The notes under the pieces were generated by a model that made no database searches, had not been told where the DNA came from, and saw nothing but the letters and a program-made list of their open reading frames with translations. Source: an uncultured Archangium sp. (GTDB taxonomy: Bacteria; Myxococcota; Myxococcia; Myxococcales; Myxococcaceae). Taken from it: DNA of 64,000 nt. The stretch lies in NCBI GenBank assembly GCA_964459885.1, contig CAYWON010000011.1:3302-67301 (forward strand), written 5' to 3'. How positions within the stretch are numbered: position 1 is the first letter of the stretch; every line of letters begins with the position of its first letter. A program made the translations under genes and the position numbers. Positions 1 through 64,000 of the stretch are shown piece after piece.

Positions 1-2
1 CG

Positions 3-359
3 CCGCTGACGTGGTTGGCCTCGGCGCTGGTGCTCGCCGTGACCACGCTCGCCACCGTGCGCCGTCGCGAGCTCGAGTACGTCGTTTCTCTCGCTCTGCC
101 CGCAGTCTTCCTCATCGCGCCCGTCTCGTGGGAACACCACCTGGTGACGCTGTTGCCGGTCATCGCCGTGCTGGCCTTCTCGCGCACGCAGCGCGCGTTC
201 ACCGTCGCCGTCATCATCACCGCGCTCGTCCTCTCGCCCGAAGCGCTGCTGCCGCTCAAGGGCGTCGCGGTCATCGCGCTGTGGGGGCTCGCGCTCATCA
301 GGCCGCGTTTCTCAGCCCGCTTGGAGATTTCGAGTCAGTCACCAGCGGCTTTGCGGTAA
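3..359 (+). CDS. 3' end of a polytopic membrane protein gene entering from upstream (GT87/DUF2029-like glycosyltransferase, tentative)
   Basis: Frame is open from the window edge to TAA at 357-359. The product is hydrophobic and helical. The motif PVSWEHHLV resembles the SW.HH motif I associate with DUF2029/GT87 proteins. The listed TTG at 15 is probably internal. Confidence 0.45.
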
Positions 360-372
360 GCCGCTCCTCGCC

Positions 373-1122
373 ATGGCGACCCCAGCGAAGACGGGCGGCT
401 ACAAGCGGATCCTCCTCAAGCTCTCGGGCGAAGCGCTGATGGGTGATGAGAAGTACGGCATCCACCCGCACACGCTGACCCGCATAGCCGGCGAGGTGAT
501 GGAGCTGCGCAACGCGGGCGTCGAGGTGGCCATTGTCATCGGCGGCGGCAACATCTTCCGCGGCGTGCAGGGCGCGACGACGGGCATGGACCGCGCGAGC
601 GCCGACTACATGGGCATGCTCGCGACCTGCATCAACTGCCTCGCGTTGCAGGACGCGCTTGAGAAGTCCGGCGGCAGCACGCGGGTGCTCTCGGCCATCA
701 AGATGGAGCAGATCGCCGAGCCGTACATCAGGCGGCGCGCGGTCAGACACCTCGAGAAGGGCCGCATCGTCATCTTCGCGGCGGGCACCGGTAACCCGTA
801 CTTCACGACCGACACGGCCGCGTCGCTGCGCGCGATGGAGATCAACGCCGAGGTCATCTTGAAGGCCACCAAGGTCGACGGCGTCTACGACTCGGACCCC
901 AAGAAGAACAAAGAGGCGCGTCGCTACCGCACGGTCACGTACATGGACGTGCTCAAGAACAACCTCAACGTGATGGACTCGACGGCCATCTCGCTGTGCA
1001 TGGACAACAAGCTGCCCATCGTCGTGTTCGACATGACGGCGCAGGGCAACATCGGCCGCGCGGTCCTCACCCCTGGCGACATCGGCACCGTCGTCGGCGC
1101 TGGCGAGACCGTGCTGGCCTGA
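373..1122 (+). CDS. pyrH: UMP kinase
   Basis: 249 aa. [12 protein letters not shown]...[13 protein letters not shown] and [12 protein letters not shown] are classic PyrH motifs. The conserved pyrH-frr pairing is present. Confidence 0.97.
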
Positions 1123-1161
1123 TCTCTCAACCCACCTCCAACCAGAGCAAAGGACACCACC

Positions 1162-1725
1162 ATGGCGGCGCATGACGATGCGGTGAAGAACCTCCAGGAC
1201 TCGGTCAAGAAGTCGATCGAAGCGCTCAAGCAGCACATGACGAAGATCCGCACGGGCCGCGCGAACGCCGCGATGCTCGATGGCGTGCGTGTGAACTTCT
1301 ACGGCACGCCGACGCCGCTCGCGCAGACCGCCGCGGTCGCCGTGCCCGAGCCGCGCCTCATCACGGTCAAGCCGTGGGACAAGAGCATCATCCGCGACAT
1401 CGAGAAGGCGCTGCTCGAGGCCAACCTGGGCCTCACGCCGCAGAACGACGGTGAGATCATCCGCCTGCCGATTCCTCCGCTGACCGAGCAGCGCCGCAAG
1501 GAGATCGCCAAGCAGGTCAAGTCGACCGGCGAAGATCACAAGGTGGCCATTCGCAAGGCGCGCCAGGAAGCCAACGACAAGATCAAGAACGCGCTGAAGG
1601 ACAAGGTCATCACCGAGGACGACAAGAAGCGCGCTGAAGAGAAGGTGCAGAAGGAGACCGACGCCGGCATCGCGCAGGTCGACGACGTGGTGGCGAAGAA
1701 GGAAAAGGAAGTGCTCGAGGTCTGA
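1162..1725 (+). CDS. frr: ribosome recycling factor
   Basis: 187 aa. Contains RTGRANAAMLD..V.FYG..TPL and IRLPIPPLTEERRKE-type motifs and lies directly downstream of pyrH. Confidence 0.97.
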   Translation: MAAHDDAVKNLQDSVKKSIEALKQHMTKIRTGRANAAMLDGVRVNFYGTPTPLAQTAAVAVPEPRLITVKPWDKSIIRDIEKALLEANLGLTPQNDGEIIRLPIPPLTEQRRKEIAKQVKSTGEDHKVAIRKARQEANDKIKNALKDKVITEDDKKRAEEKVQKETDAGIAQVDDVVAKKEKEVLEV

Positions 1726-1746
1726 GTCGTCAACCGGGGGACCGCC

Positions 1747-2721
1747 TTGGCCCAGCCGCGCATTCTCGTCGCCGAGCCATCGGCGCCCATCGCCGCCGCG
1801 TTCCGGAAGTTCCTCGTCGGCTGGGCTGACGTTCAGCTCGTGTCGTACTTCGACGAAGCGCTCCAGCTGGTGCGCGCGCGGCCGCCCGACGTCATCATCG
1901 CCGCCGTCGACGAGCGCTTCGACGGCGAGCTGATGGTGCCGCAGGTGCGCAAGCTCGCGCCCGAGACCGCCGTGGTGTTGTCGTACCCGTCGGCCGAGGT
2001 CGAGCGCGCGCACGATCGCGCCCGGGCCGTCGGCGCTGACGGCTTCGTCGTCGGCCCGCCCAAGAAGCACCACGTGCTGGGTGTCGTGCAGGCCGTCACG
2101 CGGCTCAACACGCTCGCCGCGCAGCTGCGCCAGCTTCAGGCCAAGTTCGCCGAGCTCAAGAGCGTCGCGCCGTCGTCGCGCATCAAGGCGCGGCGTTCAC
2201 CCGTCGGCGTCAACGCGCCCGACGAGGCCTTCTTCAAGAAGTACATGCTGCTCGAGGTCAAACGCAGCAAGCGCTACCACTACCCGGTGGCGCTCTTGCT
2301 GGTGTCGCTCGACAACCTCCGCGCCGCGCTCGGCGAGGCCGCGCCCGAGTTCCAGCTCGCGGCCATTCGCGCCGAGTCGCTCGAGGTGTTGTCGGCGTTG
2401 CTGCGCGACATCGACGTGGCGATGCCGTTCGGCGAAGACAAGTACCTGCTGTTCTTGCCGCACACGCCGCTCAAGGGCGCCACGGTGGTGGCCGAGCGCG
2501 TGGTGCAGAAGCTCAAAGCCCTCGAGACGTTCCCCAACGGCACCGTGTCGGTGGGTGTCGCCAGCCACGACCCCGGCGTCGCCAAGCGCGACCAGGTCAG
2601 CTTCGGCGGGCTGGTGCGCGAGGCCACCGACGCCATGAAGCGCGCTCAAGAAGCCGGCGGCGATCGCTTCGACGCGCCAGTGGTCGCCAAGCCCAAGAAG
2701 AACCGCATCTCGATGGGTTGA
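1747..2721 (+). CDS. response-regulator-like protein with a degenerate GGDEF domain
   Basis: 324 aa. N-terminal receiver-like fold (ILVAEPS...DVIIAAVD) lacks the usual DD acidic pair. The C-terminal GGDEF fold has RSKRYHYPVALLLVSLD and the signature position reads FGEDKY instead of GGDEF. Confidence 0.7.
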   Translation: MAQPRILVAEPSAPIAAAFRKFLVGWADVQLVSYFDEALQLVRARPPDVIIAAVDERFDGELMVPQVRKLAPETAVVLSYPSAEVERAHDRARAVGADGFVVGPPKKHHVLGVVQAVTRLNTLAAQLRQLQAKFAELKSVAPSSRIKARRSPVGVNAPDEAFFKKYMLLEVKRSKRYHYPVALLLVSLDNLRAALGEAAPEFQLAAIRAESLEVLSALLRDIDVAMPFGEDKYLLFLPHTPLKGATVVAERVVQKLKALETFPNGTVSVGVASHDPGVAKRDQVSFGGLVREATDAMKRAQEAGGDRFDAPVVAKPKKNRISMG

Positions 2722-2777
2722 ATAAAGAAGTGTGTGGCGGGCATGCGCGCGCTGGTTCCTGCGTTACCTGAGCCGCC

Positions 2778-3302
2778 ATGGTCTTCGAGCGGAGGGTGTC
2801 CGGAGCGTTTGTGACGAAGGTGTTTCGCGGCGCGTCGGGCACGCCGCTGGCACAGTCACTGCTTCGTGAAGGGCTTGATGTGACCAGCCCGTCAGCAGAT
2901 GTGCCGGTCGAAGCGTTCTCTCGTTGGTTGGGGCTGTACTCCTCGGCGCTGCGGCCGGAGCTGAACCGCGGCGAGGCCTTGCGCCGCTTCGGCTTCGAGC
3001 TGGTACGCGAGAAGTACGAAGGCGTGTCGTTGCGCGACGTGATGACGATGCTGCCGGAGCGCTTGCAGCACGTCGGCGCGTTCCTCGACGTGTCGATGAC
3101 GCAGGTGACGCCGCACCGCTACGTGGCGCACTTCGACGACGTGGGGTCGCTGCACACGTTCTTCCTCGGCATCTTCGAAGGCGCGACCTCGTCGACCGGC
3201 GTGCCGTCAGAGGTGCGCTGGAGCCCCGAAGGCCTGTCGGGCGCCCGCTACGAAGTGCGGGTTGAAGCGCCGGCGAGCTTGATGCCCTTCCACGCCGCGT
3301 AG
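2778..3302 (+). CDS. hypothetical protein, DUF2378/TIGR02265-like (myxobacterial paralogous family, tentative)
   Basis: 174 aa. Size and general pattern resemble the Myxococcus TIGR02265 family. This is recollection only, not an alignment. Confidence 0.5.
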   Translation: MVFERRVSGAFVTKVFRGASGTPLAQSLLREGLDVTSPSADVPVEAFSRWLGLYSSALRPELNRGEALRRFGFELVREKYEGVSLRDVMTMLPERLQHVGAFLDVSMTQVTPHRYVAHFDDVGSLHTFFLGIFEGATSSTGVPSEVRWSPEGLSGARYEVRVEAPASLMPFHAA

Positions 3303-3880
3303 GAGCGCATCAGCAGCGTCTTCTGCATCGACAGCGCCGAGACGCCCGCAGGTCCGGCGTGCGCGCTGCACACCGGCAGCTGAATCGTCCACGTGGTGGT
3401 GCGGCTGGCGACGCCGGGCATGCGCACGCTGGTGATCATGTCTTTCGGCGTCGTCGCCGTCGCTGGTTCAGCACAGCGCAGACAGCGGTGACCGAGCGCG
3501 GGCTGTGCGCCCACTTCGACCTCCAGCCCGTAGACCGCGTACGTGGCCACGAAGTCGCTCGGCGTCGCGTACATCTGGCCGTCCTTCACGTGCACGTAGT
3601 CCTGGCAGTGGTGACAGCGGAGCCCGTCGATGTCGCGCGGCACGCCGGTCAGCTCGCGTCGGCACAGCGGGCACGGGCCCTTGCCCGAGAACGCGCGGCT
3701 GGCGGCGAGCAGTGAGAGCCCCGCGATGCCAAAGACGGCGGCGCCGAGCCCGGCCATGAACCCGTGCGACCGCGCGAGCCACGCCAGCCCTGCGCTGAGT
3801 CCCAGCAGCACCAGACCGCCCACCAGCTTCTGGCGCGACGAGCCGGTGTCGATGTCCAACGGCACTCCGATGGCGCTCAT
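3248..3880 (-). CDS. hypothetical membrane protein with zinc-ribbon-like CxxC...CxxC
   Basis: 210 aa. Two predicted TM helices (LVLLGLSAGLAWL, LGAAVFGIAGLSLLAA) are followed by CPLCRREL...CHHCQ and a later CLRC. Confidence 0.55.
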   Translation of the reverse strand: MSAIGVPLDIDTGSSRQKLVGGLVLLGLSAGLAWLARSHGFMAGLGAAVFGIAGLSLLAASRAFSGKGPCPLCRRELTGVPRDIDGLRCHHCQDYVHVKDGQMYATPSDFVATYAVYGLEVEVGAQPALGHRCLRCAEPATATTPKDMITSVRMPGVASRTTTWTIQLPVCSAHAGPAGVSALSMQKTLLMRSYAAWKGIKLAGASTRTS

Positions 3881-3917
3881 GTCGCTTTGACACGCGGGCC
3901 CACCGCAGGGTGCAAAC

Positions 3918-4526
3918 TCACGGCTCGCACGGGAAGAACGACGCGTCGCCCAGCGTGCACAGGCCGTCCTTCGTGCGACTGACCTCGAGGTCTCCGAGCG
4001 CTCTGACGCGGCGGCCGTCGATCTCGAACTCCAGCGGCGCGCCGCGACCCGTGACGCGGTAGCGGCCAGACTTGAGCGCCCACCGTCGCTCGGCGTACGG
4101 CGGCACCACGTCGTCGTCGCCGCGCGTCACCTTGACCGGGTGCCAGATGGCCATCCACAGCGGGCCTTCCGAAAGCAGCGTGTGCGCTTCCTTGCAGAGG
4201 TCGCGCGTGGGGTTCCCCATCGGTGGTTCGCGCGGCCGACACGTGCCTTCGCAGCACGCGATGTCGTCGCGCAGCACGCCCGCCGGCGTGAAGGTCTTGA
4301 TGTGCGTGCAGAGGTCGCTGAGGTGCGCCTGCACGTAGGTGCCGCCGTCAAACGCGCCGACGACGTTGTGTTGGCAGCGCCCGGTGAGCATCCACAGCAG
4401 CTCGACGTCAGCGCGCGCCTTCAAGACCGCAAGGTCCGCAGCGGTGGGCGGCGGTGGTGGCAGCGGCGGTGGCTTCTTGCAGGCCGACGCGAGCACTCCG
4501 AGGAGCACCACCACGCCAGCGCGCAT
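3918..4526 (-). CDS. hypothetical lipoprotein
   Basis: 202 aa. Signal plus lipobox MRAGVVVLLGVLASAC, then a proline-rich linker. No domain recognised. Confidence 0.6.
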   Translation of the reverse strand: MRAGVVVLLGVLASACKKPPPLPPPPPTAADLAVLKARADVELLWMLTGRCQHNVVGAFDGGTYVQAHLSDLCTHIKTFTPAGVLRDDIACCEGTCRPREPPMGNPTRDLCKEAHTLLSEGPLWMAIWHPVKVTRGDDDVVPPYAERRWALKSGRYRVTGRGAPLEFEIDGRRVRALGDLEVSRTKDGLCTLGDASFFPCEP

Positions 4527-4530
4527 GGCT

Positions 4531-5904
<1,374 letters not shown>

Positions 5905-5965
5905 GCGGCGCCTTGTAGCGTGAAGTCTTCACCTCCGCCGCGCTTGTGGGGTTTGTTCCCCGGCC

Positions 5966-6844
5966 ATGAAATTCAGGGACGCTGCCCGGGCGCGCTCGGC
6001 GCTCACGTTGTTGTTGGTGGCCTCGGCGGCGCGCGTGGGGCTGTACCTGCTCGAGCAGCTCGTCAGCCGCCTCGCGCACGACGTCTACGGCTCGCCCACC
6101 GAGCTCGTCTTGCAGCTCTTCTGGGTCGGCCTCGCGGGCGTGACGGTGGTGGGGCTCATTCAGCTCTCGTCGGCGCTCGAAGACTCGCTACTGCCGGTGC
6201 TGACGGCGGCGCTGGTGTCCCTCAACGCCGTCGGTGACCTCGCCATCAGCGTGATGAGCGTCACCGGTAACCTCGGCATCTTCGGCGCGGGCAGCAGCGC
6301 GCTGTTCGGCATGTCGATGCTGTTCTCGCTCGTCGAGCGCGGGTTGTTGTTGTGGCTGTTGGTCAGCCTCGCCACGCCGCGCTTCTCGTGGACGATGCCG
6401 GTCGCTGCCGTGGTGATGCTGCTCTCGACAGTGCGCATGGCTTTCAGCTTCGCGATGTCGAGTGGCCTCGTGGACCCGCAGCAGCTCTACGCGTCCGGCG
6501 TGTATGGGCTGGTGACGGGGCTGGTGAGCTTCGGCAACGCGTTCGCGGTGCTGGCCATCACCTGGTTCGCGCGGCTCGCGGTGCTGGAAGCGGCGAGCGG
6601 TGCGCCCGCGGTGCCGCCGCGCGAGCAGGGGCTGCAGCCGACCACCGTGGTCGACGCGCCGGCCAGCCCCACCATGGACTTCGTCGCAGGCGGCGCGCTG
6701 CTGCTCATCGGCGTGGCCGTCACCGTCATCTCGGTGTCGGCCGCGTCGAACGGCGGTCGCTACGTGGTGGCGACGGGCGCCATCGGCGTGGGCATCGGCC
6801 GGTTGATTCGTGGCTTCATTCGCCTGGGAAAACAGGCCAGCTGA
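5966..6844 (+). CDS. hypothetical polytopic membrane protein
   Basis: 292 aa with about 7 hydrophobic segments and strong GC3. No recognised domain. Confidence 0.6.
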   Translation: MKFRDAARARSALTLLLVASAARVGLYLLEQLVSRLAHDVYGSPTELVLQLFWVGLAGVTVVGLIQLSSALEDSLLPVLTAALVSLNAVGDLAISVMSVTGNLGIFGAGSSALFGMSMLFSLVERGLLLWLLVSLATPRFSWTMPVAAVVMLLSTVRMAFSFAMSSGLVDPQQLYASGVYGLVTGLVSFGNAFAVLAITWFARLAVLEAASGAPAVPPREQGLQPTTVVDAPASPTMDFVAGGALLLIGVAVTVISVSAASNGGRYVVATGAIGVGIGRLIRGFIRLGKQAS

Positions 6845-6847
6845 CGG

Positions 6848-7225
6848 CTACGGCGCGAAGCACCAGAAGTCAGCGCGGTTCTCGCCTTCGGCCTGTGCGG
6901 GGCCCGGGCCCTGGCCGGTCGTCAACACCACCTCGACGCCTTCGGTCTTCACCGCCGCGTTGCCGCGCGGGTTCAGGTGCACCAGCCACGCACAGCCGAC
7001 GTCGCGCGCGCGCCGCAGGGCTTCGTTCACGATGGGCTCTGGCGCCGTGAGGTTGTTGTGAAAGACCTCGAGCCGACCCAGCGGCCGCGCGCCGGGCGGG
7101 AGATCTTTCTGCGCGATGATGAGGGCTTCCTGCTTCGCCGCTTTGGCTTCGAAGTCAGCTTCGTGCGCCACGAACCGCGAGGTGACGCAGCCTGAGAGCA
7201 GCAACATCACGAGGGCAGGGCGCAT
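6848..7225 (-). CDS. hypothetical lipoprotein
   Basis: 125 aa with signal/lipobox MRPALVMLLLSGC. Confidence 0.55.
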   Translation of the reverse strand: MRPALVMLLLSGCVTSRFVAHEADFEAKAAKQEALIIAQKDLPPGARPLGRLEVFHNNLTAPEPIVNEALRRARDVGCAWLVHLNPRGNAAVKTEGVEVVLTTGQGPGPAQAEGENRADFWCFAP

Positions 7226-7230
7226 GGTCT

Positions 7231-8814
7231 TCAGAACCGGAAGAGGATGAGGCCTTCGGGCGGCGACGGCTTCTTGTGGCCCACGTCGACCTCGCCGAAC
7301 GCGTTGACGGGGAACAGGCTCGCTTCACGCGGCGCGGTGTTCTTCGCGGGAGGCGGGCCCTTCGCTTTCTCCAGGTCTGCGCGCTCGAGCTCCTTGGCCG
7401 CGGCGGTCAGTGACGGGTCCAGCTCCTTCACCTTGAAGCCGGTGGCGTACGCGGCCTGCAGCTGCGCGGCGGCTTCCTTCTGGTGTCCACGCTTCGCTTC
7501 GACGAGCGCGAGGTCGTAGGCGGCGCGACCGCGCGTGCGCCACTCACCCGGCGCCGTGGCGAGGTCCAGCGCGCGCTCGAAGTACGCGGCGGCGGCGTCG
7601 ACCTCACCCTCGAGCCAGTGCGCCCAGCCCAGCCGCAGCAGGTGCTCGGCGCGCGGCGGCGTCAGGCGCGCCAGCGGCTCCAACGTCTCTTCGGCCTCGG
7701 CGAGGTTGCCGCCGTCGATGAGCCGGCTGCCCAACTCGAGCCGCGCTTCAGGGCTCGAAGGCGACAGCAGGAAGCCCTTCTTCGCCGCGGCGATGGCCTC
7801 GGTGTGCTTGCCCTGCCGCGCGAGCGCCTTGCTGAGCCGCCCGTGCGCCCACGACGACGCCGGCGCGACCGACAGGTAGCCCTGCCACGTCTTCTCGGCC
7901 TCGGCCCACGTGCCCAACGCAAACTGCGTGTCGCCGAGGTACGCGCGCGCGATGAGCTCGCCGGGGTGCCGCTTCACGACGTCTTGCAGGAACGCGACGC
8001 CGGCTTCGTTCGACTGGTAGCGCGTGAGCAACCAGAAGCGCGCCAGCGTGTAGATCTCGAGCACGTCGTCGGTGTCACCGAGCGAGGCGAGCGACTTCGC
8101 CGCCGCCGCGTCACCGCCGATGATGGCCTGACCCAGCGCCGAGACCGCCGCCGCGAAACGCAAGCCCGGGTCCAGCTCCAGCGCCTTCTGGCAGGCGGCC
8201 ACCGCGCGCTCCAGCTCGCCACCGTCGATGAGCGCGGGCGTGTCGACGGCCAGCGGCTGGCGCAGCACCACCGGGTAGCAGGCGCCGAGCTGCTGCAGCG
8301 CTTCTTCGTTCGTCGACGAGGGCTGCGCGTTCAGCTTCTTGGGCAGCGCGATGCCGGCGAGCGCGGTCTTCGCGAGCGCGACGGAGCCTTCGTCGAGCGC
8401 TTTGCTCCACGTCTTGGGCAACTTCGTGGTGAACGGCCTGGGCTTCTTGCCGTCGACGTACACGCCCGAGAGCACCAGCTGCTCACCCGACGCTTCGAGC
8501 GAGAAGGACACCGCGCGATCGGCGCCGACAGCGAGGCGCAGCGCGTCGGCGTTGCCGGCCTGCGAGAGGTCGGCCGAGAAGCCCTCCTCACCCATGGCGC
8601 GCAGCGTCTGCTTCAGGTGCAGCTCGCTGGCCTTGTTGGTCTGCTCGACCAGCTCTGACGCGCGCGCTTCCATCAACAAGGCCAGCTGCTGCAGCCTGAC
8701 GTCGCTCGAGCTGGGCGGAAAGAACGCAACCACTGGAGCCTTCGGAGCCGCGAGGGCCGAGAAGCCACACAACGCGACGAGCAGTGCAGGGCGCATGGCG
8801 GCGAACCTTGTCAC
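7231..8814 (-). CDS. TPR-repeat secreted protein
   Basis: 527 aa. Has an N-terminal signal peptide. The C-terminal half has repeated A..Y..AL.L.P TPR-like units. Confidence 0.8.
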   Translation of the reverse strand: MTRFAAMRPALLVALCGFSALAAPKAPVVAFFPPSSSDVRLQQLALLMEARASELVEQTNKASELHLKQTLRAMGEEGFSADLSQAGNADALRLAVGADRAVSFSLEASGEQLVLSGVYVDGKKPRPFTTKLPKTWSKALDEGSVALAKTALAGIALPKKLNAQPSSTNEEALQQLGACYPVVLRQPLAVDTPALIDGGELERAVAACQKALELDPGLRFAAAVSALGQAIIGGDAAAAKSLASLGDTDDVLEIYTLARFWLLTRYQSNEAGVAFLQDVVKRHPGELIARAYLGDTQFALGTWAEAEKTWQGYLSVAPASSWAHGRLSKALARQGKHTEAIAAAKKGFLLSPSSPEARLELGSRLIDGGNLAEAEETLEPLARLTPPRAEHLLRLGWAHWLEGEVDAAAAYFERALDLATAPGEWRTRGRAAYDLALVEAKRGHQKEAAAQLQAAYATGFKVKELDPSLTAAAKELERADLEKAKGPPPAKNTAPREASLFPVNAFGEVDVGHKKPSPPEGLILFRF

Positions 8815-8839
8815 AGCTTTTGGCTACGGTGCGCCGCGT

Positions 8840-9280
8840 ATGACGACCTCCGCGTTGCTCAAGAAGCTCTCGTACAAAGGGGGCGTGTGGTTCGCGCCCA
8901 ACGTGCCGACGAAGGTGAAGCCGTTGCTCAAGGGGCTCAAGCAGACCACGCGCGCGCCGAAGCAGCCCGACGCGTCGATCCTCTTCGCGGTCGACAGCAA
9001 AGAGCTCGCCCGCGTGTTCAAGAAGGTCGAAGGCAAGCTGCGCGGTGACCCGGTGCTGTGGGTCTGCTACCCGAAGGGGAGCTCGGGCGTGGAGACCGAC
9101 TTGAACCGCGACGTGCTGTGGCACGCGCTCTGGCCCAAAGGGCTGCGGCCGGTCTCGCAGATCTCCCTCGACGACACGTGGAGCGCGATGCGCTTTCGCC
9201 CGCAGGGCCTCGTGAAGTCGAAGCCCGGCGAAGGGCCGAGCGCTTTCGATCACCCGCCGGTAGACATCATCCCACGATGA
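8840..9280 (+). CDS. hypothetical protein (DUF3052-like, tentative)
   Basis: In-frame ATG at 8840 inside track ORF 8339..9280; upstream of it the frame is antisense to the TPR gene. The motif LWVCYPKGSSGVETDLNRD resembles DUF3052. Confidence 0.55.
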   Translation: MTTSALLKKLSYKGGVWFAPNVPTKVKPLLKGLKQTTRAPKQPDASILFAVDSKELARVFKKVEGKLRGDPVLWVCYPKGSSGVETDLNRDVLWHALWPKGLRPVSQISLDDTWSAMRFRPQGLVKSKPGEGPSAFDHPPVDIIPR

Positions 9281-9582
9281 CCTTCGCCTATTCCGTACAC
9301 GCCGAGTTCGACACGCCCGCTCTGTGCACCGAGTGGATGGACTGGTTGCTCCACGGCCACCTCGAAGACGTGGTGCGCGCCGGCGCGTTGTCGGCCGAGC
9401 TGGTGCAGTGGAACGAGACGCGCGCCGAGTCGCGCTACACGTTCAAGGACGCCGCCGCGTTCGCCACCTACGAGGCCACGCACGCGGTGAAGCTGCGCGC
9501 CGAAGGGCTCGCGAAGTTCCCGCCGTCGCGCGGCGTGCGCATGAGCCGTTCGACCGGGGAGCTCAAGGCGCGTCTGCCGTAG
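9277..9582 (+). CDS. hypothetical protein (DUF4286-like, tentative)
   Basis: ATG at 9277 overlaps the stop of the previous gene (ATGA coupling). The 101-aa product begins MTFAYSVHAEFD. Confidence 0.5.
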   Translation: MTFAYSVHAEFDTPALCTEWMDWLLHGHLEDVVRAGALSAELVQWNETRAESRYTFKDAAAFATYEATHAVKLRAEGLAKFPPSRGVRMSRSTGELKARLP

Positions 9583-9635
9583 TGCGTCATGCGTCGGTGG
9601 TGTCTTGCGCGGTGAAGCACGGCTATTGAAGCGCC

Positions 9636-10997
<1,362 letters not shown>

Positions 10998-11099
10998 CGC
11001 AGCGCGGTGTCACTGCAGCTGTGCCGTCGTTAGTCACCCTTTGTCTGATCGGACGTGGGTGTTAGTTGCGCCCCGAACATTTTCACGCAGAGGGAAGTC

Positions 11100-12167
11100 A
11101 TGGACATCCGCATCACGAAGACGAGCAGCCCCAAGGTGAAGCCGCCGGAAGCCGAGCTGGGCTTCGGGAAGTTCTTCACGGATCACCTCTTCGCGATGGA
11201 CTTCACGACCGAGCGGGGGTGGCACGACGCGCGCATCGAGCCGTACGCGCCGTTCCAGGTCGACCCGGCGGCCGGCGTGTTCCACTACGGCCAGGCGATG
11301 TTCGAGGGCAGCAAGGCGTTCCGTGGCGCTGACGGGCGCATTCGCCTGTTCCGCCCCGAGATGCACGCCAAGCGCATGGCCGTGGGCGCGCCGCGCCTGT
11401 GCATGGAAGCGCCGTCCGAAGCGCAGATGGAAGAAGCGGTGCGCGCGCTGGTGAAGGTCGAGGCCGACTGGGTGCCGAAGTCAGAGGGCACGTCGCTGTA
11501 CCTGCGCCCCACGCTCATCGCGACCGAGGGCTTCCTCGGCGTGCGGCCCTCGAAGCACTACCGCTACTTCGTCATCGCCTCGCCGGCCGGCAACTACTTC
11601 GGCGGCAAGGGCCTCAAGTCGGTGCGCATCTGGGTCGAGACCCACGACGTGCGCGCGCCGCGCGGTGGCCTCGGCGCGACCAAGGCTGGCGCCAACTACG
11701 CCGCGTCGCTGGCGTCGGCGATGAAGGCCAAGAAGGAAGGCTTCGACCAGGTGCTGTGGTTGGACGGCAAGGACCACGAGTACGTCGAAGAGGTGGGCAC
11801 GATGAACGTGTGCTTCCTCATCGGCAAGACGCTGGTGACGCCGCCGCTGAGCGACTCGATTCTGGCGGGCGTGACGCGCGACTCGGTGCTGACGCTGGCG
11901 CGCGGCATGGGGCTGACGGTCGAAGAGCGCCCGGTGTCCATCAAGGAGCTCAAGGCGGCGCATCAGTCGGGGCTCTTGACCGAGGTGTTCGGCACCGGCA
12001 CCGCGGCGGTCATCTCGCCGGTGGGTGAGCTGGCCTTCGTCGGCGAGAAGCTCATCATCAACGGCGGCGCGCCCGGGCCCATCGCGCAGGCGCTGTACGC
12101 CGAGGTCGGCGCGATTCAGCGCGGCTCGAAGCCCGACGTGCACAGGTGGCTCGTCGACGTCGACTGA
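11100..12167 (+). CDS. ilvE: branched-chain amino acid aminotransferase
   Basis: I chose the start MDIRITK at 11100. Motifs: FHYGQAMFEG.KAF, LYLRP, GATKAGANYA, EVGTMN. Confidence 0.93.
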   Translation: MDIRITKTSSPKVKPPEAELGFGKFFTDHLFAMDFTTERGWHDARIEPYAPFQVDPAAGVFHYGQAMFEGSKAFRGADGRIRLFRPEMHAKRMAVGAPRLCMEAPSEAQMEEAVRALVKVEADWVPKSEGTSLYLRPTLIATEGFLGVRPSKHYRYFVIASPAGNYFGGKGLKSVRIWVETHDVRAPRGGLGATKAGANYAASLASAMKAKKEGFDQVLWLDGKDHEYVEEVGTMNVCFLIGKTLVTPPLSDSILAGVTRDSVLTLARGMGLTVEERPVSIKELKAAHQSGLLTEVFGTGTAAVISPVGELAFVGEKLIINGGAPGPIAQALYAEVGAIQRGSKPDVHRWLVDVD

Positions 12168-12170
12168 ACC

Positions 12171-12203
12171 GGTTCGTTTGAGCACGAACCGTGCGGATTT
12201 TCT
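12171..12203 (+). terminator. possible intrinsic terminator after ilvE
   Basis: 7-bp perfect stem GGTTCGT/ACGAACC (12171-12177 and 12184-12190) with a 6-nt loop, 4 nt after the ilvE stop. Followed by GTGCGGATTTTCTG, a short T run. The stem is weak for a GC-rich genome. Confidence 0.3.
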
Positions 12204-12266
12204 GACGGGCCGTGCGGCACTCTGAGTGGACAACCGTGATGGGCGGGCGCACTTACGCGCTCGCCT

Positions 12267-15200
12267 ATGTGGTTGGTTCGAATCGCGCTTCAGCGGCCGT
12301 ACACGTTCGTCGTGATGTCGATGCTCATCGTGATCCTCGGGGTCTTCACGATCCTGCGCATCCCGACAGACATCTTCCCGACCATCGACATTCCCGTCGT
12401 CTCGGTGGTGTGGAGCTACGGCGGCCTCCCTCCTGAGGAGATGGAGAAGCGCATCACCACCAACTACGAGCGCTTCGTCACCACCGTCGTCAACGACATC
12501 GAGCACATCGAGAGCCAGTCGCTGACCGGCATGGTGGTGGTGAAGGTGTTCCTGCAGCCGGGCGCCAGCGTCGACGCGGCGGTCGCGCAGATCACCGCGG
12601 TCAGTCAGGCCGCCGTGCGCCAGATGCCGCCGGGCACGGTGCCGCCGCTCATCATCCGCTACTCGGCGTCGAACGTTCCCATCATCCAGGCGGCGCTCGA
12701 GTCGGACACGCTCAGCGAGCAGCAGCTCTTCGACCTGGGCTTCAACTTCCTGCGCGCTGACATCTCGACCATCCCCGGGTCGCAGATCCCGTTCCCGTAC
12801 GGCGGGCGGCAGCGACAGATCCAGATCGACATTGACCCGCAGCGTCTCTACGCGTGGGGCCTGTCGCCGCGCGACGTGAACACCGCGCTCGGGCTGCAGA
12901 ACGTCATCTTGCCCGGCGGCTCGGCGAAGATCGGCGAGAGCGAGTTCCCCATCATCCTCAACTCGAACCCCGAGCTGCTGGAAGACATCGGCAACATCCC
13001 GCTGCGCACCGTCGACGGAAAGACTGTGTTCGTGCGCGACGTGGGCAACGTGCGCGACGGCTCGGCGCCGCAGACCAGCATCGTGCACATGGCCGGCCGC
13101 AAGGCCGCGCTGATGACCATCTTGAAGAACGGCAACGCCAGCACGCTCGACGTCGTCGACGCGGTGAAAGAGGTGCTACCGGGCGCGCTCGCCAAGCTGC
13201 CGAAGGAGCTCAAGGTCTCGCTGCTGTTCGACCAGTCCATCTTCGTGCGCGCGGCGGTCACGGGCGTCATCACCGAGGCGCTCATCGCCGGCGCGCTGAC
13301 GGCGCTGATGATTCTGTTGTTCCTCGGCAGCTGGCGGAGCACCGTGGTGGTCGTCGTCAGCATTCCGCTGTCGATCCTCACCAGCATCATCGTGCTCGGC
13401 GCGCTGGGGCAGACGCTCAACGTGATGACGCTGGGCGGCCTCGCGCTGGCCGTCGGCATCCTCGTCGACGACGCCACGGTGGCCATCGAGAACATCCACC
13501 GCAACCTCGGGCAGCGGAAAGGCTTCATCCAGAGCATCGTCGACGGCGCGCAGGAGATCGCCGTGCCCGCGCTGGTGGCGACGCTGTGCATCTGCATCGT
13601 CTTCGTGCCCGTGGGCTTCATCACCGGCTCGGCGAAGTCGCTCTTCGTGCCGATGGCCATGGCCGTCGTGTTCGCGATGCTGATGTCGTACGTGCTCTCG
13701 CGCACGCTGGTGCCGACGATGGTGCGCGCGCTGCTCGAGAAAGAGGCCGCGAACCACGGCCACGTGCACCCGTTCTTCGCGGCGTTCAACCGGCGGTTTG
13801 ATCAGCTCCGCACCTGGTACGGCGGCTGGTTGGCGTGGGCGCTGGCGAACCGGCGCACGGTGGTCATCGGCTTCTCGTTGTTCGCCGTCGGCTCGATGAG
13901 CCTCATGTTGCTCGTGGGGCGCGACTTCTTTCCGGCGGTCGACGCCGGCCTCATCAAGCTGCACGTGCGCGGGGTGCCGGGCACGCGCATCGAAGAGACC
14001 GAGAAGCGCTTCGCGGAGATCGAAGACACCATTCGCACCGTCATCCCCGAGGACGAGATCGCCACGCTCATCGACAACATGGGCATCCCGACGTCGGGCA
14101 TCAACCTGTCGCTGTCGGAAGGCGCGCTCATCTCATCGGCCGACGGGCAGATCCTCATCGCGCTGCACGAGCATCACCAGCCAACCGAGCAGTACGTCTC
14201 GAAGCTGCGCCGCGTGTTGAACGAGAAGTACCCCGACACGACCTTCTTCTTCCTCGCGCCAGACATCTCGACGCAGGTGCTGAACTTCGGCCTGCCTGCG
14301 CCCATCAGCGTGCAGGTGACCGGCGCGGTCGGCAACGAGGCGGCGACGTACGGCATCGCCGAGCGCATCGCCGAGGAACTCAAGAAGGTGCCGGGCGCCG
14401 CCGACGTGCACCTCGCGCAGGTGCAGCACCGACCGCAGCTGCGCATCGACGTCGACCGCACCATGGCCAGCGGCATGGGCCTCACGCAGCGCGACGTGGC
14501 CAACGACGTGCTGGTGTCGTTGAGCTCGAGCTCGCAGGTCGCGCCCAGCTACTGGCTCGACAAGCGCGGCGTGCAGTACCTCGTGGCGGTGCAGACGCCG
14601 CAGTACACGATCGACTCGGTCGACGCGCTCAAGACCACGCCGCTCTCGCTGGGCGCGCGCGGCACGCCGCAGCTGTTGTCGAACGTGGCCAGCGTTCGCC
14701 GCAGCACTGGCCCGGTGAACATCACGCACTTCAACGCCACGCGGACGTTTGACGTGCAGGCCAACGTCGAGGGCACCGACCTCGGCAGCGTGGCGAGCGC
14801 CATCGACCGCATCGTCGAGGGCATGCAGAAGGACTTCCCGCGCGGCACCAGGGTGAAGGTGAAGGGGCAGATCGAGAGCATGAACTCGTCGTTCCGCGGC
14901 CTGGGCTTCGGCCTCATTTTCGCGGTGCTGCTCGTGTACCTGTTGATGGTCTTGAACTTCCAGTCGTGGGTCGACCCGCTCATCATCTTGATGGCGTTGC
15001 CGGGCGCGCTCGCGGGCATCTCGTGGATGTTGTTCCTCACGCAGACGAGCTTGAGCGTTCCGGCGCTGATGGGCTCGCTGATGACGGTGGGCGTGGCGAC
15101 GGCGAACTCGATTCTCGTGGTCACGTTCGCGAACGATCAACGCAAGGTCGGCCGCGACGCCGTGCAGGCCGCGCTGGCGTCGGGCATGACGCGCCTGCGC

Positions 15201-15413
15201 CCCGTCATCATGACCGCCGCGGCGATGATCATCGGCATGCTGCCCATGTCGTTGGGCATCGGCGACGGCGGTGAGCAGAACGCGCCGCTCGGTCGCGCCG
15301 TCATCGGCGGGCTGCTGGTGGCCACGGTGACGACGCTGTTCTTCGTACCCGTCATGTACAGCGTGCTGCGCCGCAAGGCCGCGCAGCCCGACCCTCTCGT
15401 GGAGCACCTGTGA
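12267..15413 (+). CDS. RND efflux transporter permease (AcrB/HAE family)
   Basis: 1048 aa with 12-TM/2-loop RND architecture. N-terminus IALQRPYTFVVMSMLIVILG. Confidence 0.95.
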   Translation: MWLVRIALQRPYTFVVMSMLIVILGVFTILRIPTDIFPTIDIPVVSVVWSYGGLPPEEMEKRITTNYERFVTTVVNDIEHIESQSLTGMVVVKVFLQPGASVDAAVAQITAVSQAAVRQMPPGTVPPLIIRYSASNVPIIQAALESDTLSEQQLFDLGFNFLRADISTIPGSQIPFPYGGRQRQIQIDIDPQRLYAWGLSPRDVNTALGLQNVILPGGSAKIGESEFPIILNSNPELLEDIGNIPLRTVDGKTVFVRDVGNVRDGSAPQTSIVHMAGRKAALMTILKNGNASTLDVVDAVKEVLPGALAKLPKELKVSLLFDQSIFVRAAVTGVITEALIAGALTALMILLFLGSWRSTVVVVVSIPLSILTSIIVLGALGQTLNVMTLGGLALAVGILVDDATVAIENIHRNLGQRKGFIQSIVDGAQEIAVPALVATLCICIVFVPVGFITGSAKSLFVPMAMAVVFAMLMSYVLSRTLVPTMVRALLEKEAANHGHVHPFFAAFNRRFDQLRTWYGGWLAWALANRRTVVIGFSLFAVGSMSLMLLVGRDFFPAVDAGLIKLHVRGVPGTRIEETEKRFAEIEDTIRTVIPEDEIATLIDNMGIPTSGINLSLSEGALISSADGQILIALHEHHQPTEQYVSKLRRVLNEKYPDTTFFFLAPDISTQVLNFGLPAPISVQVTGAVGNEAATYGIAERIAEELKKVPGAADVHLAQVQHRPQLRIDVDRTMASGMGLTQRDVANDVLVSLSSSSQVAPSYWLDKRGVQYLVAVQTPQYTIDSVDALKTTPLSLGARGTPQLLSNVASVRRSTGPVNITHFNATRTFDVQANVEGTDLGSVASAIDRIVEGMQKDFPRGTRVKVKGQIESMNSSFRGLGFGLIFAVLLVYLLMVLNFQSWVDPLIILMALPGALAGISWMLFLTQTSLSVPALMGSLMTVGVATANSILVVTFANDQRKVGRDAVQAALASGMTRLRPVIMTAAAMIIGMLPMSLGIGDGGEQNAPLGRAVIGGLLVATVTTLFFVPVMYSVLRRKAAQPDPLVEHL

Positions 15414-16678
15414 GCGAACCAACTGGACACGACAAGCCGCTGGTTGAAGACGATCTCGGGTTCGAGCTGCCCAAACCGACGAAGGTGTCGCCCAAGCGGG
15501 GCGCGCTCATCGGCGGCGTCGCCATCGCCGCGCTGGTGGCGCTGTTCCTCTTCGGCTTGTTGCCGAAGGTCTTCGGTCGTCACGAGCTCGAGCGAGAGAC
15601 CACCAGCGGGCTCGGCGCGTTGCCGCGCGTCGAAGTGGTGCAGCCGAAGGTGTTGAGCTCCGACCGCGCGATGCTCTTGCCGGGCACCGCGCAGCCGCTG
15701 GAAGACACGGTCGTCTACCCGCGCGTGTCTGGCTACGTGAAGAAGTGGAACGTCGACCTCGGCGATGACGTGAAGGAAGGCGACGTGTTGATGGAGATCG
15801 ACACGCCGGAGCTCGACGCGCAGCTGGAGCAGGGCAGGGCGCAGCTCGCTGAAGCCGAGGCCGCGGTGATTCGCGCGAAGTCGGCGGTGCAGGTCTCGAC
15901 GACGATGGCCGAGCGCTACAAGTCGCTGGCGCCCGCGGGCATCGCCTCGCAGCAGGACTACGAGCAGCGGCAGGGCCAGGCCGACGTCGACAGCGCGAAC
16001 GTCGGCGTGGCGACCGCGAACGTGGCGGCGGCGCAGGCCAACCTGCGGCGGCTGCAGCAGACCAAGGGCTTCACCCGGGTGACCGCGCCGTTCGCGGGCC
16101 GCGTGGTGCAGCGCTTCGTCGAGCGCGGCATGTTGGTGAGCGCCGGTACGCAGACGCCGCTGTACCGGCTGCAGAACAACGACCCGATTCGTGTGTTCAT
16201 CAACGTGCCGCAAGACGTCGCGCCCAGCGTGAAGGCCGGCGCCGACGCGACGGTGACGGTGCGCGAGTTCGCCGGCCGGGAGTTCAAGGGGCAGGTCTCG
16301 CGCGCCGCCGGGTCGCTCGACAGCGTGTCACGCACCATGATGACCGAGGTGCGCGTGCCCAACCCGGAGCATGAGTTGCTCGCCGGTATGTACGTGCAGG
16401 TGGCGCTCAACCTGCCGGTGCCGCACCGCTTGCTCGAGGTGCCGGCGACGGCGCTCTATTCAGATTCCAAGGGCACGCGGTTGGCTGTGGTCGACGCGCA
16501 GAACAACGTGGCGATGCGGCGCATCGTCATCGAGCGCGACATGGGCTCGACGTTGCAGATCTCCACCGGCCTCGAAGGCGACGAGCGCATCGTGAAGCTC
16601 GCCAGCTCCGCGCTCGACGACGGGTCGAAGGTCGACATCATCCAGCCGGCGGCTCCCAAGGCGGAACCCGCGAAATGA
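15410..16678 (+). CDS. RND efflux periplasmic adaptor (MFP/HlyD family)
   Basis: 422 aa. GTG start overlaps the pump stop (GTGA). Contains a lipoyl-like motif (GDDVKEGDVLMEIDTPEL), a coiled-coil hairpin and a beta-barrel. Confidence 0.9.
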   Translation: MSEPTGHDKPLVEDDLGFELPKPTKVSPKRGALIGGVAIAALVALFLFGLLPKVFGRHELERETTSGLGALPRVEVVQPKVLSSDRAMLLPGTAQPLEDTVVYPRVSGYVKKWNVDLGDDVKEGDVLMEIDTPELDAQLEQGRAQLAEAEAAVIRAKSAVQVSTTMAERYKSLAPAGIASQQDYEQRQGQADVDSANVGVATANVAAAQANLRRLQQTKGFTRVTAPFAGRVVQRFVERGMLVSAGTQTPLYRLQNNDPIRVFINVPQDVAPSVKAGADATVTVREFAGREFKGQVSRAAGSLDSVSRTMMTEVRVPNPEHELLAGMYVQVALNLPVPHRLLEVPATALYSDSKGTRLAVVDAQNNVAMRRIVIERDMGSTLQISTGLEGDERIVKLASSALDDGSKVDIIQPAAPKAEPAK

Positions 16679-17337
16679 ACTTCCGCGCGCTCGTCATCGG
16701 TGGCACCGGCCAGGTCGGCTCTGCGTTGCTGCGGGCGCTGGTCGCCGAAGCGTCGTGCCTTGAAGTCGTCATGGTGACCCGCAAGGCGGTGTCTGCGCCG
16801 CTGCCGCCGCGCGTACGACAGGTGGTGCTCGACACGGCCGCGCCGGGCTTCGAGGCCGAGGTGACGATGGTCGCGAAGTCGCTCGAAGGCCGCGTGGTCG
16901 CCGCGTCGTGCGTTGGCGTGGGCGCGGGCTCGAACAAGTGGACTGAAGACGAGCTGAAGGCGTTGGAGGCCGGTGTCGTCGGCGCGTTCGCTCGGGGTTG
17001 TCACGCGGTGGGTGTGCAGCACTTCGGCCTGCTGACCGCGGTGGGCAGCGATTCAAAGAGCCGGGTCAAATACATCCGCGTGATGGGGCTGAAGGAAGAA
17101 GCCATCGAGGGCATCGGCTTCAAGCGGCTCGCGATCTTCCAGCCCGGCATCATCGGCGGCAACGCGCACACCCCGAAGGTCGTCGACTGGCTGGGCAAGT
17201 TGATCCCCGGTCGCTTCGGCACCGTGCATCAAGACGACATCGGCCGCGCGTTCGTGGCGGACTTCGTGAAGCACGCCGACGCGTCGGGGGTCGTTCGCTA
17301 CGAGAACGGCGCCATGCGCGCTGCCTCGGCGGTGTGA
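16675..17337 (+). CDS. NAD(P)H-binding Rossmann protein (atypical SDR / HTATIP2-like)
   Basis: 220 aa. Has VIGGTGQVGSALLRAL. The start overlaps the adaptor stop (ATGA). Confidence 0.75.
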   Translation: MNFRALVIGGTGQVGSALLRALVAEASCLEVVMVTRKAVSAPLPPRVRQVVLDTAAPGFEAEVTMVAKSLEGRVVAASCVGVGAGSNKWTEDELKALEAGVVGAFARGCHAVGVQHFGLLTAVGSDSKSRVKYIRVMGLKEEAIEGIGFKRLAIFQPGIIGGNAHTPKVVDWLGKLIPGRFGTVHQDDIGRAFVADFVKHADASGVVRYENGAMRAASAV

Positions 17338-17370
17338 CAGCGGCCGTACGACGAGCGTACCGTCGCCCTC

Positions 17371-17613
17371 ATGCCGCGACATCACGACACCAGGTTGCTC
17401 TCGGTTCGCCTGTCCGCAGCGGCTGCGGCGCGCGTCGCTCGGCTAGCGAAGGCGCGACACACCACCGTGTCCGCGGTCATTCGCGAGGCGCTGGAAGCGC
17501 TCGGCGAGCCGTCGAGTCTGTGGGACCGCGTGAAGCCCCTGATCGGCAAGAAGGGCTCTGGCGTCGGAGACCTGTCGTCCAACAAGCAGCGCCTGAAAGA
17601 CTTCGGCGCGTAA
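17371..17613 (+). CDS. ribbon-helix-helix (CopG/antitoxin-like) protein
   Basis: 80 aa. TRLLSVRLSAAAAARVARLAKARHTTVSAVIREALEAL fits the RHH beta-alpha-alpha pattern. Confidence 0.55.
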   Translation: MPRHHDTRLLSVRLSAAAAARVARLAKARHTTVSAVIREALEALGEPSSLWDRVKPLIGKKGSGVGDLSSNKQRLKDFGA

Positions 17614-17617
17614 GCGA

Positions 17618-19048
17618 CTACTTGCGGACCTCGGTCACCAGCGCGTCGACGGACTTCTTGGCGTCGCCGAACAGCATGCGCGTGCCGTCGAGGTAGAACA
17701 GCGGGTTCTCGACGCCGGCGTAGCCCGCCGCCATGCCGCGCTTGAACACCACCGTCAGCTTCGACTTCCAGACCTCGAGCACCGGCATGCCGTAGATGCT
17801 GGAGCTCGGGTCATCGAGCGCGCCGGGGTTCACGATGTCGTTGGCGCCGATGACCAGCACCACGTCGGTGTTGGGGAAGTCAGCGTTGATGTGCTCCATC
17901 TCGAGCACGATGTCGTAGGGAACGCCGGCTTCGGCGAGCAACACGTTCATGTGGCCAGGCAGACGCCCCGCGACCGGGTGAATCGCGAAGCGCACGTTGA
18001 TGCCCTTCTCGCGGAGCGTGTGCGTCAGCTCCTTCACCGAGCCCTGCGCGCGTGACACGGCCATGCCGTAGCCCGGCACGATGACGACGTTGCGTGCTTC
18101 GAGCAGCCGCCGCGCGACCTCGTCGGCCTTCATCTCGGTGACTTCACCCGCGGGCTGCGCACCGCCGGGCGCCGCAGGCTTCGCGTCGCCGGTGCCGAAG
18201 CCGCCGAACACCACGTTGAGAATCGACCGGTTCATCGCGCGGCACATGATGATCGACAGAATCGTGCCCGACGCGCCGACGAGCGCGCCGGTGACGATGA
18301 GCAGGTCGTTCGCCAGCATGAAGCCCGCCGCCGCCGCCGCCCAGCCCGAGTAGCTGTTGAGCAGCGAGACGACGACCGGCATGTCAGCGCCGCCGATGGC
18401 CATGACGAGGTGCACGCCCAGCAGCGACGCGAGCACCGTCATGATGACGAGGAACAGGAGCCCGTCGTGGCCCGACGCCAACAAGAACGGCCAGCCGAGC
18501 CCGATGATGGCCGCGGCCACCAGCGCGTTGAGCGCGTGACGACCGGGCAGCAGCAGCGGCTTGCCCGACAGCGAGCCCTTCAGCTTGGCCCACGCGACGA
18601 TGGAGCCGGTCAGCGTGATGGCGCCGACCGCGATGCCCACCCAGATCTCCACGAGGTGGACGGTGTGGCGCAGCGCATCGGGCGCCGCGTTGACGGGCCG
18701 CAGGTACGACGAGAAGCCGACCAGCACCGCGGCGAGGCCGACGAACGAGTGCAGCACGGCCACGAGCTCCGGCATGCCGGTCATCTCGACGCGCCGCGCG
18801 AGCCCGCCGCCGATGACACCGCCGACGACCGCCGCGCCGACCAGCAACATCAGCCCGTGCGTGCGCGCCGACAGGTCAGACGACAGGCCCCACGCCACCG
18901 AGGTGACGACGATGGCCAGCACCATGCCGAGGATGCCGAAGAGGTTGCCCTGCGACGCCGTCTCTTGCTTCGAGAGGCCGCCGAGCGAGCGGATGAAGAG
19001 CACGCCTGCCGCGAGGTACGCCACGTCCAACAAGCCAGCGGTCATCAT
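17618..19048 (-). CDS. pntB: NAD(P) transhydrogenase subunit beta
   Basis: 476 aa. Polytopic N-terminus and a C-terminal dIII domain (GYGMAV..AQ, ANDIVNP). Confidence 0.95.
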
Positions 19049-20619
19049 CGGCCGTGCCCTCCGTGCGAAGGCGCAGCGGGTGCGGCGTCGTCTCTCCTGA
19101 ACATCTTCAACATGCGCTGCGTGACGAGGAAGCCGCCGGCGATGTTGATGGCCGCGAACAACACGGCCGCCGCGCCCAGCAGCGACGCGACGTCGAGGTC
19201 ACCGCCCACCTGCAGCATGCCGCCGATGATGATGATGCCGGAGATGGCGTTGGTGACGCTCATGAGCGGCGTATGCAGCGACGGCGAGACCGACCAGATG
19301 ACCTGCCAGCCGACGAAGCACGCCAGCACGAACACGGTGGAGTGCTGCAGGAACTCCGGCGGCGCGAAGCGACCGAGCAGGAAGAGCACCACGATGAGGA
19401 CGAGGCCGCCGATGGTGCTGCCCCACGCGCGGCGCGTCGGCGATTGAATGTGCTGCTGCGCGGGCTTCGCGGCGGGCGGCGGCGCTTTCTTGGGCGGCGG
19501 CGCTGGCTCTTTCACCGGCGCGGGCGGCAGCTTCTCTCCGCGGTGCAGCAGCAGGGCAGGGCGCACGACGTCGTTCTCGAGGTTGATGTCGAGCGTGTCG
19601 CCTTTGCCCAGCTCGCCCGCGAGGTGCCAGAGGTTCATCGCGAAGAACCGGCTCGACGTCGTCGCCATGCGGCTCGCGAGATCCGTGAAGCCGAGGATCT
19701 GCACGCCGTTGTGCACGACGATCTCACCGGGCTTCGTCAGCTCGCAGTTGCCGCCTTGCTCGGCGGCCATGTCGACGATGATGGAGCCGGGCTTCAAGCA
19801 CTCGACCACGTCGCGCGGCACCAGCGTCGGCGCCTTCGCGCCCGGCACGAGCGCGGTGGTGATGATGACGTCGACCTCGCGCGCCTGCTGGCGGAAGAGC
19901 TCCATCTCGGCGGCGATGAACTCCGGCGACATCACCTTGGCGTAGCCGCCCTGGCCTTCGCCGGCTTCCTTCAGCGAGACCTCGAGGAAGCGCGCGCCGA
20001 GTGACTCGACCTGCTCGCGCGCCGCGGCACGCGTGTCGAACGCGCGCACGTCTGCGCCGAGCGCCCGCGCCGCACCGACGGCCGCGAGCCCTGCGACGCC
20101 CGCGCCGATGATGAGCACCTTCGCGGGCGGCGTCGCACCTGCGGCGGTGATCTGCGGCGAGAAGAAGCCCTGGTAGTGCGTCGCAGCTTCGACGACCGCG
20201 CGGTAGCCCGAGAGGTTCGCCATCGACGACAGCACGTCCATCTTCTGGGCGCGCGTCACACGCGGGACCTTCTCGAGCGCCAGCACGGTCGCCTTGCGCG
20301 CTTCGAGTGCGCCCAGCACCGCAGGGTTGCGCTCGACCTGAATCAACGAGACCAGCAGCGCGCCTTCTTTGAGCTTCGCCGACTCGTCGACGGTGGGCGG
20401 CCGCACCTTGAACACGGCGTCGCTGTCCCACGCGGACTCGACGACCTCCGCGGCCGCGGCCACGTACGCGTCGTCGCTGATGCCAGCGCCGCTGCCTGCG
20501 CCGCGCTCGACGCGCACCGCCAGCCCGCGCTCCTTGAACTTCTTGATCGACTCAGGCGTGGCCGCCACCCGCTTCTCGCCGGGCAGCGACTCCTTCGGGA
20601 CACCGATGACGAAACTCAC
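19045..20619 (-). CDS. pntA: NAD(P) transhydrogenase subunit alpha
   Basis: 524 aa. AlaDH-like dI domain with [13 protein letters not shown], plus a C-terminal TM segment. 4-nt overlap with pntB. Confidence 0.95.
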
Positions 20620-20681
20620 GGGCGCACTTCTTAGGTCGCGCAGTCACCAGTCGATACCGCGACGTTTGCCGCGTCGCGTCG

Positions 20682-21311
20682 TCAGGGCAGCAAGAGGCTG
20701 TCTGGAAAGCGCTGCAGGAAACGCGCGGTGCGAGCGGCGGCTTCGTCGTCACGACCGGCTGTGTGCAACGCCTTGATGAGCAGCGCTTCTCGTTCTTCCT
20801 CGAGGCGGCCGGCGGGGAACTCGCGCTCGTGGCGTTGCAGCTCGCTCAACGTCGTCGCGATGTCGCCGCGGGCCAGCGCCGCGCGCGCGACCTCGAGCAG
20901 CTTCCGCTCGGTGGCCAACGACACATCGCGCGAACTCTCGGGCTTCGCAGCGACGGGCTCCTTCGGAGGCCTGGGCTCGACGCGCGGCGCGGTCGGCGCC
21001 GGAACTTCGACGGGCACCGGCACTTCAACGCGCACGGGCACCTCGACGCGCACCGGCACTTCCACACGCACCTCGCGCGGCTCAGGTGGGAACACGTAGC
21101 GGTCCACCGCCACGCCGGCGCCGACGCCGGTCAGCAGCAGCGCCAGACCGCCGCCGATGAGCTTCGCGGTGGAGATCGACGCGGCGACCGCTGGCAGTGA
21201 GGTCGCGAGGCGGGCGGCCACTGTCGCTTCGAACGCAGGCGGCGGCGGAGGAGGCGACACGTCGCGCAAGAACTGGAGCTCTTCAGGCAGCGGCGGCAAT
21301 TGTTCGCTCAC
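20682..21311 (-). CDS. putative anti-sigma factor / membrane-anchored partner of the ECF sigma
   Basis: 209 aa. 4-nt overlap with the sigma gene, one central TM helix, a VEVPVR tandem repeat, and a helical TPR-like C-terminus. No ZAS motif seen. Confidence 0.55.
   Translation of the reverse strand: MSEQLPPLPEELQFLRDVSPPPPPPAFEATVAARLATSLPAVAASISTAKLIGGGLALLLTGVGAGVAVDRYVFPPEPREVRVEVPVRVEVPVRVEVPVPVEVPAPTAPRVEPRPPKEPVAAKPESSRDVSLATERKLLEVARAALARGDIATTLSELQRHEREFPAGRLEEEREALLIKALHTAGRDDEAAARTARFLQRFPDSLLLP
21003..21076. repeat. 18-bp coding tandem repeat (about 3.5 units; encodes VEVPVR)
   Basis: Consecutive units cgggcaccggcacttcaa / cgcgcacgggcacctcga / cgcgcaccggcacttcca. Confidence 0.8.
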
Positions 21312-21826
21312 GCGACACCTCCGCGGCGGGCTTCTTCTTGTCGGTACCGCTGCACCGCGCGCGCGACCTCTTCTCGCGCCAGCTTGAGCCGCGAGTACGT
21401 CGTCGGCGCTGGGCAGCGCATCAGCTCGGACACCTCGTTCACCGACAAGCCCTCGAGGTCGTGCAGCACGAACGCGGTGCGGCGCTCGTCGGGCAGCGAC
21501 GACAACGCGGCCTGCAGAATGCGGCGGCCCTGCTGGTCGGCGACCGAGTCGTCGGGCGCTGGCCGCTCGTCGGTCATCACCGGCATCGGCTCGGCCACGC
21601 GCTTCGAACGGCGGGCGTCAGAGAACACGCGGAACGCGATGCCCATGAGCCACGGGCGCGCCGGTCTGCTCGTGTCGTACGAGTCCCAACGGCGCGCTGC
21701 GGTGACGAACACGTCGTGCACCAGGTCCTCCATGTCCGACTCTGCGGCTCCCAGCTTCCACAGGAAGCCGTACAACGCCTTCATTTCCGCGCGGTACAGC
21801 GCGTCGAGCGCGCTCCGGGCACTCAT
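21308..21826 (-). CDS. ECF (group 4) RNA polymerase sigma-70 factor
   Basis: 172 aa. Region 2 (DLVHDVFV, RPWLMGIA) and region 4 (LPDERRTAFVLHDLEGLSVNEVSELM). Confidence 0.9.
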   Translation of the reverse strand: MSARSALDALYRAEMKALYGFLWKLGAAESDMEDLVHDVFVTAARRWDSYDTSRPARPWLMGIAFRVFSDARRSKRVAEPMPVMTDERPAPDDSVADQQGRRILQAALSSLPDERRTAFVLHDLEGLSVNEVSELMRCPAPTTYSRLKLAREEVARAVQRYRQEEARRGGVA

Positions 21827-21860
21827 GCGTCACACCTGTCTTGGCGGCAGCAGGCGGCGT

Positions 21861-22790
21861 TCATGAAGAAATCGTCAGCTCCACGGTGAAACCGAACGAG
21901 AGCGACACCGGCCAGGTCACCCACACCGGCGTACCTTCGAGCGACAGGGTGGTGCGCGTCAGCACCGCCGTGCCTTCGAGCCACGGGCTCAAGGCGACGA
22001 GCTTCGTTGGCTGAAAACGCAGCGCCACGCGCGCGCCGGCCTGGGCCATGAGCGAGGTGCGGCGTTCCTCACCGAGGTCGAACTGCAGCGCGCCCAACGA
22101 GCCCACGAGGCACCCCTGAAAGAGGCTCAGCTCGACGCACGGCACGGCGCTGCCAAGAAAGAGAAACGAGCCGATGCGGCGGTCGTCGACCTGCACGCCC
22201 GACGGGAGGTGCGCGCGCGCTTCGAGAGAGAACGAGAAGTGCGAGACGGCCACGCCCGCGCCGACCTTCGCGCCAGCGGTGAAGCCGGGGACGGCGCCCG
22301 CGGTGCCCAGCAGCGCTGCCGACGCTCGCAGTTGAAACGTCGACTGCTTCACGGCGACGGGCGGCGGCGCGCTGACGACGGGCTGCGGTTCCGGCGGCGC
22401 GGGCGCGGGTTCAGGTTCTGGCTCTTTCGCTGGCGTAGCGCGTACGGCCGGGTCGAGCGCGAGGGAGATCGCCAGCTCGACGGCCGAGGCCAGCTCCATG
22501 CAGTCGCCGCTGGGTGAATCGAGCGTGCGCTTGCCGACGCGACCGCTGGCGCGTGTGACGGTGAGCTGCGCGGTGACGGCCGGTGCTTCGGCTGGCGAAA
22601 TGACGACCGACACGAGCTCCGGCGCTGCATCGACGAACGGGTCGCGGCCCAGGCGCGCGGCGACCGCAGCGTGCACCCAGCGCTCATCTGGACAGCCCTT
22701 CACCGATGCGTCGACGCGGTACTCGAGGCGCGCTTCTGGAGCGGCCACCAGCGCAAGCATGACGACGGGCCCCAGCATCGCGAAACGCAC
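21861..22790 (-). CDS. hypothetical secreted protein (C-terminal half beta-rich)
   Basis: 309 aa. Signal peptide MRFAMLGPVVMLALVAAPEA, a proline-rich linker and alternating-pattern C-terminal strands. Confidence 0.55.
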   Translation of the reverse strand: MRFAMLGPVVMLALVAAPEARLEYRVDASVKGCPDERWVHAAVAARLGRDPFVDAAPELVSVVISPAEAPAVTAQLTVTRASGRVGKRTLDSPSGDCMELASAVELAISLALDPAVRATPAKEPEPEPAPAPPEPQPVVSAPPPVAVKQSTFQLRASAALLGTAGAVPGFTAGAKVGAGVAVSHFSFSLEARAHLPSGVQVDDRRIGSFLFLGSAVPCVELSLFQGCLVGSLGALQFDLGEERRTSLMAQAGARVALRFQPTKLVALSPWLEGTAVLTRTTLSLEGTPVWVTWPVSLSFGFTVELTISS

Positions 22791-22851
22791 GTACCAGACG
22801 GAGGGCCGAAAAATTCTTCATAAAAGCGCCGCGTCGTTCCCAAGACAGGGC

Positions 22852-23682
22852 ATGGAGATTCTCGTGAGCAGCAGAACAATTCGGGCAGCAGGGATCGTGG
22901 CGGCGCTGTGCTTCACCGCGTGCGACGTGCAGGTGAACCTCGGCGACGGCGGCGCGGGCGGCGGCACGTTCCTCACTGGCGGCGGCAGCGGCGCTGGTGG
23001 TGGCTCGGCGACGGGCGGCGGCAGCACCACGGGCGGTGGCAGCGCGACGGGTGGCGGCAGCGCCATCGAGCTGTGGTGCTCGGCGTCGCGCGCGTGCCCG
23101 TCGGGTCAGTTCTGCTTCAACGGTCTGTGCGCCATCGGCTGCCAGTCGAACGCCAACTGTGCGAGCGACCAGTACTGCGCGACCGACGGCGACATGCTCT
23201 GCCACAACAAGGTGGTGCCCACGTGCACCGTCGCCGGTGACTGCGGCGAGCAGCAGGTCTGCACGTCGGGCTTCTGCAGCACGCCGCCGCCTGCCACGCA
23301 GTGCAACCCCGACAACGTGCCCAGCGGCAACGACGGGTGCGACGCGCGGTCGGTGTGCCTCGACTCTTCCGACACGGCGATGGAAGACCCGCAGTGCCAC
23401 ACGTTCCCCGCGTGCGCGGCCGACAAGACGTGCCCCACGGGGACGCAGGGCGCGGTGTGCAACGACGGGCTCATCCCCAACAAAGACAAGATCTGCCTCA
23501 TCGGCTTGTGCCGTGAGGTGGGCAACTGCCCCGCGAACTGGGCGTGCGTGAAGGGCGTGTCGACCGACGTGCTGGGCCTGTGCTCGTCACGTGGGTTCGG
23601 TGCGCCGTGCTCGGGCGCCGCTGACTGCCTCAGCGGCAATTGCTCACAGCCCGTGCCGGGCTTCCTCGGGTGGTGCCAGTGA
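22852..23682 (+). CDS. Cys-rich secreted lipoprotein with a Gly-rich linker
   Basis: ATG at 22852 inside track ORF 22498..23682. Lipobox ALCFTAC, a GGGS(A/T)T repeat, then about 30 Cys in CxxxxC-type spacing. Confidence 0.65.
   Translation: MEILVSSRTIRAAGIVAALCFTACDVQVNLGDGGAGGGTFLTGGGSGAGGGSATGGGSTTGGGSATGGGSAIELWCSASRACPSGQFCFNGLCAIGCQSNANCASDQYCATDGDMLCHNKVVPTCTVAGDCGEQQVCTSGFCSTPPPATQCNPDNVPSGNDGCDARSVCLDSSDTAMEDPQCHTFPACAADKTCPTGTQGAVCNDGLIPNKDKICLIGLCREVGNCPANWACVKGVSTDVLGLCSSRGFGAPCSGAADCLSGNCSQPVPGFLGWCQ
22975..23062. repeat. 18-bp coding repeat array (GGGSxT hexapeptides)
   Basis: Encodes TGGGSGAGGGSATGGGSTTGGGSATGGGSA. Same repeat style as the arrays at 58319 and 60298. Confidence 0.8.
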
Positions 23683-26600
23683 AGACGCTTCGCTTCGTCG
23701 TTCCCCTGTTGGCGCTCGCGGCGTGTTCGCCGCCGGTGCCGCCCGTCGACGTCTGCGCGCCGAACCCGTGCCTGGGTGATCGCTTGGTGTGTACGGCGGT
23801 CAACGGCGCGCCCGTGTGTTCGTGCCGCGCAGGCTTTCAAGACGTCGCGGGCGCGTGCGTGCAGCCCGGGCCGTGTGACGCCAACCCGTGCACGCAGGCC
23901 AACCGTGGCGTGTGCGTCGCGTCTGGCAGCACGGCCGAGTGCCGGTGCGACAGCGGCTTCGTCGAGAACGGCAGCGGCGCGTGCGTCGCCGCTCAGACGT
24001 GCGCGTCGAGCCCCTGCACCACGCCGGGCAAGTCGGTGTGCACCGAGCTCAACGGCGCCGTCAGCTGTGCGTGCGACCCCGGCTTGCGCGATGACGGCCT
24101 GGGCGGCTGCGTGAGCGACAGCCCGTGCGCCAACAACCCGTGCACGCAGCCCAACCGCGGCGTGTGCGTGGTGTCGGGCATGACGGCCGTGTGCCAGTGC
24201 GACTCGGGCTTCGTCGACGACGGGGCCGGGGCGTGCGTGCGCCCGCCGTCGTGCCAGCCCAACCCGTGCACGCAGGCCAACCAGTCGGTGTGCAACGTGT
24301 TGAACGGCGTCGTCACCTGCTCGTGCGATGCGGGCTACCGGCTCGACGCCGTTGGCCAGTGCGTGCCGACGCAGGTGTGCAACCCCAACCCGTGCACGCA
24401 GCCCCACCGCGGCGTGTGCACCGAGTCGGGCGGCGTGGCGGTCTGCGGCTGCGACGCGGGCTACCGCGACCAGGGCGGCGCGTGCGTGCTCGAGAACGCC
24501 TGCGCGCCCAACCCCTGCACCCAGCCCAACCGCGGCGTGTGCAGCTCGGTCAACGGCGCGGCGGTCTGCGGCTGCAACGTGGGCTTTCACGACGTGAACG
24601 GCGCGTGCGTCGCTGACGACGTGTGCGACCCCAACCCGTGCACGGCGGCCAACCAGAACGTGTGCACCACCGGCGCCGACGCCGGCGCGCAGTGCGCGTG
24701 CAACGTGGGCTACCAGGAAGGGCCGACGGGCTGCGAGCTCATCCCCACGCCGACGTGCGCTGGGCAGCACGCCACCGGTGACGCGTACGAGCCCAACGAG
24801 TGCCCGATGCTGGCCACGCCCATCACCTCGGGCGTGCCGCAGCAGCACACCTTCGAGCCGGCCGGCGACATCGACTGGGTGACGTTCACCGCCGACGCGG
24901 GCGCCGTCTTGCGCGCTGAAGAGTCGGGGCCCATCTCGTCGCGGCTGTCGCTCTACGCGGCCGACGGCACCACGGCGCTCGTCACCAACGCCACCAACCT
25001 GCTGACGACCAAGCTGCAGCAGGGCGGCGCGTATTACGTGCAGGTGCGCGGTACGTCGGCCTCGAGCACCGGCGCCACCACCCTCGCCGTGACGCTGTCG
25101 ACCGACGACCACGCCGACTCGCGCGACGACAACCCCGTGACCCTGACGCCGACCGCCGCACCCGGCGCCAGCGTGAGCGGCACTTTCGATTTCGCGGGCG
25201 ACTCGGAGTGCGTGGCGGTGCCGGTGCAGGCCGGCCGCATCTACACGTTCGCAGAGACCACCACGGCCAACGTGTACCTGTCTGTCGTGACCGCCACGGG
25301 CTCGTTCATTCCTTCGACCGACAGCGAGGCGCTGCGCTTCCGGGCGACGACGTCGCAGACGCTCTTCCTCTGCACGCGCGCGTACACCAGCACGCACCTC
25401 GTGCCGTGGTCGCTCACCGTCACCGACGTGGGCGTCGACGATCACGCCGACTCGCGTGACGACAACCCGGTGACGCTCGCGCCCACCTCGTCGCCGGGGG
25501 CCAGCCTGAGCGGCGCGTTCGACTTCGCGGGCGACACCGACTGCGCCGCCGTGCCGGTGCTGGCGGGCCGCGTCTATGCGTTCGCCGAGACCACCACCGC
25601 CGACGTCTACCTCACGGTCTACACAGCGACCGGCACGTTCATCTCGACCACCGACAGCGAGTCGCTGCGCTTCGAGACCGACACCGCGCAGACGCTGTTC
25701 CTCTGCACGCGCGCCTACAACAGCGCGCACCTCGTGCCGTGGACGCTGACGGTCACCGACCTCGGGGTCGACGACTTCGTCGACTCGCGCAGTGACAACC
25801 CGACGACGTTGACGCCGGTGGCGACGCCGGGCGCGAGCGTGTCAGGCACGTTCCAATACCCGGGCGACACCGAGTGCTTCGCGGTGCCGGTGCAGGCCGA
25901 CCGCATCTACACCTTCGCCGAGACCACGAGCGCCGACGTGTACCTCACCGTGTACACCGCGACGGGCACGTACATCTCGACCACAGACAGCGAGTCGCTG
26001 CGCTTCGAGACCGACACCACCGAGACGCTGTTCCTCTGCACGCGCGCGTACAACAGCGCGCACCTCGTGCCGTGGACGCTGACCGTCACCGACGTCGGCG
26101 TTGACGACCAGGCCGACTCGCGCGCCGCCGCGATGACCGCGCTGACGCCGGGCGCCAGCCTCGCGGGCACGTTCGACTACGCGGGCGACACCGACTGCGT
26201 GGTGGTGCCGGTGCAAGCGGGCCACGGCTATTCGTTCGCCGAGACCACCAGCACCGACGTGTACGTCACGGTCTACAGCGCCACGGCGACGGTCATCGCG
26301 ACGACCGACTCGGAGGCCGTGCACTTCAAGGCCGCCAACACCGAGTCGCTCTTCTTCTGCGTGCGCGCGTACTCGAGCGGGTCGCTGGCGAGCTGGTCCA
26401 TCAGCGTCACCGACAACGGGCTCGATGATCATGCCGACACGCGCGCCGGCGCCACGCCGCTCACCGTCGCCGCGACGCCGACGGCGGGGCTCGGTCAGTT
26501 CACCACCGACTACGACTATTTCTCGTTCACCACGACGGGGCCGGTCGCGCTGCGCGTGGTGACGACGGGCGTCTCGAGCGCGCTGCGCGTCGAGACCTCG

Positions 26601-26726
26601 ACCGGGGCTGCCGTGGCGACCGGCGCGGGGCCCGGCTCGCTGACGTTCTCGGTGACCGCCGCGGGCACGTACTACGTGCGTGTGTCGGCCAGCCTCGGCG
26701 CGTACACCATCGCCATCGAGAACTGA
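23679..26726 (+). CDS. large secreted lipoprotein: 8 EGF-like repeats plus 6 PPC (pre-peptidase C-terminal)-like modules
   Basis: GTG at 23679 overlaps the upstream stop (GTGA). Lipobox LLALAAC. There are 8 units of about 41 aa (C..NPCTQ.NRGVC....G...C.C..G....G.CV) and 6 modules of about 110 aa (DDHADSRDDNPVTL...G.F...GD.DC..VPV.AG..Y.F). Confidence 0.8.
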   Translation: MKTLRFVVPLLALAACSPPVPPVDVCAPNPCLGDRLVCTAVNGAPVCSCRAGFQDVAGACVQPGPCDANPCTQANRGVCVASGSTAECRCDSGFVENGSGACVAAQTCASSPCTTPGKSVCTELNGAVSCACDPGLRDDGLGGCVSDSPCANNPCTQPNRGVCVVSGMTAVCQCDSGFVDDGAGACVRPPSCQPNPCTQANQSVCNVLNGVVTCSCDAGYRLDAVGQCVPTQVCNPNPCTQPHRGVCTESGGVAVCGCDAGYRDQGGACVLENACAPNPCTQPNRGVCSSVNGAAVCGCNVGFHDVNGACVADDVCDPNPCTAANQNVCTTGADAGAQCACNVGYQEGPTGCELIPTPTCAGQHATGDAYEPNECPMLATPITSGVPQQHTFEPAGDIDWVTFTADAGAVLRAEESGPISSRLSLYAADGTTALVTNATNLLTTKLQQGGAYYVQVRGTSASSTGATTLAVTLSTDDHADSRDDNPVTLTPTAAPGASVSGTFDFAGDSECVAVPVQAGRIYTFAETTTANVYLSVVTATGSFIPSTDSEALRFRATTSQTLFLCTRAYTSTHLVPWSLTVTDVGVDDHADSRDDNPVTLAPTSSPGASLSGAFDFAGDTDCAAVPVLAGRVYAFAETTTADVYLTVYTATGTFISTTDSESLRFETDTAQTLFLCTRAYNSAHLVPWTLTVTDLGVDDFVDSRSDNPTTLTPVATPGASVSGTFQYPGDTECFAVPVQADRIYTFAETTSADVYLTVYTATGTYISTTDSESLRFETDTTETLFLCTRAYNSAHLVPWTLTVTDVGVDDQADSRAAAMTALTPGASLAGTFDYAGDTDCVVVPVQAGHGYSFAETTSTDVYVTVYSATATVIATTDSEAVHFKAANTESLFFCVRAYSSGSLASWSISVTDNGLDDHADTRAGATPLTVAATPTAGLGQFTTDYDYFSFTTTGPVALRVVTTGVSSALRVETSTGAAVATGAGPGSLTFSVTAAGTYYVRVSASLGAYTIAIEN
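23754..24737. repeat. array of 8 EGF-like coding repeats (about 123-126 bp each)
   Basis: The six-Cys pattern recurs 8 times in the translated protein. Confidence 0.85.
25101..26420. repeat. four tandem coding modules, three on an exact 333-bp period
   Basis: Module starts are at 25101, 25434, 25767 and 26100, each 333 bp apart. Long near-identical stretches occur, for example gactcgcgcgacgacaaccc and ctgttcctctgcacgcgcgc. Confidence 0.9.
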
Positions 26727-26728
26727 CG

Positions 26729-27013
26729 TCAGCCCAGGAGGTCGATGCCCAATCGGAGAATCGAGAAGGGCATCACCTTCGGCATCAGCGACACCAGCAG
26801 CACCACGCCGCCGTGGCTCAGCAGCGCGCCGACGGGTGACTTGAACTTGTCAGCGAGGAACGAGGTCACGGCGGCGTACCCGCCGAACCACGCCCAGAAG
26901 AGCAGCACGGGAATGAAGGCGCCCGCGAACAGCGTTTTCAGGCTGAACACCGCGCCCGCGAGGATCCACAGCGCGAGCACGACGAGGTGGGCGAAGTTCT
27001 TCATGGCGTTCAT
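26729..27013 (-). CDS. small membrane protein (3 TM helices)
   Basis: 94 aa, hydrophobic, divergent from the LysR gene. Confidence 0.55.
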   Translation of the reverse strand: MNAMKNFAHLVVLALWILAGAVFSLKTLFAGAFIPVLLFWAWFGGYAAVTSFLADKFKSPVGALLSHGGVVLLVSLMPKVMPFSILRLGIDLLG

Positions 27014-27078
27014 GGGCGGTCTCTCCAGTGCTGCGGTGTGTGGAGATGAAACGCCTGAACATCAGAAAGTGTGCGTTA

Positions 27079-27098
27079 CGCGTTGATGCCGCGTTGAT
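27079..27098. promoter_or_regulatory. direct repeat CGCGTTGAT x2 with 11-bp register in the divergent LysR promoter region
   Basis: cgcgttgat at 27079-27087 and 27090-27098, preceded by a gcgtta half-copy at 27073. Lies 13 bp upstream of the LysR start. Embedded in TTA..N..TAA. Confidence 0.3.
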
Positions 27099-27110
27099 AA
27101 GCTCCGGTGT

Positions 27111-27989
27111 GTGATTAACCTCCAGAGAATCGAGGGCTTCTATTGGGTGGCCAAGACGGAAGGCTACGCGCGGGCGGCGCGTGCGTTCCCGTACCCCATC
27201 ACCCAGCCCGGCGTTCACCAGCAGGTGCGGCGCCTCGAAGACGAGCTGGGCGTGAAGCTCTTCGAGCGCGTGGGGAAAGACCGCGTGGTGCTGACGGCGC
27301 GCGGGCGCGTGCTGTTCGACGCGGTCTCGCCGTTCTTCGAGCAGCTGCCGGCCATCGAAGCGCGCGTGCGCGGCGGGGTGGTGGGCGGCACGCTCAAGAT
27401 GCACGCCGCGGGTCACCTGCTGCGGCACCTGGTGCCCGAGTGGCTGCGGCGGCTGCAAGACGCGCGGCCCGACATCACGGTGGCGCTGACCGAAGTGCAG
27501 ACCGCCGACCTCGCGCAGCTCCGCGCCGGTGAGACCGACCTGCTCGTCGACTGGTTGCCAGAAGTGCCCAGCGACCTCGAGGCCCGGCAGATCGGCAAGA
27601 CCGAGGCGTGGATCGTGGCGCCCACGCACGGTCCCTTCGCGCAGAAGAACGGGCTGACGTTGAACCGCCTCGCCGACGTGCCCTTCATTGGGTACCACTC
27701 CGACCGCACGCTCAAAGGGCTGCAGCTCGAGGCGCTGCGTCAGCACGGCATCACGCCGCGCGAGGCCTTCGCGGCCGACTCGTCAGACACCATCCTCGGC
27801 TTCGTGGCTGCCGGCCTGGGCTTCTCGCTGGTGCCGTGGCTCAACGACGCCGGGCCGAAGCTGCACGGCGTGGTGGCGCGGAAGCTCGAGCGGCCGGTGA
27901 CGTCGTTCCCCATCTTCGCGGTGTGGCGCAAGAGCAGCGGCCTGCACCCGCTCGTGGAGGCCGCGCTCAACGTCGCGCCGAAGCTGTGA
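27111..27989 (+). CDS. LysR family transcriptional regulator
   Basis: 292 aa. N-terminal HTH (F..VAKTEGYARAARA...TQPGVHQQVRRLEDELGVKLFER) and a C-terminal substrate-binding domain. Confidence 0.92.
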   Translation: MINLQRIEGFYWVAKTEGYARAARAFPYPITQPGVHQQVRRLEDELGVKLFERVGKDRVVLTARGRVLFDAVSPFFEQLPAIEARVRGGVVGGTLKMHAAGHLLRHLVPEWLRRLQDARPDITVALTEVQTADLAQLRAGETDLLVDWLPEVPSDLEARQIGKTEAWIVAPTHGPFAQKNGLTLNRLADVPFIGYHSDRTLKGLQLEALRQHGITPREAFAADSSDTILGFVAAGLGFSLVPWLNDAGPKLHGVVARKLERPVTSFPIFAVWRKSSGLHPLVEAALNVAPKL

Positions 27990-28058
27990 GCTTCGTCAGG
28001 CTTCCCCGCGCCGAGCGTTCTGCTACGCGGTGACGACACTCGAATCAGGAGAAGACCG

Positions 28059-29780
28059 ATGCGTTGGTTGGCGTTGATGGTGAGCGTGGTGGTGGGGGCG
28101 GGGTGCGCTTCGGCGCAGTGGGCGGCGGCGTCGTCGTTGGCCGCAGAGCAGTTCCCCAGGAGGGACGCGCTGCAGAAGGTGGCGTTGCGCACGCCGACGC
28201 TCGATCTGGCGCGCAAGAGCGCGAAGTCCATCGACAACTGGACGCTGAAGGGCCCGCTGCCGACGGTCGCCGTGGTCGAGCGTGTCACTCCGAAGACGCC
28301 GTGGGAGGTCGCGGTCTCGCAAGACGTGCCCGCCTTCGGGCCCGCGATGAGCGCCGACATGCAGTGCATCTCGCGTGAGGTGGCGCACTATTTCCTCGCG
28401 CGCGACGAGTATCCCGGCAACGCGCTGCGCACGTTCATCGAGCGGCGCTGCGCCAGCACGGCCGCCGACACCCAGCTCTGGGCGCTCACCGGTGAGGTGC
28501 CCGAGAAGGTCACCGACGAGAAGTGGCTCGAGAACTGGCGCGAGGGCATCAAGGCGCACCTCAAAGACGTGAAGGCGACGCTCACCGGCATGCACGTGCT
28601 GCGCGAGGGCAAGAAGGGCGTGGTGGTCTTCGCGTACACCACGCCGCGCGCCGAGTTCGCAGCGCCCATTCAGCTGGTGGGCACCAACGGCAAGATCGTG
28701 CTGCGCGGCCGCGTCACCACCAGGAACGTCGAGCGCCTCTCGGCCCTCATCAACAAGGGCGAGTACGGCGTCGCCGAGTGCAAGACGCTCGAGGTGCTGC
28801 GGCCACCGGAGTTCGCCTTCGAGTGTCCTGTCGACGCCGCTGACGAGCGCGCCACGGTGGGCATCGCGGCCTTCGAGCCCGGCCGCATTCTCGGGCAGGG
28901 CGTCGCTGACTTCACGCTGTGGCCGGCGGGCAAGGCGAACGACACCTGGCAACGCGCGAGCGACAGCAGCGACGTCGCGAAGGGCGACTTCAACGCGCAG
29001 TTCCTCGGCGCGGTGAACCGTCTGCGTCAACGCGCGGGGCTGCCGATGGTGAGCGAAGCGAAGCAGCAGACCGCGACCGCGATGCAGCTCGCGCCGCACT
29101 ACTTCGCTGCGCAGCTGGGTGAAGGGAACCCACGCGACTCCGATGAGATCGCCCTCGGCATGATGGCCGGTTGGGACGTCGGCGTCGACGTCATGAGCTC
29201 GGGCTTCGGCAACGCCGTGGTGATGGGCTCGCGCGACCTCTCGGTCTTCATGGACTTCGCGCTCGACAGCCCGTTCCAGCGCAAGGCGCTCACCGAGCCG
29301 CGCGCGAAGTTGATCGCCATCGGGTCGCTCGACGACTCCGACAGCGCGCTGGCGGCGATGTTCGCGACCTACGTGCCGATGGGCGCGTTCGTTCGCCAGG
29401 AGGCCGAGGAGGCCATCATCACGCGCCTCAACAAGCTGCGGCAGGACCGCATGTTGGGCCTCGCGCAGTGGACGCTCTGGCCTGGCGACGTCGGCGGGGT
29501 GGTCGAAGCGAAGCTGAAGGCGCGCGCGTGGACGCCCATCGACGCGCGCGCGTACGTCGTCGACAAGACGCTCGAGGTCGCGAAGGGGCAGATCGTCGGC
29601 TACGTGCAGCTCGTCGACGACCTCGACAACTTCCAGTTCCCGCCGGAGGTGTTGATGCGTTCGGACATCAACGTGTTCCTCGCGGTCGGCACCTACAAGG
29701 CCGAAGACTGGGCGCAGTCGCGCTACGTGGTGTGCTTCGTCGTCGCCAGCACGAAGGACATCGAGACCGCGTCGCGCTGA
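28059..29780 (+). CDS. hypothetical secreted lipoprotein (possible central CAP/SCP-like region)
   Basis: 573 aa. Lipobox VVVGAGC. FNAQFLGAVNRLRQRAGLPMV resembles the start of a CAP domain; this is tentative. Confidence 0.65.
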   Translation: MRWLALMVSVVVGAGCASAQWAAASSLAAEQFPRRDALQKVALRTPTLDLARKSAKSIDNWTLKGPLPTVAVVERVTPKTPWEVAVSQDVPAFGPAMSADMQCISREVAHYFLARDEYPGNALRTFIERRCASTAADTQLWALTGEVPEKVTDEKWLENWREGIKAHLKDVKATLTGMHVLREGKKGVVVFAYTTPRAEFAAPIQLVGTNGKIVLRGRVTTRNVERLSALINKGEYGVAECKTLEVLRPPEFAFECPVDAADERATVGIAAFEPGRILGQGVADFTLWPAGKANDTWQRASDSSDVAKGDFNAQFLGAVNRLRQRAGLPMVSEAKQQTATAMQLAPHYFAAQLGEGNPRDSDEIALGMMAGWDVGVDVMSSGFGNAVVMGSRDLSVFMDFALDSPFQRKALTEPRAKLIAIGSLDDSDSALAAMFATYVPMGAFVRQEAEEAIITRLNKLRQDRMLGLAQWTLWPGDVGGVVEAKLKARAWTPIDARAYVVDKTLEVAKGQIVGYVQLVDDLDNFQFPPEVLMRSDINVFLAVGTYKAEDWAQSRYVVCFVVASTKDIETASR

Positions 29781-29854
29781 GTGCGAGGTGCGCGCACACG
29801 CACGTACTGAACGCCTGTCGCACTGCTTATATATGCGGGCCACGCGCGGCCGGT

Positions 29855-31810
29855 TCACTCCTCCAGCGTCACGAGGATCTGCCCGGCGGTGACCTGGTCG
29901 CCTTCGCGCACCAACACCGCCTTCACCACGCCGTCAGCCGGGCTGCGCGTGGCCTGCTCCATCTTCATCGCCTCGAGCACCAGCAGCGTGGCGCCGGCCT
30001 TCACCGCGTCGCCGGGCTTCACGTTCACCTTCACGACCTTGCCGGGCATGGGCGCCATGAAGCCGCCCTTCAGCGTCGGGTCTTGCGGCATCGGGAAGCG
30101 CGGCGTCAGCTTCAACACCTCGCTGCCGTGGCGCGCGTGCACGAAGACCGTGTCGTCGACCTGCGTGACGCGGAACCGCTCGCGCAGCCCGTCGGGTGAC
30201 TCCAACACCAGCGCCGGCGCGTCGAAGTTGACGACCTTCCACTCGCCGCCGCCGACGAGGAAGCGGCTCCCGCCGAGATCGCGGTACTCGACGCGCGGGC
30301 CGTGCTCGTACTCGACGAACTGGTCAGCGAACCGGTTGTTGCGGAAGCCGGTGACGACGCCCGGCAGGTAGCTGTCGTGCGCACGCCTCGTGAGGAAGCC
30401 GGCCAGCGTGGCGGCGATGGCGCACTGACGCCGGCGCTCGGCGTCGACGGGCTCGGCCAACGCGTCGCCGAGGTGCTCGTCGATGAAGCCGGTGTGCAGC
30501 GCACCTTCGCGGTACTTCGGGTGCGAGAGCAGCCGCGTGAGGAAGCCGTGGTTGGTCGTCACGCCCTGCACCGAGAGCCCGTCGAGGGCGCGCAGCAGCC
30601 GCGCGTGGGCGTCGTCGCGGTCTTCACCCCACGCGATGAGCTTCGCCACCATCGGGTCGTAGTGCATCGACACTTCGCCACCCGACTCGATGCCCGCATC
30701 GACGATGACGCCACCGACCTCGTGCGCGTGGAAGTCGTGCACCGGGCCCACGCTGGGCAGAAACCCGTTGGCCGGGTCTTCGGCGTAGAGCCGCACCTGC
30801 ACCGAGTGGCCGTGCTGCTTGAGCTCGTGCTGTTCGAACGGCAGCGACTCACCGCGCGCGATGCGGAGCTGCAGCTCGACGAGGTCTACGCCCACGACCT
30901 GCTCCGTGACGCGGTGCTCGACCTGCAGACGGGTGTTCATCTCTGAAAAGTAGAAGCGCCCGTCGCCGTCGACGATGAACTCCACGGTGCCCGCGTTGGT
31001 GTAGCCGATGGCTTTGGCCACCTCGACGGCAGCGGCCCCCATCGCCGCGCGCGTCTCGGCGTTGAGCGCCATCGAGGGCGTCTCTTCGACCACCTTCTGA
31101 TGTCTGCGCTGAATGCTGCACTCACGCTCGAAGAGGTGCACCACGTTGCCGTGCGCGTCGCCGAGCAGCTGCACTTCGATGTGCCGCGGCCGCTCGAGGT
31201 ACTTCTCGATGATGAGCGTGCCGTCGCCGAACGCGTTCTTCGCTTCGCGCTGGCCCGACTCGATGGCCTCGCGCAGCTCGTCTGGCTTGCGCGCGATCTT
31301 CATGCCCTTGCCGCCGCCGCCCGCTGACGGCTTGAAGATGACGGGCAGGCCCAGCTCGAGCGCTTTCTTCTCGAGCAGCGCCGTCGACTGGTCGCCGCCG
31401 TCAAACCCGGGCACCAGCGGCACGCCGCGCGCGCCGACGAGCGCCTTCGCTTCACGCTTGAGGCCCATGGCACGAATGGCCTCGGGCGTCGGGCCTACGA
31501 AGGTCAGGCCCGCGTCGATGATGGCCTGCGCGAACTCGGGGTTCTCCGAGAGGAAGCCGTAGCCCGGGTGCACGCAGTCGGCGCCGGTCAACTTCGCGGC
31601 GCGCAGCACGGCGGGCATCGAGAGGTACGAGTCTTTGGACGGCGCGGGGCCGAGGCGCACGGCCTCGTCGGCGAACTTCACGTGCGGCGCGTGAGCGTCG
31701 GCGTCGGAATACACAGCGACGGTGGCGAGGCCCAGGCGCTTGGCGGTCTTCATCACGCGCAGGGCGATCTCGCCGCGGTTCGCGACCAACAGTTTGGTGA
31801 GCGTTCTCAT
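29855..31810 (-). CDS. mccA: methylcrotonyl-CoA carboxylase alpha subunit (biotin carboxylase plus BCCP)
   Basis: 651 aa. ATP-grasp biotin carboxylase and a C-terminal EAMKME biotinylation motif. Paired with an MCC-type beta subunit. Confidence 0.88.
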   Translation of the reverse strand: MRTLTKLLVANRGEIALRVMKTAKRLGLATVAVYSDADAHAPHVKFADEAVRLGPAPSKDSYLSMPAVLRAAKLTGADCVHPGYGFLSENPEFAQAIIDAGLTFVGPTPEAIRAMGLKREAKALVGARGVPLVPGFDGGDQSTALLEKKALELGLPVIFKPSAGGGGKGMKIARKPDELREAIESGQREAKNAFGDGTLIIEKYLERPRHIEVQLLGDAHGNVVHLFERECSIQRRHQKVVEETPSMALNAETRAAMGAAAVEVAKAIGYTNAGTVEFIVDGDGRFYFSEMNTRLQVEHRVTEQVVGVDLVELQLRIARGESLPFEQHELKQHGHSVQVRLYAEDPANGFLPSVGPVHDFHAHEVGGVIVDAGIESGGEVSMHYDPMVAKLIAWGEDRDDAHARLLRALDGLSVQGVTTNHGFLTRLLSHPKYREGALHTGFIDEHLGDALAEPVDAERRRQCAIAATLAGFLTRRAHDSYLPGVVTGFRNNRFADQFVEYEHGPRVEYRDLGGSRFLVGGGEWKVVNFDAPALVLESPDGLRERFRVTQVDDTVFVHARHGSEVLKLTPRFPMPQDPTLKGGFMAPMPGKVVKVNVKPGDAVKAGATLLVLEAMKMEQATRSPADGVVKAVLVREGDQVTAGQILVTLEE

Positions 31811-31820
31811 GGTCGTGGCT

Positions 31821-33440
31821 TCAGTGGCGGAAGACGCCCCAGCTGGTGGTGCCCTCGACGGGGCGCGAGTACGCCGCCGACAGCGACAGCGCGATGACGG
31901 TGCGCGTGTCGCGCGGGTCGATGATGCCGTCGTCCCACAAGCGCGCGGTGGCGTAGAGCGCGCTCGACTGTTGATCGATCTGGTACTCGACCAGCTGCTT
32001 CATGCCCGACAGGCCTTCTTCGTCGACGGGCTCGTTGCGCTTCTGCGCCGCGTTGCGCTGGATGATCTCGAGCACGCCGGCCGCCTGCTTGCCGCCCATC
32101 ACCGCGATGCGGTGCGACGGCCAGGTGAAGAGGAACCGCGGCTCGTACGCACGCCCCGACATCGCGTAGTTCCCGGCGCCGTAGCTCGCGCCCATCATGA
32201 TGGTGATGGCCGGCACCGTGCTGTTCGACACCGCGTTGATGAGCTTCGCGCCGTTCTTGATGATGCCGCCCTCTTCGTAGCCGCGGCCCACCATGAAGCC
32301 GGTGATGTTCTGCAGGAACAGCAGCGGCACGTTGGCCTGGTTGCACAGCTGGATGAACTGCGCGCCCTTGTTGGCGGACTCCGAGAACAAGATGCCGTGG
32401 TTCGCGAGGATGCCGACGGGGTAGCCGTGCAGGTGCGCCCAGCCGCACACCAACGTGTTGCCGTACAGCGGCTTGAACTCCGAGAAGCGTGAGCCGTCGA
32501 CGATGCGCGCGATGACCTCGCGCGGGTCGAAGGGCACGCGCGGGTCTGGCGACACGACGCCGAGCAGCTCCTCCGCGCTGAACTTCGGCGGCTCCACCAC
32601 GCGGGGCAGGGCGGCGCCGTGCTTGCGCCAATCGAGGTGCGCCACGACTTCGCGCGCAAGGCGAAGCGCGTCGCGCTCGTTTTCAGCGAGGTAGTCCGAC
32701 ACGCCCGAGGTTCGGCTGTGCATCTCGGCGCCGCCGAGTGACTCGTCGTCGGTCTCTTCGCCGGTGGCCATCTTCACCAGCGGCGGCCCGCCCAGGTACA
32801 CGGTCGCCTGCTTCTTCACGAAGATGGCGTAGTCGCTCATGCCGGGGATGTACGCGCCGCCCGCGGTCGACGAGCCGAACACCACGGTGATGGTCGGCAG
32901 CTTCTGCTCGCTCTTGCGCGTCAGGTCGCGGAAGCCCCTGCCGCCGGGCACGAAGATCTTGTCCTGGTTCGGCAGGTCGGCCCCGCCCGACTCGGTCAGC
33001 GAGATGAGCGGCAGGCGGTTGCTGTGCGCGATCTCCGCGAGCCGGTGCGACTTCACCACCGAGTACTCGCTCATCGAGCCGCCCTTCACCGTCGACTCGT
33101 TGGCGCTGATGAGGCACTCCACGCCCGACACACGCCCGATGCCGCCGATGACCGACGCGCCCGGGGCGTGCCCGTCGATGTCGTTGCCGGCCAACGGGCA
33201 GAGCTCGAGGAAATGCGAGTCCCTGTCCAGCAGCAGCTCCACGCGCTCGCGGGGCAAGAGCTTGCCGCGGGAGCGATGTCGGTCGTTGTAGCGGGCGCCG
33301 CCGCCCTCACGAGACTTCGCCAGCGCCGCCTGCACCGGCTCCAGCAGCTTCAGGTTCTGCTCACGGTTTCCGTCGAAGCCCGGGCCGCGGAGCTCCGCGT
33401 GCGACGAGAGGACCGGGTACGGCTGCTCGTTGAAGCGCAT
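31821..33440 (-). CDS. mccB: methylcrotonyl-CoA carboxylase beta subunit (carboxyltransferase)
   Basis: 539 aa carboxyl-transferase domain. The N-terminus ([19 protein letters not shown]) is typical of MCC beta. Confidence 0.9.
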
Positions 33441-33461
33441 GGTCGTGAACCAAAGTGAAAG

Positions 33462-35579
33462 TTGACTCTTGAATCAATACTCGCGGCGTGTGGCCTCTTC
33501 GCGGCAGACTCCCGGGCTGTGAGTGACGCGCGCGTTCCCCCGCAGCTCCTCCTCATCGACGACACGCGGTTCGCCCGCGACGTCGTCGAAGAGCTCCTCA
33601 AAGAGGGGCGTTCTCCGGCGCAGCTTCAATGGCGCGACGACTACGTCAGCGGCCTGTCGGCGCTCCAGAGCGGCGCGTTCGACGTGTGCCTGCTCGATTT
33701 CCAGCTGGGTGAGCGCAGCGGCCTCGACCTGTTGAAGGAAGCGCGCGCGACCGGCGTGCGCACGCCCATCGTGTTGTTGACGGGTCAGGGCAGCGAGGCG
33801 CTCGACCACGAAGCGATGCACGCCGGCGCCAACGACTACCTCGTGAAGGGCGAGTTCTCGGCGGCGACGCTGGAGCGCGTGGTGCGCTACCTCGCTGAGC
33901 GCCGTCGCGGCGAAGACGCGCTGCGCGACTCGGAAGAGCGCTTCTCGTTGGCGATGGAGGGCAGCAACGACGGCCTGTGGGACTGGCGCATGGGCACCAG
34001 CACCGTGCACCTGTCGCCGCGGTGGAAGCGCATCATCGGCTACGACCCCGACGAGCTTGCCGACGCGCCCGACACGTGGCTCAGCCGCGTGCACCCCGAC
34101 GACCGCGGCAAGGTCGAGACCGATTTCCTCCGCCACGCGAAGGACCCACAGTCGCCACACTTCGAGGCGGAGCATCGCCTGCAGCACAAGGACGGCAGCT
34201 GGCGCCACGTGCTGGCCCGCGGGAAAGCAGTGCGCGACGCCAAGGGCCAGGCCACACGCGTCGTCGGGTCGCTCACCGACGTCACGCTCGCCAAGAGCCG
34301 TGACCCGCTCACCGGTCTGCCCAACCGCGTGCTCTTCCTCGACCGCCTCGAGCACTCGTTTCACCGCGCGGCGCGCGACCCGGGCTACCGCTTCTCGGTG
34401 CTCTTCATCGACCTCGATCGCTTCAAGAACGTGAACGACTCGCTCGGTCACGACGCGGGCGACGAGCTGCTGGTCAGCATCGCGCGGCGCCTCGAGCACT
34501 GCGTGCGGTTGGTCGACACCGTGGCGCGCATGGGCGGTGACGAGTTCGTGGTGTTGCTCGACGAGAGCCGCGAGCCCGACGGCGCCACCCGCGTGGCGGC
34601 GCGCATCATCGACGAGCTGGGCCGGCCGTTTCACATCGACGGGCACCAGCTCTTCACCGGCGCCAGCGTGGGCATCGCGCTCTCGTCGCCGCGCTACGCC
34701 ACGCCGGGCGAGCTGCTGCGCGACGCCGACACGGCGATGTACCGCGCGAAAGAGGCTGGCCGCGGCCGCTTCGTCATCTTCGACCCCGCGATGCACGCGC
34801 GCGCGCTGCACGTGCTGTCGGTGGAATCAGGGCTGCGCGACGCGCTCGAGCGCGACGAGCTCGAGGTCTTCTACCAGCCGGTGGTGACGCTCGAGACGCG
34901 CCAGCCCGTCGGCTTCGAGGCGCTCGTGCGGTGGCGACACCCGGCGCGCGGCCTCATCTCGCCGGCCGACTTCATCCCCGTGGCGGAAGACTCGAGCCTC
35001 ATCGTGCTGCTCGACCTGCACGTGCTCAAGACCGCCTCCGCGCAGCTGCGCGCGTGGCGCGAACAGCTGGGGCTCGACCTGTCCATCTCGGTCAACGCGT
35101 CACGACGGCACTTCTCGCGCGCCGAGTACGCCGACACCGTGAAGCTCGCGGTGGCGTCGGCGGGGCTGCCGCCGAGCGCGGTGCGCATCGAGGTCACCGA
35201 GAGCGTGACGATGGACCTGCCCGAGGCCGCCAAGGAGCAGCTGGAGGCGCTGCACCGCTTCGGTGTGCGGCTGTACGTCGACGACTTCGGCGTCGGCTAC
35301 TCGTCGCTGTCGATGCTGCATACGTACCCGTTCTCTGGCCTGAAGCTCGACCGCAGCTTCGTGTCGGGCCTCGACGGGCCCGGGCGCACGATGGAGGTCG
35401 TCCGCGCCATCTTCGCCATCGCGCAGGCGCTCAAGCTGGAGGTCGTCGCTGAAGGCGTCGAGACCGAAGGGCAGCACCACGCGTTGTTCGCGCTCGGGTG
35501 TACGCGCGCGCAGGGCTACCGCTACGGCGCGCCGATGCCACGCGAAGAAGCCGAGGCGTGGCTCAAGTCAGTGCGCTGA
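33462..35579 (+). CDS. response regulator-PAS-GGDEF-EAL signalling protein
   Basis: Receiver (LLLIDD...DVCLLDFQL), PAS, intact GGDEF ([12 protein letters not shown]) and EAL (FEALVRW...DDFGVGYSS). The start is uncertain: TTG at 33462 or GTG at 33519. Confidence 0.9.
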
Positions 35580-36425
35580 ACGGAACGGCGCGACCCACTC
35601 GAGGCTCTGGTCCCACAGCGCGCGCGCCGCGACCTCGTCTTCGGCGAGCACGTTGCACTTCCGCGCCTCGCCGTCTTCGCCGTAGTACCCGCCGGTCACC
35701 GTCTCGAGCGTCGGGTCGGTCGCGCAGCGGAGGCTGGCGGTCGAGCCCTGCTCGGGCGTGCGCATGAAGAGCATGCCCAGCGTGCGCAGCGGCCACGCGG
35801 TGGTGCGCCAGATGTCGCTGGCGATGACGCCGGGGTGCAGCGCGTAGGTGGTGACGCGCGTGTCGGCCCACCGCCGGGCCAGCTCGTTGCTGAAGAGCAC
35901 GTTGGCCAGCTTGGACGCCTGGTACTCCTTCCAGCCGATGCCGGTGAGCGACGCGCGCAGGTTTCCGAGCTTGAGCGGCGTCGAGGTGCGCTCGTGCGCG
36001 CGGCTGGCGACGGTGACGACCCGCGAGGGCGCGCCTGCCTTGAGCGCCTTCTCGAGCTCGAGCGTCAGCAGGAAGTGACCGAGGTGGTTCACGCCGAAGG
36101 TCATCTCGAAGCCCTGCTTCGTCACGCCCTTCACGCGCGCGAGGCCGGCGTTGAGCAGCAGCACGTGCAACGGCTCGCCCTTCGCGTTGAACGTGTCGGC
36201 GCAGCGCTTCACGCTCTCGAGGTCGTCGAGCTTGAGCTGCAGGAAGTGGAGATCGCTGTTGCCGGTGCGCTGCGCGATGTCGTCCATCACTGGCCTCGTC
36301 TTCTCTTCGCTGCGACACGCGAAGTAGACGCGCGCGCCGCGGCGGGCGAGCTCGGTGGCCGTGGCTGCGCCGATGCCGGTGTTGGCGCCGGTGATGAGCA
36401 CCGTCTTCTCGAAGCGTTCCGTCAT
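35568..36425 (-). CDS. short-chain dehydrogenase/reductase (retinol-dehydrogenase-like)
   Basis: 285 aa. TGANTGIG, NAG and Y..SK motifs. 4-nt overlap with modC. Confidence 0.9.
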   Translation of the reverse strand: MTERFEKTVLITGANTGIGAATATELARRGARVYFACRSEEKTRPVMDDIAQRTGNSDLHFLQLKLDDLESVKRCADTFNAKGEPLHVLLLNAGLARVKGVTKQGFEMTFGVNHLGHFLLTLELEKALKAGAPSRVVTVASRAHERTSTPLKLGNLRASLTGIGWKEYQASKLANVLFSNELARRWADTRVTTYALHPGVIASDIWRTTAWPLRTLGMLFMRTPEQGSTASLRCATDPTLETVTGGYYGEDGEARKCNVLAEDEVAARALWDQSLEWVAPFRSAH

Positions 36426-37030
36426 GTGAGTCGTCCCTGCGAGATGTTGAGGAATCGGCCGCCGAGCGCGTCGCCTTCGTGGCGGTCGTGGGTGACGAGC
36501 ACCGTCACCAGCGCTTCTTCGGCGACCAGCGTCTTCACTTCAGCCAGCAGCGTGTCGCGCAGCGAGTCGTCGAGCGATGAGAACGGCTCGTCGAGCAGCA
36601 GCACGCGCGGCTTTCGCGCCAGGGCCCGCGCCAGCGCCACGCGCTGCGCTTCACCACCGGACAAGGTCGTCGGCTTGCGATCGGCGAGGCCCTTCAGCTG
36701 CAAGCGTTCGAGCCAGCGGCGCGCGTCTTCGTAGGTGGGCGCCCCGAAGGCGATGTTGTCTTCGACGCTGAGGTGCGGGAACAGCGCGGCGTGCTGGAAC
36801 ACGTAGCCGACGGCGCGGCGCTCCGGAGGTGTCTGTGACCAGTCGGCGCCGTCGAAGCGCACGTGCCCGGCGTGCAGCGGCACCAGCCCCGCGATGGCGC
36901 GCAGCACGGTGCTCTTGCCTGCGCCCGACGGCCCGAAGAGCACGGTCACGCCGACGGGGGCGCTCAGCTTCACGTCGACGGTGAAGTCATCGACGCGCGT
37001 GACGACGTGCAGGTCCAGCTCAGCGGGCAT
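36422..37030 (-). CDS. modC: ABC transporter ATP-binding protein, ModC-like but lacking a C-terminal TOBE domain
   Basis: 202 aa. Walker A GPSGAGKST, signature LSGGEAQRVALARAL and Walker B LLLDEP. It ends right after the H-loop. Confidence 0.8.
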   Translation of the reverse strand: MPAELDLHVVTRVDDFTVDVKLSAPVGVTVLFGPSGAGKSTVLRAIAGLVPLHAGHVRFDGADWSQTPPERRAVGYVFQHAALFPHLSVEDNIAFGAPTYEDARRWLERLQLKGLADRKPTTLSGGEAQRVALARALARKPRVLLLDEPFSSLDDSLRDTLLAEVKTLVAEEALVTVLVTHDRHEGDALGGRFLNISQGRLT

Positions 37031-37676
37031 GGTGACGTCTCCCCAGCCACTGCACGCCGGCGATGAGCACCACCGCGAGCCCGGTCAGCACCAGCGCGAG
37101 CCTGAACGCCTCGTCGTCGCGACCGGCCAACATCGCGTCGTAGAGCGCGAGCGACGCGGTCTGCGTCTCACCGGGAATGTTGCCGGCCACCATCAGCGTT
37201 ACGCCGAAGTCGCCGATGGCGCGCGCAAAGCCCAGGAGCAGCCCGGCCGCGAGCCCGCGTGAAGCGAGGGGGAACGCGACGCGCTTCAACGCCTGGAGTC
37301 GCGTGGCGCCCAGCGTGCGCGCGGCGTCGAGCAACGTAGCGTCGACGGCGTCGATGGCGGCGCGCGCGGTCTGCAGAATCAACGGGAACGCCGTGACGCT
37401 GGCGGCGATGACGGCGCCGGTGCGCGTGAAGACGAACGAGGTGCCGGTGATGCTCTCGAACGCGATGCCCAGCGGGCTGCGTCGGCCGAGCAGCGTCAGC
37501 AGGTAGTAGCCCAGCACCGTCGGCGGCAAGACGAGCGGCGCCGTCAGCACCGCGTCGACGAGCGTCGCGCCTTTGCGTTTGTGCGTGAGCGCGATGACGC
37601 CGAGCGCGAGCGAGCCGGCCAGCAGCGACGCGAAGAGCGCGACTTCAAGCGAGAGCAGCAGCGCGTCGACGGGCAC
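37020..37676 (-). CDS. modB: molybdate ABC transporter permease
   Basis: 218 aa. LPPTVLGYYLL, AARTLGA and GDFG..LMVAGNIPGETQT are ModB signatures. Confidence 0.88.
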   Translation of the reverse strand: MPVDALLLSLEVALFASLLAGSLALGVIALTHKRKGATLVDAVLTAPLVLPPTVLGYYLLTLLGRRSPLGIAFESITGTSFVFTRTGAVIAASVTAFPLILQTARAAIDAVDATLLDAARTLGATRLQALKRVAFPLASRGLAAGLLLGFARAIGDFGVTLMVAGNIPGETQTASLALYDAMLAGRDDEAFRLALVLTGLAVVLIAGVQWLGRRHHAR

Positions 37677-37685
37677 GGTGATGTC

Positions 37686-38045
37686 CTACGTGTACTGCCA
37701 CGCCCACGCGATGAGCACGAACTGCAGCGGCAGCCGCGCCCACAACGTCCACACCGGCAGCGGCTTCTTTTTCGAGAGCTGGATCTCGTTCACCGCCATG
37801 TTCACGTTGGCGGGGAAGACCGCGAGGTACAGCGCGATGAGGCCCCACGCCGAAAAGCGCTGCGAGAACGGAATCATCAGCCCCAGCCCGCCGAGGATCT
37901 CGAAGACGCCGGAGATGTAGACGAGGGCCTTCGGCGCCGGCAGCCACTTCGGGACGATCTTCTCGAAGCCGCGCGGCGAGACGAAGTGCAAGACGCCCAC
38001 GCCCATCATGAAGACGCCCAGCACGTACTTGAGCACCTCCATCAT
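37686..38045 (-). CDS. small membrane protein (DoxX-like, tentative)
   Basis: ATGATG start at 38045 inside track ORF 37686..38471. 119 aa with 4 TM helices. The start overlaps the upstream methyltransferase stop. Confidence 0.6.
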   Translation of the reverse strand: MMEVLKYVLGVFMMGVGVLHFVSPRGFEKIVPKWLPAPKALVYISGVFEILGGLGLMIPFSQRFSAWGLIALYLAVFPANVNMAVNEIQLSKKKPLPVWTLWARLPLQFVLIAWAWQYT

Positions 38046-38641
38046 CGCTTCGTGTCCTTCGGGGCTTCGAGGGCGAAGAAGGGCAGGTTGGCCGAGCGCG
38101 CCGCGTACAGCCCGCCGCCCAGCTCGCGGAAGTGCGGCGCGAGTTGCTTGCGGTACCACGCCGCCGGTCGCAGGTTGACGCGGAGGTCGGTGCGCTCGGC
38201 GTCGATGGCGTCCTCCATGTCGTCGGCGGTGATGGCTTCCAGGTACAGGAACCCGTGCGCGTGCGCGGCGAGGTTCTCGATGCCCGCCGCGGCGCCCGTC
38301 TTGTCGAGGTACGGCAAGACGCCCTGGCAGACGACGAGGTCGAACGTCTTGCCGAGGCGCAGCGTCGACACGTCGGCCTGCAGGTGGCCGTACTTCGCGC
38401 AGATGTCGCGCTCGAGCTCGGTCGACACGACGGTGACGCCCTTGCGGTGCTTCTTCAACCACGCGCCCCACCAGCCGAGGCCCGCGCCGACGTCGAGCAC
38501 GTCAGTCAGCTCGACGCCGAACCACTCGATGAGCGAGACGACGCCCGCCACCAGCTTCGCGTGCCGCGCCTGGTCGTACACGCGCGTCGACGGGTCTTTG
38601 TAGAAGCGCCGGTAGTAGGCGTCGTCGAAGCGCAACGTCAC
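38042..38641 (-). CDS. class I SAM-dependent methyltransferase
   Basis: 199 aa with motif I VLDVGAGLGWWG. Confidence 0.8.
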   Translation of the reverse strand: MTLRFDDAYYRRFYKDPSTRVYDQARHAKLVAGVVSLIEWFGVELTDVLDVGAGLGWWGAWLKKHRKGVTVVSTELERDICAKYGHLQADVSTLRLGKTFDLVVCQGVLPYLDKTGAAAGIENLAAHAHGFLYLEAITADDMEDAIDAERTDLRVNLRPAAWYRKQLAPHFRELGGGLYAARSANLPFFALEAPKDTKR

Positions 38642-39270
38642 GGCGTGCCAGCGTCGGTGGCTTCGGCCGCGGCGGCGGCAGCAGCGGCTTCGTCAGCGGC
38701 CTTCTTGGCGGCAGCGGCGGCTTCCTCGGCGGCCTTCTTCGCGTCGGCTTCCGAGTGCTTCTTCAGGTCGGCGAGGCCCTTGTCGAAGTCCTTCCCGACC
38801 ATCTCGTCCATGCTCATGAAGACGCCGAACAGCTTGCTCATGAAGTTGTTCTTTCCGGCCATCTTCCACGTGGCCTTCGTGCCTTCGCCTTCCTTCGCGA
38901 GCTCGAAGTCGACGGTGTTCTCGGCAGCGAACGGCTTGATGAACGTGAGCTGGATGCCGACGTGCTCACCGGGCTTCGAGTCGGTGATCTTCATTTCTCC
39001 TTCGCCGGTCATCTTGCCTTCCCAGTGGTACGTCGCGCCGACGCCGCTGTTGGGGCCGGTGAACGTGCGCTTGAGGTCGTCGCCCTCGACGTTGTCCCAC
39101 GGGCTCCACTCGTTCCATTCGTGGAAGTCGTTGATGTGGGCGAACACCACGTCGGGCGGCGCGGCGATGGTCGTTGAGCGCGCGAGCGTGAACTCGCTCG
39201 GGCGCGTCGCGACGAAGCCGAGGAACAACACGACGACCACGACGAGACCGATGAGGATCTTCTTGAACAT
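38638..39270 (-). CDS. SRPBCC (START/polyketide-cyclase-like) protein with an N-terminal TM anchor and an Ala/Lys-rich tail
   Basis: 210 aa. The pattern IAAPPDVVFAHINDFHEWNEWSPW is typical of SRPBCC family proteins. Confidence 0.7.
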   Translation of the reverse strand: MFKKILIGLVVVVVLFLGFVATRPSEFTLARSTTIAAPPDVVFAHINDFHEWNEWSPWDNVEGDDLKRTFTGPNSGVGATYHWEGKMTGEGEMKITDSKPGEHVGIQLTFIKPFAAENTVDFELAKEGEGTKATWKMAGKNNFMSKLFGVFMSMDEMVGKDFDKGLADLKKHSEADAKKAAEEAAAAAKKAADEAAAAAAAAEATDAGTP

Positions 39271-39300
39271 GGTGGGCTTTTGGTTGGGTACCGTGACCTC

Positions 39301-39657
39301 ATGATGAAGCCACTGGTCCTCTCATACGCTGGTTGCAGCACCTGCAAGAAGGCTCTTCGTTGGCTGGAGCAGAACGGTATCGCCGCTGACGTTCGTCCCA
39401 TCGTCGACGCGCCTCCGACGAAGGCGGAGCTGGCGAAGTGGATCCCCGCGAGCGGCAAGCCCGTGCAGAAGTGGCTCAACACGTCGGGCCTCAGTTACCG
39501 CGCGCTGGGCAAGGCGAAGATCGACGCGTCGAGCGACGCCGAGCTCGCGAAGCTGCTCAGCGACGACGGCAAGCTGGTGAAGCGACCGGTGCTGGTGGTG
39601 GGCAGCACCGTGCTCGTCGGGTTCAAGGAAGACGAGTGGAAGCAGGCCTTCGCTTAG
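39301..39657 (+). CDS. ArsC/Spx/YffB family protein
   Basis: Start MMKPLVL at 39301. Has the CSTCKKA motif and a thioredoxin-like fold pattern (KRPVLV). Confidence 0.85.
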   Translation: MMKPLVLSYAGCSTCKKALRWLEQNGIAADVRPIVDAPPTKAELAKWIPASGKPVQKWLNTSGLSYRALGKAKIDASSDAELAKLLSDDGKLVKRPVLVVGSTVLVGFKEDEWKQAFA

Positions 39658-40655
39658 CGGCTGCGGCCGTCTTTGCGCGTGACCTTGAGGACGGCGATCT
39701 TCGTCGAGTGGTTGAACGGCGACGGGTCGACGTCGAGGCCCGCCTGCCGGGTGTCGGGGTAGCCGGTGAAGTCTTCCGGCACGTCGACGCGCTGCTCGAG
39801 CGAGAGGTGACCGCTCGCGCAGATGGCGTCGATGGTCTTCATGAAGTCGGCGCCTGAGACGAAGACGCCGTTGTTGATGGCGACCAACCAGCCACCGTGC
39901 GCGATGAGCGGGCGCGCCTTGTTCAAGACGCGCTCCATGTCCTGTACGAGGTCCACGCGGCCCTTCTCGGTGACCGAGAAGAACGGCGGGTCGACGAACA
40001 CGCAGTCGAAGAGATCTTCTTCGCGCTTGAGGCGCCCCACGAGGTCGAAGAAGTCGCCGGCCTTGAAGTTCTTCTTTTCGACCGGGAAGCGGTTGAGGGC
40101 GTAGCTGTCCTTCGCGACCGTGAGGAACGCGTTGTTGAGGTCGGTGTGCACGACGGTCTCTGCGCCGCCGGCCTGGGCTGCGACGCCGAGTGAGCCGGTG
40201 TACGCGAAGGCGTTCAGCACGCGCTTGCCGGTGAGGTTGGTCTTCGCCCACGCGCGCAACGGGGCGGTGTCGAGGTAGAGGCTCGCGTCGCGGTTGAGCG
40301 TGAGGCGCGTGGTGTACCAGACGCCGTCTTCCTGAACCTTGCGCGTCAGCTGGGCCTCGTCGCCGAAGAGCACGGTGCCGTTGCGCTCGTCCTGGCTCAG
40401 CGATTCGCGTCGCTTCCACAGCGCGGTGGTGACCCACGGCATGGCCTCTCGCGCGGCGGTGACGAGGGCCACCATGCCCTCGCGGTCACCGGCGCGTGAG
40501 GTCGCGTCGTGCAGAACGAGCGTGGTGCCGTAGAGGTCGACGGCGACGCGCGGGAAGCCCTCGCTGTAGCCGTTGAAGAGACGGAGCGCCTGCGTGTGCG
40601 GCGCGACGAGGCGGGGCAGGCGGTGCGCGAGCGCTGCGAGGAAGCGGGAGAGCAT
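39654..40655 (-). CDS. class I SAM-dependent methyltransferase (RlmI-like rRNA methyltransferase family)
   Basis: Start MLSRFL at 40655. VLNAFAYTGSLGVAA and FVDPPFF motifs. Confidence 0.8.
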   Translation of the reverse strand: MLSRFLAALAHRLPRLVAPHTQALRLFNGYSEGFPRVAVDLYGTTLVLHDATSRAGDREGMVALVTAAREAMPWVTTALWKRRESLSQDERNGTVLFGDEAQLTRKVQEDGVWYTTRLTLNRDASLYLDTAPLRAWAKTNLTGKRVLNAFAYTGSLGVAAQAGGAETVVHTDLNNAFLTVAKDSYALNRFPVEKKNFKAGDFFDLVGRLKREEDLFDCVFVDPPFFSVTEKGRVDLVQDMERVLNKARPLIAHGGWLVAINNGVFVSGADFMKTIDAICASGHLSLEQRVDVPEDFTGYPDTRQAGLDVDPSPFNHSTKIAVLKVTRKDGRSR

Positions 40656-40669
40656 GCGCCGCCCATAGG

Positions 40670-40999
40670 TCAATTCAGCAGCACGCGCACGATGAGCTGA
40701 TTGACGAGCCAGGTGAGGACGAGGCCGGTCGCAGTGCCGAGCGCGTCCCACGCGAGGTCTTTGGGCGACGAATAGCCGTAGGTGAGGACGTCGAGGACCT
40801 CTTTGCCGATGCCGGCGATGGCAGCTGCGGTGGCGCCGACGGCGAGGCGCGTGGGGACGTCATCGGTGAAGAACGACGCGCCGACGTAGCCAGCCGAAGC
40901 GATGCCGGCGCTGACGGTGAAGTGCAGCGCCTTGTCGGGCGAGAGCCATGGATCGTTCGGCGTCGCCGAGACGACCACCGCGAGCAGCACTGAGGTCAT
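40670..40999 (-). CDS. small membrane protein (DUF2279/VanZ-like, tentative)
   Basis: 109 aa with 3 hydrophobic helices. DKALHF and GKEVLD motifs. Confidence 0.5.
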   Translation of the reverse strand: MTSVLLAVVVSATPNDPWLSPDKALHFTVSAGIASAGYVGASFFTDDVPTRLAVGATAAAIAGIGKEVLDVLTYGYSSPKDLAWDALGTATGLVLTWLVNQLIVRVLLN

Positions 41000-41721
41000 T
41001 CCCCTCTCCCCCGCGGGGAGAGGGTCAGGGTGAGGGGCCAGTCTCGCCGCACCACCTCGTGCCGGTGCTCGGGCGCTCCGGTCGAGTTCACGAGAACGGA
41101 GCCTCCTTGCCCATTGATGACGACCTCGCCGGGCCCCCAGTTGGCATTCAACACGCTCAGCTGATTCTTCCGCGCCAGCTGCTCCAGCAACGGCGTCCGC
41201 GCGTCGCGTTCATCGTCATCGACCCACGCCGACGAGAACAGCACCAGGTCCGCATCGACGCGCGGCTCCTGCAGGAGAAAGTGGATGTCGAAGCAGATCG
41301 CCGCGGTCACCCTGACGCCCCGCCACGTGACGGTCGGACACCACGCGTCGCCCGCGGTCGCCCACGTCTCCGGATACCAGGGGTGTTTCTTCCGGTAGCG
41401 AAAGAGCAGCGTCCCATCAGGCTGCACGGCGATGAGCGCGTTGAAGCACTCCGTTCCTTCGCGCTCGATCAGCGGCCCGACGAACAAGCAATCGAACCGC
41501 TTCGCGAAGTGCGCGTACGCCGCGCGCGTGGGGCCGTTCAGGTCTTCCGCGAACGGCGTCAGGTCGAAGTCGCTCTCTGGACTCACGTACCCGGTGACGC
41601 TCGCTTCAGGCAGCAAGACGAGGTCGGTCCGCGGCCCGGCTTCCAGCAACGCCTCGACGTACGCGAGCTGCGCGGCAGCCTGGTTCCATCTCGCCGGCAG
41701 TTGGAGCGCGGTCAGCAGCAT
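40996..41721 (-). CDS. carbon-nitrogen hydrolase family protein
   Basis: 241 aa. Candidate E-K-C triad contexts: LVLLPEASVTGY, RYRKKHPW and TAAICFD. Confidence 0.8.
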   Translation of the reverse strand: MLLTALQLPARWNQAAAQLAYVEALLEAGPRTDLVLLPEASVTGYVSPESDFDLTPFAEDLNGPTRAAYAHFAKRFDCLFVGPLIEREGTECFNALIAVQPDGTLLFRYRKKHPWYPETWATAGDAWCPTVTWRGVRVTAAICFDIHFLLQEPRVDADLVLFSSAWVDDDERDARTPLLEQLARKNQLSVLNANWGPGEVVINGQGGSVLVNSTGAPEHRHEVVRRDWPLTLTLSPRGRGE

Positions 41722-41739
41722 CGTCGCCGCACCTTAGGC

Positions 41740-42606
41740 TCACTTGAGCGGCATCGCGCCCAGCACGACGGTGGTGGCCTGCTTGATGATCTCCGCGCCA
41801 GCGTCCATCTCGATGCCGCGCGCGTTGAGGAACACCGTCAGGTACATCGGCTCGGCGTTCGGAGCGCGCAGCACGGCGACGTCGTTCACCGCGCCGTTGC
41901 CGCTGGTGCCGGTCTTGTCGCCGCACGACCAGTCGCTCGGCACCGCACCACGAATGCGCGTCAGCCCGGTCTCGGCGGCGTGCAGCCACGCGAAGAGCTG
42001 CGCCTGTGACGCGGCGTTCAAGTGCTTCGACGTCAACGCAGTCTGCAGCAGCCGCGTCATCGCCTCAGGTGTCGTGGTGTCGCGCTTGTCGCCAGGGAGG
42101 TTGGTGTTGAGCGCGGGCTCCATGCGGTCGAAGCGCGTGGTGGTGTCCCCGAGCTTCGCGACGAACGCGCGCAGGCCTGGGATCCCGCCCACCAACGGCG
42201 TCAGCAGGTTCGCCGCGGCGTTGTCGCTGGTGGTGACGGTGGCTTCGCACAGCTGCGCGACGGTCAGCTCGCCCTCGTCGAGGTGCGCTTCGACGACCGG
42301 CGAGTGATGACTCAAGTCCTTCTTGGTGAACTTCACCCGCTGCGTGAGCGCGAGCTCACCGCGTTGACTCGCGTCGAGCACGTTCGCCGCGAGGATCCAC
42401 TTGAAGGCTGAGCAGTACGCGAAGCGCGACGACGCGCGGTAGGCGAAGGTCTGTTCCCCGCGCAGCGCGAACACGCCGAGGCGGCCCTTCACCTTGTTCT
42501 CGAGCGCGGTGAGCGCCTTCTGCGGCTCGACGGCGACAGCGCGTGTCGCCACAGCCACGCCCGCGAGGACGAATTGCCGACGGTTGAGGTGCATCAGCGC
42601 CCGCAT
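41740..42606 (-). CDS. class A beta-lactamase
   Basis: Start MRALMHLNRRQF at 42606. S-x-x-K (CSAFK), SDN (TTSDNAAANLL), E166 context (MEPALN) and KTG (GDKTGTS). Confidence 0.85.
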   Translation of the reverse strand: MRALMHLNRRQFVLAGVAVATRAVAVEPQKALTALENKVKGRLGVFALRGEQTFAYRASSRFAYCSAFKWILAANVLDASQRGELALTQRVKFTKKDLSHHSPVVEAHLDEGELTVAQLCEATVTTSDNAAANLLTPLVGGIPGLRAFVAKLGDTTTRFDRMEPALNTNLPGDKRDTTTPEAMTRLLQTALTSKHLNAASQAQLFAWLHAAETGLTRIRGAVPSDWSCGDKTGTSGNGAVNDVAVLRAPNAEPMYLTVFLNARGIEMDAGAEIIKQATTVVLGAMPLK

Positions 42607-42655
42607 TGCACGGCGCGCACCCCGAGGCACCGCGGAGTGCAGTAGGAGTACGAGT

Positions 42656-42868
42656 GTGCACTTCGGCAAGGCCACGCTCTCTGACCTGCTCGCGATCCCC
42701 GAAGGGGAGCGACGGCACGAGATCATCGACGGTGAGGTGACGCTGAAAGGCGCGGCGACGCCCGGTCACGGCGCGGCGCAGGCAGCTGTCGGAGGAAGTC
42801 TCTGGGGCCCGTTCAGTCGAAAGCCCGGGGGCCCGAACGCGCCGGGTCCTCGTGGCGCAGCGCGCTGA
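42656..42868 (+). pseudogene. truncated Uma2 (DUF820) endonuclease-family remnant
   Basis: About 70 codons from GTG 42656. ATLSDLLAIPEGERRHEIIDGEV...PGHG..Q matches the Uma2 N-terminus, then the frame diverges and stops after RKPGGPN. Full-length members are about 190 aa. Confidence 0.45.
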
Positions 42869-42994
42869 GCGCGGCGAGAAGATCCGCCCGGAGCCGTTCG
42901 ATGCGCTGGAGTTCGAAGTGGCGGTGCTGTTCGGTGACGACCCGCAGGAGTGATCCGTCTGCGGGCGCAGCGTCGTGACGCGCACGCCCCACCT

Positions 42995-43693
42995 CTACAC
43001 AGGTTGGGCGTGCACCTCGATCTCGAACAGCGTCGGCCACCGCTTGCCCGTGATGAACAGGCGCCGCTGCTCGGTGTCCCACGCGATGCCGTTGGTGACG
43101 TCCTGGCTGGGGAACCGGCGGGCGATGCGCGAGACGTCGATGACGGCGGTGACGCAGCCCGACGCGGGGTCGATGCGCACGATGACGTCGCGCTGCCAGA
43201 GGTTGGCCAGCACCTCGCCGTCGACGACGCACAGCGCGTTGAGCGCCCGCACCGGCCAGCCGTCGAGCGTCACCTGCACCCGCCGCTGCTCCGAGAAGTC
43301 GCGCGGGTCGACGAAGCGCAGCACGTCGGTGCCTTCGCTCATGACGAGCGCGTCGCCCAGCCGGGCCAGCCCCCAGCCCTCGCCCGCGTACCGCAGCGTG
43401 CGCGTCGGCTCGAGCGTGTCGACGTCGTAGGCGAAGGCCGCGCCGGTCTGCCACGTCAGCTGGAACAGCTCCGCGCCTACGACGGCGATGCCCTCGCCGA
43501 AGTGCGGCGGCGCCAGCGCGCGCTGATCCAACACGAGGCCGCTGCGGAGATCGACGCGGCGCACCGTCGACGCCCCCACCAACCCCGTGCCCTCGTACAG
43601 CCGGCCGCGCTCCAGGCACAGGCCCTGCGTGAAGGCCGCCGGGTCGTGCGGCCAACGCGCCACCACGCGCGCCTCACACTGCGTCGCCTTCAC
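42995..43693 (-). CDS. glutaminyl-peptide cyclotransferase (beta-propeller type)
   Basis: GTG at 43693, directly abutting the stop of the upstream zinc-ribbon ORF. HDPAAFTQGL...LYEGTG..G.S.VRRVDL..G is the QC signature. No signal peptide is evident from this start. Confidence 0.8.
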   Translation of the reverse strand: MKATQCEARVVARWPHDPAAFTQGLCLERGRLYEGTGLVGASTVRRVDLRSGLVLDQRALAPPHFGEGIAVVGAELFQLTWQTGAAFAYDVDTLEPTRTLRYAGEGWGLARLGDALVMSEGTDVLRFVDPRDFSEQRRVQVTLDGWPVRALNALCVVDGEVLANLWQRDVIVRIDPASGCVTAVIDVSRIARRFPSQDVTNGIAWDTEQRRLFITGKRWPTLFEIEVHAQPV

Positions 43694-44016
43694 GCCGCCC
43701 CTCCCGCGTCGTCGTCGTCGACGTACCAGTCGCGGTGCCGCGAGTAGCGATGGCACTTCAGGCACGCCGTGACCTCCCACTGGTAGTCGCACTTCGGGCA
43801 GCGGCCCTGCGTGTCGAAGGTGTTCCAGCTGTGCCAACAGCCCGGCTTGCAGCACCAGCGATCGCTGGCCCGCGGCACCCACGCACACAGCGGGCAGCGG
43901 ATCTTCCGCGGCCGGTTCAGCAGCTTCTCGAGGTCGACCAGTGGGGTCGCGGGTGGTGCTCCGGGCTTTGTCAGGCAGTGGAGTGGGTGCATGTGCGGCA
44001 TTGTAGGTGTGGCCAC
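43690..44016 (-). CDS. Cys/His/Trp-rich zinc-ribbon protein
   Basis: 108 aa. CPLCAW...CCKPGCWHSW...CPKCDYQW...CLKCH, followed by an acidic tail. Confidence 0.6.
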   Translation of the reverse strand: MATPTMPHMHPLHCLTKPGAPPATPLVDLEKLLNRPRKIRCPLCAWVPRASDRWCCKPGCWHSWNTFDTQGRCPKCDYQWEVTACLKCHRYSRHRDWYVDDDDAGGAA

Positions 44017-44057
44017 CGACAGGTTGGTACGAGGCCCCGGAATTCAATGGGTTGAGA

Positions 44058-44100
44058 CGTCGAAGACTGACGTTGAAGGGTCGAAGACTGACTTTGGAAG
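44058..44100. repeat. tandem 21/22-bp direct repeat (gtcgaagactgacNttNgaagg x2), with degenerate copies to about 44150
   Basis: gtcgaagactgac occurs at 44058-44070 and 44079-44091. Further ggaagg-terminated units follow, including gtcgaagcgcc at 44121. Confidence 0.7.
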
Positions 44101-44193
44101 GTGCTCCGGAGGCGCGGGAAGGTCGAAGCGCCTCGACGGAACGTGGAAGGCATCGAGCGGGGCGTTGAAGCCCACGCTCGACGGGTCAGCGCT

Positions 44194-44865
44194 TCACGCG
44201 GGCACGGTCTTCTTCCTGGGCGAAGCCTTCGAGGGCACGAGGGCGCGGAACAAGGCGACGATCTCGGGCTTGTCGGCGAAGCCGAGCGAGCCTGCGTTGA
44301 TGATGGTGTCGACGGCCTTCTCGATGCGGAGCTGCGCCTGCTTGCGGTCGGCGACGGGGAGCTTCCTGGTGACCTTGGTGGCCTCCTGCGCGGCGTCTGC
44401 CAAAGAGAGCGCGGCGCGGTGGGCGCGGAGCTTGTCGATGTCGGCGCTGAGCAGGCTCGCGGCGCGGGTGACCTCGGGGTGGCGGGTGGCTCCGTCGATG
44501 AAGGCGTCGAGCGCGGTGATGATGGTCTGGAGCTTGTTGGTGGTCGGCCGCAGCGAGAGCCCGAAGGCGGCGCGCGCGTCGTCCTTCGGCGCGGCGCGGG
44601 TCAACGCGCCACGGGTCAACGTGAGGAAGTCGAGCGCGCGGCGGGCGGTGTCGTCCTGGTTGCGGGTGGCTTCACGCAGGGACTCTTTGGCGAGCGACGC
44701 GGCGCTCTGCTTGCCGTCGAAGGTGTCGAGATCGGCCGTGAGCCCGTCGAGCAGCCCGGCGGGCAGACGCGCTTCGATGGTGGCCTTGTGTTTGTTCGCC
44801 AGCTCCAGCGCTCCACGACCCACGCGTGACACGTCGCCCGGCGCCCACTTCGGAGTTGCTGCCAT
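44194..44865 (-). CDS. hypothetical all-helical protein
   Basis: ATG at 44865 with a strong SD (GAGGGGGG) upstream; the track ORF begins at a TTG at 44934. 223 aa. Codon usage looks host-like. No domain recognised. Confidence 0.55.
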   Translation of the reverse strand: MAATPKWAPGDVSRVGRGALELANKHKATIEARLPAGLLDGLTADLDTFDGKQSAASLAKESLREATRNQDDTARRALDFLTLTRGALTRAAPKDDARAAFGLSLRPTTNKLQTIITALDAFIDGATRHPEVTRAASLLSADIDKLRAHRAALSLADAAQEATKVTRKLPVADRKQAQLRIEKAVDTIINAGSLGFADKPEIVALFRALVPSKASPRKKTVPA

Positions 44866-44944
44866 GTGTACCCCCCTCAAGTGCCGCGAGAGTGCGGCGC
44901 ACGGAGGAGACCCGGCCGAGTTGAGGGCCGTCAAGGTGGAGGCC

Positions 44945-45685
44945 TCAAGTTCCCGGGAAGAGGTCGCCCTGCGTGACGCGCGGCGGCCAGAAGACCCCGA
45001 GGATCAGGAAAGTCTGCGGGTGCGCCTGCATGTTGCCGGTGAAGAACAGAGGGTCCTTCTTCGGTCCGCACAGCTCGTCGAAGTACTTGGTCTGCACAGC
45101 GCGAATCGTCGCTTCTTCAGAGTGTCCTCGGCGGTAGCCGCGCCACAGCTCGGCGAGTTCCCAGTCGAGGATCTTCATCTGGTGCGGCTCTTTCGTGCGG
45201 CAGTCGTGGCAGCGGTACCGGTTTGCGAGCTGCTCGTCCGTCCAATCCGGCGTGCTCTCCGGTGCCGCGACAACCTCGAGAACCTCGCGTGGTCGGAAGA
45301 CGCCCAGCGACGTTCCGTTCTGCGTCTGCGCCTCCTGAATCGTGCACATCGACGGCTGAAGAAGTGGGAGCACCACTTCCTTGCGAGCCTTCCACTCCCT
45401 GTCGGTGGAGAGCTCCTCGCCGAGGATCTTGATGCTCTCGGTGATCGGTCGAATCGTCTCGGGGCGAGGGTCGGTCTTCTTCTTGTTCGCCTCGTAGGTG
45501 ACCTCGACCCACTGGTACTTCTTGAAGCGTTGGCTCTCGTCGAGGTCGCGGAAGGGGATCGGATACAGCCGGACCCACTTCTTCTCGTCGGAGATGCCGG
45601 CGATGCACGCCGCCTCGCCAAGGGTGCTGCTGGGGTTCGGGTACGCCTTGACCGTGATCAGCACCTTCTTCTTCGACAACGCCAT
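44945..45685 (-). CDS. hypothetical protein, no recognised domain (partner of the DUF488 fusion gene)
   Basis: 246 aa with a G-rich SD upstream. K/E/W-rich composition and more A/T at third codon positions than flanking genes. Features: KAYPNPSSTLGEAACIAGIS...WVRLYPIPFR and CHDCRT...H. Confidence 0.7.
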   Translation of the reverse strand: MALSKKKVLITVKAYPNPSSTLGEAACIAGISDEKKWVRLYPIPFRDLDESQRFKKYQWVEVTYEANKKKTDPRPETIRPITESIKILGEELSTDREWKARKEVVLPLLQPSMCTIQEAQTQNGTSLGVFRPREVLEVVAAPESTPDWTDEQLANRYRCHDCRTKEPHQMKILDWELAELWRGYRRGHSEEATIRAVQTKYFDELCGPKKDPLFFTGNMQAHPQTFLILGVFWPPRVTQGDLFPGT

Positions 45686-45715
45686 CCCACGCCCCCGTGC
45701 GCGAAGTCGCGCGAG

Positions 45716-46585
45716 CTACAGGTGAACCACGTCGAGTCCCACTCGCTTCGAGATGATGGGCGCCAGTGAGCCGCGGTGGCAATCGTGCGCGTGCGCCTCG
45801 AAGCAGAGCAGCGCCGACGGCCGCTCCAGCATCAGCGCCTCGACGCGTGCCTGGGCGTCGCTCGCTTCAGGGACAATCGTCTTTCGGTAATGCGCGAAGA
45901 GTTCACTGCGCGCGCCGGGCTTCGAGAGGTCGACACGAAGACTCGAAGGAATGCCGAGCTGAGGAACGTGCACGTAGTCGATGCCGACGTTCTTGCAGTG
46001 TCCCTTCAAGACGCCGCCGATGAACCCGTACTTGTTCGAGTACGCGTTCTTTCGAACGTCGACGACGCGTCGAATGCCTTTCTCGAGCAGCTTGTTCAAG
46101 AAGCTGTCGACCGAGCCGCCTTCGTAGCCGCAAGTGTAGATGGCTGGAGGCGCGAGCCGCGGCTTCACAGCCTGACTCTTGCTCCGCGACGCAAACCACG
46201 GGTGCTTCTCGTAGACGCGTTCGATGAGTTCGCTGCGACTGAGGTTGCCCCAGCCTTCGAGCACGGCATCGACGATGGCGCTCGCCTTGCGGGTGAGCTT
46301 GGTCAACGCCGCGTCGACGCGCTCGCGAGACGCGATGGCGACCGAGTCGTCGCTTGCGGTCATCAGGCCGGCGCGGACCAGCTTGTCGAACTCGTTGTAG
46401 GCGGTGAACGAGAAGGGGCCGTATTGGTACGGGAGGAAGTCGTAGAACGGCAGCGCATCGGCCGCGTGGTGTTCGGCGCCTGCGATGAACAGCCACTTCA
46501 CCAGCTTGAGCCGAGTGACCGTGCCGGGCGCGCGGGCAACGAAAGCAAGCTGCATTCGTTGTCGCCCGAAGAGGATTTCACTCAT
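45716..46585 (-). CDS. fusion protein: N-terminal winged-helix/SocA-Panacea (DUF4065)-like region plus C-terminal DUF488
   Basis: 289 aa. The C-terminal 140 aa match DUF488 (YeaO family) landmarks: IYTCGYEG...F...L...GIRRVVDVR, GIDYVHVPQLG and ALLCFEAHAHDCHR. The N-terminal LKLVKWLF...YQYGPFSFTAYNEF resembles Panacea; this is tentative. Confidence 0.75.
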   Translation of the reverse strand: MSEILFGRQRMQLAFVARAPGTVTRLKLVKWLFIAGAEHHAADALPFYDFLPYQYGPFSFTAYNEFDKLVRAGLMTASDDSVAIASRERVDAALTKLTRKASAIVDAVLEGWGNLSRSELIERVYEKHPWFASRSKSQAVKPRLAPPAIYTCGYEGGSVDSFLNKLLEKGIRRVVDVRKNAYSNKYGFIGGVLKGHCKNVGIDYVHVPQLGIPSSLRVDLSKPGARSELFAHYRKTIVPEASDAQARVEALMLERPSALLCFEAHAHDCHRGSLAPIISKRVGLDVVHL

Positions 46586-46593
46586 CGGGAAAA

Positions 46594-46609
46594 GATCTCA
46601 CGCGAGATC
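46594..46609. promoter_or_regulatory. perfect palindrome GATCTC-N4-GAGATC, 9 bp upstream of the DUF488 gene start
   Basis: On the minus strand it reads GATCTCGCGTGAGATC followed by TTTTCCCGATG. It could be an hsdS terminator-like hairpin or an operator/translation-control hairpin. Confidence 0.3.
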
Positions 46610-46700
46610 GTCAGGGTCCAGCCAAGAGGTCCCGAGCGTAGCTGTGCAGCCAGCCAACGGAGTCGACGTCACGGCGGTCCGACACTGGCTTCTGATGCGA

Positions 46701-48119
46701 CTACGTCACGAGTTCGCCGCGGAAGGCCTTCGCGAGCAGCGCGCGTTCGAACGAGTCCACGTTCAGCAGCAGGTCGAATGCGACCATCTTTCCGCCGTTT
46801 GCTCCATCCAGCGTGGACCGCAGACCACGCATGAGTTCGGCTTGCTCGGCAGCAGGCGCAAGTGGAACTGCGCGCGCTCGGATGTCGCTGAGGTTCATTC
46901 GTACGCGGCCAAGTCCGTGGCCAGCGCCAGCCGCACGTGCAAGCGAGCCAGGGCTGTTCAAGCTCCACATCACGAAGTTCCGTGAGATCGCCGCGACAGG
47001 CCGAACCCGGACGCAGTCCGCTTTCACAATCGCTTTGCCGAGCGCAGCCGGAGCTTCGCAACAGCGTCCGACGGGCTCGGCGAGCGCGGACACGATGAGG
47101 TCGCCTGCCACAACCTCATGGCGAATCAGTTGGTCGAACTTCTCGCGTGGAACCCGCGCGAGGTCGCCGTCTTTGAAGACGCCTACGCCGAGGTTGCCGA
47201 GCCTCACGACCACGGGTCCATCACTCACGTAGTCGGCAGACTTCAGATGAGAGCCGAACGGACCATCCACGATTCCGTCCGCCTCGTGCGTGATCGATTC
47301 GAGACTGGTCCACGCCCAACTCGGAGGGAGGTCGGGAAGGTCGGAGGTGTCGACGGGTTCGGGCTCGACGTACTTGGACTTCCACTTGTCGTCCTTCGGC
47401 GACTTGCCCTTGGCCTTCAGCTTCGCGAGTTCGGCGGCTTCCCACTTCTGGCGGCGCTCGATGCGGATGCGCTCGAGGAGCTTCGACGCGGGCTCGACGT
47501 CGGGGTTCTTCTTCCTCCAGTCGGCCGTCAGGTCGCCCCGGAACGCCGCCGCCAACACCGACTGCCGGTACTGCTCCACCAGCGCGGGCACCGCCTCGAG
47601 TTGCTCCCTCGCCGCTCGGGTCAGTACCAGCAATTCGTCGAGCTTCGCCACGATGCGCCGCTGAACATCGAGCGGAGGAATTCCGAGCTCAGTCCCTTCG
47701 AACTTGCCCTTCGTGATGTGTCCGAGCCCGACTCCGCCGTGAGCCTTCTCGATGAAGGTCGAAAGCCGCTGGTTCAGCGCGAAGCGAACGAAGCGCTTGT
47801 CGAGGGCCGCCTCATCGATCTCCACCTTGAAAATATGCTGGTTGAGAACGGCTCGGCCGCCGTTCCAGATGTGTGCTCCGAATGATGTGCCGGGAGTTCC
47901 GGACCACGCGAACAGGAGTTGCCCCGAATCGATGATGTGACGTGGCTCTACCTCGCCGTCGAAGTGATTGAACGGTGCATCCGCATTGTTCAGGTTCTGA
48001 ATTCGAACGATCGGCAGACCCGACCTCGACCAGTCCGTCGGCTTGAACGCGCGCCCGTTCTGGAGCCTGCAGACTTCGCCGACCGTCTTCGTCTCCCAAT
48101 CCGATGGGAAGTCGCTCAT
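46701..48119 (-). CDS. hsdS: type I restriction-modification specificity subunit
   Basis: Start MSDFPSDWE at 48119 overlaps the hsdM stop (ATGA). Two TRD-like halves (NGRAFKP...GLPIVRIQNL and a second copy) are separated by conserved helical spacers. Confidence 0.9.
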   Translation of the reverse strand: MSDFPSDWETKTVGEVCRLQNGRAFKPTDWSRSGLPIVRIQNLNNADAPFNHFDGEVEPRHIIDSGQLLFAWSGTPGTSFGAHIWNGGRAVLNQHIFKVEIDEAALDKRFVRFALNQRLSTFIEKAHGGVGLGHITKGKFEGTELGIPPLDVQRRIVAKLDELLVLTRAAREQLEAVPALVEQYRQSVLAAAFRGDLTADWRKKNPDVEPASKLLERIRIERRQKWEAAELAKLKAKGKSPKDDKWKSKYVEPEPVDTSDLPDLPPSWAWTSLESITHEADGIVDGPFGSHLKSADYVSDGPVVVRLGNLGVGVFKDGDLARVPREKFDQLIRHEVVAGDLIVSALAEPVGRCCEAPAALGKAIVKADCVRVRPVAAISRNFVMWSLNSPGSLARAAGAGHGLGRVRMNLSDIRARAVPLAPAAEQAELMRGLRSTLDGANGGKMVAFDLLLNVDSFERALLAKAFRGELVT

Positions 48120-49555
48120 GCGGACCTCTCCAACTCGGTCACGGCAGCGAGCGCTCCTTCGAGCTTCTCGCGGATCTGCGCGAGCACCACCTCCGGCTCC
48201 GGCAGGTCGTCCGCGTCGGTGTGGCTCTCGTCCTTCAGCCACGCGACGTCGAGGTTGTCGTTGCGCTCCTTGATGGCCTCGCGCGTGAACTTCCGGAAGC
48301 GGCCTTCTTCACCCTGGTCCTTCCGCTTCGACTTCCCGTTCGCGTCTTCGCCGTACGCCGCTCGGAACTCCGCGAAGTGCTCCAACGTGAACGGCGTGCG
48401 CTTGCCGAACGCCGGCATGTTCGCGCGCATGTCGAAGAACCACGTCGCCTTCGTGTTGCCCTTGTCAGTCGCCCCGCGCGTGAAGAACAGCACGTTCGTC
48501 TTCACGCCCTGGGCGTAGAAGATGCCCGTCGGCAGACGCAGCACCGTGTGGAGGTCGCACTTGTCCATCAGGTCGGCGCGAATCTGCCGGCCGACGCCGT
48601 CTTCGAAGAGCACGTTGTCAGGCACCACCACCGCCGCGCGGCCGCCGGGCTTCAGCGCCCGGTACACGTGCTCGATGAACGCCAGCTGCTTGTTGCTGGT
48701 GGGGAACGTGAAGTCGTCGCGCGTGGGGCGCCCACCGCCGGCTTTGTTCCCGAACGGCGGGTTGGTGAGGATGACGTCGGCCTTCGTCTTCGCCAGCTCC
48801 GCGCCCTGCGGTGACAGCGTGTCGCCCGCGCGCAGGTCGCCTTCGATGTCGTGGAGCAGCAGGTTCATCAACGCCAGCCGCCGCGTCTCGTCGACGAGCT
48901 CCATGCCGTAGAACGCCTGGCGTTTCTGGAACTCCTGCTTGCCCGCCGGGAGGTCGAAGAGGTTGTCGGTGTTCGCCTTGATGAAGCGGTCGGCCTCTAT
49001 GAGGAAGCCCGCGGTGCCGGCCGCCGGGTCCTGCACCAGCTCGCCGGGCTGCGGCTTCAAGCACTGCACCATCGCGGTCACCAACGGGCGCGGCGTGAAG
49101 TACTGGCCGGCGCCCGACTTCACTTCGTTGGCGTTCTTCTGGAGCAGCCCTTCGTAGAGATCGCCCAGGTTCTCGCGGTCTTCGCTGAACCAGCTGAGCT
49201 CGTCGAAGTGCCGCACCAGCGCGCCAAGCGTCTTCGGGTGCTTCACGGTGGTCTGCGCGCCCTCGTAGATGTCTTTGACGAGCTTGTTCTTCGACTTGCC
49301 GAGGTCGAGGAGCAGCTGTCGGTAGTGCTCGAGTTGCTCGACGCCCTCGCGTTTGACCAGCGAGTCCCATCGCTGCTTCTCGGGGAGCACGCCGTCTTCG
49401 CGCTTCTGCTCCTTCATCATCTTGAGGAAGAGCAGGTAGGTCAGCTCGGTCACGTACTGGTGGTAGGTGACGCCGTCTTCACGGAGCAGCGTGCACAGGT
49501 TCCAGAGCTTCTGAACGATGTCGGTCGTCGCGGTGGCCATCGGGCGGCGCACCAT
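48116..49555 (-). CDS. hsdM: type I restriction-modification N6-adenine DNA methyltransferase subunit
   Basis: HsdM N-terminal domain (IVQKLWNLCTLLREDG), motif I DPAAGTAGFL and catalytic NPPF (LTNPPFGNK). Start at 49555 (MVRRP) or 49540 (MATATT). Confidence 0.95.
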   Translation of the reverse strand: MVRRPMATATTDIVQKLWNLCTLLREDGVTYHQYVTELTYLLFLKMMKEQKREDGVLPEKQRWDSLVKREGVEQLEHYRQLLLDLGKSKNKLVKDIYEGAQTTVKHPKTLGALVRHFDELSWFSEDRENLGDLYEGLLQKNANEVKSGAGQYFTPRPLVTAMVQCLKPQPGELVQDPAAGTAGFLIEADRFIKANTDNLFDLPAGKQEFQKRQAFYGMELVDETRRLALMNLLLHDIEGDLRAGDTLSPQGAELAKTKADVILTNPPFGNKAGGGRPTRDDFTFPTSNKQLAFIEHVYRALKPGGRAAVVVPDNVLFEDGVGRQIRADLMDKCDLHTVLRLPTGIFYAQGVKTNVLFFTRGATDKGNTKATWFFDMRANMPAFGKRTPFTLEHFAEFRAAYGEDANGKSKRKDQGEEGRFRKFTREAIKERNDNLDVAWLKDESHTDADDLPEPEVVLAQIREKLEGALAAVTELERSA

Positions 49556-49604
49556 AGTCGCCGAGCGTTGGTCTTCGGCGGGGAACGCGCTATGCGGCGG
49601 CCGG

Positions 49605-49985
49605 ATGCCGGGGCCGGTCGACGAGTTGATCAAGGCGGTTGCCGAGGGCGCGCGAAAGGCGGCTCCAGGCGACGGTGCGCTCGTGAAGACGCACATCGCA
49701 CAGGCTCCGTTCAACCGCGAAGTTCGGCGCGAGGATGCCTGGGCCCGACTGGGGTATTCGGTCGCTGGTGCGGCACATCCTGCGCGGCTGGGCGAGACGA
49801 TCTCTGCGACGACCAGCCTCTCGAGCCTCGAGTTTCACACCGCGAAGCGGGTGCTCGACGGCCAATGGGCGCCCCAGACAACGCCCGAGGCGTACGAGGC
49901 TGATTGTCAGCGGGCAGCCCAGATGGCTTACCTCGTCAAGGGGCGCTCCGAGGCGTTCCTCTCGCTGCGACTCAAGCCCGCGTGA
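49605..49985 (+). CDS. hypothetical small protein
   Basis: 126 aa from ATG 49605. The track ORF starts at 49518, which would overlap hsdM. Third-position GC is consistent with coding. The SD is weak and no domain is recognised. Confidence 0.4.
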   Translation: MPGPVDELIKAVAEGARKAAPGDGALVKTHIAQAPFNREVRREDAWARLGYSVAGAAHPARLGETISATTSLSSLEFHTAKRVLDGQWAPQTTPEAYEADCQRAAQMAYLVKGRSEAFLSLRLKPA

Positions 49986-50063
49986 CAGCTACTGATTTTC
50001 CGAACGTGCGGGTGGTGCCGGGTCAGGTTCTGTTGGTCGTGTACGACACCGTGAAGGGACGAC

Positions 50064-50414
50064 ATGAACCTCTCCGCCTACATCGAAGCGCTGGAACGCT
50101 CCGCTAAGAACCTCCCGGGTGTGTTGCTCGACTGGGACTCGCTCGATGAGGAACTCCGCGCGCACTACTCGGAAGCGATGGTGGAGCTGTTGGCTCGCCA
50201 TCAGCAGGCTGACAGAGAAGCGTCGTCTGCCGAGCGCGTGCAACTGGGTCGCGCGTGGAGCGTTTTCATGACTGGTGTCGTCCAGCATGTGTGGGCGATC
50301 GCGAACTTCATGGGCTTCAACCCGCTTGAGCTCGTCGCGCCGTCGTCGGTGGTCGTGGACTCTTTCGAGCCTGCGTCCGGGGCGGCGTCGTCGCCCCTCG
50401 CCATCGCCGCATAG
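50064..50414 (+). CDS. hypothetical small helical protein
   Basis: 116 aa with a good SD (GAAGGGA 6 nt upstream). No domain recognised. Confidence 0.55.
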   Translation: MNLSAYIEALERSAKNLPGVLLDWDSLDEELRAHYSEAMVELLARHQQADREASSAERVQLGRAWSVFMTGVVQHVWAIANFMGFNPLELVAPSSVVVDSFEPASGAASSPLAIAA

Positions 50415-50417
50415 CCC

Positions 50418-50852
50418 ATGCGCATCGTCACGCTCATCGCGGCCGAGGGGGTTGCTGTCGACGTCTTCACGGGACGCGTGTCGGCCTACAACATCGTCGA
50501 CCGGATCTTCGCGCCGACGACACCGGCGCGGTTTCCCCGACTGCATCTGCTCGTGCAGTTCGAGCGCGGCGCTGACGAGCAGGCTGAGCGCTCGTTCCTC
50601 AAGATCGAGCTCCTCGCCCCGAGCGGTGCCGATGTGCTCAACGCGCCGCTTCAAGAAATGACCCTCACCGAGCGCACGCACACGTCGGTGCACCACGCGT
50701 GGAACGTTCATCTTCCCGATGTGGGCGACTACCTGCTGCGGGTGAGCGCTTCGCCCAGCGCTGAAGGCGCGTGGACCGAGATGTCGTCGCGTCTCGTTCC
50801 CGTGGTGCAGACCCAGCACCCGTTGATGCCGGTGCCGGCGCCGTCTCGCTGA
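50418..50852 (+). CDS. hypothetical small beta-rich protein (DUF6941-like, very tentative)
   Basis: 144 aa, beginning 3 nt after the previous stop. The N-terminus MRIVTLIAAEGVAVDVFTGRVSAYNIVDRIF...FP reminds me of DUF6941-type proteins. Confidence 0.5.
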   Translation: MRIVTLIAAEGVAVDVFTGRVSAYNIVDRIFAPTTPARFPRLHLLVQFERGADEQAERSFLKIELLAPSGADVLNAPLQEMTLTERTHTSVHHAWNVHLPDVGDYLLRVSASPSAEGAWTEMSSRLVPVVQTQHPLMPVPAPSR

Positions 50853-50858
50853 GCCCGG

Positions 50859-53573
50859 CTACCAGTACGTGACGCCGAACCGCTCTCCGAGGTTGAAGAG
50901 CTCGCGGTGGGCGTCTTGGTGACCGGGCCACTTTCGCTCGAGCTCTCTGAAGGTGGGCGTGTGCAGCGCCTGCAGATGCAGGTGCAGGAACTCGTGCCAC
51001 AGCAGGAACTTCAACGTGTCCGCCGACACGTCGGGACTGTCGAGCAGTCGGTTGATCATGATGCGCCCCTGGCCGTGGGCATCGCTGGGTTGCCACCTGG
51101 CCCAGCCGTACAAGTTCTTGAGGATGCGGTTGCTCCATTGCGGGCTCACCGACGAGGAGGTCGAGAGGTCAGCTTCGAGAATCGTGCTGCCCTGCCGCAG
51201 CACGTCGGCGAAGAGCGTCGGGAGACTGTGATGTGGGCCGAGCGTCATCTGGTCCTTCGGCCCGGGCTCGAAGACGGGCACTGCACGCGGCACGTGCGTG
51301 GCCTCGTCCGGGTGTTCGAGCTCATAGAGCGCATCGTTCACCGCACTCTGGAACGCACGCGGAGTTGGGTACACCACTCGGGCCAGCGGCGTGTAGCGCT
51401 CGTCGAGCAGCTGTTGCCGTCGCCGTTCGCCGAGGTCCTCGTCGCTGATGATGCGCGCGAGCGCCGCTGGGTCGCACTGCTCGCGTTCTTTCAGCGGTCG
51501 GAACGTCGGCCGTTCGCCGCGCGCGCGAACGTGCTCCAGCGCAGCGCGGAGCTGCTCGGTGCCAGGCGCTGGCGAGTCGCAGTCTGAGAAGAACTCGTCG
51601 AACAGCGCCTCGGCGGTCGCTCGCTCAAGCCGCTCGGCAGAGAGTGAGTAGAGGACCTTGAACAGCTGCTCCCAGCACGGGAGTTGGTGTTGGTACACGG
51701 CGATGGTCTGGCGGACCGGCTCGCCCTCGTCCTCGCGTTCGAGCACGTACCAGCCGTGGTGGAGTGCCTCGAACGCGTCCGCCTCGTGGCCCGGCCCCCG
51801 GAGGCGAATCTCGCGCACCAGCTCGACGACTGCGTCCCAGGGCAGCGCGACGCGGATGGATTCGAGCAAGTCGTCTGCATGGGGCTCGTCGTCGGCTGAA
51901 AGGCGGCCCGCCGGCTCGGCTTCGCTCGGCTCGGTGGGCGCGATGATGTCGGGTACCAAGGCCAGCTGGCCCTGCCAGTCGCGGAATCGTTCCCAGTGGT
52001 CCTCGAACGAGACGATGTACGCGGTGTCCTTTCCGCCGGCCGCGCGCCCACGCAGCGCTCGGCCGATCATCTGGCGCAGCAGAATCTCGCTGTGGGTCGG
52101 CCGCGTGAGGAACACCGTCTGCACGTTGGGGAGGTCGACGCCTTCGGTCACGATCTGCACGTTCACGAGCACGTCGATGCCACCGTCCTTCTCGCGGAAG
52201 CGCTGCAGGATCTCGGTGTTGTCGACGGCGTCGTCGTCGACGCGGTAGCTCGCGACGTACTCCGCCGCGACCTTCTCTTCCTTCAACATGTGCGTCAGCA
52301 ACGCGGCGTGGTCGACGTTGAGCGCGAAGATGAGCGTCTTGCCGTACTTCTCCTTGTTCTGTGTGTAGTGCCCGACGATCTCCCTGTTGCGCGGCACCAT
52401 GGCCGCGATGCGCGCGAGCCACGCCTCGCTCAGCTCGTCGAACCTCGCCATGTTCTCGAGGTCGGCTGGGGTGACGCCGTCCTCGACCTTCGCGCCGGTC
52501 AGCACGGTGATGGGAACCGGGCGGGCGAGGAACCCGCGCTCGATCAGTTCGGTCGTCGAGACCGAGTAGAGGATGCGGTCACCAAAGAGACGGGACAGTG
52601 TGGGCCGCTCGTCCTCGGCGGTGCGCGTCGGTGTCGCGGTCAGGCCGAGCAATCGACCGCTCGCGCCTTCGAAGCGAGCGATGACGTTGCGGTAGCTGCG
52701 CGCGACAGCGTGGTGCGCCTCGTCGATGACGACGAATGACCTCGGGTCCTTCAGCACTGCATCGATGAGGTCGAGGCGCCGAGACACGCTGCCGATCGAG
52801 CTGACGATGACGTCGTCGTGTGGATCGATCTGGGTCGTCGCGCAGTGTTCGCTTGAGACGATGCGTACCCTGAAGCGCTCTTTGGGCGCGGCGTGCGCGG
52901 CGAGCTTGTGGAACTCGCGAGCAGCCTGGTTCAGCAGCTCAGCGCGGTGGGCGAGCCACAGCACGCGGCCGCCTTTGGCGACGACGTGTTCGACCAACCA
53001 TCGAACGGCGGTGAACGTCTTTCCAGAGCCGGTGGGCATCACCAGCATGCCGCGGAAAGAGCCGGAGGCTTGCCCTTGTGCGAGGTGCGCCGAGAGCTTT
53101 TCCCAGGCCGCCTGCTGGTAGTCGTGCGGCGCTCGGTCATCGAGCGGTTGTGCGGCGGGCTTGATGATCGAGAAACGCGGCGTGAACGCAGCCGACGCGG
53201 GCTGGTTGTCGCGGTCTGCGTCTCCGAAGCGGATGAGTGTGTCCAGCAGCATCCGCCGCAGCCGGGACGAGTTTCGGGTGTCGCCGACGAAGCGCGCGGC
53301 CTCTTCAGTCGTGCTGGGCCGTATGTTCGTCGGCCCGAGACCTGCGTCGCGGAGGCGGTCCACGAGCAACGTCGTGCCTGCGTAGGTCGGCAGCCAGAGA
53401 GCCGCGAGCGTCTTCTTGTTCCGACCGACAAACTCCTCGTTCGGTCGTTTGACCTGCTCCGAGAGCCACGCTCTCGCGTCGGCGATGTCGTCGCGCCAGT
53501 CCTTTTCGTTTTGGGCCAGGGCCTTCACGACGGCATCGTCGAAGGCGCTCCAGGAGAAGCGGTACGCGGGCAT
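50859..53573 (-). CDS. SF2 (ResIII/DEAH-type) helicase with a C-terminal YgjP/DUF45-like HExxH metallopeptidase motif
   Basis: 904 aa. MPTGSGKT, VIDEAHH, GLTATP and QMIGRALRG. The C-terminal WHEFLHLHLQALHTPTFRELE can be compared with the YgjP-family HE..HL....H(S/T)P.F pattern. SD AAAGGA. Lies 21 bp downstream of hsdR. Confidence 0.85.
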   Translation of the reverse strand: MPAYRFSWSAFDDAVVKALAQNEKDWRDDIADARAWLSEQVKRPNEEFVGRNKKTLAALWLPTYAGTTLLVDRLRDAGLGPTNIRPSTTEEAARFVGDTRNSSRLRRMLLDTLIRFGDADRDNQPASAAFTPRFSIIKPAAQPLDDRAPHDYQQAAWEKLSAHLAQGQASGSFRGMLVMPTGSGKTFTAVRWLVEHVVAKGGRVLWLAHRAELLNQAAREFHKLAAHAAPKERFRVRIVSSEHCATTQIDPHDDVIVSSIGSVSRRLDLIDAVLKDPRSFVVIDEAHHAVARSYRNVIARFEGASGRLLGLTATPTRTAEDERPTLSRLFGDRILYSVSTTELIERGFLARPVPITVLTGAKVEDGVTPADLENMARFDELSEAWLARIAAMVPRNREIVGHYTQNKEKYGKTLIFALNVDHAALLTHMLKEEKVAAEYVASYRVDDDAVDNTEILQRFREKDGGIDVLVNVQIVTEGVDLPNVQTVFLTRPTHSEILLRQMIGRALRGRAAGGKDTAYIVSFEDHWERFRDWQGQLALVPDIIAPTEPSEAEPAGRLSADDEPHADDLLESIRVALPWDAVVELVREIRLRGPGHEADAFEALHHGWYVLEREDEGEPVRQTIAVYQHQLPCWEQLFKVLYSLSAERLERATAEALFDEFFSDCDSPAPGTEQLRAALEHVRARGERPTFRPLKEREQCDPAALARIISDEDLGERRRQQLLDERYTPLARVVYPTPRAFQSAVNDALYELEHPDEATHVPRAVPVFEPGPKDQMTLGPHHSLPTLFADVLRQGSTILEADLSTSSSVSPQWSNRILKNLYGWARWQPSDAHGQGRIMINRLLDSPDVSADTLKFLLWHEFLHLHLQALHTPTFRELERKWPGHQDAHRELFNLGERFGVTYW

Positions 53574-53594
53574 CGGGTGGTGGTCCTTTCGGGG

Positions 53595-56500
53595 TCAGCC
53601 GGTTTTCCAGATCTCGTCCTGCAGCTCGCCGACGACGTCGGTGAGCTTGCCGTCGAACACCTTGTCGATGCGCTCGAATCCGCCGTTGTCGCGGAAGGCG
53701 CCTTCGTCGAGCAGCGGCCGGTCGACGAGCTCGTTCTCAAGCACCGCCTTCGCGATGCGCTTGAGCCACTGCACCTGCGGGTTGCTCCACTTTCGTGACG
53801 CCAGCACGCGCTGCAACGCCTCGTTCACGCGTTGCTCGTATGGCTTGAGCGGCTCGCCCAGCGCCCCCTGGCGGATGTGCCCGATGATCGACGCGGCGAA
53901 GTCGGCGTTGGTCGTCGCCTTGTTGGCGGCGCGCAGCTGCGTCTCGGAGTAGCCGGCTTGATCCAGCTCGAGCTTCAGCTTCTTCAGCTCGGCGCGCGTG
54001 AGGTCGCGCGGTCGCTGCATGACGGCCTTGAGGGCGGTGACCTTGTTCTCGTTCTCCTTGAGGTAGCGCGAGAACGCGGCGAGGTACTCCTCGGGGCGCT
54101 GGCGGCCCGGCCCGAAGCCCACCGTGACCGAGACGAGCTCGTCGTCGTCATCCGCCACGATGGCGCCGAGCGCCTTCTTCTTCGTGGTGTCGAGCAAGCG
54201 CGTCACCTGCTGATGCGCCGCGAGCCACTTCGCCAACTCGACCGCGGACCCTGACACCAGCGACCGCAGCACCTCGTGAATCGACGCGCCCGCGGCCGCC
54301 TCGAAGCGCTCGGCGTCGGCGCCTTCCGAGAACAGCGCCTTGCGTCGTTGCAGCTTCGCGAGGAACTCGTCGCGCACGTGCTCCGCCGAAATGCCCTGCT
54401 GATGGGCGAGGTCTTCGGCCAGCTGCGCGAACGTGAACGACGGGTTGGCGACGACTGGCTTCATCGTCGTGAATTGCTCCAGCGCCGCGTACAGGTCGAC
54501 TGCGTCGAAGATGCGGAACGATTCCTTTCCAGGGAAGAGTCGCGTCGCGCGGCCCAGCATCTGCTCATAGAGAATTCGGCTGCGCACCCGTCGCAAGAAG
54601 ACGAGGTTGCTGATCGACGGCACGTCGACGCCGGTGGTGAGCAGGTCTACCGTCACCACCACCGACGGCAGTTGCTCGTTTTTGTATCGGCGAAGCAGGC
54701 CACTTGGGTCGTCGCTCTTGCCGGTGATCTTCTTCACCGAGTTCGCGTCGACCTCGCCGTAGCGCTTCTGGAACTCCGCGAGCATCAGCTTCACGACGAG
54801 ATCTGCGTGCTCGTCCGTCGCGCAGAAGATGAGCGTCTTCCCCGGCAGGCTGGGGTCGAGCTGTCGGGCGAGTTCCTCGCAGACGACACGGTTGAAGTTC
54901 TCGGTGATGACCTGGCGATTGAATGACTCGACCTCGAAGTCGACCTCGTCCTCAAGCGTCACGAAGTCGGGCTCTGGGTTGAGCGTGGTGACCCGCTCGC
55001 CGGCCTTGAAGTGAATGCCCTCGGTCGCGAGCTTCGTGGTGATGGTGATGGGCGGGTCGTGGTCGACGAGGAAGCCTTCGACCACTGCCTGCCGGTAGCC
55101 GTACTCGAAGACGGGGCGACCGAAGATCTCAGTGGTGTGGAACGCAGGCGTCGCGGTGAGGCCGACCTTCACCGCGTCGAAGAAGTCGAGCACCCGCCGG
55201 TAGACCGACAGGTACTCGTTCTGGTCGCGGAAGGTGAGCTCGGCTTCCGAGAGGTCTTTGTCGAGCGTGTACCCGCGGTGGCACTCGTCGACGACGATGC
55301 AGTCGTAGTCGTCCACGTGGAGCAACGGCACGTCGCCGGTTCCATCGAAGAGTCTGCGGGCGACGGCCTGCACCGTCGCGAAGTGGAGCCGCGTTTCCGG
55401 ATCGGGCGTGACGTCTTCGAGTTCCTTGATGTTGAAGATGTCGCTGAACTTGCGGGTGCCGTCGACGAACTCACTCTGGAAGGCCGCGGCCGCCTGTTCG
55501 CCGAGCGCGTTGCGGTCGACGAGGAACAGCACGCGGCGGAAGCGGCCGGTCTTCACCAGTCGGTAGATGAGGCCGATGAAGGTGCGCGTTTTCCCGGTGC
55601 CCGTCGCCATCGAGACCAGCACCTGCCGCTTGCCGGCTGCGATGCTGTCTTCCACCGCGCGAATGGCGCCGACCTGGTACGCGCGCAGGCCTGGCAGGTC
55701 CGCGGGTGACTCGTGCTTGAGCCGCTCGGTGGCTGCGTCGATGTCCTGCTTGAGCAGCTCTCGGAGACCGTCAGGTGTGTGCCATGCCGGGAGCGCGCGG
55801 GGCAGGTTGGTCGTCTTTCGTGCGTCGACGAACCAGATGCCCGACTTCGTCGTGAGCTGCTTGAACCAGGGGCGACCGTTCGTCGCGTAGAGGAATGGGA
55901 CGGCGAACTCGCCCCACGGTGCGGCTTCGGCGCGGTTCTCTTCGGGCAGTTCGAGGCCGCGCGCGTACCGCTGCGACTGCTCGAGTGACGCGCTGACGTC
56001 ACGAGCCTGGCGCTTGGCTTCGACGATTCCGACGGCGGTGAGCCCTGCGAAGAGCACGTAGTCAGCGGGGCCATTCTTCGTCGGCCACTCTGCGATCGCG
56101 AGGTTGCGGCCAGCGACCGGACGGGTTCCGTTGCTGTACCGAAGCGTCTGAGAGTCGGCTTCCCACAGGGCCTCGCGGAGCTGCTGGTCGATGATGAGGC
56201 GCGTGTCGGCTTCGTCGATCTGAATCGCCGCGCCCGCGTCGATGAGCTGCGCCGTGAACTTCTGCGTCTCTGCACTGGGTCTGGCCTCGGCTGCAGCGGC
56301 GGCGGCCTGAAGCGTCGCGAGCCGTTGCGCGTCGGCGTCCGCCGCGAGTTGTTCCCACAGCGCCGCGTCGGCCGCGTCCCGCTTCGCGCGCTCCTCGGCG
56401 TCGAGTCGTCGCCGCGACTCTTCAGCCGCGACCGCCTTCGCCGCCTCGACCGAGAGCTTCGCCTCTTCGAGGTGTTTCCGAAGGCGTTCCAGCTCGGCCC

Positions 56501-56954
56501 GAAGTTCCCGGGTTCCGGCGTCAGGGTCGACGGGCGGAACGAAGGGGCCGGGGCTGAACTTCGGCTGCCGGCTGAAGACGCGGTGAAACCAGATCGCGAG
56601 TTCTCGTGCGAGCTTGAGGCACGTCAGCGCGTCGCGGTGCGTGCCGCGGTTCTGGTGCGTCGCTTCGTTGCCGGCACGTCGGATCGCAGTGAAGGCTTCG
56701 TTCGCGTCCGGCGTCAGCGCGCGGGCGCTCTGAAGCCGGCGCACGAGGTCGTTCTGCGGTTCGAGCGGAATGATGGGCAGCCCGAGGTTCGCGGCGGTGC
56801 GTTGTGCCAGCAGTTCACCGAACTGACGCAGCTTGATGAGCGCCGTGACGGGGTCGTTCGCGAAGTACCGCTCGGCGAGGGCGCCGAGGAGAACCAGCTG
56901 CGGATCGTGGGACTGCAGGAAACCGAAATTCGCTGACGTAGGAACCCCGACCAT
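53595..56954 (-). CDS. hsdR: type I restriction endonuclease R subunit with an N-terminal DUF4145 and coiled-coil extension and an EcoEI-type C-terminal domain
   Basis: I chose the start at 56954 (MVGVPTSANFGFL). Nuclease motif ADYVLF...GIVEAKR. Helicase motifs MATGTGKT, VVDECHRG and GLTATP. The C-terminal domain resembles the EcoEI R C-terminal domain. Confidence 0.93.
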   Translation of the reverse strand: MVGVPTSANFGFLQSHDPQLVLLGALAERYFANDPVTALIKLRQFGELLAQRTAANLGLPIIPLEPQNDLVRRLQSARALTPDANEAFTAIRRAGNEATHQNRGTHRDALTCLKLARELAIWFHRVFSRQPKFSPGPFVPPVDPDAGTRELRAELERLRKHLEEAKLSVEAAKAVAAEESRRRLDAEERAKRDAADAALWEQLAADADAQRLATLQAAAAAAEARPSAETQKFTAQLIDAGAAIQIDEADTRLIIDQQLREALWEADSQTLRYSNGTRPVAGRNLAIAEWPTKNGPADYVLFAGLTAVGIVEAKRQARDVSASLEQSQRYARGLELPEENRAEAAPWGEFAVPFLYATNGRPWFKQLTTKSGIWFVDARKTTNLPRALPAWHTPDGLRELLKQDIDAATERLKHESPADLPGLRAYQVGAIRAVEDSIAAGKRQVLVSMATGTGKTRTFIGLIYRLVKTGRFRRVLFLVDRNALGEQAAAAFQSEFVDGTRKFSDIFNIKELEDVTPDPETRLHFATVQAVARRLFDGTGDVPLLHVDDYDCIVVDECHRGYTLDKDLSEAELTFRDQNEYLSVYRRVLDFFDAVKVGLTATPAFHTTEIFGRPVFEYGYRQAVVEGFLVDHDPPITITTKLATEGIHFKAGERVTTLNPEPDFVTLEDEVDFEVESFNRQVITENFNRVVCEELARQLDPSLPGKTLIFCATDEHADLVVKLMLAEFQKRYGEVDANSVKKITGKSDDPSGLLRRYKNEQLPSVVVTVDLLTTGVDVPSISNLVFLRRVRSRILYEQMLGRATRLFPGKESFRIFDAVDLYAALEQFTTMKPVVANPSFTFAQLAEDLAHQQGISAEHVRDEFLAKLQRRKALFSEGADAERFEAAAGASIHEVLRSLVSGSAVELAKWLAAHQQVTRLLDTTKKKALGAIVADDDDELVSVTVGFGPGRQRPEEYLAAFSRYLKENENKVTALKAVMQRPRDLTRAELKKLKLELDQAGYSETQLRAANKATTNADFAASIIGHIRQGALGEPLKPYEQRVNEALQRVLASRKWSNPQVQWLKRIAKAVLENELVDRPLLDEGAFRDNGGFERIDKVFDGKLTDVVGELQDEIWKTG

Positions 56955-57036
56955 TCCGGCGATGAGTGTAACTGCAAACATCGGCGAGGCCGAACTCAGC
57001 GGCGATGGCACGAATGGTGTATCGCTGCGGCCTCAG

Positions 57037-58182
57037 ATGACCGTCGCTTCCTGGATTGAGCTCTCGCAGTCGGCCTACGCCGCCAACGTCGCCACCTTCC
57101 GCAAGATCGCCGCCGGCGCGCGCGTGGGCGTGGTGCTGAAGGGGAACGCCTACGGCCACGGCCTCGTCGAGACGTTGTCGCTCGCGCACGCGTTGGTCGA
57201 CGTTATCTACGTCATCACCCCCAGCGAGGCCGCGGCGATTCGCGCGTGGGAGAAGGCGAACAGCCGACCGCCCCGCGAGGTCCTCGTCATCGGTGCGGTG
57301 TCGGCGCAAGACGTCGTCGACCTCGCGCGGCTGAACGTCAGCGTCGTCGCGGCAGATCGTGGCTTCGACGCCGCGTTGCGTGCGCTCGAGGCGGCGGGGC
57401 TCGAGACCGACGTGCACGTGCACCTCGACACCGGTCTGGGTCGCGAAGGCTTCACCCGCGCCGCACTCGAGCGGGGCGACGCTGATTTCCTGAAGGGCGC
57501 CCGGGTGCGCGGCGTCATGAGCCACTTCGCCAACACCGAAGACGTCACCGAGCAGGACTACGCGCGCACCCAGCTCGCGAACTTCGAAGCGGGCGAGGCG
57601 CTCGTGCGGCAACGCCTCGGTGTCACCGCACTCCAGCGTCACTTCGCCGCGAGCGCGGCGGCGTTGGTGCTGCCTCCCGCGCGACTCGATGTCGTGCGCG
57701 TCGGCATCGCGATGTACGGGCTGTGGCCCTCGGCCGAGACGCGGCTGTCGGCGCGCGTGGTGTTGGGTGAGGTGCCGACCCTCGAGCCGGTCGCGTCGTG
57801 GAAGGCACCCAGCCAGGTCGTGAAGTGGCTGCCGGCGGGCAGCTTCGTTGGCTACGGCTGCACGTACCGTTGCGCCGCTGACACGCGCGTCGCCGTGCTG
57901 CCCGTTGGCTATTGGGACGGCTACCCGCGCCTCGCGTCTGGCAAGGCGCACGTGTTGGTCAACGGCGCCCGCTGTTCTGTCCTCGGCCGCGTCATGATGA
58001 ACCACCTCATCGTCGACGTGACCCACGCGGTGAAGGACGACGCGCCCGTCACGGCGACGCTGCTGGGCCGGGACGGCGACGAGGCCATCTCTGCAGAGAC
58101 GCTCAGCGCCTGGGCCCAGACGATTCACTACGAGACGATGACCCGGGTTGGCGCACATCTGCGCCGTGCCGTCGTGCCCTGA
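57037..58182 (+). CDS. alr: alanine racemase
   Basis: Start MTVASW at 57037. PLP-Lys motif VLKGNAYGHG, plus VRVGIAMYG and GYGCTY. Confidence 0.9.
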   Translation: MTVASWIELSQSAYAANVATFRKIAAGARVGVVLKGNAYGHGLVETLSLAHALVDVIYVITPSEAAAIRAWEKANSRPPREVLVIGAVSAQDVVDLARLNVSVVAADRGFDAALRALEAAGLETDVHVHLDTGLGREGFTRAALERGDADFLKGARVRGVMSHFANTEDVTEQDYARTQLANFEAGEALVRQRLGVTALQRHFAASAAALVLPPARLDVVRVGIAMYGLWPSAETRLSARVVLGEVPTLEPVASWKAPSQVVKWLPAGSFVGYGCTYRCAADTRVAVLPVGYWDGYPRLASGKAHVLVNGARCSVLGRVMMNHLIVDVTHAVKDDAPVTATLLGRDGDEAISAETLSAWAQTIHYETMTRVGAHLRRAVVP

Positions 58183-58192
58183 CCTCTCGGCT

Positions 58193-60148
58193 ATGCTGCG
58201 CGCCATGCGCGTTGTCGCAGCTCTCGGGGCCATCGTTCTCGCCGGGTGTATCGATCCCACGGCGATCGCAGTGTTCGGGTGTGACGGCGGCGTGTGCGAA
58301 CTCGGCGGAGGCGATGGCGCGACCGGAGGCGGCGCTGCGACCGGCGGCGGCGTCGCGACGGGAGGTGGAGCCGCGAACACCGGCGGTGGCGTAGCGACCG
58401 GAGGCGGCGCCGCGACCGGTGGTGGTGTCGCGACCGGCGGTGGCGTCGCGACCGGCGGCGGCGTTGCGACTGGCGGTGGCGCGGCGACCGGCGGCGGCGT
58501 CGCGACCGGTGGTGGCGCACCGACTGGCGGCGGCACCGCGATGAGCTGTGTGGGCGTGGTCTGCGGCGATCACGCGAGCTGCGTCGCCAACGGTGCCTCG
58601 TACACCTGCGTGTGCGACGGCGGCTACGAAGGCATGCCCGTCAACGGCGGCCCCGCGACGTGCGTCGACACCAACGAGTGCCTCTTCACCAACTGCGGTG
58701 CGTTCACCTCGTGCGCGAACATTCCCGGCAGCTGGCAGTGCTCGTGCGCGCAGGGCTACGTGGGCGCCACCGTCACCGGCGGCACGACCACCTGCTCGCT
58801 GATGACCTACTGCACGATGCCGGGTCAATGCGGCGCCAACGCGACCTGCAGCGAGGCGTCGGGCAACTACTCCTGCCGCTGCAACGACGGCTACAGCGGC
58901 GCGACGACGACTGGCATGCCTGCCACGTGCGTCGAGACGCCGCCGTACACCATCCTCGGCTCCGTGGCGGCTTCGGGCACTTCGTGGACGGTGACGATGC
59001 CTTCGTCGATCGACGTGGGATCGACGCTGGTCGCGGTCGCTGCTGGCGGCGGCGTCAGCGCGTTTGGTGCGCCGACGGTGAGCGACAGCCGCTCCAACTC
59101 GTGGCGCGTCATCGTTGAAGACTCGTCGATCAGCGGTGGCCTCATCGTCGCCATGACGCGGGTGACGAGCCCCCTGATGGCGGGAGACGTCGTGCGTGGA
59201 AGCGGCTTCCTCACGTCGGCGGGTGCGCTCTGGGTGGCGCAGCTCGATCGACACGTCTACCTCGACACCACGAGCGTCTACAGCGGCAGCAGCACCACGC
59301 AGCCTTCGATGACGACCAGCACCGTCCCTGGCGACGAGGTGCTCGCGTTGGGCGCGTTCTATTCAACGGCCAACGTCACCTGGGCCGCGGCGCCGCCAGC
59401 CGCTGACGACTTCGTGTTCGCGCGCACGAGCGCGTCGGGCGTCGTACAGATCCGCCGCGTGGTGCCCAGCAGCACCTCGCTCAGCCTGCGCGCCGACGTG
59501 TCGCCCGGGACGTCCCCGTTCGGCGCCATCGTCACGTTCTTCCGCGGGCCGCCGGTGCCGCCGAGCAACTTCTCGCTGACGCACACGCCCAACAGCCGCA
59601 CGGTCACCACGTCGTGGACGGCGGGTCGCGGCAACGGTGGCTCAGGCGGCTGTACGCTGCAGGTGTTCCGGTCCGGGGCGTGGGCGGCCATCACCGGCGC
59701 CAACTGCGACACCACGCGCACCAACAGCAACGCGTCGCTGCCGTCGTCGCTCCCCGCATGGAGCAGCCTCGACATCCGGCTCGTGCGCTCGTCCGACGGC
59801 GTGGAACTCCACCGCTTCACGACGCCGGTGACGTGTGCGCCGCGCAGCGGCTCGTCGACCTCCACGCCCACCATCGACGAGAACTGCAACGGGACGTGGG
59901 ACGACAAGACCTGCGCGACGTGGGAATGGCTCTTCGCGTCGTCGGCGGGGAACTGCCTGGGGTCCAACGGCGCGTCGAACGTGGCGTGCAGCGCGAGCAC
60001 TGAGAACGACACGCGCTACACGTCAGACGCGGTCTCGCCGCCGTCGACGACGTACTCGACGACCAGCTGGCACTCGAGCTGCGCTGACGGTGGTGTGCTG
60101 AACGCGTCGTCGTGGACCTGCACCCCGTCGAACTGCACCTGGTTCTGA
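58193..60148 (+). CDS. secreted lipoprotein: Gly-rich repeat linker, calcium-binding-type EGF domains, large C-terminal region (paralog 1)
   Basis: ATG at 58193. Lipobox IVLAGC. (ATGGGx) x about 12. DTNECLFTNCG...CANIPGSWQCSC.QGY is a cbEGF-like pattern. The protein ends CTPSNCTWF. Confidence 0.75.
   Translation: MLRAMRVVAALGAIVLAGCIDPTAIAVFGCDGGVCELGGGDGATGGGAATGGGVATGGGAANTGGGVATGGGAATGGGVATGGGVATGGGVATGGGAATGGGVATGGGAPTGGGTAMSCVGVVCGDHASCVANGASYTCVCDGGYEGMPVNGGPATCVDTNECLFTNCGAFTSCANIPGSWQCSCAQGYVGATVTGGTTTCSLMTYCTMPGQCGANATCSEASGNYSCRCNDGYSGATTTGMPATCVETPPYTILGSVAASGTSWTVTMPSSIDVGSTLVAVAAGGGVSAFGAPTVSDSRSNSWRVIVEDSSISGGLIVAMTRVTSPLMAGDVVRGSGFLTSAGALWVAQLDRHVYLDTTSVYSGSSTTQPSMTTSTVPGDEVLALGAFYSTANVTWAAAPPAADDFVFARTSASGVVQIRRVVPSSTSLSLRADVSPGTSPFGAIVTFFRGPPVPPSNFSLTHTPNSRTVTTSWTAGRGNGGSGGCTLQVFRSGAWAAITGANCDTTRTNSNASLPSSLPAWSSLDIRLVRSSDGVELHRFTTPVTCAPRSGSSTSTPTIDENCNGTWDDKTCATWEWLFASSAGNCLGSNGASNVACSASTENDTRYTSDAVSPPSTTYSTTSWHSSCADGGVLNASSWTCTPSNCTWF
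58319..58540. repeat. 18-bp coding tandem repeat array, about 12 units (ATGGG[AV])
   Basis: gcgaccggcggcggcgtc-type units are repeated head to tail. Confidence 0.9.
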
Positions 60149-60158
60149 GCCGTAGCGT

Positions 60159-62036
60159 ATGGTTCGAGCCATGCGCATCGCTGCGGCTCTCTTGGCCATC
60201 GTGTTCGCTGGCTGCATCGACCCCACTGCCATCGAGGTCTTCGGATGTGACGGAGGCGTGTGCGCGGTCGGCGGTGGCGATGGCGCGGGCGGAGGTGGCT
60301 CCACGACGGGCGGTGGTGCGGCGACAGGTGGCGGCACCGCAACGGGTGGCGGCACAGCAACGGGCGGCGGTGTGGCGACCGGCGGCGGCGACGCGATGAC
60401 AGGTGGTGGCGCAGCGACGGGCGGCGGCACCGCGATGCCGTGTGGCGGCGTGGTGTGCGGCGACCACGCGAGCTGCGTCGCGAACGGCGCAGCGTTCACC
60501 TGCGTGTGCGACGTCGGCTACGACGGCGCGCCGGTCACCAACGGCCCGGCGACGTGCACCGACGTCGACGAGTGCCTCTTCACCAACTGCGGCGCCAACA
60601 CCAACTGCTCGAACATTCCCGGCAGCTGGCAGTGCGCGTGCGCGCAGGGCTACGTCGGCGCCACGGTGACTGGCGGCACGACGACGTGCACCCCCGCCGC
60701 GTTCTGCACGAGGGCCGACCTGTGCGGAAACAACGCGACGTGCATCGAAGGGCAGGGCACCTACTCGTGTCGCTGCGACGACGGCTACGCAGGCGCCACG
60801 ACCACAGGCATGCCGGCGACGTGCGTCGAGCTGCCGTACCGCATCATCGGCTCCACGACCGACGGCGGCACGGGCTGGAACCTGCTCGTGCCGTTCACCA
60901 TCGACGCGGGCGCGACGGTGGTGGTGGTCAGCGCCAGCGGCGGGCTGAGCTCAGGTGACGAAGCCGAAGTGTCCGACAGCCGCGGCAACGTGTGGCAGCG
61001 CGTGGTGGAAGACGACAACAGCACCGGCTCGGTCGGCATCTACGCGTCGCGACTGCGCACGACGTTGGTGCTCGGCGACGCGATTCGCGCCACCAACGAC
61101 GAGGCCACTGCCGGGGTGCTGTGGGCGGCCTTGCTGACGCGTCACACGCTCGTCGACAGGAGCGACGACTACTCCGGCGGCTCGACCACCATGCACACGC
61201 AGAGCGTCCCGGCGGTCCCCAACGACGCCGTCTTGTCGATCGCCGCGCTCTACAACCCGTCATTCGGCTCGCAGACGTTTTCGGCCAACCCGCCCGACCC
61301 GAGCGACTTCCAGTTCACCGGCGCGTTCCGGTCAGGCCTGGTCCAGATTCGAGAGCAGACGCCACTCGGCAACACCGCGTCGCTTCGCTCGGCCTCGTCG
61401 GTAGCCACCTCGCCGCTGGGCGTGATGGCCACGTTCTTCCGCGGCCCGGTGGTGTCGCCGACGGCGCTCTCTCTGATGCACTCGCCGAACGAGCGCGGCC
61501 TCGCGGTCGGGTGGACGGGCGGTCGAGGCAACGGCACGTGCCTGCTGCAATACAACCGGGCCTCGACCTGGTCGGTCATCAGCTCGTACGACTGCGACGT
61601 CACCCGCCCGCTCTCGAGCGTCTCGCTGCCGGCCTCGCTGTCGGGCGCGTGGTCCAGCATGCCGCTGCGGCTCGTGCGCGGCAGCGACGGCCAGGCCTTC
61701 CCGTTCCCCGGCTCGCTCGCCTGCAACCCGGTCGTGGAGTCGAACACCGCCACGCCGACCTTCGACGAAGACTGCGATGGCCAGTGGGACGACAAGAGCT
61801 GTGTCAGCTACGCGTGGACCCCCGACCTCACTGCGACGAGCTGCCCTTCGGCTGGGGGCACCAACTCGCTGGTGTGCGGCCCGCTCACGGAGACCAATCT
61901 GCGCTTCACGACCGACCTCTCGGTGAACCCGGCGACCGGCTATTCGGCGCCCAGCACCGCGTCGAGCTGCGTCGACGGCGGCGCGCCCTTCGCCCAGCGG
62001 TGGACGTGCGTCGCTTCCGGCTGCACGTGGAACTGA
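60159..62036 (+). CDS. secreted lipoprotein, tandem paralog 2 of the preceding gene
   Basis: 625 aa with the same architecture and long near-identical DNA stretches in the EGF region. It ends CVASGCTWN. Confidence 0.75.
   Translation: MVRAMRIAAALLAIVFAGCIDPTAIEVFGCDGGVCAVGGGDGAGGGGSTTGGGAATGGGTATGGGTATGGGVATGGGDAMTGGGAATGGGTAMPCGGVVCGDHASCVANGAAFTCVCDVGYDGAPVTNGPATCTDVDECLFTNCGANTNCSNIPGSWQCACAQGYVGATVTGGTTTCTPAAFCTRADLCGNNATCIEGQGTYSCRCDDGYAGATTTGMPATCVELPYRIIGSTTDGGTGWNLLVPFTIDAGATVVVVSASGGLSSGDEAEVSDSRGNVWQRVVEDDNSTGSVGIYASRLRTTLVLGDAIRATNDEATAGVLWAALLTRHTLVDRSDDYSGGSTTMHTQSVPAVPNDAVLSIAALYNPSFGSQTFSANPPDPSDFQFTGAFRSGLVQIREQTPLGNTASLRSASSVATSPLGVMATFFRGPVVSPTALSLMHSPNERGLAVGWTGGRGNGTCLLQYNRASTWSVISSYDCDVTRPLSSVSLPASLSGAWSSMPLRLVRGSDGQAFPFPGSLACNPVVESNTATPTFDEDCDGQWDDKSCVSYAWTPDLTATSCPSAGGTNSLVCGPLTETNLRFTTDLSVNPATGYSAPSTASSCVDGGAPFAQRWTCVASGCTWN
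60298..60435. repeat. 18-bp coding tandem repeat array, about 7-8 units (xTGGGx)
   Basis: Encodes STTGGGAATGGGTATGGGTATGGGVATGGGDAMTGGGAATGGGTAM. Confidence 0.9.
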
Positions 62037-62090
62037 CGGTCAGCATTCGCGCGTCGTCGCCCAGCGCGAGGTGGTACAAGCCGCCACTCG

Positions 62091-62891
62091 ATGCTGTTCG
62101 CTCTTCTCCTCGCCGCGCTGCCTGACGCCCCGCGCACCATCGTGCTCACGCCCGAGACCGGCGCCGCCGAGCTGGTGCTGGCCGCGCCGTCGACCGCGGT
62201 GCCCACCAGCCTCGTCGACGCGCGGAAGATGGCCGAGCAGCTCCGCTACGAAGAGGCCGTCGTCGAGTACCAGCGCTACCTCGCGACGCCCGATCGTCCG
62301 CTCAACGAGCGCGCCAACGCGCTGCTCGAGCTCGGCTTCATCCACCTCGTGCTGGGTGACGCGCCCAACGCCGAGACGCGTGCCCTCGAAGCGCTCGAGC
62401 TCGACCCGCGCCTCACCGTGCCGTCGACCGCGCCGCAGAAGCAGGTCGACTTCGTCAACAAGATGCGCCGCGTGTACCTCGCGCGCGCGCGTCTCGAGCT
62501 GGTGCCCCGCGAAGGTGGCGAAGCGCCGTACGTCGTGAAGGTGAAGGTCATCGACCCCGAAGCGAAGGTGACGCGCGTGTTGCTGCGCCACGCCCTCACC
62601 GCGACCGGGCCTTTCTATTCGTCTGACATGCAGTGCGAAGGCGAGCTCTGCACCGGCACCATTCCGCCGCCCACCGAGGTCTCGAGCTTCACCGCCTGGT
62701 ACTTCGTGGAAGCGCTCGACGCGACCCAGGTGACGGCCGCCAAGGTGGCCAGCCCCGACTCGCCGCTGCAGCTCTCCGTCGTCGATCAGAAGCCCTGGTA
62801 CACGAGCCCGGTGGTGTGGGGCGTGGCGGGCGCGGTGTTGGTGGGCGTGGCGACGGTGGCGTACCTCCTCGCGCCGCCTCCGCCGCGATGA
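62091..62891 (+). CDS. hypothetical protein with a TPR-like N-terminal region and a C-terminal TM anchor
   Basis: 266 aa. A C-terminal hydrophobic helix (VVWGVAGAVLVGVATVAYLLA) is present. Confidence 0.55.
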   Translation: MLFALLLAALPDAPRTIVLTPETGAAELVLAAPSTAVPTSLVDARKMAEQLRYEEAVVEYQRYLATPDRPLNERANALLELGFIHLVLGDAPNAETRALEALELDPRLTVPSTAPQKQVDFVNKMRRVYLARARLELVPREGGEAPYVVKVKVIDPEAKVTRVLLRHALTATGPFYSSDMQCEGELCTGTIPPPTEVSSFTAWYFVEALDATQVTAAKVASPDSPLQLSVVDQKPWYTSPVVWGVAGAVLVGVATVAYLLAPPPPR

Positions 62892-63490
62892 GCGACGAAC
62901 GGCAGCGCAGCATCGGCACCATCGTCGCTGTGGCGGCGGTCGCGTTGGGCCTGTGCTGCGTCGGCGGCTTCGCGGTCGTGACGCTCTTCGGGTTCAGCCC
63001 CACCGCTCTCGTCGACACCGTCTTTGACGAGCCGACACCGCCCGGCGTGGTGGAGGCCGCGGTCGTCGCCGCGCCGACCCTACCGACGACCGACGACCTC
63101 ATCGGCCGATGGTCCTGGGGCGTGGCGGGCGCGCGCAACTTCCGTTCGAAACCCGACGCGGCGTGGGTCGCGCCGACAGGGCAGGGCACCGAGTACGAGC
63201 TGCGGCCCGACGGCGGCTGCTCGGTCGACGCCGTCGTCTCACGCGCCGCTGAAGACTCCGCGTGCACGGTCTGGGTGCTGCGTCACACCGACGAGTGCAG
63301 CTGGTCTGTCGAAGGCGACGAGCTGCTGGTCTCGCTCGGCGAAGGGCCGCAGTACGTGCGCGAGTGCAGCGGCGACGTGCAGGCTTCGACCACCTCGCGG
63401 CGCACCGTGCGCTACCCCGCGCAGCGCCGAGGCGATGTGCTGATGCTGGGTCCGCAGCCGGCGCCGATGGAGTTCCGTCGCGTGCCGTGA
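62888..63490 (+). CDS. hypothetical N-terminally anchored protein
   Basis: ATG at 62888 overlaps the previous stop (ATGA). 200 aa with one TM helix. Confidence 0.55.
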   Translation: MSDERQRSIGTIVAVAAVALGLCCVGGFAVVTLFGFSPTALVDTVFDEPTPPGVVEAAVVAAPTLPTTDDLIGRWSWGVAGARNFRSKPDAAWVAPTGQGTEYELRPDGGCSVDAVVSRAAEDSACTVWVLRHTDECSWSVEGDELLVSLGEGPQYVRECSGDVQASTTSRRTVRYPAQRRGDVLMLGPQPAPMEFRRVP

Positions 63491-63508
63491 GCCGCTAGAC
63501 GGCGGCGC

Positions 63509-63976
63509 ATGCGATCACTCTTCTTCTTCGTCGGCTCCGTCGTCGTCGTCGCGCTCTCGGGTTGCCGCGCCCACGGCGGCACCACGCTGCAGGGCCCGGG
63601 CATCAACGCCAAGCGCGAGGCCAACCTGATGTCGTCGGCCAGCACCGAGCTCCAGTGCCCGGCGGACCAGCTCAAGGCGTCGTTCGTCGAGTCGATCGAG
63701 AAGAACGCGCACATCTACCGCGTGGTCGGCTGCGAGAAGACCTACGAGACCGTCCTCTTCTGCATGATGGGCAACTGCTCGTGGAACGAGACGCCCGAGA
63801 AGCGCGCGTCGTTCGACCTGCAGTGCCCGCGTGAGCAGCTGACCCGCACGTACCTCGGCAGCGCCACGTTCGGCATGGCCGGCTGCGGCAAGACCATCAC
63901 GTACCTGTTCGTGAACGGTCGCCTGGTGGCGAACAGCGCGACCACGGCCGCGCCCGTTGCCCAGCCGGCGCCGTAG
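63509..63976 (+). CDS. hypothetical lipoprotein with an internal duplication
   Basis: 155 aa. Lipobox VVALSGC. Two similar halves: LQCP.DQL...Y.V.GC.KT and LQCPREQL....G.AGCGKT. Confidence 0.6.
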   Translation: MRSLFFFVGSVVVVALSGCRAHGGTTLQGPGINAKREANLMSSASTELQCPADQLKASFVESIEKNAHIYRVVGCEKTYETVLFCMMGNCSWNETPEKRASFDLQCPREQLTRTYLGSATFGMAGCGKTITYLFVNGRLVANSATTAAPVAQPAP

Positions 63977-64000
63977 TCAGCGCTTCGGGTGGTGCCAGGC

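Follow-up and report, generated by a model that had tools for sequence, protein, structure and literature searches.

The closest described counterpart of the locus analysed here is PDC-M19, which Payne et al. 2024 (bioRxiv 10.1101/2024.01.29.577857) list in Table S8 as CAS_00089 (count 174, 'Assign as candidate PDC-M19') among 145 candidates detected inside BREX, DISARM or type I R-M systems. PDC systems are explicitly presented as unvalidated candidates, the catalogue entry for PDC-M19 describes no domains, mechanism or phenotype, and no mention of PDC-M19 was found in the paper texts that we searched. Other points of reference are PrrC, which Payne et al. 2024 cite as a system that occurs almost only inside type I R-M systems, and the PanAT modules (Kurata et al. 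2022; Ernits et al. 2023), for which the Panacea domain of multidomain PanA proteins has been proposed to be an accessory or sensor (Ernits et al. 2023, PMC10440598). DUF488 is mentioned in neither of the two Panacea papers searched. DarTG consists of a toxin that ADP-ribosylates single-stranded DNA (ssDNA) and a macrodomain antitoxin whose C-terminal domain binds the toxin.

We analysed a stretch of DNA of 64,000 nucleotides, here called the window, in which two co-directional minus-strand genes (genes A and B) lie past hsdS in an island with a complete type I R-M system (hsdR, hsdM and hsdS by Pfam and PADLOC; Table 1). Direct reading of the sequence places the end of the hsdS stop codon at 46701, with a spacer of 115 bp between hsdS and gene A and one of 30 bp between gene A and gene B; all coordinates and motifs given for this arrangement in a preliminary description of the locus were verified. 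Matches to the A and B models of PDC-M19 are both present, adjacent and on the same strand, and judged by these profile matches the cassette is a member of PDC-M19. The preliminary description had proposed a candidate undescribed system, which no longer holds because the system is already catalogued, both by PADLOC-DB v2 and by Payne et al. 2024 (Table S8).

Table 1. Positions in the window of the PDC-M19 cassette, its domains and the neighbouring R-M genes
Feature	Position	Strand	Basis or remark
Gene A	45716..46585	-	289 aa; PADLOC PDC-M19A match
Gene B	44945..45685	-	246 aa; PADLOC PDC-M19B match
Panacea-like (SocA/DUF4065-like) domain, gene A residues 30-130	46196..46498	-	PF13274
DUF488 domain, gene A residues 159-275	45761..46111	-	PF04343
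Junction of 72-bp in-frame deletion in gene B	45222..45223	-	Alignment with L001
hsdS-gene A spacer, 115 bp	46586..46700	-	Direct reading
hsdS, type I specificity subunit	46701..48242	-	Methylase_S E=2.6e-16; PADLOC Specificity_I E=1.3e-64
hsdM, type I methyltransferase	48116..49714	-	N6_Mtase E=3.1e-76; PADLOC MTase_I E=3.7e-212
hsdR, type I restriction subunit	53595..57011	-	PADLOC REase_I E=2.5e-253; Pfam EcoEI_R_C, ResIII, DUF4145
Third co-directional ORF, 246 aa as listed	44194..44934	-	Starts 10 bp past gene B

The true start of hsdS is probably near 48119. A scan of the hsdS-gene A spacer, uninformative in a GC-rich organism, gave no convincing promoter or terminator consensus. It is uncertain whether the third ORF is part of the cassette: conservation was seen only in the close relative L001 (E=1e-138), and the ORF had no match in Pfam, PADLOC, NCBIfam or PHROG. 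The foreign composition ascribed to the pair was borne out only in part. GC content is lower (0.63 vs 0.68 for the window; GC3 0.82 and 0.86 vs 0.84-0.95 for neighbouring and core genes) and gene B is clearly enriched in K, E and W (fraction 0.19), whereas gene A shows no clear enrichment (0.12).

By its profile matches, gene A joins a divergent Panacea-like domain to a DUF488 domain. The fusion family has 205 database homologues, and gene A is therefore a real gene rather than a chance ORF of a GC-rich genome. It matched the PADLOC model PDLC04505 (PDC-M19A) with E=9.8e-73 (residues 6-283, model positions 2-286 of 294), and its AF2 model has a pLDDT of 94.9. The gene appears intact, with all 22 invariant columns of a 54-sequence family alignment kept in the window copy, and is still under purifying selection in the window genome; 26 synonymous and 11 non-synonymous codon differences separate it from the L001 orthologue. 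The DUF488 module at its end, recognized in the preliminary description, is confirmed by PF04343 (E=5.9e-21, 75.8 bits vs a cutoff of 22.2, model positions 2-118 of 121). Residues D176, R178, C261, E263, C269, H270 and R271 are invariant in the 54 homologues and present in the window protein, which thus keeps the Cys/His/Arg constellation of the domain (LLCFE ... CHR). With DUF488-N3a (PF22751), 39 of the 54 relatives match at E<=0.01 (best 1e-7) and the window protein scores 18 bits, below the gathering score of 27; window gene A is therefore related to DUF488-N3a but not a clear member.

The N-terminal part of gene A had been compared, with low confidence, to Panacea. That resemblance appears real but lies near threshold: PF13274 was matched with E=7.7e-5 over model positions 3-112 of 113, although at 24.0 bits against a cutoff of 25.7, and the NCBIfam SocA_antitoxin model was matched with E=8e-4, far below its cutoff. 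Among the 54 fusion family members, 16 match PF13274 at E<=0.01, and the closest stand-alone homologue of the domain (P0121, 43% identity) carries PF13274. The conserved motif of the domain is FYDFxPYxYGPFSF. The best structural match of gene A was a 187-aa chain of the Mycobacterium tuberculosis DarTG complex (7yk3; E=7.5e-4, prob 1.00), for which the aligned half of gene A was not reported. Foldseek neighbours of the DUF488 domain were weak and comprised PTP-fold phosphatases and tetrapyrrole-methylase-like domains (prob 0.8-0.97, E 0.03-0.1), and searches of PDB sequences with gene A and its profile returned only short chance matches. To our knowledge DUF488 has no established function, and our literature search found none, almost all papers being incidental annotations. 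Burroughs and Aravind reportedly defined, in 2023, a RapZ-C/DUF488/DUF4326 clade that places DUF488 within the rhodanese-phosphatase superfamily. DUF4326, which is related to DUF488, has been described as a rhodanese-phosphatase clade processing ribose-linked phosphates (PMC9503650).

Gene B likewise belongs to a large family (343 homologues; 3,108 representative clusters at 50% identity), and is therefore also a real gene rather than a chance ORF. The family is uncharacterised, typically about 265 aa long, and no literature on it was found. The statement that gene B belongs to no nameable family is supported: it had no match in Pfam or NCBIfam, though it did match PDLC04508 (PDC-M19B, E=6.6e-58) and phrog_25907 (E=4e-46). 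No database record of the exact window protein was found, and comparison of the gene B profile with PDB sequences gave nothing meaningful (hemocyanin, L13 and MbnC were short chance matches in the gene A and gene B searches). The intact orthologue has a confident AF2 model (pLDDT 94.5): its best Foldseek matches in PDB and BFVD were RPA, CST, HIN-200, Teb1, TEBP, POT1 and LEF-3, which are weak matches (best E=2.4e-3 in PDB and 4e-4 in BFVD, TM 0.2-0.35) but uniformly tandem OB-fold DNA binders. Some RPA OB domains carry a zinc-binding Cys/His insertion. Most gene B family members have a Cys/Cys/Cys/His set, which from its residues could bind zinc; one sub-lineage lacks two of the putative ligands. 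The family has invariant basic, aromatic and acidic residues, and given the many invariant acidic and polar positions gene B could itself be an enzyme rather than a passive binder. Identities as a DarT-like ADP-ribosyltransferase or a PD-(D/E)xK nuclease were considered for gene B and rejected, neither having fold or profile support.

The window copy of gene B is not an intact member of this family. DNA and protein alignment with L001 revealed a 72-bp in-frame deletion that removes 24 residues (orthologue residues 156-179, with K155 changed to N), all of which are present in every aligned homologue. The 246 aa noted for the protein are thus as read in the window, but they represent an internally deleted allele rather than the native family length, and the deletion explains why the PDC-M19B match is split into two stretches. 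The blastn identity with L001 switches at the junction, from 95.8% on one side to 99.6% on the other. Collapse during assembly was largely rejected as the source, there being no repeated k-mer at the junction and only 1 nt of microhomology. Since the lost residues are conserved and include half of a core beta-strand, window gene B is probably non-functional and the cassette probably disabled in this genome, which makes this copy a poor choice for experiments. Loss of gene B function beside an intact gene A is also the typical pattern of toxin-gene decay, as would be expected if the pair were a PanAT-like toxin-antitoxin addiction module. Gene B would then be the toxin and gene A the antitoxin, neutralising through direct binding by the Panacea-like domain, enzymatic reversal by DUF488 or both, and the main role would be to stabilise the carrier mobile element. 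The Panacea-like domain of gene A and the DarTG chain as its best structural match point the same way, as does the tight bicistronic arrangement of the pair on plasmids and prophages. All told, we consider this reading unlikely.

In 77 of 80 genome loci, gene B has a DUF488 gene as its neighbour; two of the three exceptions are cut by a contig edge. The order is A then B, co-directional, in 55 loci, convergent in 18 (atypical of toxin-antitoxin operons) and B then A on the same strand in four. Starting from the fusion protein, a gene B relative followed it in all seven metagenome loci examined (L092-95 and L097-99; E 2e-67 to 4e-114). The co-occurrence check proposed in the preliminary description thus came out positive on both sides, and it supports gene A and gene B being, as far as gene neighbourhoods tell, a genuine conserved functional pair. 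A Panacea-bearing protein is not the conserved partner of gene B, the domain being present in only two of the 77 DUF488 partners and, besides these, in L001; the conserved partnership is therefore between DUF488 and gene B. By this distribution the Panacea-like domain is an accessory of one sub-lineage, and the earlier Panacea/antitoxin framing is not supported as the core of how the cassette works. The 75 DUF488 partners that lack the domain also argue against a toxin-antitoxin module, as do the convergent loci, one abundant marine lineage (95 contigs) that has gene B without any DUF488, and Foldseek matches that show no likeness of gene B to a known toxin fold.

The pair is found on a range of mobile elements and at variable places in chromosomes. 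In Gordonia phage Nymphadora, gp43 (gene B family) and gp42 (DUF488) adjoin the immunity repressor near the integrase, and the pair sits beside the repressor in temperate Gordonia phages. Because gene B of Nymphadora is read in the same direction as the repressor gene and begins at its stop codon, it is probably expressed in lysogens, which again speaks against a toxin role; the CarolAnn paper used Nymphadora only as a target phage, with gp42 and gp43 outside its tests. Gene B was present on 27 plasmids, of which 13 are conjugative, and the pair also occurs in prophages, with R-M, PLD-helicase, SAVED/patatin, transposase and integrase genes as recurrent neighbours. The same cassette lies in three different contexts among related metagenome assemblies, one of which accounts for two of the contexts.

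Most chromosomal copies have different surroundings. In a survey of 39 loci the majority were flanked by unrelated housekeeping genes, both metabolic and informational (as also at L084, L097 and L099), and only about 10-15% had a defence gene among the four nearest ORFs. Strong defence-island residence, which this survey does not show, was thus rejected; the step in the preliminary description from placement in a restriction island to a defence pair is partly supported, in that the pair recurs beside R-M genes and on mobile elements. The ordinary neighbourhoods would suit a housekeeping or stress pair for nucleic-acid end processing or repair, made up of an OB-fold binder and a DUF488 enzyme and with no role in phage or plasmid conflict. 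DUF488 proteins are generally widespread as single genes (e.g. Escherichia coli YeaO), which would fit such a role. The distribution is nevertheless patchy and sparse (188 confirmed matches in a motif-based scan of 185,579 species genomes), and its presence in phage immunity cassettes, conjugative plasmids and prophages and beside transposases and integrases, the occurrence of one cassette in three contexts, and the embedding in defence systems reported by Payne et al. 2024 render a purely housekeeping role distinctly improbable.

In the window and in L001 the pair directly follows hsdS, and several further loci (L004/L085-87, L019, L072, L080, L090 and L092) have type I, IIG or ISP R-M genes next to the pair or to gene B. 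The N-terminal domain of gene A moreover matched the C-terminal end of the PADLOC HsdS model (Specificity_I PDLC03184, positions 428-547; E=4.8e-12). These features could mean that the pair is a functional accessory to the neighbouring type I R-M genes, comparable to PrrC/RloC, and is triggered by blocked restriction or modulates HsdMS. At the great majority of loci, however, R-M genes are absent from the vicinity, and because R-M types near the pair vary, no specific R-M partner is conserved; we regard such a role as very improbable. Obligate functional coupling to type I R-M was rejected, most loci being without an R-M system.

The explanation that we consider best overall, and favour tentatively, is that PDC-M19 is a mobile conflict module directed at nucleic acids, with a DUF488 enzyme and gene B as its core, and that it is probably disabled in the window genome. 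Based on sequence conservation and predicted structures, we infer that the gene B protein would bind ssDNA or DNA ends belonging to an element that invades or replicates. DUF488 would be a Cys/His/Arg enzyme of phosphatase-like fold, which may carry out phosphate or sugar-phosphate chemistry on the bound nucleic acid or on a nucleotide signal, and in the sub-lineage of the window the Panacea-like domain may gate the pair, acting as a sensor or inhibitor and not as the main partner. We count against this explanation the weak fold matches, the housekeeping surroundings of most chromosomal copies, the prospect that gene B, with its many invariant acidic and polar positions, could be an enzyme in its own right, the marine gene B lineage without DUF488 and the sub-lineage without two putative zinc ligands.

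A more specific proposal, which we hold to be quite doubtful, is that PDC-M19 performs reversible nucleic-acid chemistry in the manner of DarTG. Here gene B would engage, and perhaps modify, the ssDNA of a replicating invader, and DUF488 would perform or reverse the modification, which might be of phosphate or sugar-phosphate type. Gating of the OB protein would, in members of the fusion sub-lineage, fall to the Panacea/DarG-C-terminal-like domain, which might act as a DNA mimic. If this is true, the widespread DUF488 family would gain a first function that is open to experiment.

The near-obligate pairing, the position in a temperate-phage immunity cassette and the recurrence beside R-M genes make PDC-M19 a tractable entry to both families. 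To the bare catalogue entry, three testable hypotheses are added: that the gene B protein has a tandem OB-like structure and a Cys/His cluster, that DUF488 rather than Panacea is the conserved partner, and that the Panacea-like domain is an add-on of one sub-lineage.

Compared with known systems, the locus shares with PrrC/RloC the physical attachment of non-R-M genes to a type I R-M operon, but the window pair has no ABC-ATPase or anticodon-nuclease domain and most PDC-M19 copies are not beside R-M genes. Consistent structural neighbours of the gene B model are limited to tandem OB-fold binders (RPA, CST, LEF-3, HIN-200 and POT1/TEBP). Gene B differs from them in having no sequence similarity, matches with TM of only 0.2-0.35 and E of 4e-4 or worse, and many invariant acidic residues, which are unusual for a pure binder. 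The resemblance to DarTG is one of analogous architecture, in that one protein would join an enzymatic and a partner-binding domain and the partner is predicted to engage ssDNA, together with the 7yk3 chain as the best match of gene A. Gene B, however, has no ADP-ribosyltransferase fold and gene A carries DUF488 instead of a macrodomain; neither Pfam, PADLOC nor the Foldseek match lists shown contained an ART or macro domain for either gene.

With PanAT, the locus has in common the N-terminal Panacea pattern of gene A and the form of a two-gene module on mobile DNA, and the sensor role proposed for Panacea in multidomain proteins would fit a fused accessory in gene A. It departs from PanAT in the Pfam score of gene A, which is below the cutoff, in the absence of the domain from most DUF488 partners of gene B, and in having the enzyme domain DUF488 as the conserved partner. 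The DUF488 domain of gene A also matches PDC-M45C (E=6e-11) and PDC-M45B (E=3.5e-8), and DUF488 therefore recurs among embedded defence candidates; these scores are much weaker than that for PDC-M19A, and PDC-M45 is a three-family cassette with different family identifiers. With respect to PDC-M19, the window pair stands at the 3' edge of the R-M genes, after hsdS, rather than between them, and its gene B carries the 24-residue deletion. Otherwise the two proteins match the A and B models over their full length and in the order A then B, beside a type I R-M system as in the 'guilt-by-embedding' rationale.

Gene A and gene B, the minus-strand pair downstream of hsdS, are essentially certain to be PDC-M19, as gene A matched the PADLOC-DB v2 model PDC-M19A over its full length (E=9.8e-73) and gene B matched PDC-M19B (E=6.6e-58). 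The pair, which had been put forward as a candidate undescribed system, was therefore already catalogued. The PDC models come from Payne, Hughes, Fineran and Jackson (bioRxiv 10.1101/2024.01.29.577857), who gathered genes embedded in BREX, DISARM and type I restriction-modification (R-M) systems and curated 145 'phage defence candidate' systems, all still candidates; a later study left out PDC systems 'because they are unvalidated'. No domains, mechanism or phenotype are given for PDC-M19 in the text or supplementary tables of Payne et al., or in the other literature searched, and the PHROG families matched by both proteins are of unknown function. On sequence evidence, both are genuine genes: a collection of 5.8 billion proteins held 205 homologues of gene A and 343 of gene B, and an exhaustive profile search placed the gene B family at 3,108 representative clusters (50% identity). 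The anatomy given in the preliminary description (two genes, spacers of 115 bp and 30 bp, a DUF488 end and an extra N-terminal domain) was borne out by coordinates and domain matches. Its view of the pair as compositionally foreign held only in part, the composition being mildly atypical: GC is 0.63 (0.68 for the window) and GC3 0.82-0.86 (0.84-0.95 for neighbouring and core genes). The deposited gene A protein (P0125) has 279 aa, its start lying 10 codons past the ATG at 46585 (window 46556-46585); an 'RQR' motif conserved at the N-terminus of the family argues for the longer reading of 289 aa.

Features of the restriction island and its surroundings (window positions)
Feature	Position	Strand	Description
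Two large tandem genes	58148-62036	+	EGF and calcium-binding EGF domains; unrelated to PDC-M19; unusual in bacteria
hsdR	53595-57011	-	Canonical type I R core with N-terminal extension
SF2 helicase	50859-53573	-	904 aa, between hsdR and hsdM; ResIII, DEAD, Helicase_C; weak EcoAI-R and RadD-like matches
Two small genes	50064-50852	+	Embedded between hsdR and hsdM, opposite strand; 116-aa ORF without family, DUF6941 protein (E=4.7e-9)
hsdS	46701-48242	-	Ends at 46701, upstream of gene A
Gene A	46585 to 45716	-	289 aa; 115-bp spacer after hsdS
Gene B	45685 to 44945	-	246 aa; 30-bp gap after gene A
Third ORF (orf246)	44194-44934	-	Co-directional, 10 bp downstream of gene B; listed with 246 aa, called with 223 aa in the close relative (L001)

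Scanning one genome for each of 185,579 species by motif yielded 188 confirmed gene B relatives, and we examined the neighbours of 80, from Planctomycetota, Actinomycetota, Nitrospirota, Omnitrophota, Myxococcota, Verrucomicrobiota, Bacillota and one archaeon. A DUF488 gene lay upstream and co-directional at 55 of the 80 loci, convergent at 18 and downstream on the same strand at 4. Among the 3 loci where none was detected, gene B sat at a contig edge in two (one with an edge DUF488 fragment), and L004 was the only true exception. At each of the seven loci fetched from the gene A side, too, the next gene was a gene B relative (E from 2e-67 to 4e-114). The expected linkage of gene B homologues with DUF488 was thus present in 77/80 genome loci and 7/7 A-side loci and, judged from gene neighbourhoods, DUF488 plus gene B is the conserved core of PDC-M19. 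One pair (among loci L004-L041) has as its immediate neighbour a further DUF488 paralogue, which belongs to the 'inactive' N3i subclade (PF22752, E=8e-34).

The C-terminal half of gene A is unambiguously assigned to DUF488 by its profile match (PF04343, E=5.9e-21, 75.8 bits vs a cutoff of 22.2). The suggested SocA/Panacea resemblance of the N-terminal half is real over the whole model length, but falls just under the cutoff (E=7.7e-5, 24.0 vs 25.7 bits). Panacea membership is supported, if sub-threshold, by three sequence results: a stand-alone homologue with 43% identity carries PF13274, 16 of 54 fusion-family members match PF13274, and the N-terminal domain matches the C-terminal end of a PADLOC HsdS model (E=4.8e-12). 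The Panacea-like/DUF488 fusion is a sizeable family in its own right, with at least 120 proteins covering at least 90% of the gene A query. Even so, the Panacea-like domain occurred in only 2 of the 80 loci, plus the close relative L001; elsewhere the gene A match was limited to the DUF488 region, and the six DUF488 partners with gene calls had 141-196 aa (four of them 141-154 aa). The antitoxin idea built on this domain therefore concerns an accessory feature and not the system core. Ernits et al. (2023) found that stand-alone Panacea directly neutralises toxins and proposed a sensory role in multidomain proteins. Specific evidence stands against the rival reading of a PanAT-like addiction module. 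In the best-supported reading, the domain would be a regulatory add-on in the window's sub-lineage.

At other loci, the neighbours of the pair or of gene B alone include a type IIG-like R-M system carried by a prophage (L090/91), a Type ISP enzyme with a PLD protein (L092), SAVED/patatin genes plus transposases (L093), a PLD-SNF2 helicase with a DNA methylase (L094), IS91 and integrase genes (L082), and a complete type I R-M system (L085-87). This last R-M system also contains a DUF5655 gene, and in its marine Deltaproteobacteria MAG lineage (95 contigs; L004 and L085-L087) ORFs of 47 aa flank an intact gene B homologue, with no DUF488 gene or remnant. Gene B was present on 27 plasmids, 13 of them conjugative. 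The temperate Gordonia phage Nymphadora encodes a gene B relative (gp43, E=1e-76), with counterparts in six further records that stand for four more related phages. Convergent with gp43 is a stand-alone DUF488 protein, gp42 (L096 5819-6271, NC_031061; E=7e-29, motif LLCFERDHAECHR), and the two come immediately after the immunity repressor, close to the integrase; the gp42 annotation 'HipA toxin, toxin-antitoxin system?' looks wrong from its sequence. In a survey of the pair's immediate flanks, two ORFs to either side (39 loci, 156 ORFs), neighbours were mostly unrelated housekeeping genes; integrases, transposases and R-M components were few, and two further PDC candidates were present. A defence neighbour was present in roughly 10-15% of loci, which counts against a strong defence-island signal and fits the remark of Payne et al. 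on a weaker association of embedded candidates with other defence systems. A rival role as accessory of the R-M system is opposed by specific evidence. A mobile, nucleic-acid-directed conflict module is the best-supported reading of PDC-M19.

The window's island extends from hsdR to gene B and the third ORF, in the minus-strand order hsdR, SF2 helicase, (two plus-strand genes), hsdM, hsdS, gene A, gene B and third ORF, with core genes on both sides (alanine racemase at one end, glutamine cyclotransferase at the other). EGF-domain proteins, such as the tandem genes encode, occur in Myxococcota. The hsdR extension matches DUF4145 (E=2e-7) and the PADLOC candidate PDC-M16A (E=3e-25, residues 26-218). 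A C-terminal HExxH motif (WHEFLHLH) suggests a metallopeptidase-like domain fused to the helicase, which by the logic of embedding is itself a defence candidate. Part of hsdS lacks a blastn match in L001 (357-865), which is otherwise 96-99% identical, implying a swapped target-recognition domain and R-M specificities that differ between the two strains. The third ORF had no family match and was conserved in L001 only; it may or may not correspond to a rare three-gene variant of Payne et al. (FAM_02799>>FAM_02993>>FAM_02906, count 2).

Gene B had no match in Pfam or NCBIfam. Its AlphaFold2 model, built from the intact orthologue P0002 and 54 sequences (pLDDT 94.5, pTM 0.90), begins with a beta unit of five strands, followed by a helical connector and then by another beta unit, which a loop and strand pair interrupt. 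Foldseek found nothing in the PDB at E<=1e-3, the top 23 matches being almost all RPA, CST, HIN-200, Teb1, TEBP-alpha, LEF-3 and Thermus SSB, with POT1 lower; in BFVD it matched baculovirus LEF-3 (E=4e-4, probability 0.98-1.0). Since TM-scores were only 0.2-0.35, we predict a tandem OB-fold with moderate confidence. Many basic and aromatic positions are invariant, as are several acidic ones (K13, R39, K56, R74, R101, E24, a D-W-E motif). A Cys/Cys/Cys/His set (C27, C114, C183, H192, orthologue numbering) forms a putative metal site that is not universal, as one sub-lineage lacks at least C183 and H192. Among the top 150 of the 3,108 representatives (169-330 aa), there were no obvious multi-domain fusions.

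The window's gene B lacks 24 residues (KLGQRDLFITREKRPLEKIPFSFSY in the closest orthologue) that are present in 27/27 aligned homologues, some of them (Q, P and Y positions) being nearly invariant. DNA alignment to the syntenic locus L001 gave a clean 72-bp in-frame deletion, which on the model removes the last helix residue, a loop and the first half of core strand 175-183, leading into the Cys183 ligand. The junction (45222/45223, with 1 nt of microhomology) is the exact point in the flanks 42848-47669 at which divergence from L001 switches, from 95.8% identity on the hsdS/gene A/5' gene B side to 99.6% on the 3' gene B/orf246/cyclase side, where the 92 codons following the junction are identical; this coincidence suggests an imprecise recombination joint. 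Because gene B carries this deletion, while gene A retains every invariant residue and differs from L001 by 26 synonymous and 11 non-synonymous codons, the window's PDC-M19 is probably inactive through gene B.

In an intact system, gene B would be an OB-like nucleic-acid binder working jointly with DUF488, a predicted phosphatase-fold Cys/His/Arg enzyme. The chances of a defence or conflict role are perhaps evenly balanced, and this specific division of labour is rather unlikely by comparison. Burroughs and Aravind reportedly placed DUF488 in the rhodanese-phosphatase superfamily in 2023. In agreement with that placement, the gene A model (pLDDT 94.9) had phosphatase-like structural neighbours: behind its best match came MarR-type winged helices, probably corresponding to the N-terminal domain, then PTP-fold phosphatases and tetrapyrrole-methylase-like domains (probability 0.8-0.97, E 0.03-0.1), probably corresponding to DUF488. 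The related DUF4326 is described as a rhodanese-phosphatase clade that likely processes ribose-linked terminal phosphates (PMC9503650, from the same group). Against the rival reading of a housekeeping end-processing pair there is specific evidence. In the PDB, gene A best matched the M. tuberculosis DarTG complex 7yk3, through a chain of 187 aa (E=7.5e-4, probability 1.00). The match is reported without the aligned portion of gene A, so that a DarG-type link would be conjectural; by release date, 7yk3 fits Deep et al. (2023), whose title states that the DarG C-terminal domain inhibits DarT via ssDNA mimicry.

What the first reader, a model, noticed from the sequence alone, without database searches (positions are those of the whole stretch)
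50859..53573. Helicase fused to a YgjP/DUF45-like metallopeptidase motif, co-transcribed with hsdR
Seen: a 904-aa ORF begins 21 bp after the hsdR stop, on the same strand, with an AAAGGA SD. It has a complete SF2 core (MPTGSGKT, VIDEAHH, GLTATP, QMIGRALRG; roughly aa 150-520). About 150 N-terminal aa and about 300 post-helicase aa match nothing I recognise. The last about 70 aa contain LLWHEFLHLHLQALHTPTFRELERKW, that is HExxH-L-(5)-H-T-P-x-F. Established, from memory: YgjP/DUF45 (M48-like) peptidases carry HE.xHL...NH(S/G)..F. Stand-alone DUF45 genes are frequent passengers in type I R-M operons. Effectors embedded in hsd loci exist, for example the PrrC anticodon nuclease in the EcoprrI locus and the rlo genes in Campylobacter type IC loci. 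Inference: a helicase-peptidase fusion in this slot could be a second-line or guard module that acts on, or is triggered through, the type I complex. I do not know of a described defence system with this architecture.
Basis: partly seen in the sequence, partly recalled or inferred. Interest (0 to 1): 0.82.

Follow-up and report, generated by a model that had tools for sequence, protein, structure and literature searches.

The report
Helicase fused to small zinc protease
A 904-residue protein that joins a DNA-motor (helicase) to a tiny zinc protease is real, belongs to a rare but deeply conserved and so far undescribed family that mostly sits in anti-phage defence islands, and in this genome happens to be inserted inside a type I restriction locus rather than being a dedicated partner of it.

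Summary
The ORF is on the minus strand (53573..50859). It starts 21 nt after the hsdR stop. It is followed by two convergent small genes, not directly by hsdM-hsdS.

All four helicase motifs and the HExxH-x6-H tail are present. They are conserved in every one of 46 related loci from at least seven phyla.

The tail is a minimal zincin:
- Pfam SprT-like matches 26 of 28 homolog tails, and YgjP-like matches 8 of 28.
- A PDB profile search and AF2 plus Foldseek both find selecase (E 1e-4). Selecase has the same H/H/H spacing.
- The window protein's own SprT-like score is below Pfam's cut-off.

The C-terminal module occurs almost only behind this helicase (303 clusters among 1.84 billion representatives).

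The family is not tied to type I R-M. Only this window and a 72%-identical ortholog have the hsdR-adjacent arrangement. Six of nine independent close-homolog loci lie in recognisable defence islands (DISARM-like, BREX/McrBC, Abi_2, MmeI).

It has no full-length match in PADLOC v2. It is absent from the phage and plasmid collections. No description turned up in the literature searched.

Best reading: a stand-alone candidate defence or DNA-surveillance protein, in which a DNA translocase delivers a protease to DNA-bound proteins, embedded in an hsd locus. The mechanism is inferred, not shown.

The parts
53595..57011 (-). hsdR, the type I restriction subunit (1138 aa), with an N-terminal DUF4145-type extension and EcoEI_R_C. 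It lies upstream of the helicase-zincin gene in the same transcription unit.
   Evidence: Pfam ResIII, Helicase_C, EcoEI_R_C, DUF4145. NF008521, 1446 bits. PADLOC REase_I, 2.5e-253.
53574..53594 (-). 21-nt hsdR-helicase intergenic spacer containing a GAAAGGA Shine-Dalgarno-like sequence.
   Evidence: One search gives the sequence. One search finds no terminator-like site on this strand. The ortholog has a 30-nt gap at the same junction.
50859..53573 (-). The whole helicase-zincin gene (904 aa plus stop).
   Evidence: GC3 is 0.86, typical of coding sequence. More than 100 full-length homologs were found.
53130..53573 (-). N-terminal all-helical domain (aa 1-148). It is specific to this family and has no known relative.
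   Evidence: AF2 pLDDT is 80-94 for most of it. It is conserved in A1/A4. No PDB hit; no Pfam or NCBIfam hit for aa 1-150 of the window protein.
51984..53129 (-). SF2 helicase/translocase core (aa 149-530) with motifs I, II (DEAH), III and VI.
   Evidence: ResIII 9e-26, Helicase_C 5e-14. Foldseek top hits are RadD, XPB, SauUSI and an HsdR fragment; phrog_16, 261 bits. The motifs are invariant.
51840..51983 (-). Variable, acidic, low-confidence linker (aa 531-578).
   Evidence: pLDDT is below 50 for aa 548-577. This stretch of alignment A1 is rich in gaps.
51249..51839 (-). Middle alpha/beta domain (aa 579-775) with conserved G607, H629-Q630, F662-x-D664-C-D and R697. Function unknown.
   Evidence: conservation; pLDDT 73-93 from aa 601. 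No PDB or Pfam relative.
50862..51248 (-). C-terminal minimal zincin (aa 776-904). H860-E861-x-x-H864 lies on the active-site helix, H871 is the third ligand, and E879, W882 and F899 are invariant.
   Evidence: SprT-like in 26 of 28 tails, YgjP-like in 8 of 28; selecase/proabylysin profile hits with aligned H/E/H/H. AF2 pLDDT 89.7. Foldseek selecase, E 1.1e-4. SprT-like phage proteins.
50418..50852 (+). Convergent DUF6941 gene (144 aa). Its stop lies 6 nt from the helicase stop.
   Evidence: PF22091, 4.7e-9, above its cut-off. The same gene is in the orthologous locus L081.
50064..50414 (+). 116-aa gene of unknown function, upstream of and co-directional with the DUF6941 gene.
   Evidence: GC3 0.80. 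A 115-aa counterpart is present in L081. No family hits.
48116..49555 (-). hsdM. The start is approximate (M54 of the 532-aa maximal ORF).
   Evidence: N6_Mtase 3e-76, HsdM_N. MTase_I 3.7e-212.
46701..48242 (-). hsdS, the specificity subunit.
   Evidence: Methylase_S. Specificity_I 1.3e-64.

Best explanation
The gene encodes a member of a rare, horizontally spread and so far unnamed family of single-polypeptide helicase-protease proteins. Its parts are:
- an ATP-driven SF2 nucleic-acid translocase, related to RadD, XPB and HsdR;
- two family-specific domains, one N-terminal and one in the middle;
- a C-terminal zinc endopeptidase of about 125 residues, of the SprT/selecase 'minimal zincin' type.

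The most likely role is an autonomous defence-island (conflict) gene. The motor and the family-specific domains would engage DNA, either invading or replicating foreign DNA or abnormal DNA-protein complexes. The tethered protease would then cut a protein met on that DNA, or cut a host or self protein once activated.

In this genome the gene was captured into a type I R-M locus. It sits directly behind hsdR and is transcribed with it. Such loci are well-documented landing sites for other defence genes. The placement gives co-regulation with restriction and does not imply an obligatory physical partnership.

Shown: the domain make-up, conservation of the catalytic residues, the predicted fold, the restriction of the C-terminal module to this helicase, the genomic contexts, and the operon position.

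Inferred: ATPase and translocase activity, proteolytic activity, the substrate, and the anti-phage role.
For: Architecture:
- Helicase motifs I, II, III and VI are invariant, as is HExxH-x6-H.
- The tail is a zincin by four tests: Pfam SprT-like in 26 of 28 tails with best E 9e-7; PDB profile hits to selecase and proabylysin with H/E/H/H aligned; AF2 pLDDT 89.7 with Foldseek to selecase at E 1.1e-4 and TM 0.55/0.69; and SprT-like viral proteins in BFVD.
- The helicase core resembles RadD, XPB, SauUSI and HsdR.

A dedicated fusion:
- The C-terminal 374 aa finds only 303 clusters among 1.84 billion representatives. Most longer hits (about 750 to 950 aa) carry it at or near their C terminus.
- The full-length architecture is conserved in more than 100 proteins from Myxococcota, Cyanobacteria, Acidobacteriota, Planctomycetota, Bacillota, Synergistota and Actinomycetota.

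Accessory or conflict character:
- Distribution is patchy.
- GC3 is 0.86 for this gene and for hsdR, against about 0.93 for flanking core genes.
- Six of nine independent close-homolog loci are in recognisable defence islands: type I R-M; Abi_2; NERD-kinase with large helicases; SNF2/Eco57I, Mrr and DrmA-like; MmeI, AAA+S8 and UvrD/DrmA/MZB/PLD; McrBC and BREX.
- In the distant branch the gene forms a conserved cassette with two partner genes, which are sometimes fused to it.

Independence from type I R-M:
- No HsdM or HsdS was found in any of the 80 genome loci.

Precedent:
- Embedding of unrelated defence systems in type I loci is documented: TgvAB (PMC11411939), DarTG2 (PMC12255303) and 'guilt by embedding' (10.1101/2024.01.29.577857).
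Against: - There is no experimental evidence for any member of the family.
- Three of nine close-homolog loci show no clear defence context: P0028 lies among metabolic genes, P0035 lies next to an HhH-GPD glycosylase and a NUDIX gene, and P0003 is uninformative. This also fits a repair role.
- The defence-island tally is small and has no matched background control.
- The window protein's own SprT-like score (16.9 to 17.6 bits) is below Pfam's cut-off of 25.6.
- Minimal zincins can be autoprocessing or even non-proteolytic: YbeY, a weak structural hit, is an RNase.
- The tight hsdR linkage is kept at 72% protein identity, so a local functional coupling cannot be excluded.
Confidence: 0.5

Rival explanations
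1. DNA-protein crosslink or roadblock repair enzyme. The helicase tracks along DNA and the SprT-like protease digests proteins covalently trapped or stalled on it. This would be a bacterial one-polypeptide analogue of eukaryotic SPRTN/Wss1 working with a helicase. Next to hsdR it could also clear HsdR motors stalled on host DNA, a form of restriction alleviation that ClpXP performs in E. coli.
For: - The tail matches SprT-like models and Spartan-like viral proteins.
- The helicase core is closest in structure to the repair helicases RadD and XPB.
- Some homologs neighbour repair-type genes: RmuC, and HhH-GPD glycosylase with NUDIX. One lies among housekeeping genes.
- From my own knowledge: SPRTN/Wss1 are DNA-dependent DPC proteases, and ClpXP degrades translocating HsdR. 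The latter is cited as Simons et al. 2014 in the reference list of PMC12255303.
Against: - The family is rare and patchy (303 clusters). A repair function would be expected to be inherited vertically within clades.
- Most contexts are defence islands.
- The island has lower GC3 than the core genome, which suggests horizontal transfer.
- RadD family membership fails: 102 bits against a cut-off of 720.
Confidence: 0.2
2. Dedicated accessory of the adjacent type I R-M system. It would be a second-line effector or guard that senses inhibition of, or is recruited by, the HsdR2M2S complex. For example, it could degrade anti-restriction DNA mimics or HsdR itself.
For: - The gap after hsdR is 21 nt, carries an SD and has no terminator.
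- The same hsdR-helicase-DUF6941-115aa-hsdM-hsdS order is retained in a genome whose ortholog is only 72% identical.
- Precedents for embedded effectors exist: PrrC, mentioned in 10.1101/2024.01.29.577857, and the M48 peptidase gene flanking an hsd-DarTG island (PMC12255303).
Against: - Only one lineage shows the arrangement. None of the 80 genome loci has HsdM or HsdS nearby.
- Seven other annotated close-homolog loci lack type I genes.
- Family-wide conservation of all domains without hsd genes shows the protein works without them.
Confidence: 0.12
3. Mobile-element or counter-defence protein, or a self-processing polyprotein. As in the polyvalent proteins of phages and conjugative elements, and in ArdC, the zincin would cleave host defence proteins or release the protein's own domains at the flexible linker.
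For: - Zincin-like peptidases combined with SWI2/SNF2 ATPases are a common theme in polyvalent proteins, and ArdC carries a C-terminal metallopeptidase (PMC5512222).
- The helicase core scores highest against a phage helicase family, phrog_16, at 261 bits.
- A disordered linker separates the motor from the C-terminal module.
- One cyanobacterial copy lies on a plasmid-assigned scaffold (L003).
Against: - No record among 50,697 phage or 72,556 plasmid records carries the full-length fusion.
- The Pfam hits for the ORFs examined between 39.6 and 62 kb include no integrase or conjugation family.
- The phage hits cover the helicase core only.
- The protein lacks the methylase, ArdC-N and other domains typical of polyvalent proteins.
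Confidence: 0.06

Closest known systems
Selecase / proabylysin (minigluzincins; M. jannaschii MJ1213, PDB 4qhf; P. abyssi, 4jiu)
   Same: The fold is a zincin of about 110 residues with a helix, a small beta-sheet, an active-site helix and C-terminal helices. The ligand spacing is identical (HExxH-x6-H, followed by x-x-x-F). It is the best structural match (Foldseek E 1.1e-4, TM 0.55/0.69) and the best PDB profile match.
   Different: Those are free-standing archaeal proteins. Sequence identity is only about 19 to 22%. Here the domain is the C-terminal module of a 904-aa helicase.
SprT-like / Spartan / Wss1 zincins (PF10263)
   Same: It is the most frequent Pfam match for the family's tails (26 of 28, best E 9e-7) and dominates the BFVD fold hits. 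From my own knowledge, it shares the idea of a protease acting on DNA-bound proteins.
   Different: The window protein is below the Pfam gathering score. No Zn-ribbon or SprT C-terminal region was detected. DNA-dependence of proteolysis is untested. SprT proteins are not fused to helicases.
YgjP-like / DUF45 'M48-family' peptidase genes that flank type I R-M operons
   Same: It has a similar HExxH...H-(S/T)-x-x-F motif and belongs to the same broad zincin group. Such a gene sits beside an hsd island in EPEC (PMC12255303).
   Different: PF01863 does not hit the window protein, and only 8 of 28 homologs match weakly (best 0.0026). DUF45 proteins are stand-alone proteins of about 170 to 250 aa. 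The third-histidine spacing is longer by one residue than the DUF45 motif as I recall it (from memory, not tested here).
RadD / XPB / HsdR-type SF2 motors
   Same: It has the same RecA1-RecA2 core with DEAH. These are the top Foldseek and NCBIfam matches.
   Different: Scores are far below every family cut-off. No PD-(D/E)xK nuclease domain, RadD zinc finger or HsdR C-terminal domain was detected. The N-terminal and middle domains are unique.
Single-protein helicase-effector defence systems (Hna, Nhi, Hhe, type II Mokosh) and the BREX BrxL Lon-like protease
   Same: The logic is the same: an NTP-driven nucleic-acid motor carries its own effector domain and is encoded in defence islands. From my own knowledge, BrxL couples a DNA-binding AAA+ ring to a protease domain.
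   Different: The effector here is a zincin protease rather than a nuclease or a Lon domain. There is no sequence relationship beyond the helicase core (PADLOC). No activity has been demonstrated.
Defence genes embedded in type I R-M loci (PrrC, TgvAB, DarTG2)
   Same: The position is the same, between hsdR and hsdMS, with co-transcription with an hsd gene.
   Different: The proteins are unrelated. PrrC is almost always hsd-embedded, whereas this family is hsd-embedded in only one lineage.

Membership tests
SF2 helicase (ResIII/DEAD + Helicase_C) | Motifs I (GxGKT), II (DExH), III (TAT) and VI (QxxGRxxR) in two RecA-like domains, scoring above the Pfam cut-offs | tested here: met
   ResIII 91 bits (cut-off 22.5), DEAD 55.5 (26) and Helicase_C 52.9 (23.5). 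The motifs are invariant. The AF2 core matches RadD and XPB.
Type I HsdR | Full-length match to HsdR models, including the N-terminal PD-(D/E)xK nuclease and the C-terminal domain | tested here: not met
   TIGR00348 27 bits against 284.55; NF046051 112 against 550; NF008521 67 against 729. Only the helicase core aligns.
RadD (YejH) repair helicase | Equivalog-level full-length score | tested here: not met
   NF053632 scores 102 bits against a cut-off of 720. The Foldseek match covers the motor only.
SprT-like (PF10263) | Score above the Pfam gathering threshold | tested here: not met
   The window tail scores 16.9 to 17.6 bits against 25.6. However, 26 of 28 homolog tails match at E<=1, with best E 9e-7.
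SprT-like (PF10263) | HExxH on the active-site helix with a downstream histidine ligand, and a zincin fold | tested here: met
   H860, E861, H864 and H871 are invariant. The AF2 tail has the helix, strands, HExxH helix and two further helices. BFVD top hits are SprT-like.
YgjP-like / DUF45 (PF01863) | Match to the family model | tested here: not met
   No hit for the window protein, even at E<=10 on the isolated tail. Eight of 28 homolog tails match weakly, best 0.0026.
Minigluzincin (selecase/proabylysin) | Catalytic domain of about 100 aa with HExxH-x6-H, and fold similarity to 4qhf/4jiu | tested here: met
   HMM E 0.011 for selecase and 0.064 for proabylysin, with the ligands aligned in the selecase match. 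Foldseek E 1.1e-4, TMt 0.69. This rests on a predicted model and not on a solved structure.
Minigluzincin / any zincin | Zinc binding and peptidase activity | not testable with these tools
   This needs purified protein, metal analysis and a cleavage assay with an E861A control.
Known anti-phage systems (PADLOC-DB v2.0.0) | Full-length match to a system protein model | tested here: not met
   The best hits are PbeA at 4e-27, then mREase_IV and REase_I, all aligned to the helicase core only. There is no PDC hit. The same holds for a distant homolog.
hsd-embedded effector class (PrrC-like behaviour) | The family is predominantly found inside type I R-M loci | tested here: not met
   None of the 80 genome loci has HsdM or HsdS nearby. 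Only one of nine independent annotated loci is hsd-embedded.
Defence-island gene (guilt by association) | Neighbourhood enriched in known defence genes compared with background | tested here: inconclusive
   Six of nine independent close-homolog loci are in recognisable defence islands. The sample is small and no background control was run.

The most novel reading that the evidence does not exclude
This family is a new type of immune effector, a 'motor-delivered protease'. The helicase would load on foreign or aberrant DNA and reel in DNA-bound proteins, which the tethered zincin destroys. Candidate targets are phage replication, packaging or terminal proteins, DNA-mimic anti-restriction proteins, or a stalled HsdR. 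That would make it the first single-polypeptide helicase-protease defence system. In Bacillota-type lineages it would work with two further uncharacterised partner proteins.
Probability: 0.3. Interest if true: 0.8.

Novelty: new variant of a known kind. Interest (0 to 1): 0.6.

Why it matters
Known single-protein helicase-effector defence systems kill with nucleases. A conserved helicase whose only effector domain is a minimal zinc protease would add proteolysis of DNA-associated proteins to the list of immune or DNA-surveillance strategies.

It would also give a bacterial counterpart to the eukaryotic pairing of helicases with SprT-type proteases in DNA-protein crosslink repair.

The family is compact, with a single gene in the branch found here. 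Its catalytic residues are clear (K185, D284/E285, E861, H860/H864/H871), so it can be tested directly.

The result also shows that an hsd-embedded position is not evidence of functional coupling to the R-M complex.

Tried and rejected
1. I first translated the plus strand at the given coordinates. It gave only stops, because the gene is on the minus strand.

2. The 276-aa minus-strand ORF between the helicase and hsdM (49989-50819) was rejected as a gene. Its translation is Arg-rich and looks antisense, it has no family hits, and it fails the GC3 test. The real genes there are the two plus-strand ORFs.

3. Foldseek with the full-length model returned only helicases and said nothing about the other domains. 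I therefore remodelled the tail alone.

4. Profile searches of the N-terminal and middle domains against PDB chain sequences, a Pfam scan of the middle-domain alignment, and Pfam and NCBIfam scans of the window's own N-terminal segment found nothing credible.

5. I scanned 58 pooled neighbour proteins against PADLOC through a pseudo-alignment. The output was dominated by redundant DrmA and PDC-M03 models from two related cyanobacterial loci, so it could not be turned into a per-locus count.

6. The conserved partner proteins A and B of the distant branch gave no Pfam, PADLOC or PHROG match that identifies them, and B gave no PDB match. They are also absent from the window.

7. Literature searches for a helicase-SprT/zincin defence system, for DUF6941 and for DUF45 with R-M found no description of this family.

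8. The promoter and terminator consensus scan found nothing on the minus strand between 49400 and 57600. It is of little value in a 66% GC genome.

9. An exact-sequence look-up of the window protein in the assembly index found no record.


Full report
**1. Observation**

The coordinates are right, but the gene is on the minus strand. A plus-strand translation gives only stops. The minus strand gives an uninterrupted 904-aa ORF from the ATG at 53573 to the stop at 50859-50861.

The preceding minus-strand ORF (57011..53595, 1138 aa) is an unambiguous type I HsdR. NCBIfam NF008521 scores 1446 bits, PADLOC REase_I gives 2.5e-253, and Pfam finds ResIII, Helicase_C, EcoEI_R_C and an N-terminal DUF4145. 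Its stop is 21 nt from the ATG, with GAAAGGA in between. No terminator-like hairpin is found on that strand.

One detail differs from the title's implication. The gene is not followed by hsdM. Two plus-strand (convergent) genes come next: a DUF6941 protein (50418-50852; PF22091, 4.7e-9) and a 116-aa protein (50064-50414). After them, hsdM (about 49555..48116) and hsdS (48242..46701) form their own minus-strand unit.

**2. What the protein is made of**

Pfam, NCBIfam, PADLOC and PHROGs recognise only aa 146-533 or so, an SF2 motor.
- Pfam: ResIII 9e-26, DEAD, Helicase_C.
- NCBIfam: the best models are EcoAI-type HsdR and RadD, both far below their cut-offs.
- PHROGs: phrog_16 'DNA helicase' at 261 bits.

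An AF2 model built on 33 homologs has mean pLDDT 82.7. It shows five regions:
- a helical N-terminal domain (aa 1-120);
- the two RecA-like domains;
- a disordered acidic linker (aa 548-577);
- an alpha/beta middle domain (aa 579-775);
- a compact C-terminal domain.

Foldseek with the whole model returns RadD, XPB, SauUSI, Hef and an HsdR fragment. These matches cover the motor only.

**3. Is the tail a zincin?**

Yes, by four independent lines of evidence.
- Conservation. W859, H860, E861, L863, H864, L867, H871, E879, W882 and F899 are invariant in 33 full-length homologs.
- Pfam. I scanned 28 tails one by one. SprT-like matches 26 of them (best 9e-7), YgjP-like matches 8 (best 0.0026) and Peptidase_M78 matches 4. 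The window's own SprT-like score of 16.9 to 17.6 bits is below the cut-off of 25.6.
- PDB profile. A profile of the tails finds the minigluzincins selecase (MJ1213, E 0.011) and proabylysin (0.064). In the selecase alignment, H860, E861, H864 and H871 are aligned to its H-E-x-x-H-x6-H.
- Predicted structure. A separate AF2 model of aa 760-904 has pLDDT 89.7 and pTM 0.84. It shows a helix, short strands, the HExxH helix and two further helices. It matches selecase at Foldseek E 1.1e-4 (TM 0.55/0.69), then more weakly YbeY, ZMPSTE24, BepA and MMPs. In BFVD it matches mostly SprT-like or Spartan-like phage proteins.

A third ligand (H871) is therefore plausibly in place. The closest matches, however, are SprT-like by sequence and selecase by structure.

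**4. The family**

A search of 5.8 billion proteins returned more than 100 proteins of about 885 to 940 aa. They cover 100% of the query at 45-97% identity, and sources name them only 'DEAD/DEAH box helicase'.

The C-terminal 374 aa alone was scored against 1.84 billion cluster representatives. It finds only 303 clusters. Most longer hits (about 750 to 950 aa) carry it at or near their C terminus. The shorter hits look like fragments. The module therefore appears to be dedicated to this helicase.

Among 87 loci fetched, 46 carry helicase plus tail. They come from Myxococcota, Cyanobacteria, Acidobacteriota, Planctomycetota, Bacillota (Clostridia, Selenomonadales), Synergistota and Actinomycetota. 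The zincin signature is present in all 46, and Walker A, DEAH and motif VI in nearly all, apart from truncated contigs and two degenerate motifs; a branch of about 30% identity is included.

The N-terminal and middle domains have no detectable relatives in PDB sequences or Pfam.

**5. Genomic context**

tblastn with the window's HsdM and HsdS against 80 genome loci, each with up to 10 kb of flank, found none.

Annotated neighbourhoods of close homologs:

| Homolog | Neighbourhood |
|---|---|
| P0002 (72% identity) | Same arrangement as the window: alr, hsdR(DUF4145...EcoEI_R_C), helicase, DUF6941, 115 aa, hsdM, hsdS |
| P0004 | Abi_2 and RmuC |
| P0005 | NERD-kinase; DUF6361 plus large helicase genes |
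| P0006 | SNF2/Eco57I, HTH-M78, Mrr, DEAD-MZB, UvrD |
| P0012 and cyanobacterial L003/L004 | MmeI-type enzyme, AAA+S8 pair, UvrD, DrmA/MZB/PLD |
| P0007 | Between McrBC and a BREX cluster |
| P0028 | Metabolic genes |
| P0035 | AAA_21, HhH-GPD, NUDIX and a toxin-antitoxin pair |
| P0003 | Uninformative |

That makes six of nine independent loci in recognisable defence islands, but only one lineage inside a type I locus.

In the distant branch the helicase-zincin gene is flanked by two conserved genes: A (about 160 aa, HTH-like in appearance) and B (core of about 210 aa). Each is fused to the helicase in one locus. They have no Pfam, PADLOC or PHROG match that identifies them, and B has no PDB match. 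They are absent from the window.

No phage or plasmid record in the two collections carries the full-length fusion.

In the window, the island from about 43.8 to 57.0 kb has lower GC and GC3 than its flanks (0.80-0.86 against about 0.93). It lies between alanine racemase and beta-lactamase/CN-hydrolase genes. It also holds a Panacea-DUF488 fusion.

**6. Interpretation**

The protein is best read as an autonomous accessory (conflict) gene that was inserted into an hsd locus behind hsdR and is expressed with it.

Embedding of unrelated defence systems within type I loci is documented:
- TgvAB in Vibrio cholerae (PMC11411939);
- DarTG2 in EPEC, whose island also has a flanking M48 peptidase gene (PMC12255303);
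- the general 'guilt-by-embedding' survey (10.1101/2024.01.29.577857).

As for mechanism, the conserved catalytic residues in both modules and their obligatory fusion argue that motor and protease act together. The simplest model is an ATP-dependent DNA translocase that brings a small zinc protease to proteins on DNA. That step is inference, and no activity has been measured.

Three rivals remain:
- a repair role in removing crosslinked or stalled proteins, supported by the SprT and RadD resemblance and by a few repair-type neighbours;
- a local partnership with the type I enzyme, supported by conserved operon linkage in one lineage;
- an origin in mobile-element polyvalent or anti-restriction proteins (PMC5512222), which the absence from phage and plasmid collections argues against.

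**7. Known or new?**

No model in PADLOC-DB v2.0.0 matches beyond the helicase core. The curated libraries name nothing beyond 'helicase'. The literature searches found no description of a helicase-SprT/zincin system.

The kind is known: a helicase-effector fusion in defence islands, and embedding in an hsd locus. The protease effector and the two family-specific domains are not. I therefore rate it a new variant of a known kind.

Interest is moderate to high. The hypothesis is cleanly testable, but the function is unproven and the specific link to type I restriction is not supported.

Noticed in passing
window 50064-50852 (+): A convergent gene pair lies between the helicase gene and hsdM: a 116-aa protein and a 144-aa DUF6941 protein. 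The DUF6941 stop is 6 nt from the helicase stop. The pair is conserved in the 72%-identity orthologous locus (L081 12746-13534). It has no PADLOC or PHROG match, and no paper in the library mentions DUF6941. It may be a small embedded module of its own.
   Followed up: partly
window 56400-57011 (-), HsdR aa 26-218: HsdR carries an N-terminal DUF4145 extension. This region matches the PADLOC candidate model PDC-M16A (3e-25). The same architecture is present in the ortholog's HsdR.
   Followed up: no
window 45716-46585 (-): A 289-aa fusion of a SocA-like Panacea antitoxin domain with DUF488 lies just downstream of hsdS. It also matches phrog_14939 (1e-32). It is probably another defence or toxin-antitoxin-type passenger of the island.
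   Followed up: partly
L012, L014, L015, L016, L018-L020, L023, L024, L030, L031, L033, L035, L040, L047, L049, L063 (genes adjacent to the helicase): In the Bacillota/Selenomonadales/Synergistota branch, at about 30% identity, the helicase-zincin gene is accompanied by two conserved uncharacterised genes. A is about 160 aa. B has a core of about 210 aa, with invariant G109, Y111, R118, G174, G176 and W181. Each is fused to the helicase in one locus (L023 for A, L033 for B). This points to a three-component system in that branch.
   Followed up: partly
window 58148-62036 (+): Two large tandem proteins (666 and 625 aa) carry EGF/EGF_CA-like repeats next to alanine racemase. EGF-like repeats are, to my knowledge, unusual in bacterial proteins, and an EGF-repeat protein is also present in the syntenic ortholog locus.
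   Followed up: no
plasmid hits H16 and H17 (Deinococcus radiodurans NZ_OV024759.1 7941-9935; D. actinosclerus CP029776.1): Deinococcus megaplasmid helicases align to aa 147-774, which is the motor plus the family-specific middle domain, but not to the zincin tail. The middle domain may therefore also occur with other C-termini.
   Followed up: no
window 43800-57000: The whole hsd island has lower GC (0.61-0.69) and lower GC3 (0.80-0.86 for the helicase gene, hsdR and the two small genes, though hsdM is 0.92) than the flanking genome (GC 0.68-0.73, GC3 about 0.93). This is consistent with horizontal acquisition. The ORFs at 43811-45685 have no family assignment.
   Followed up: partly
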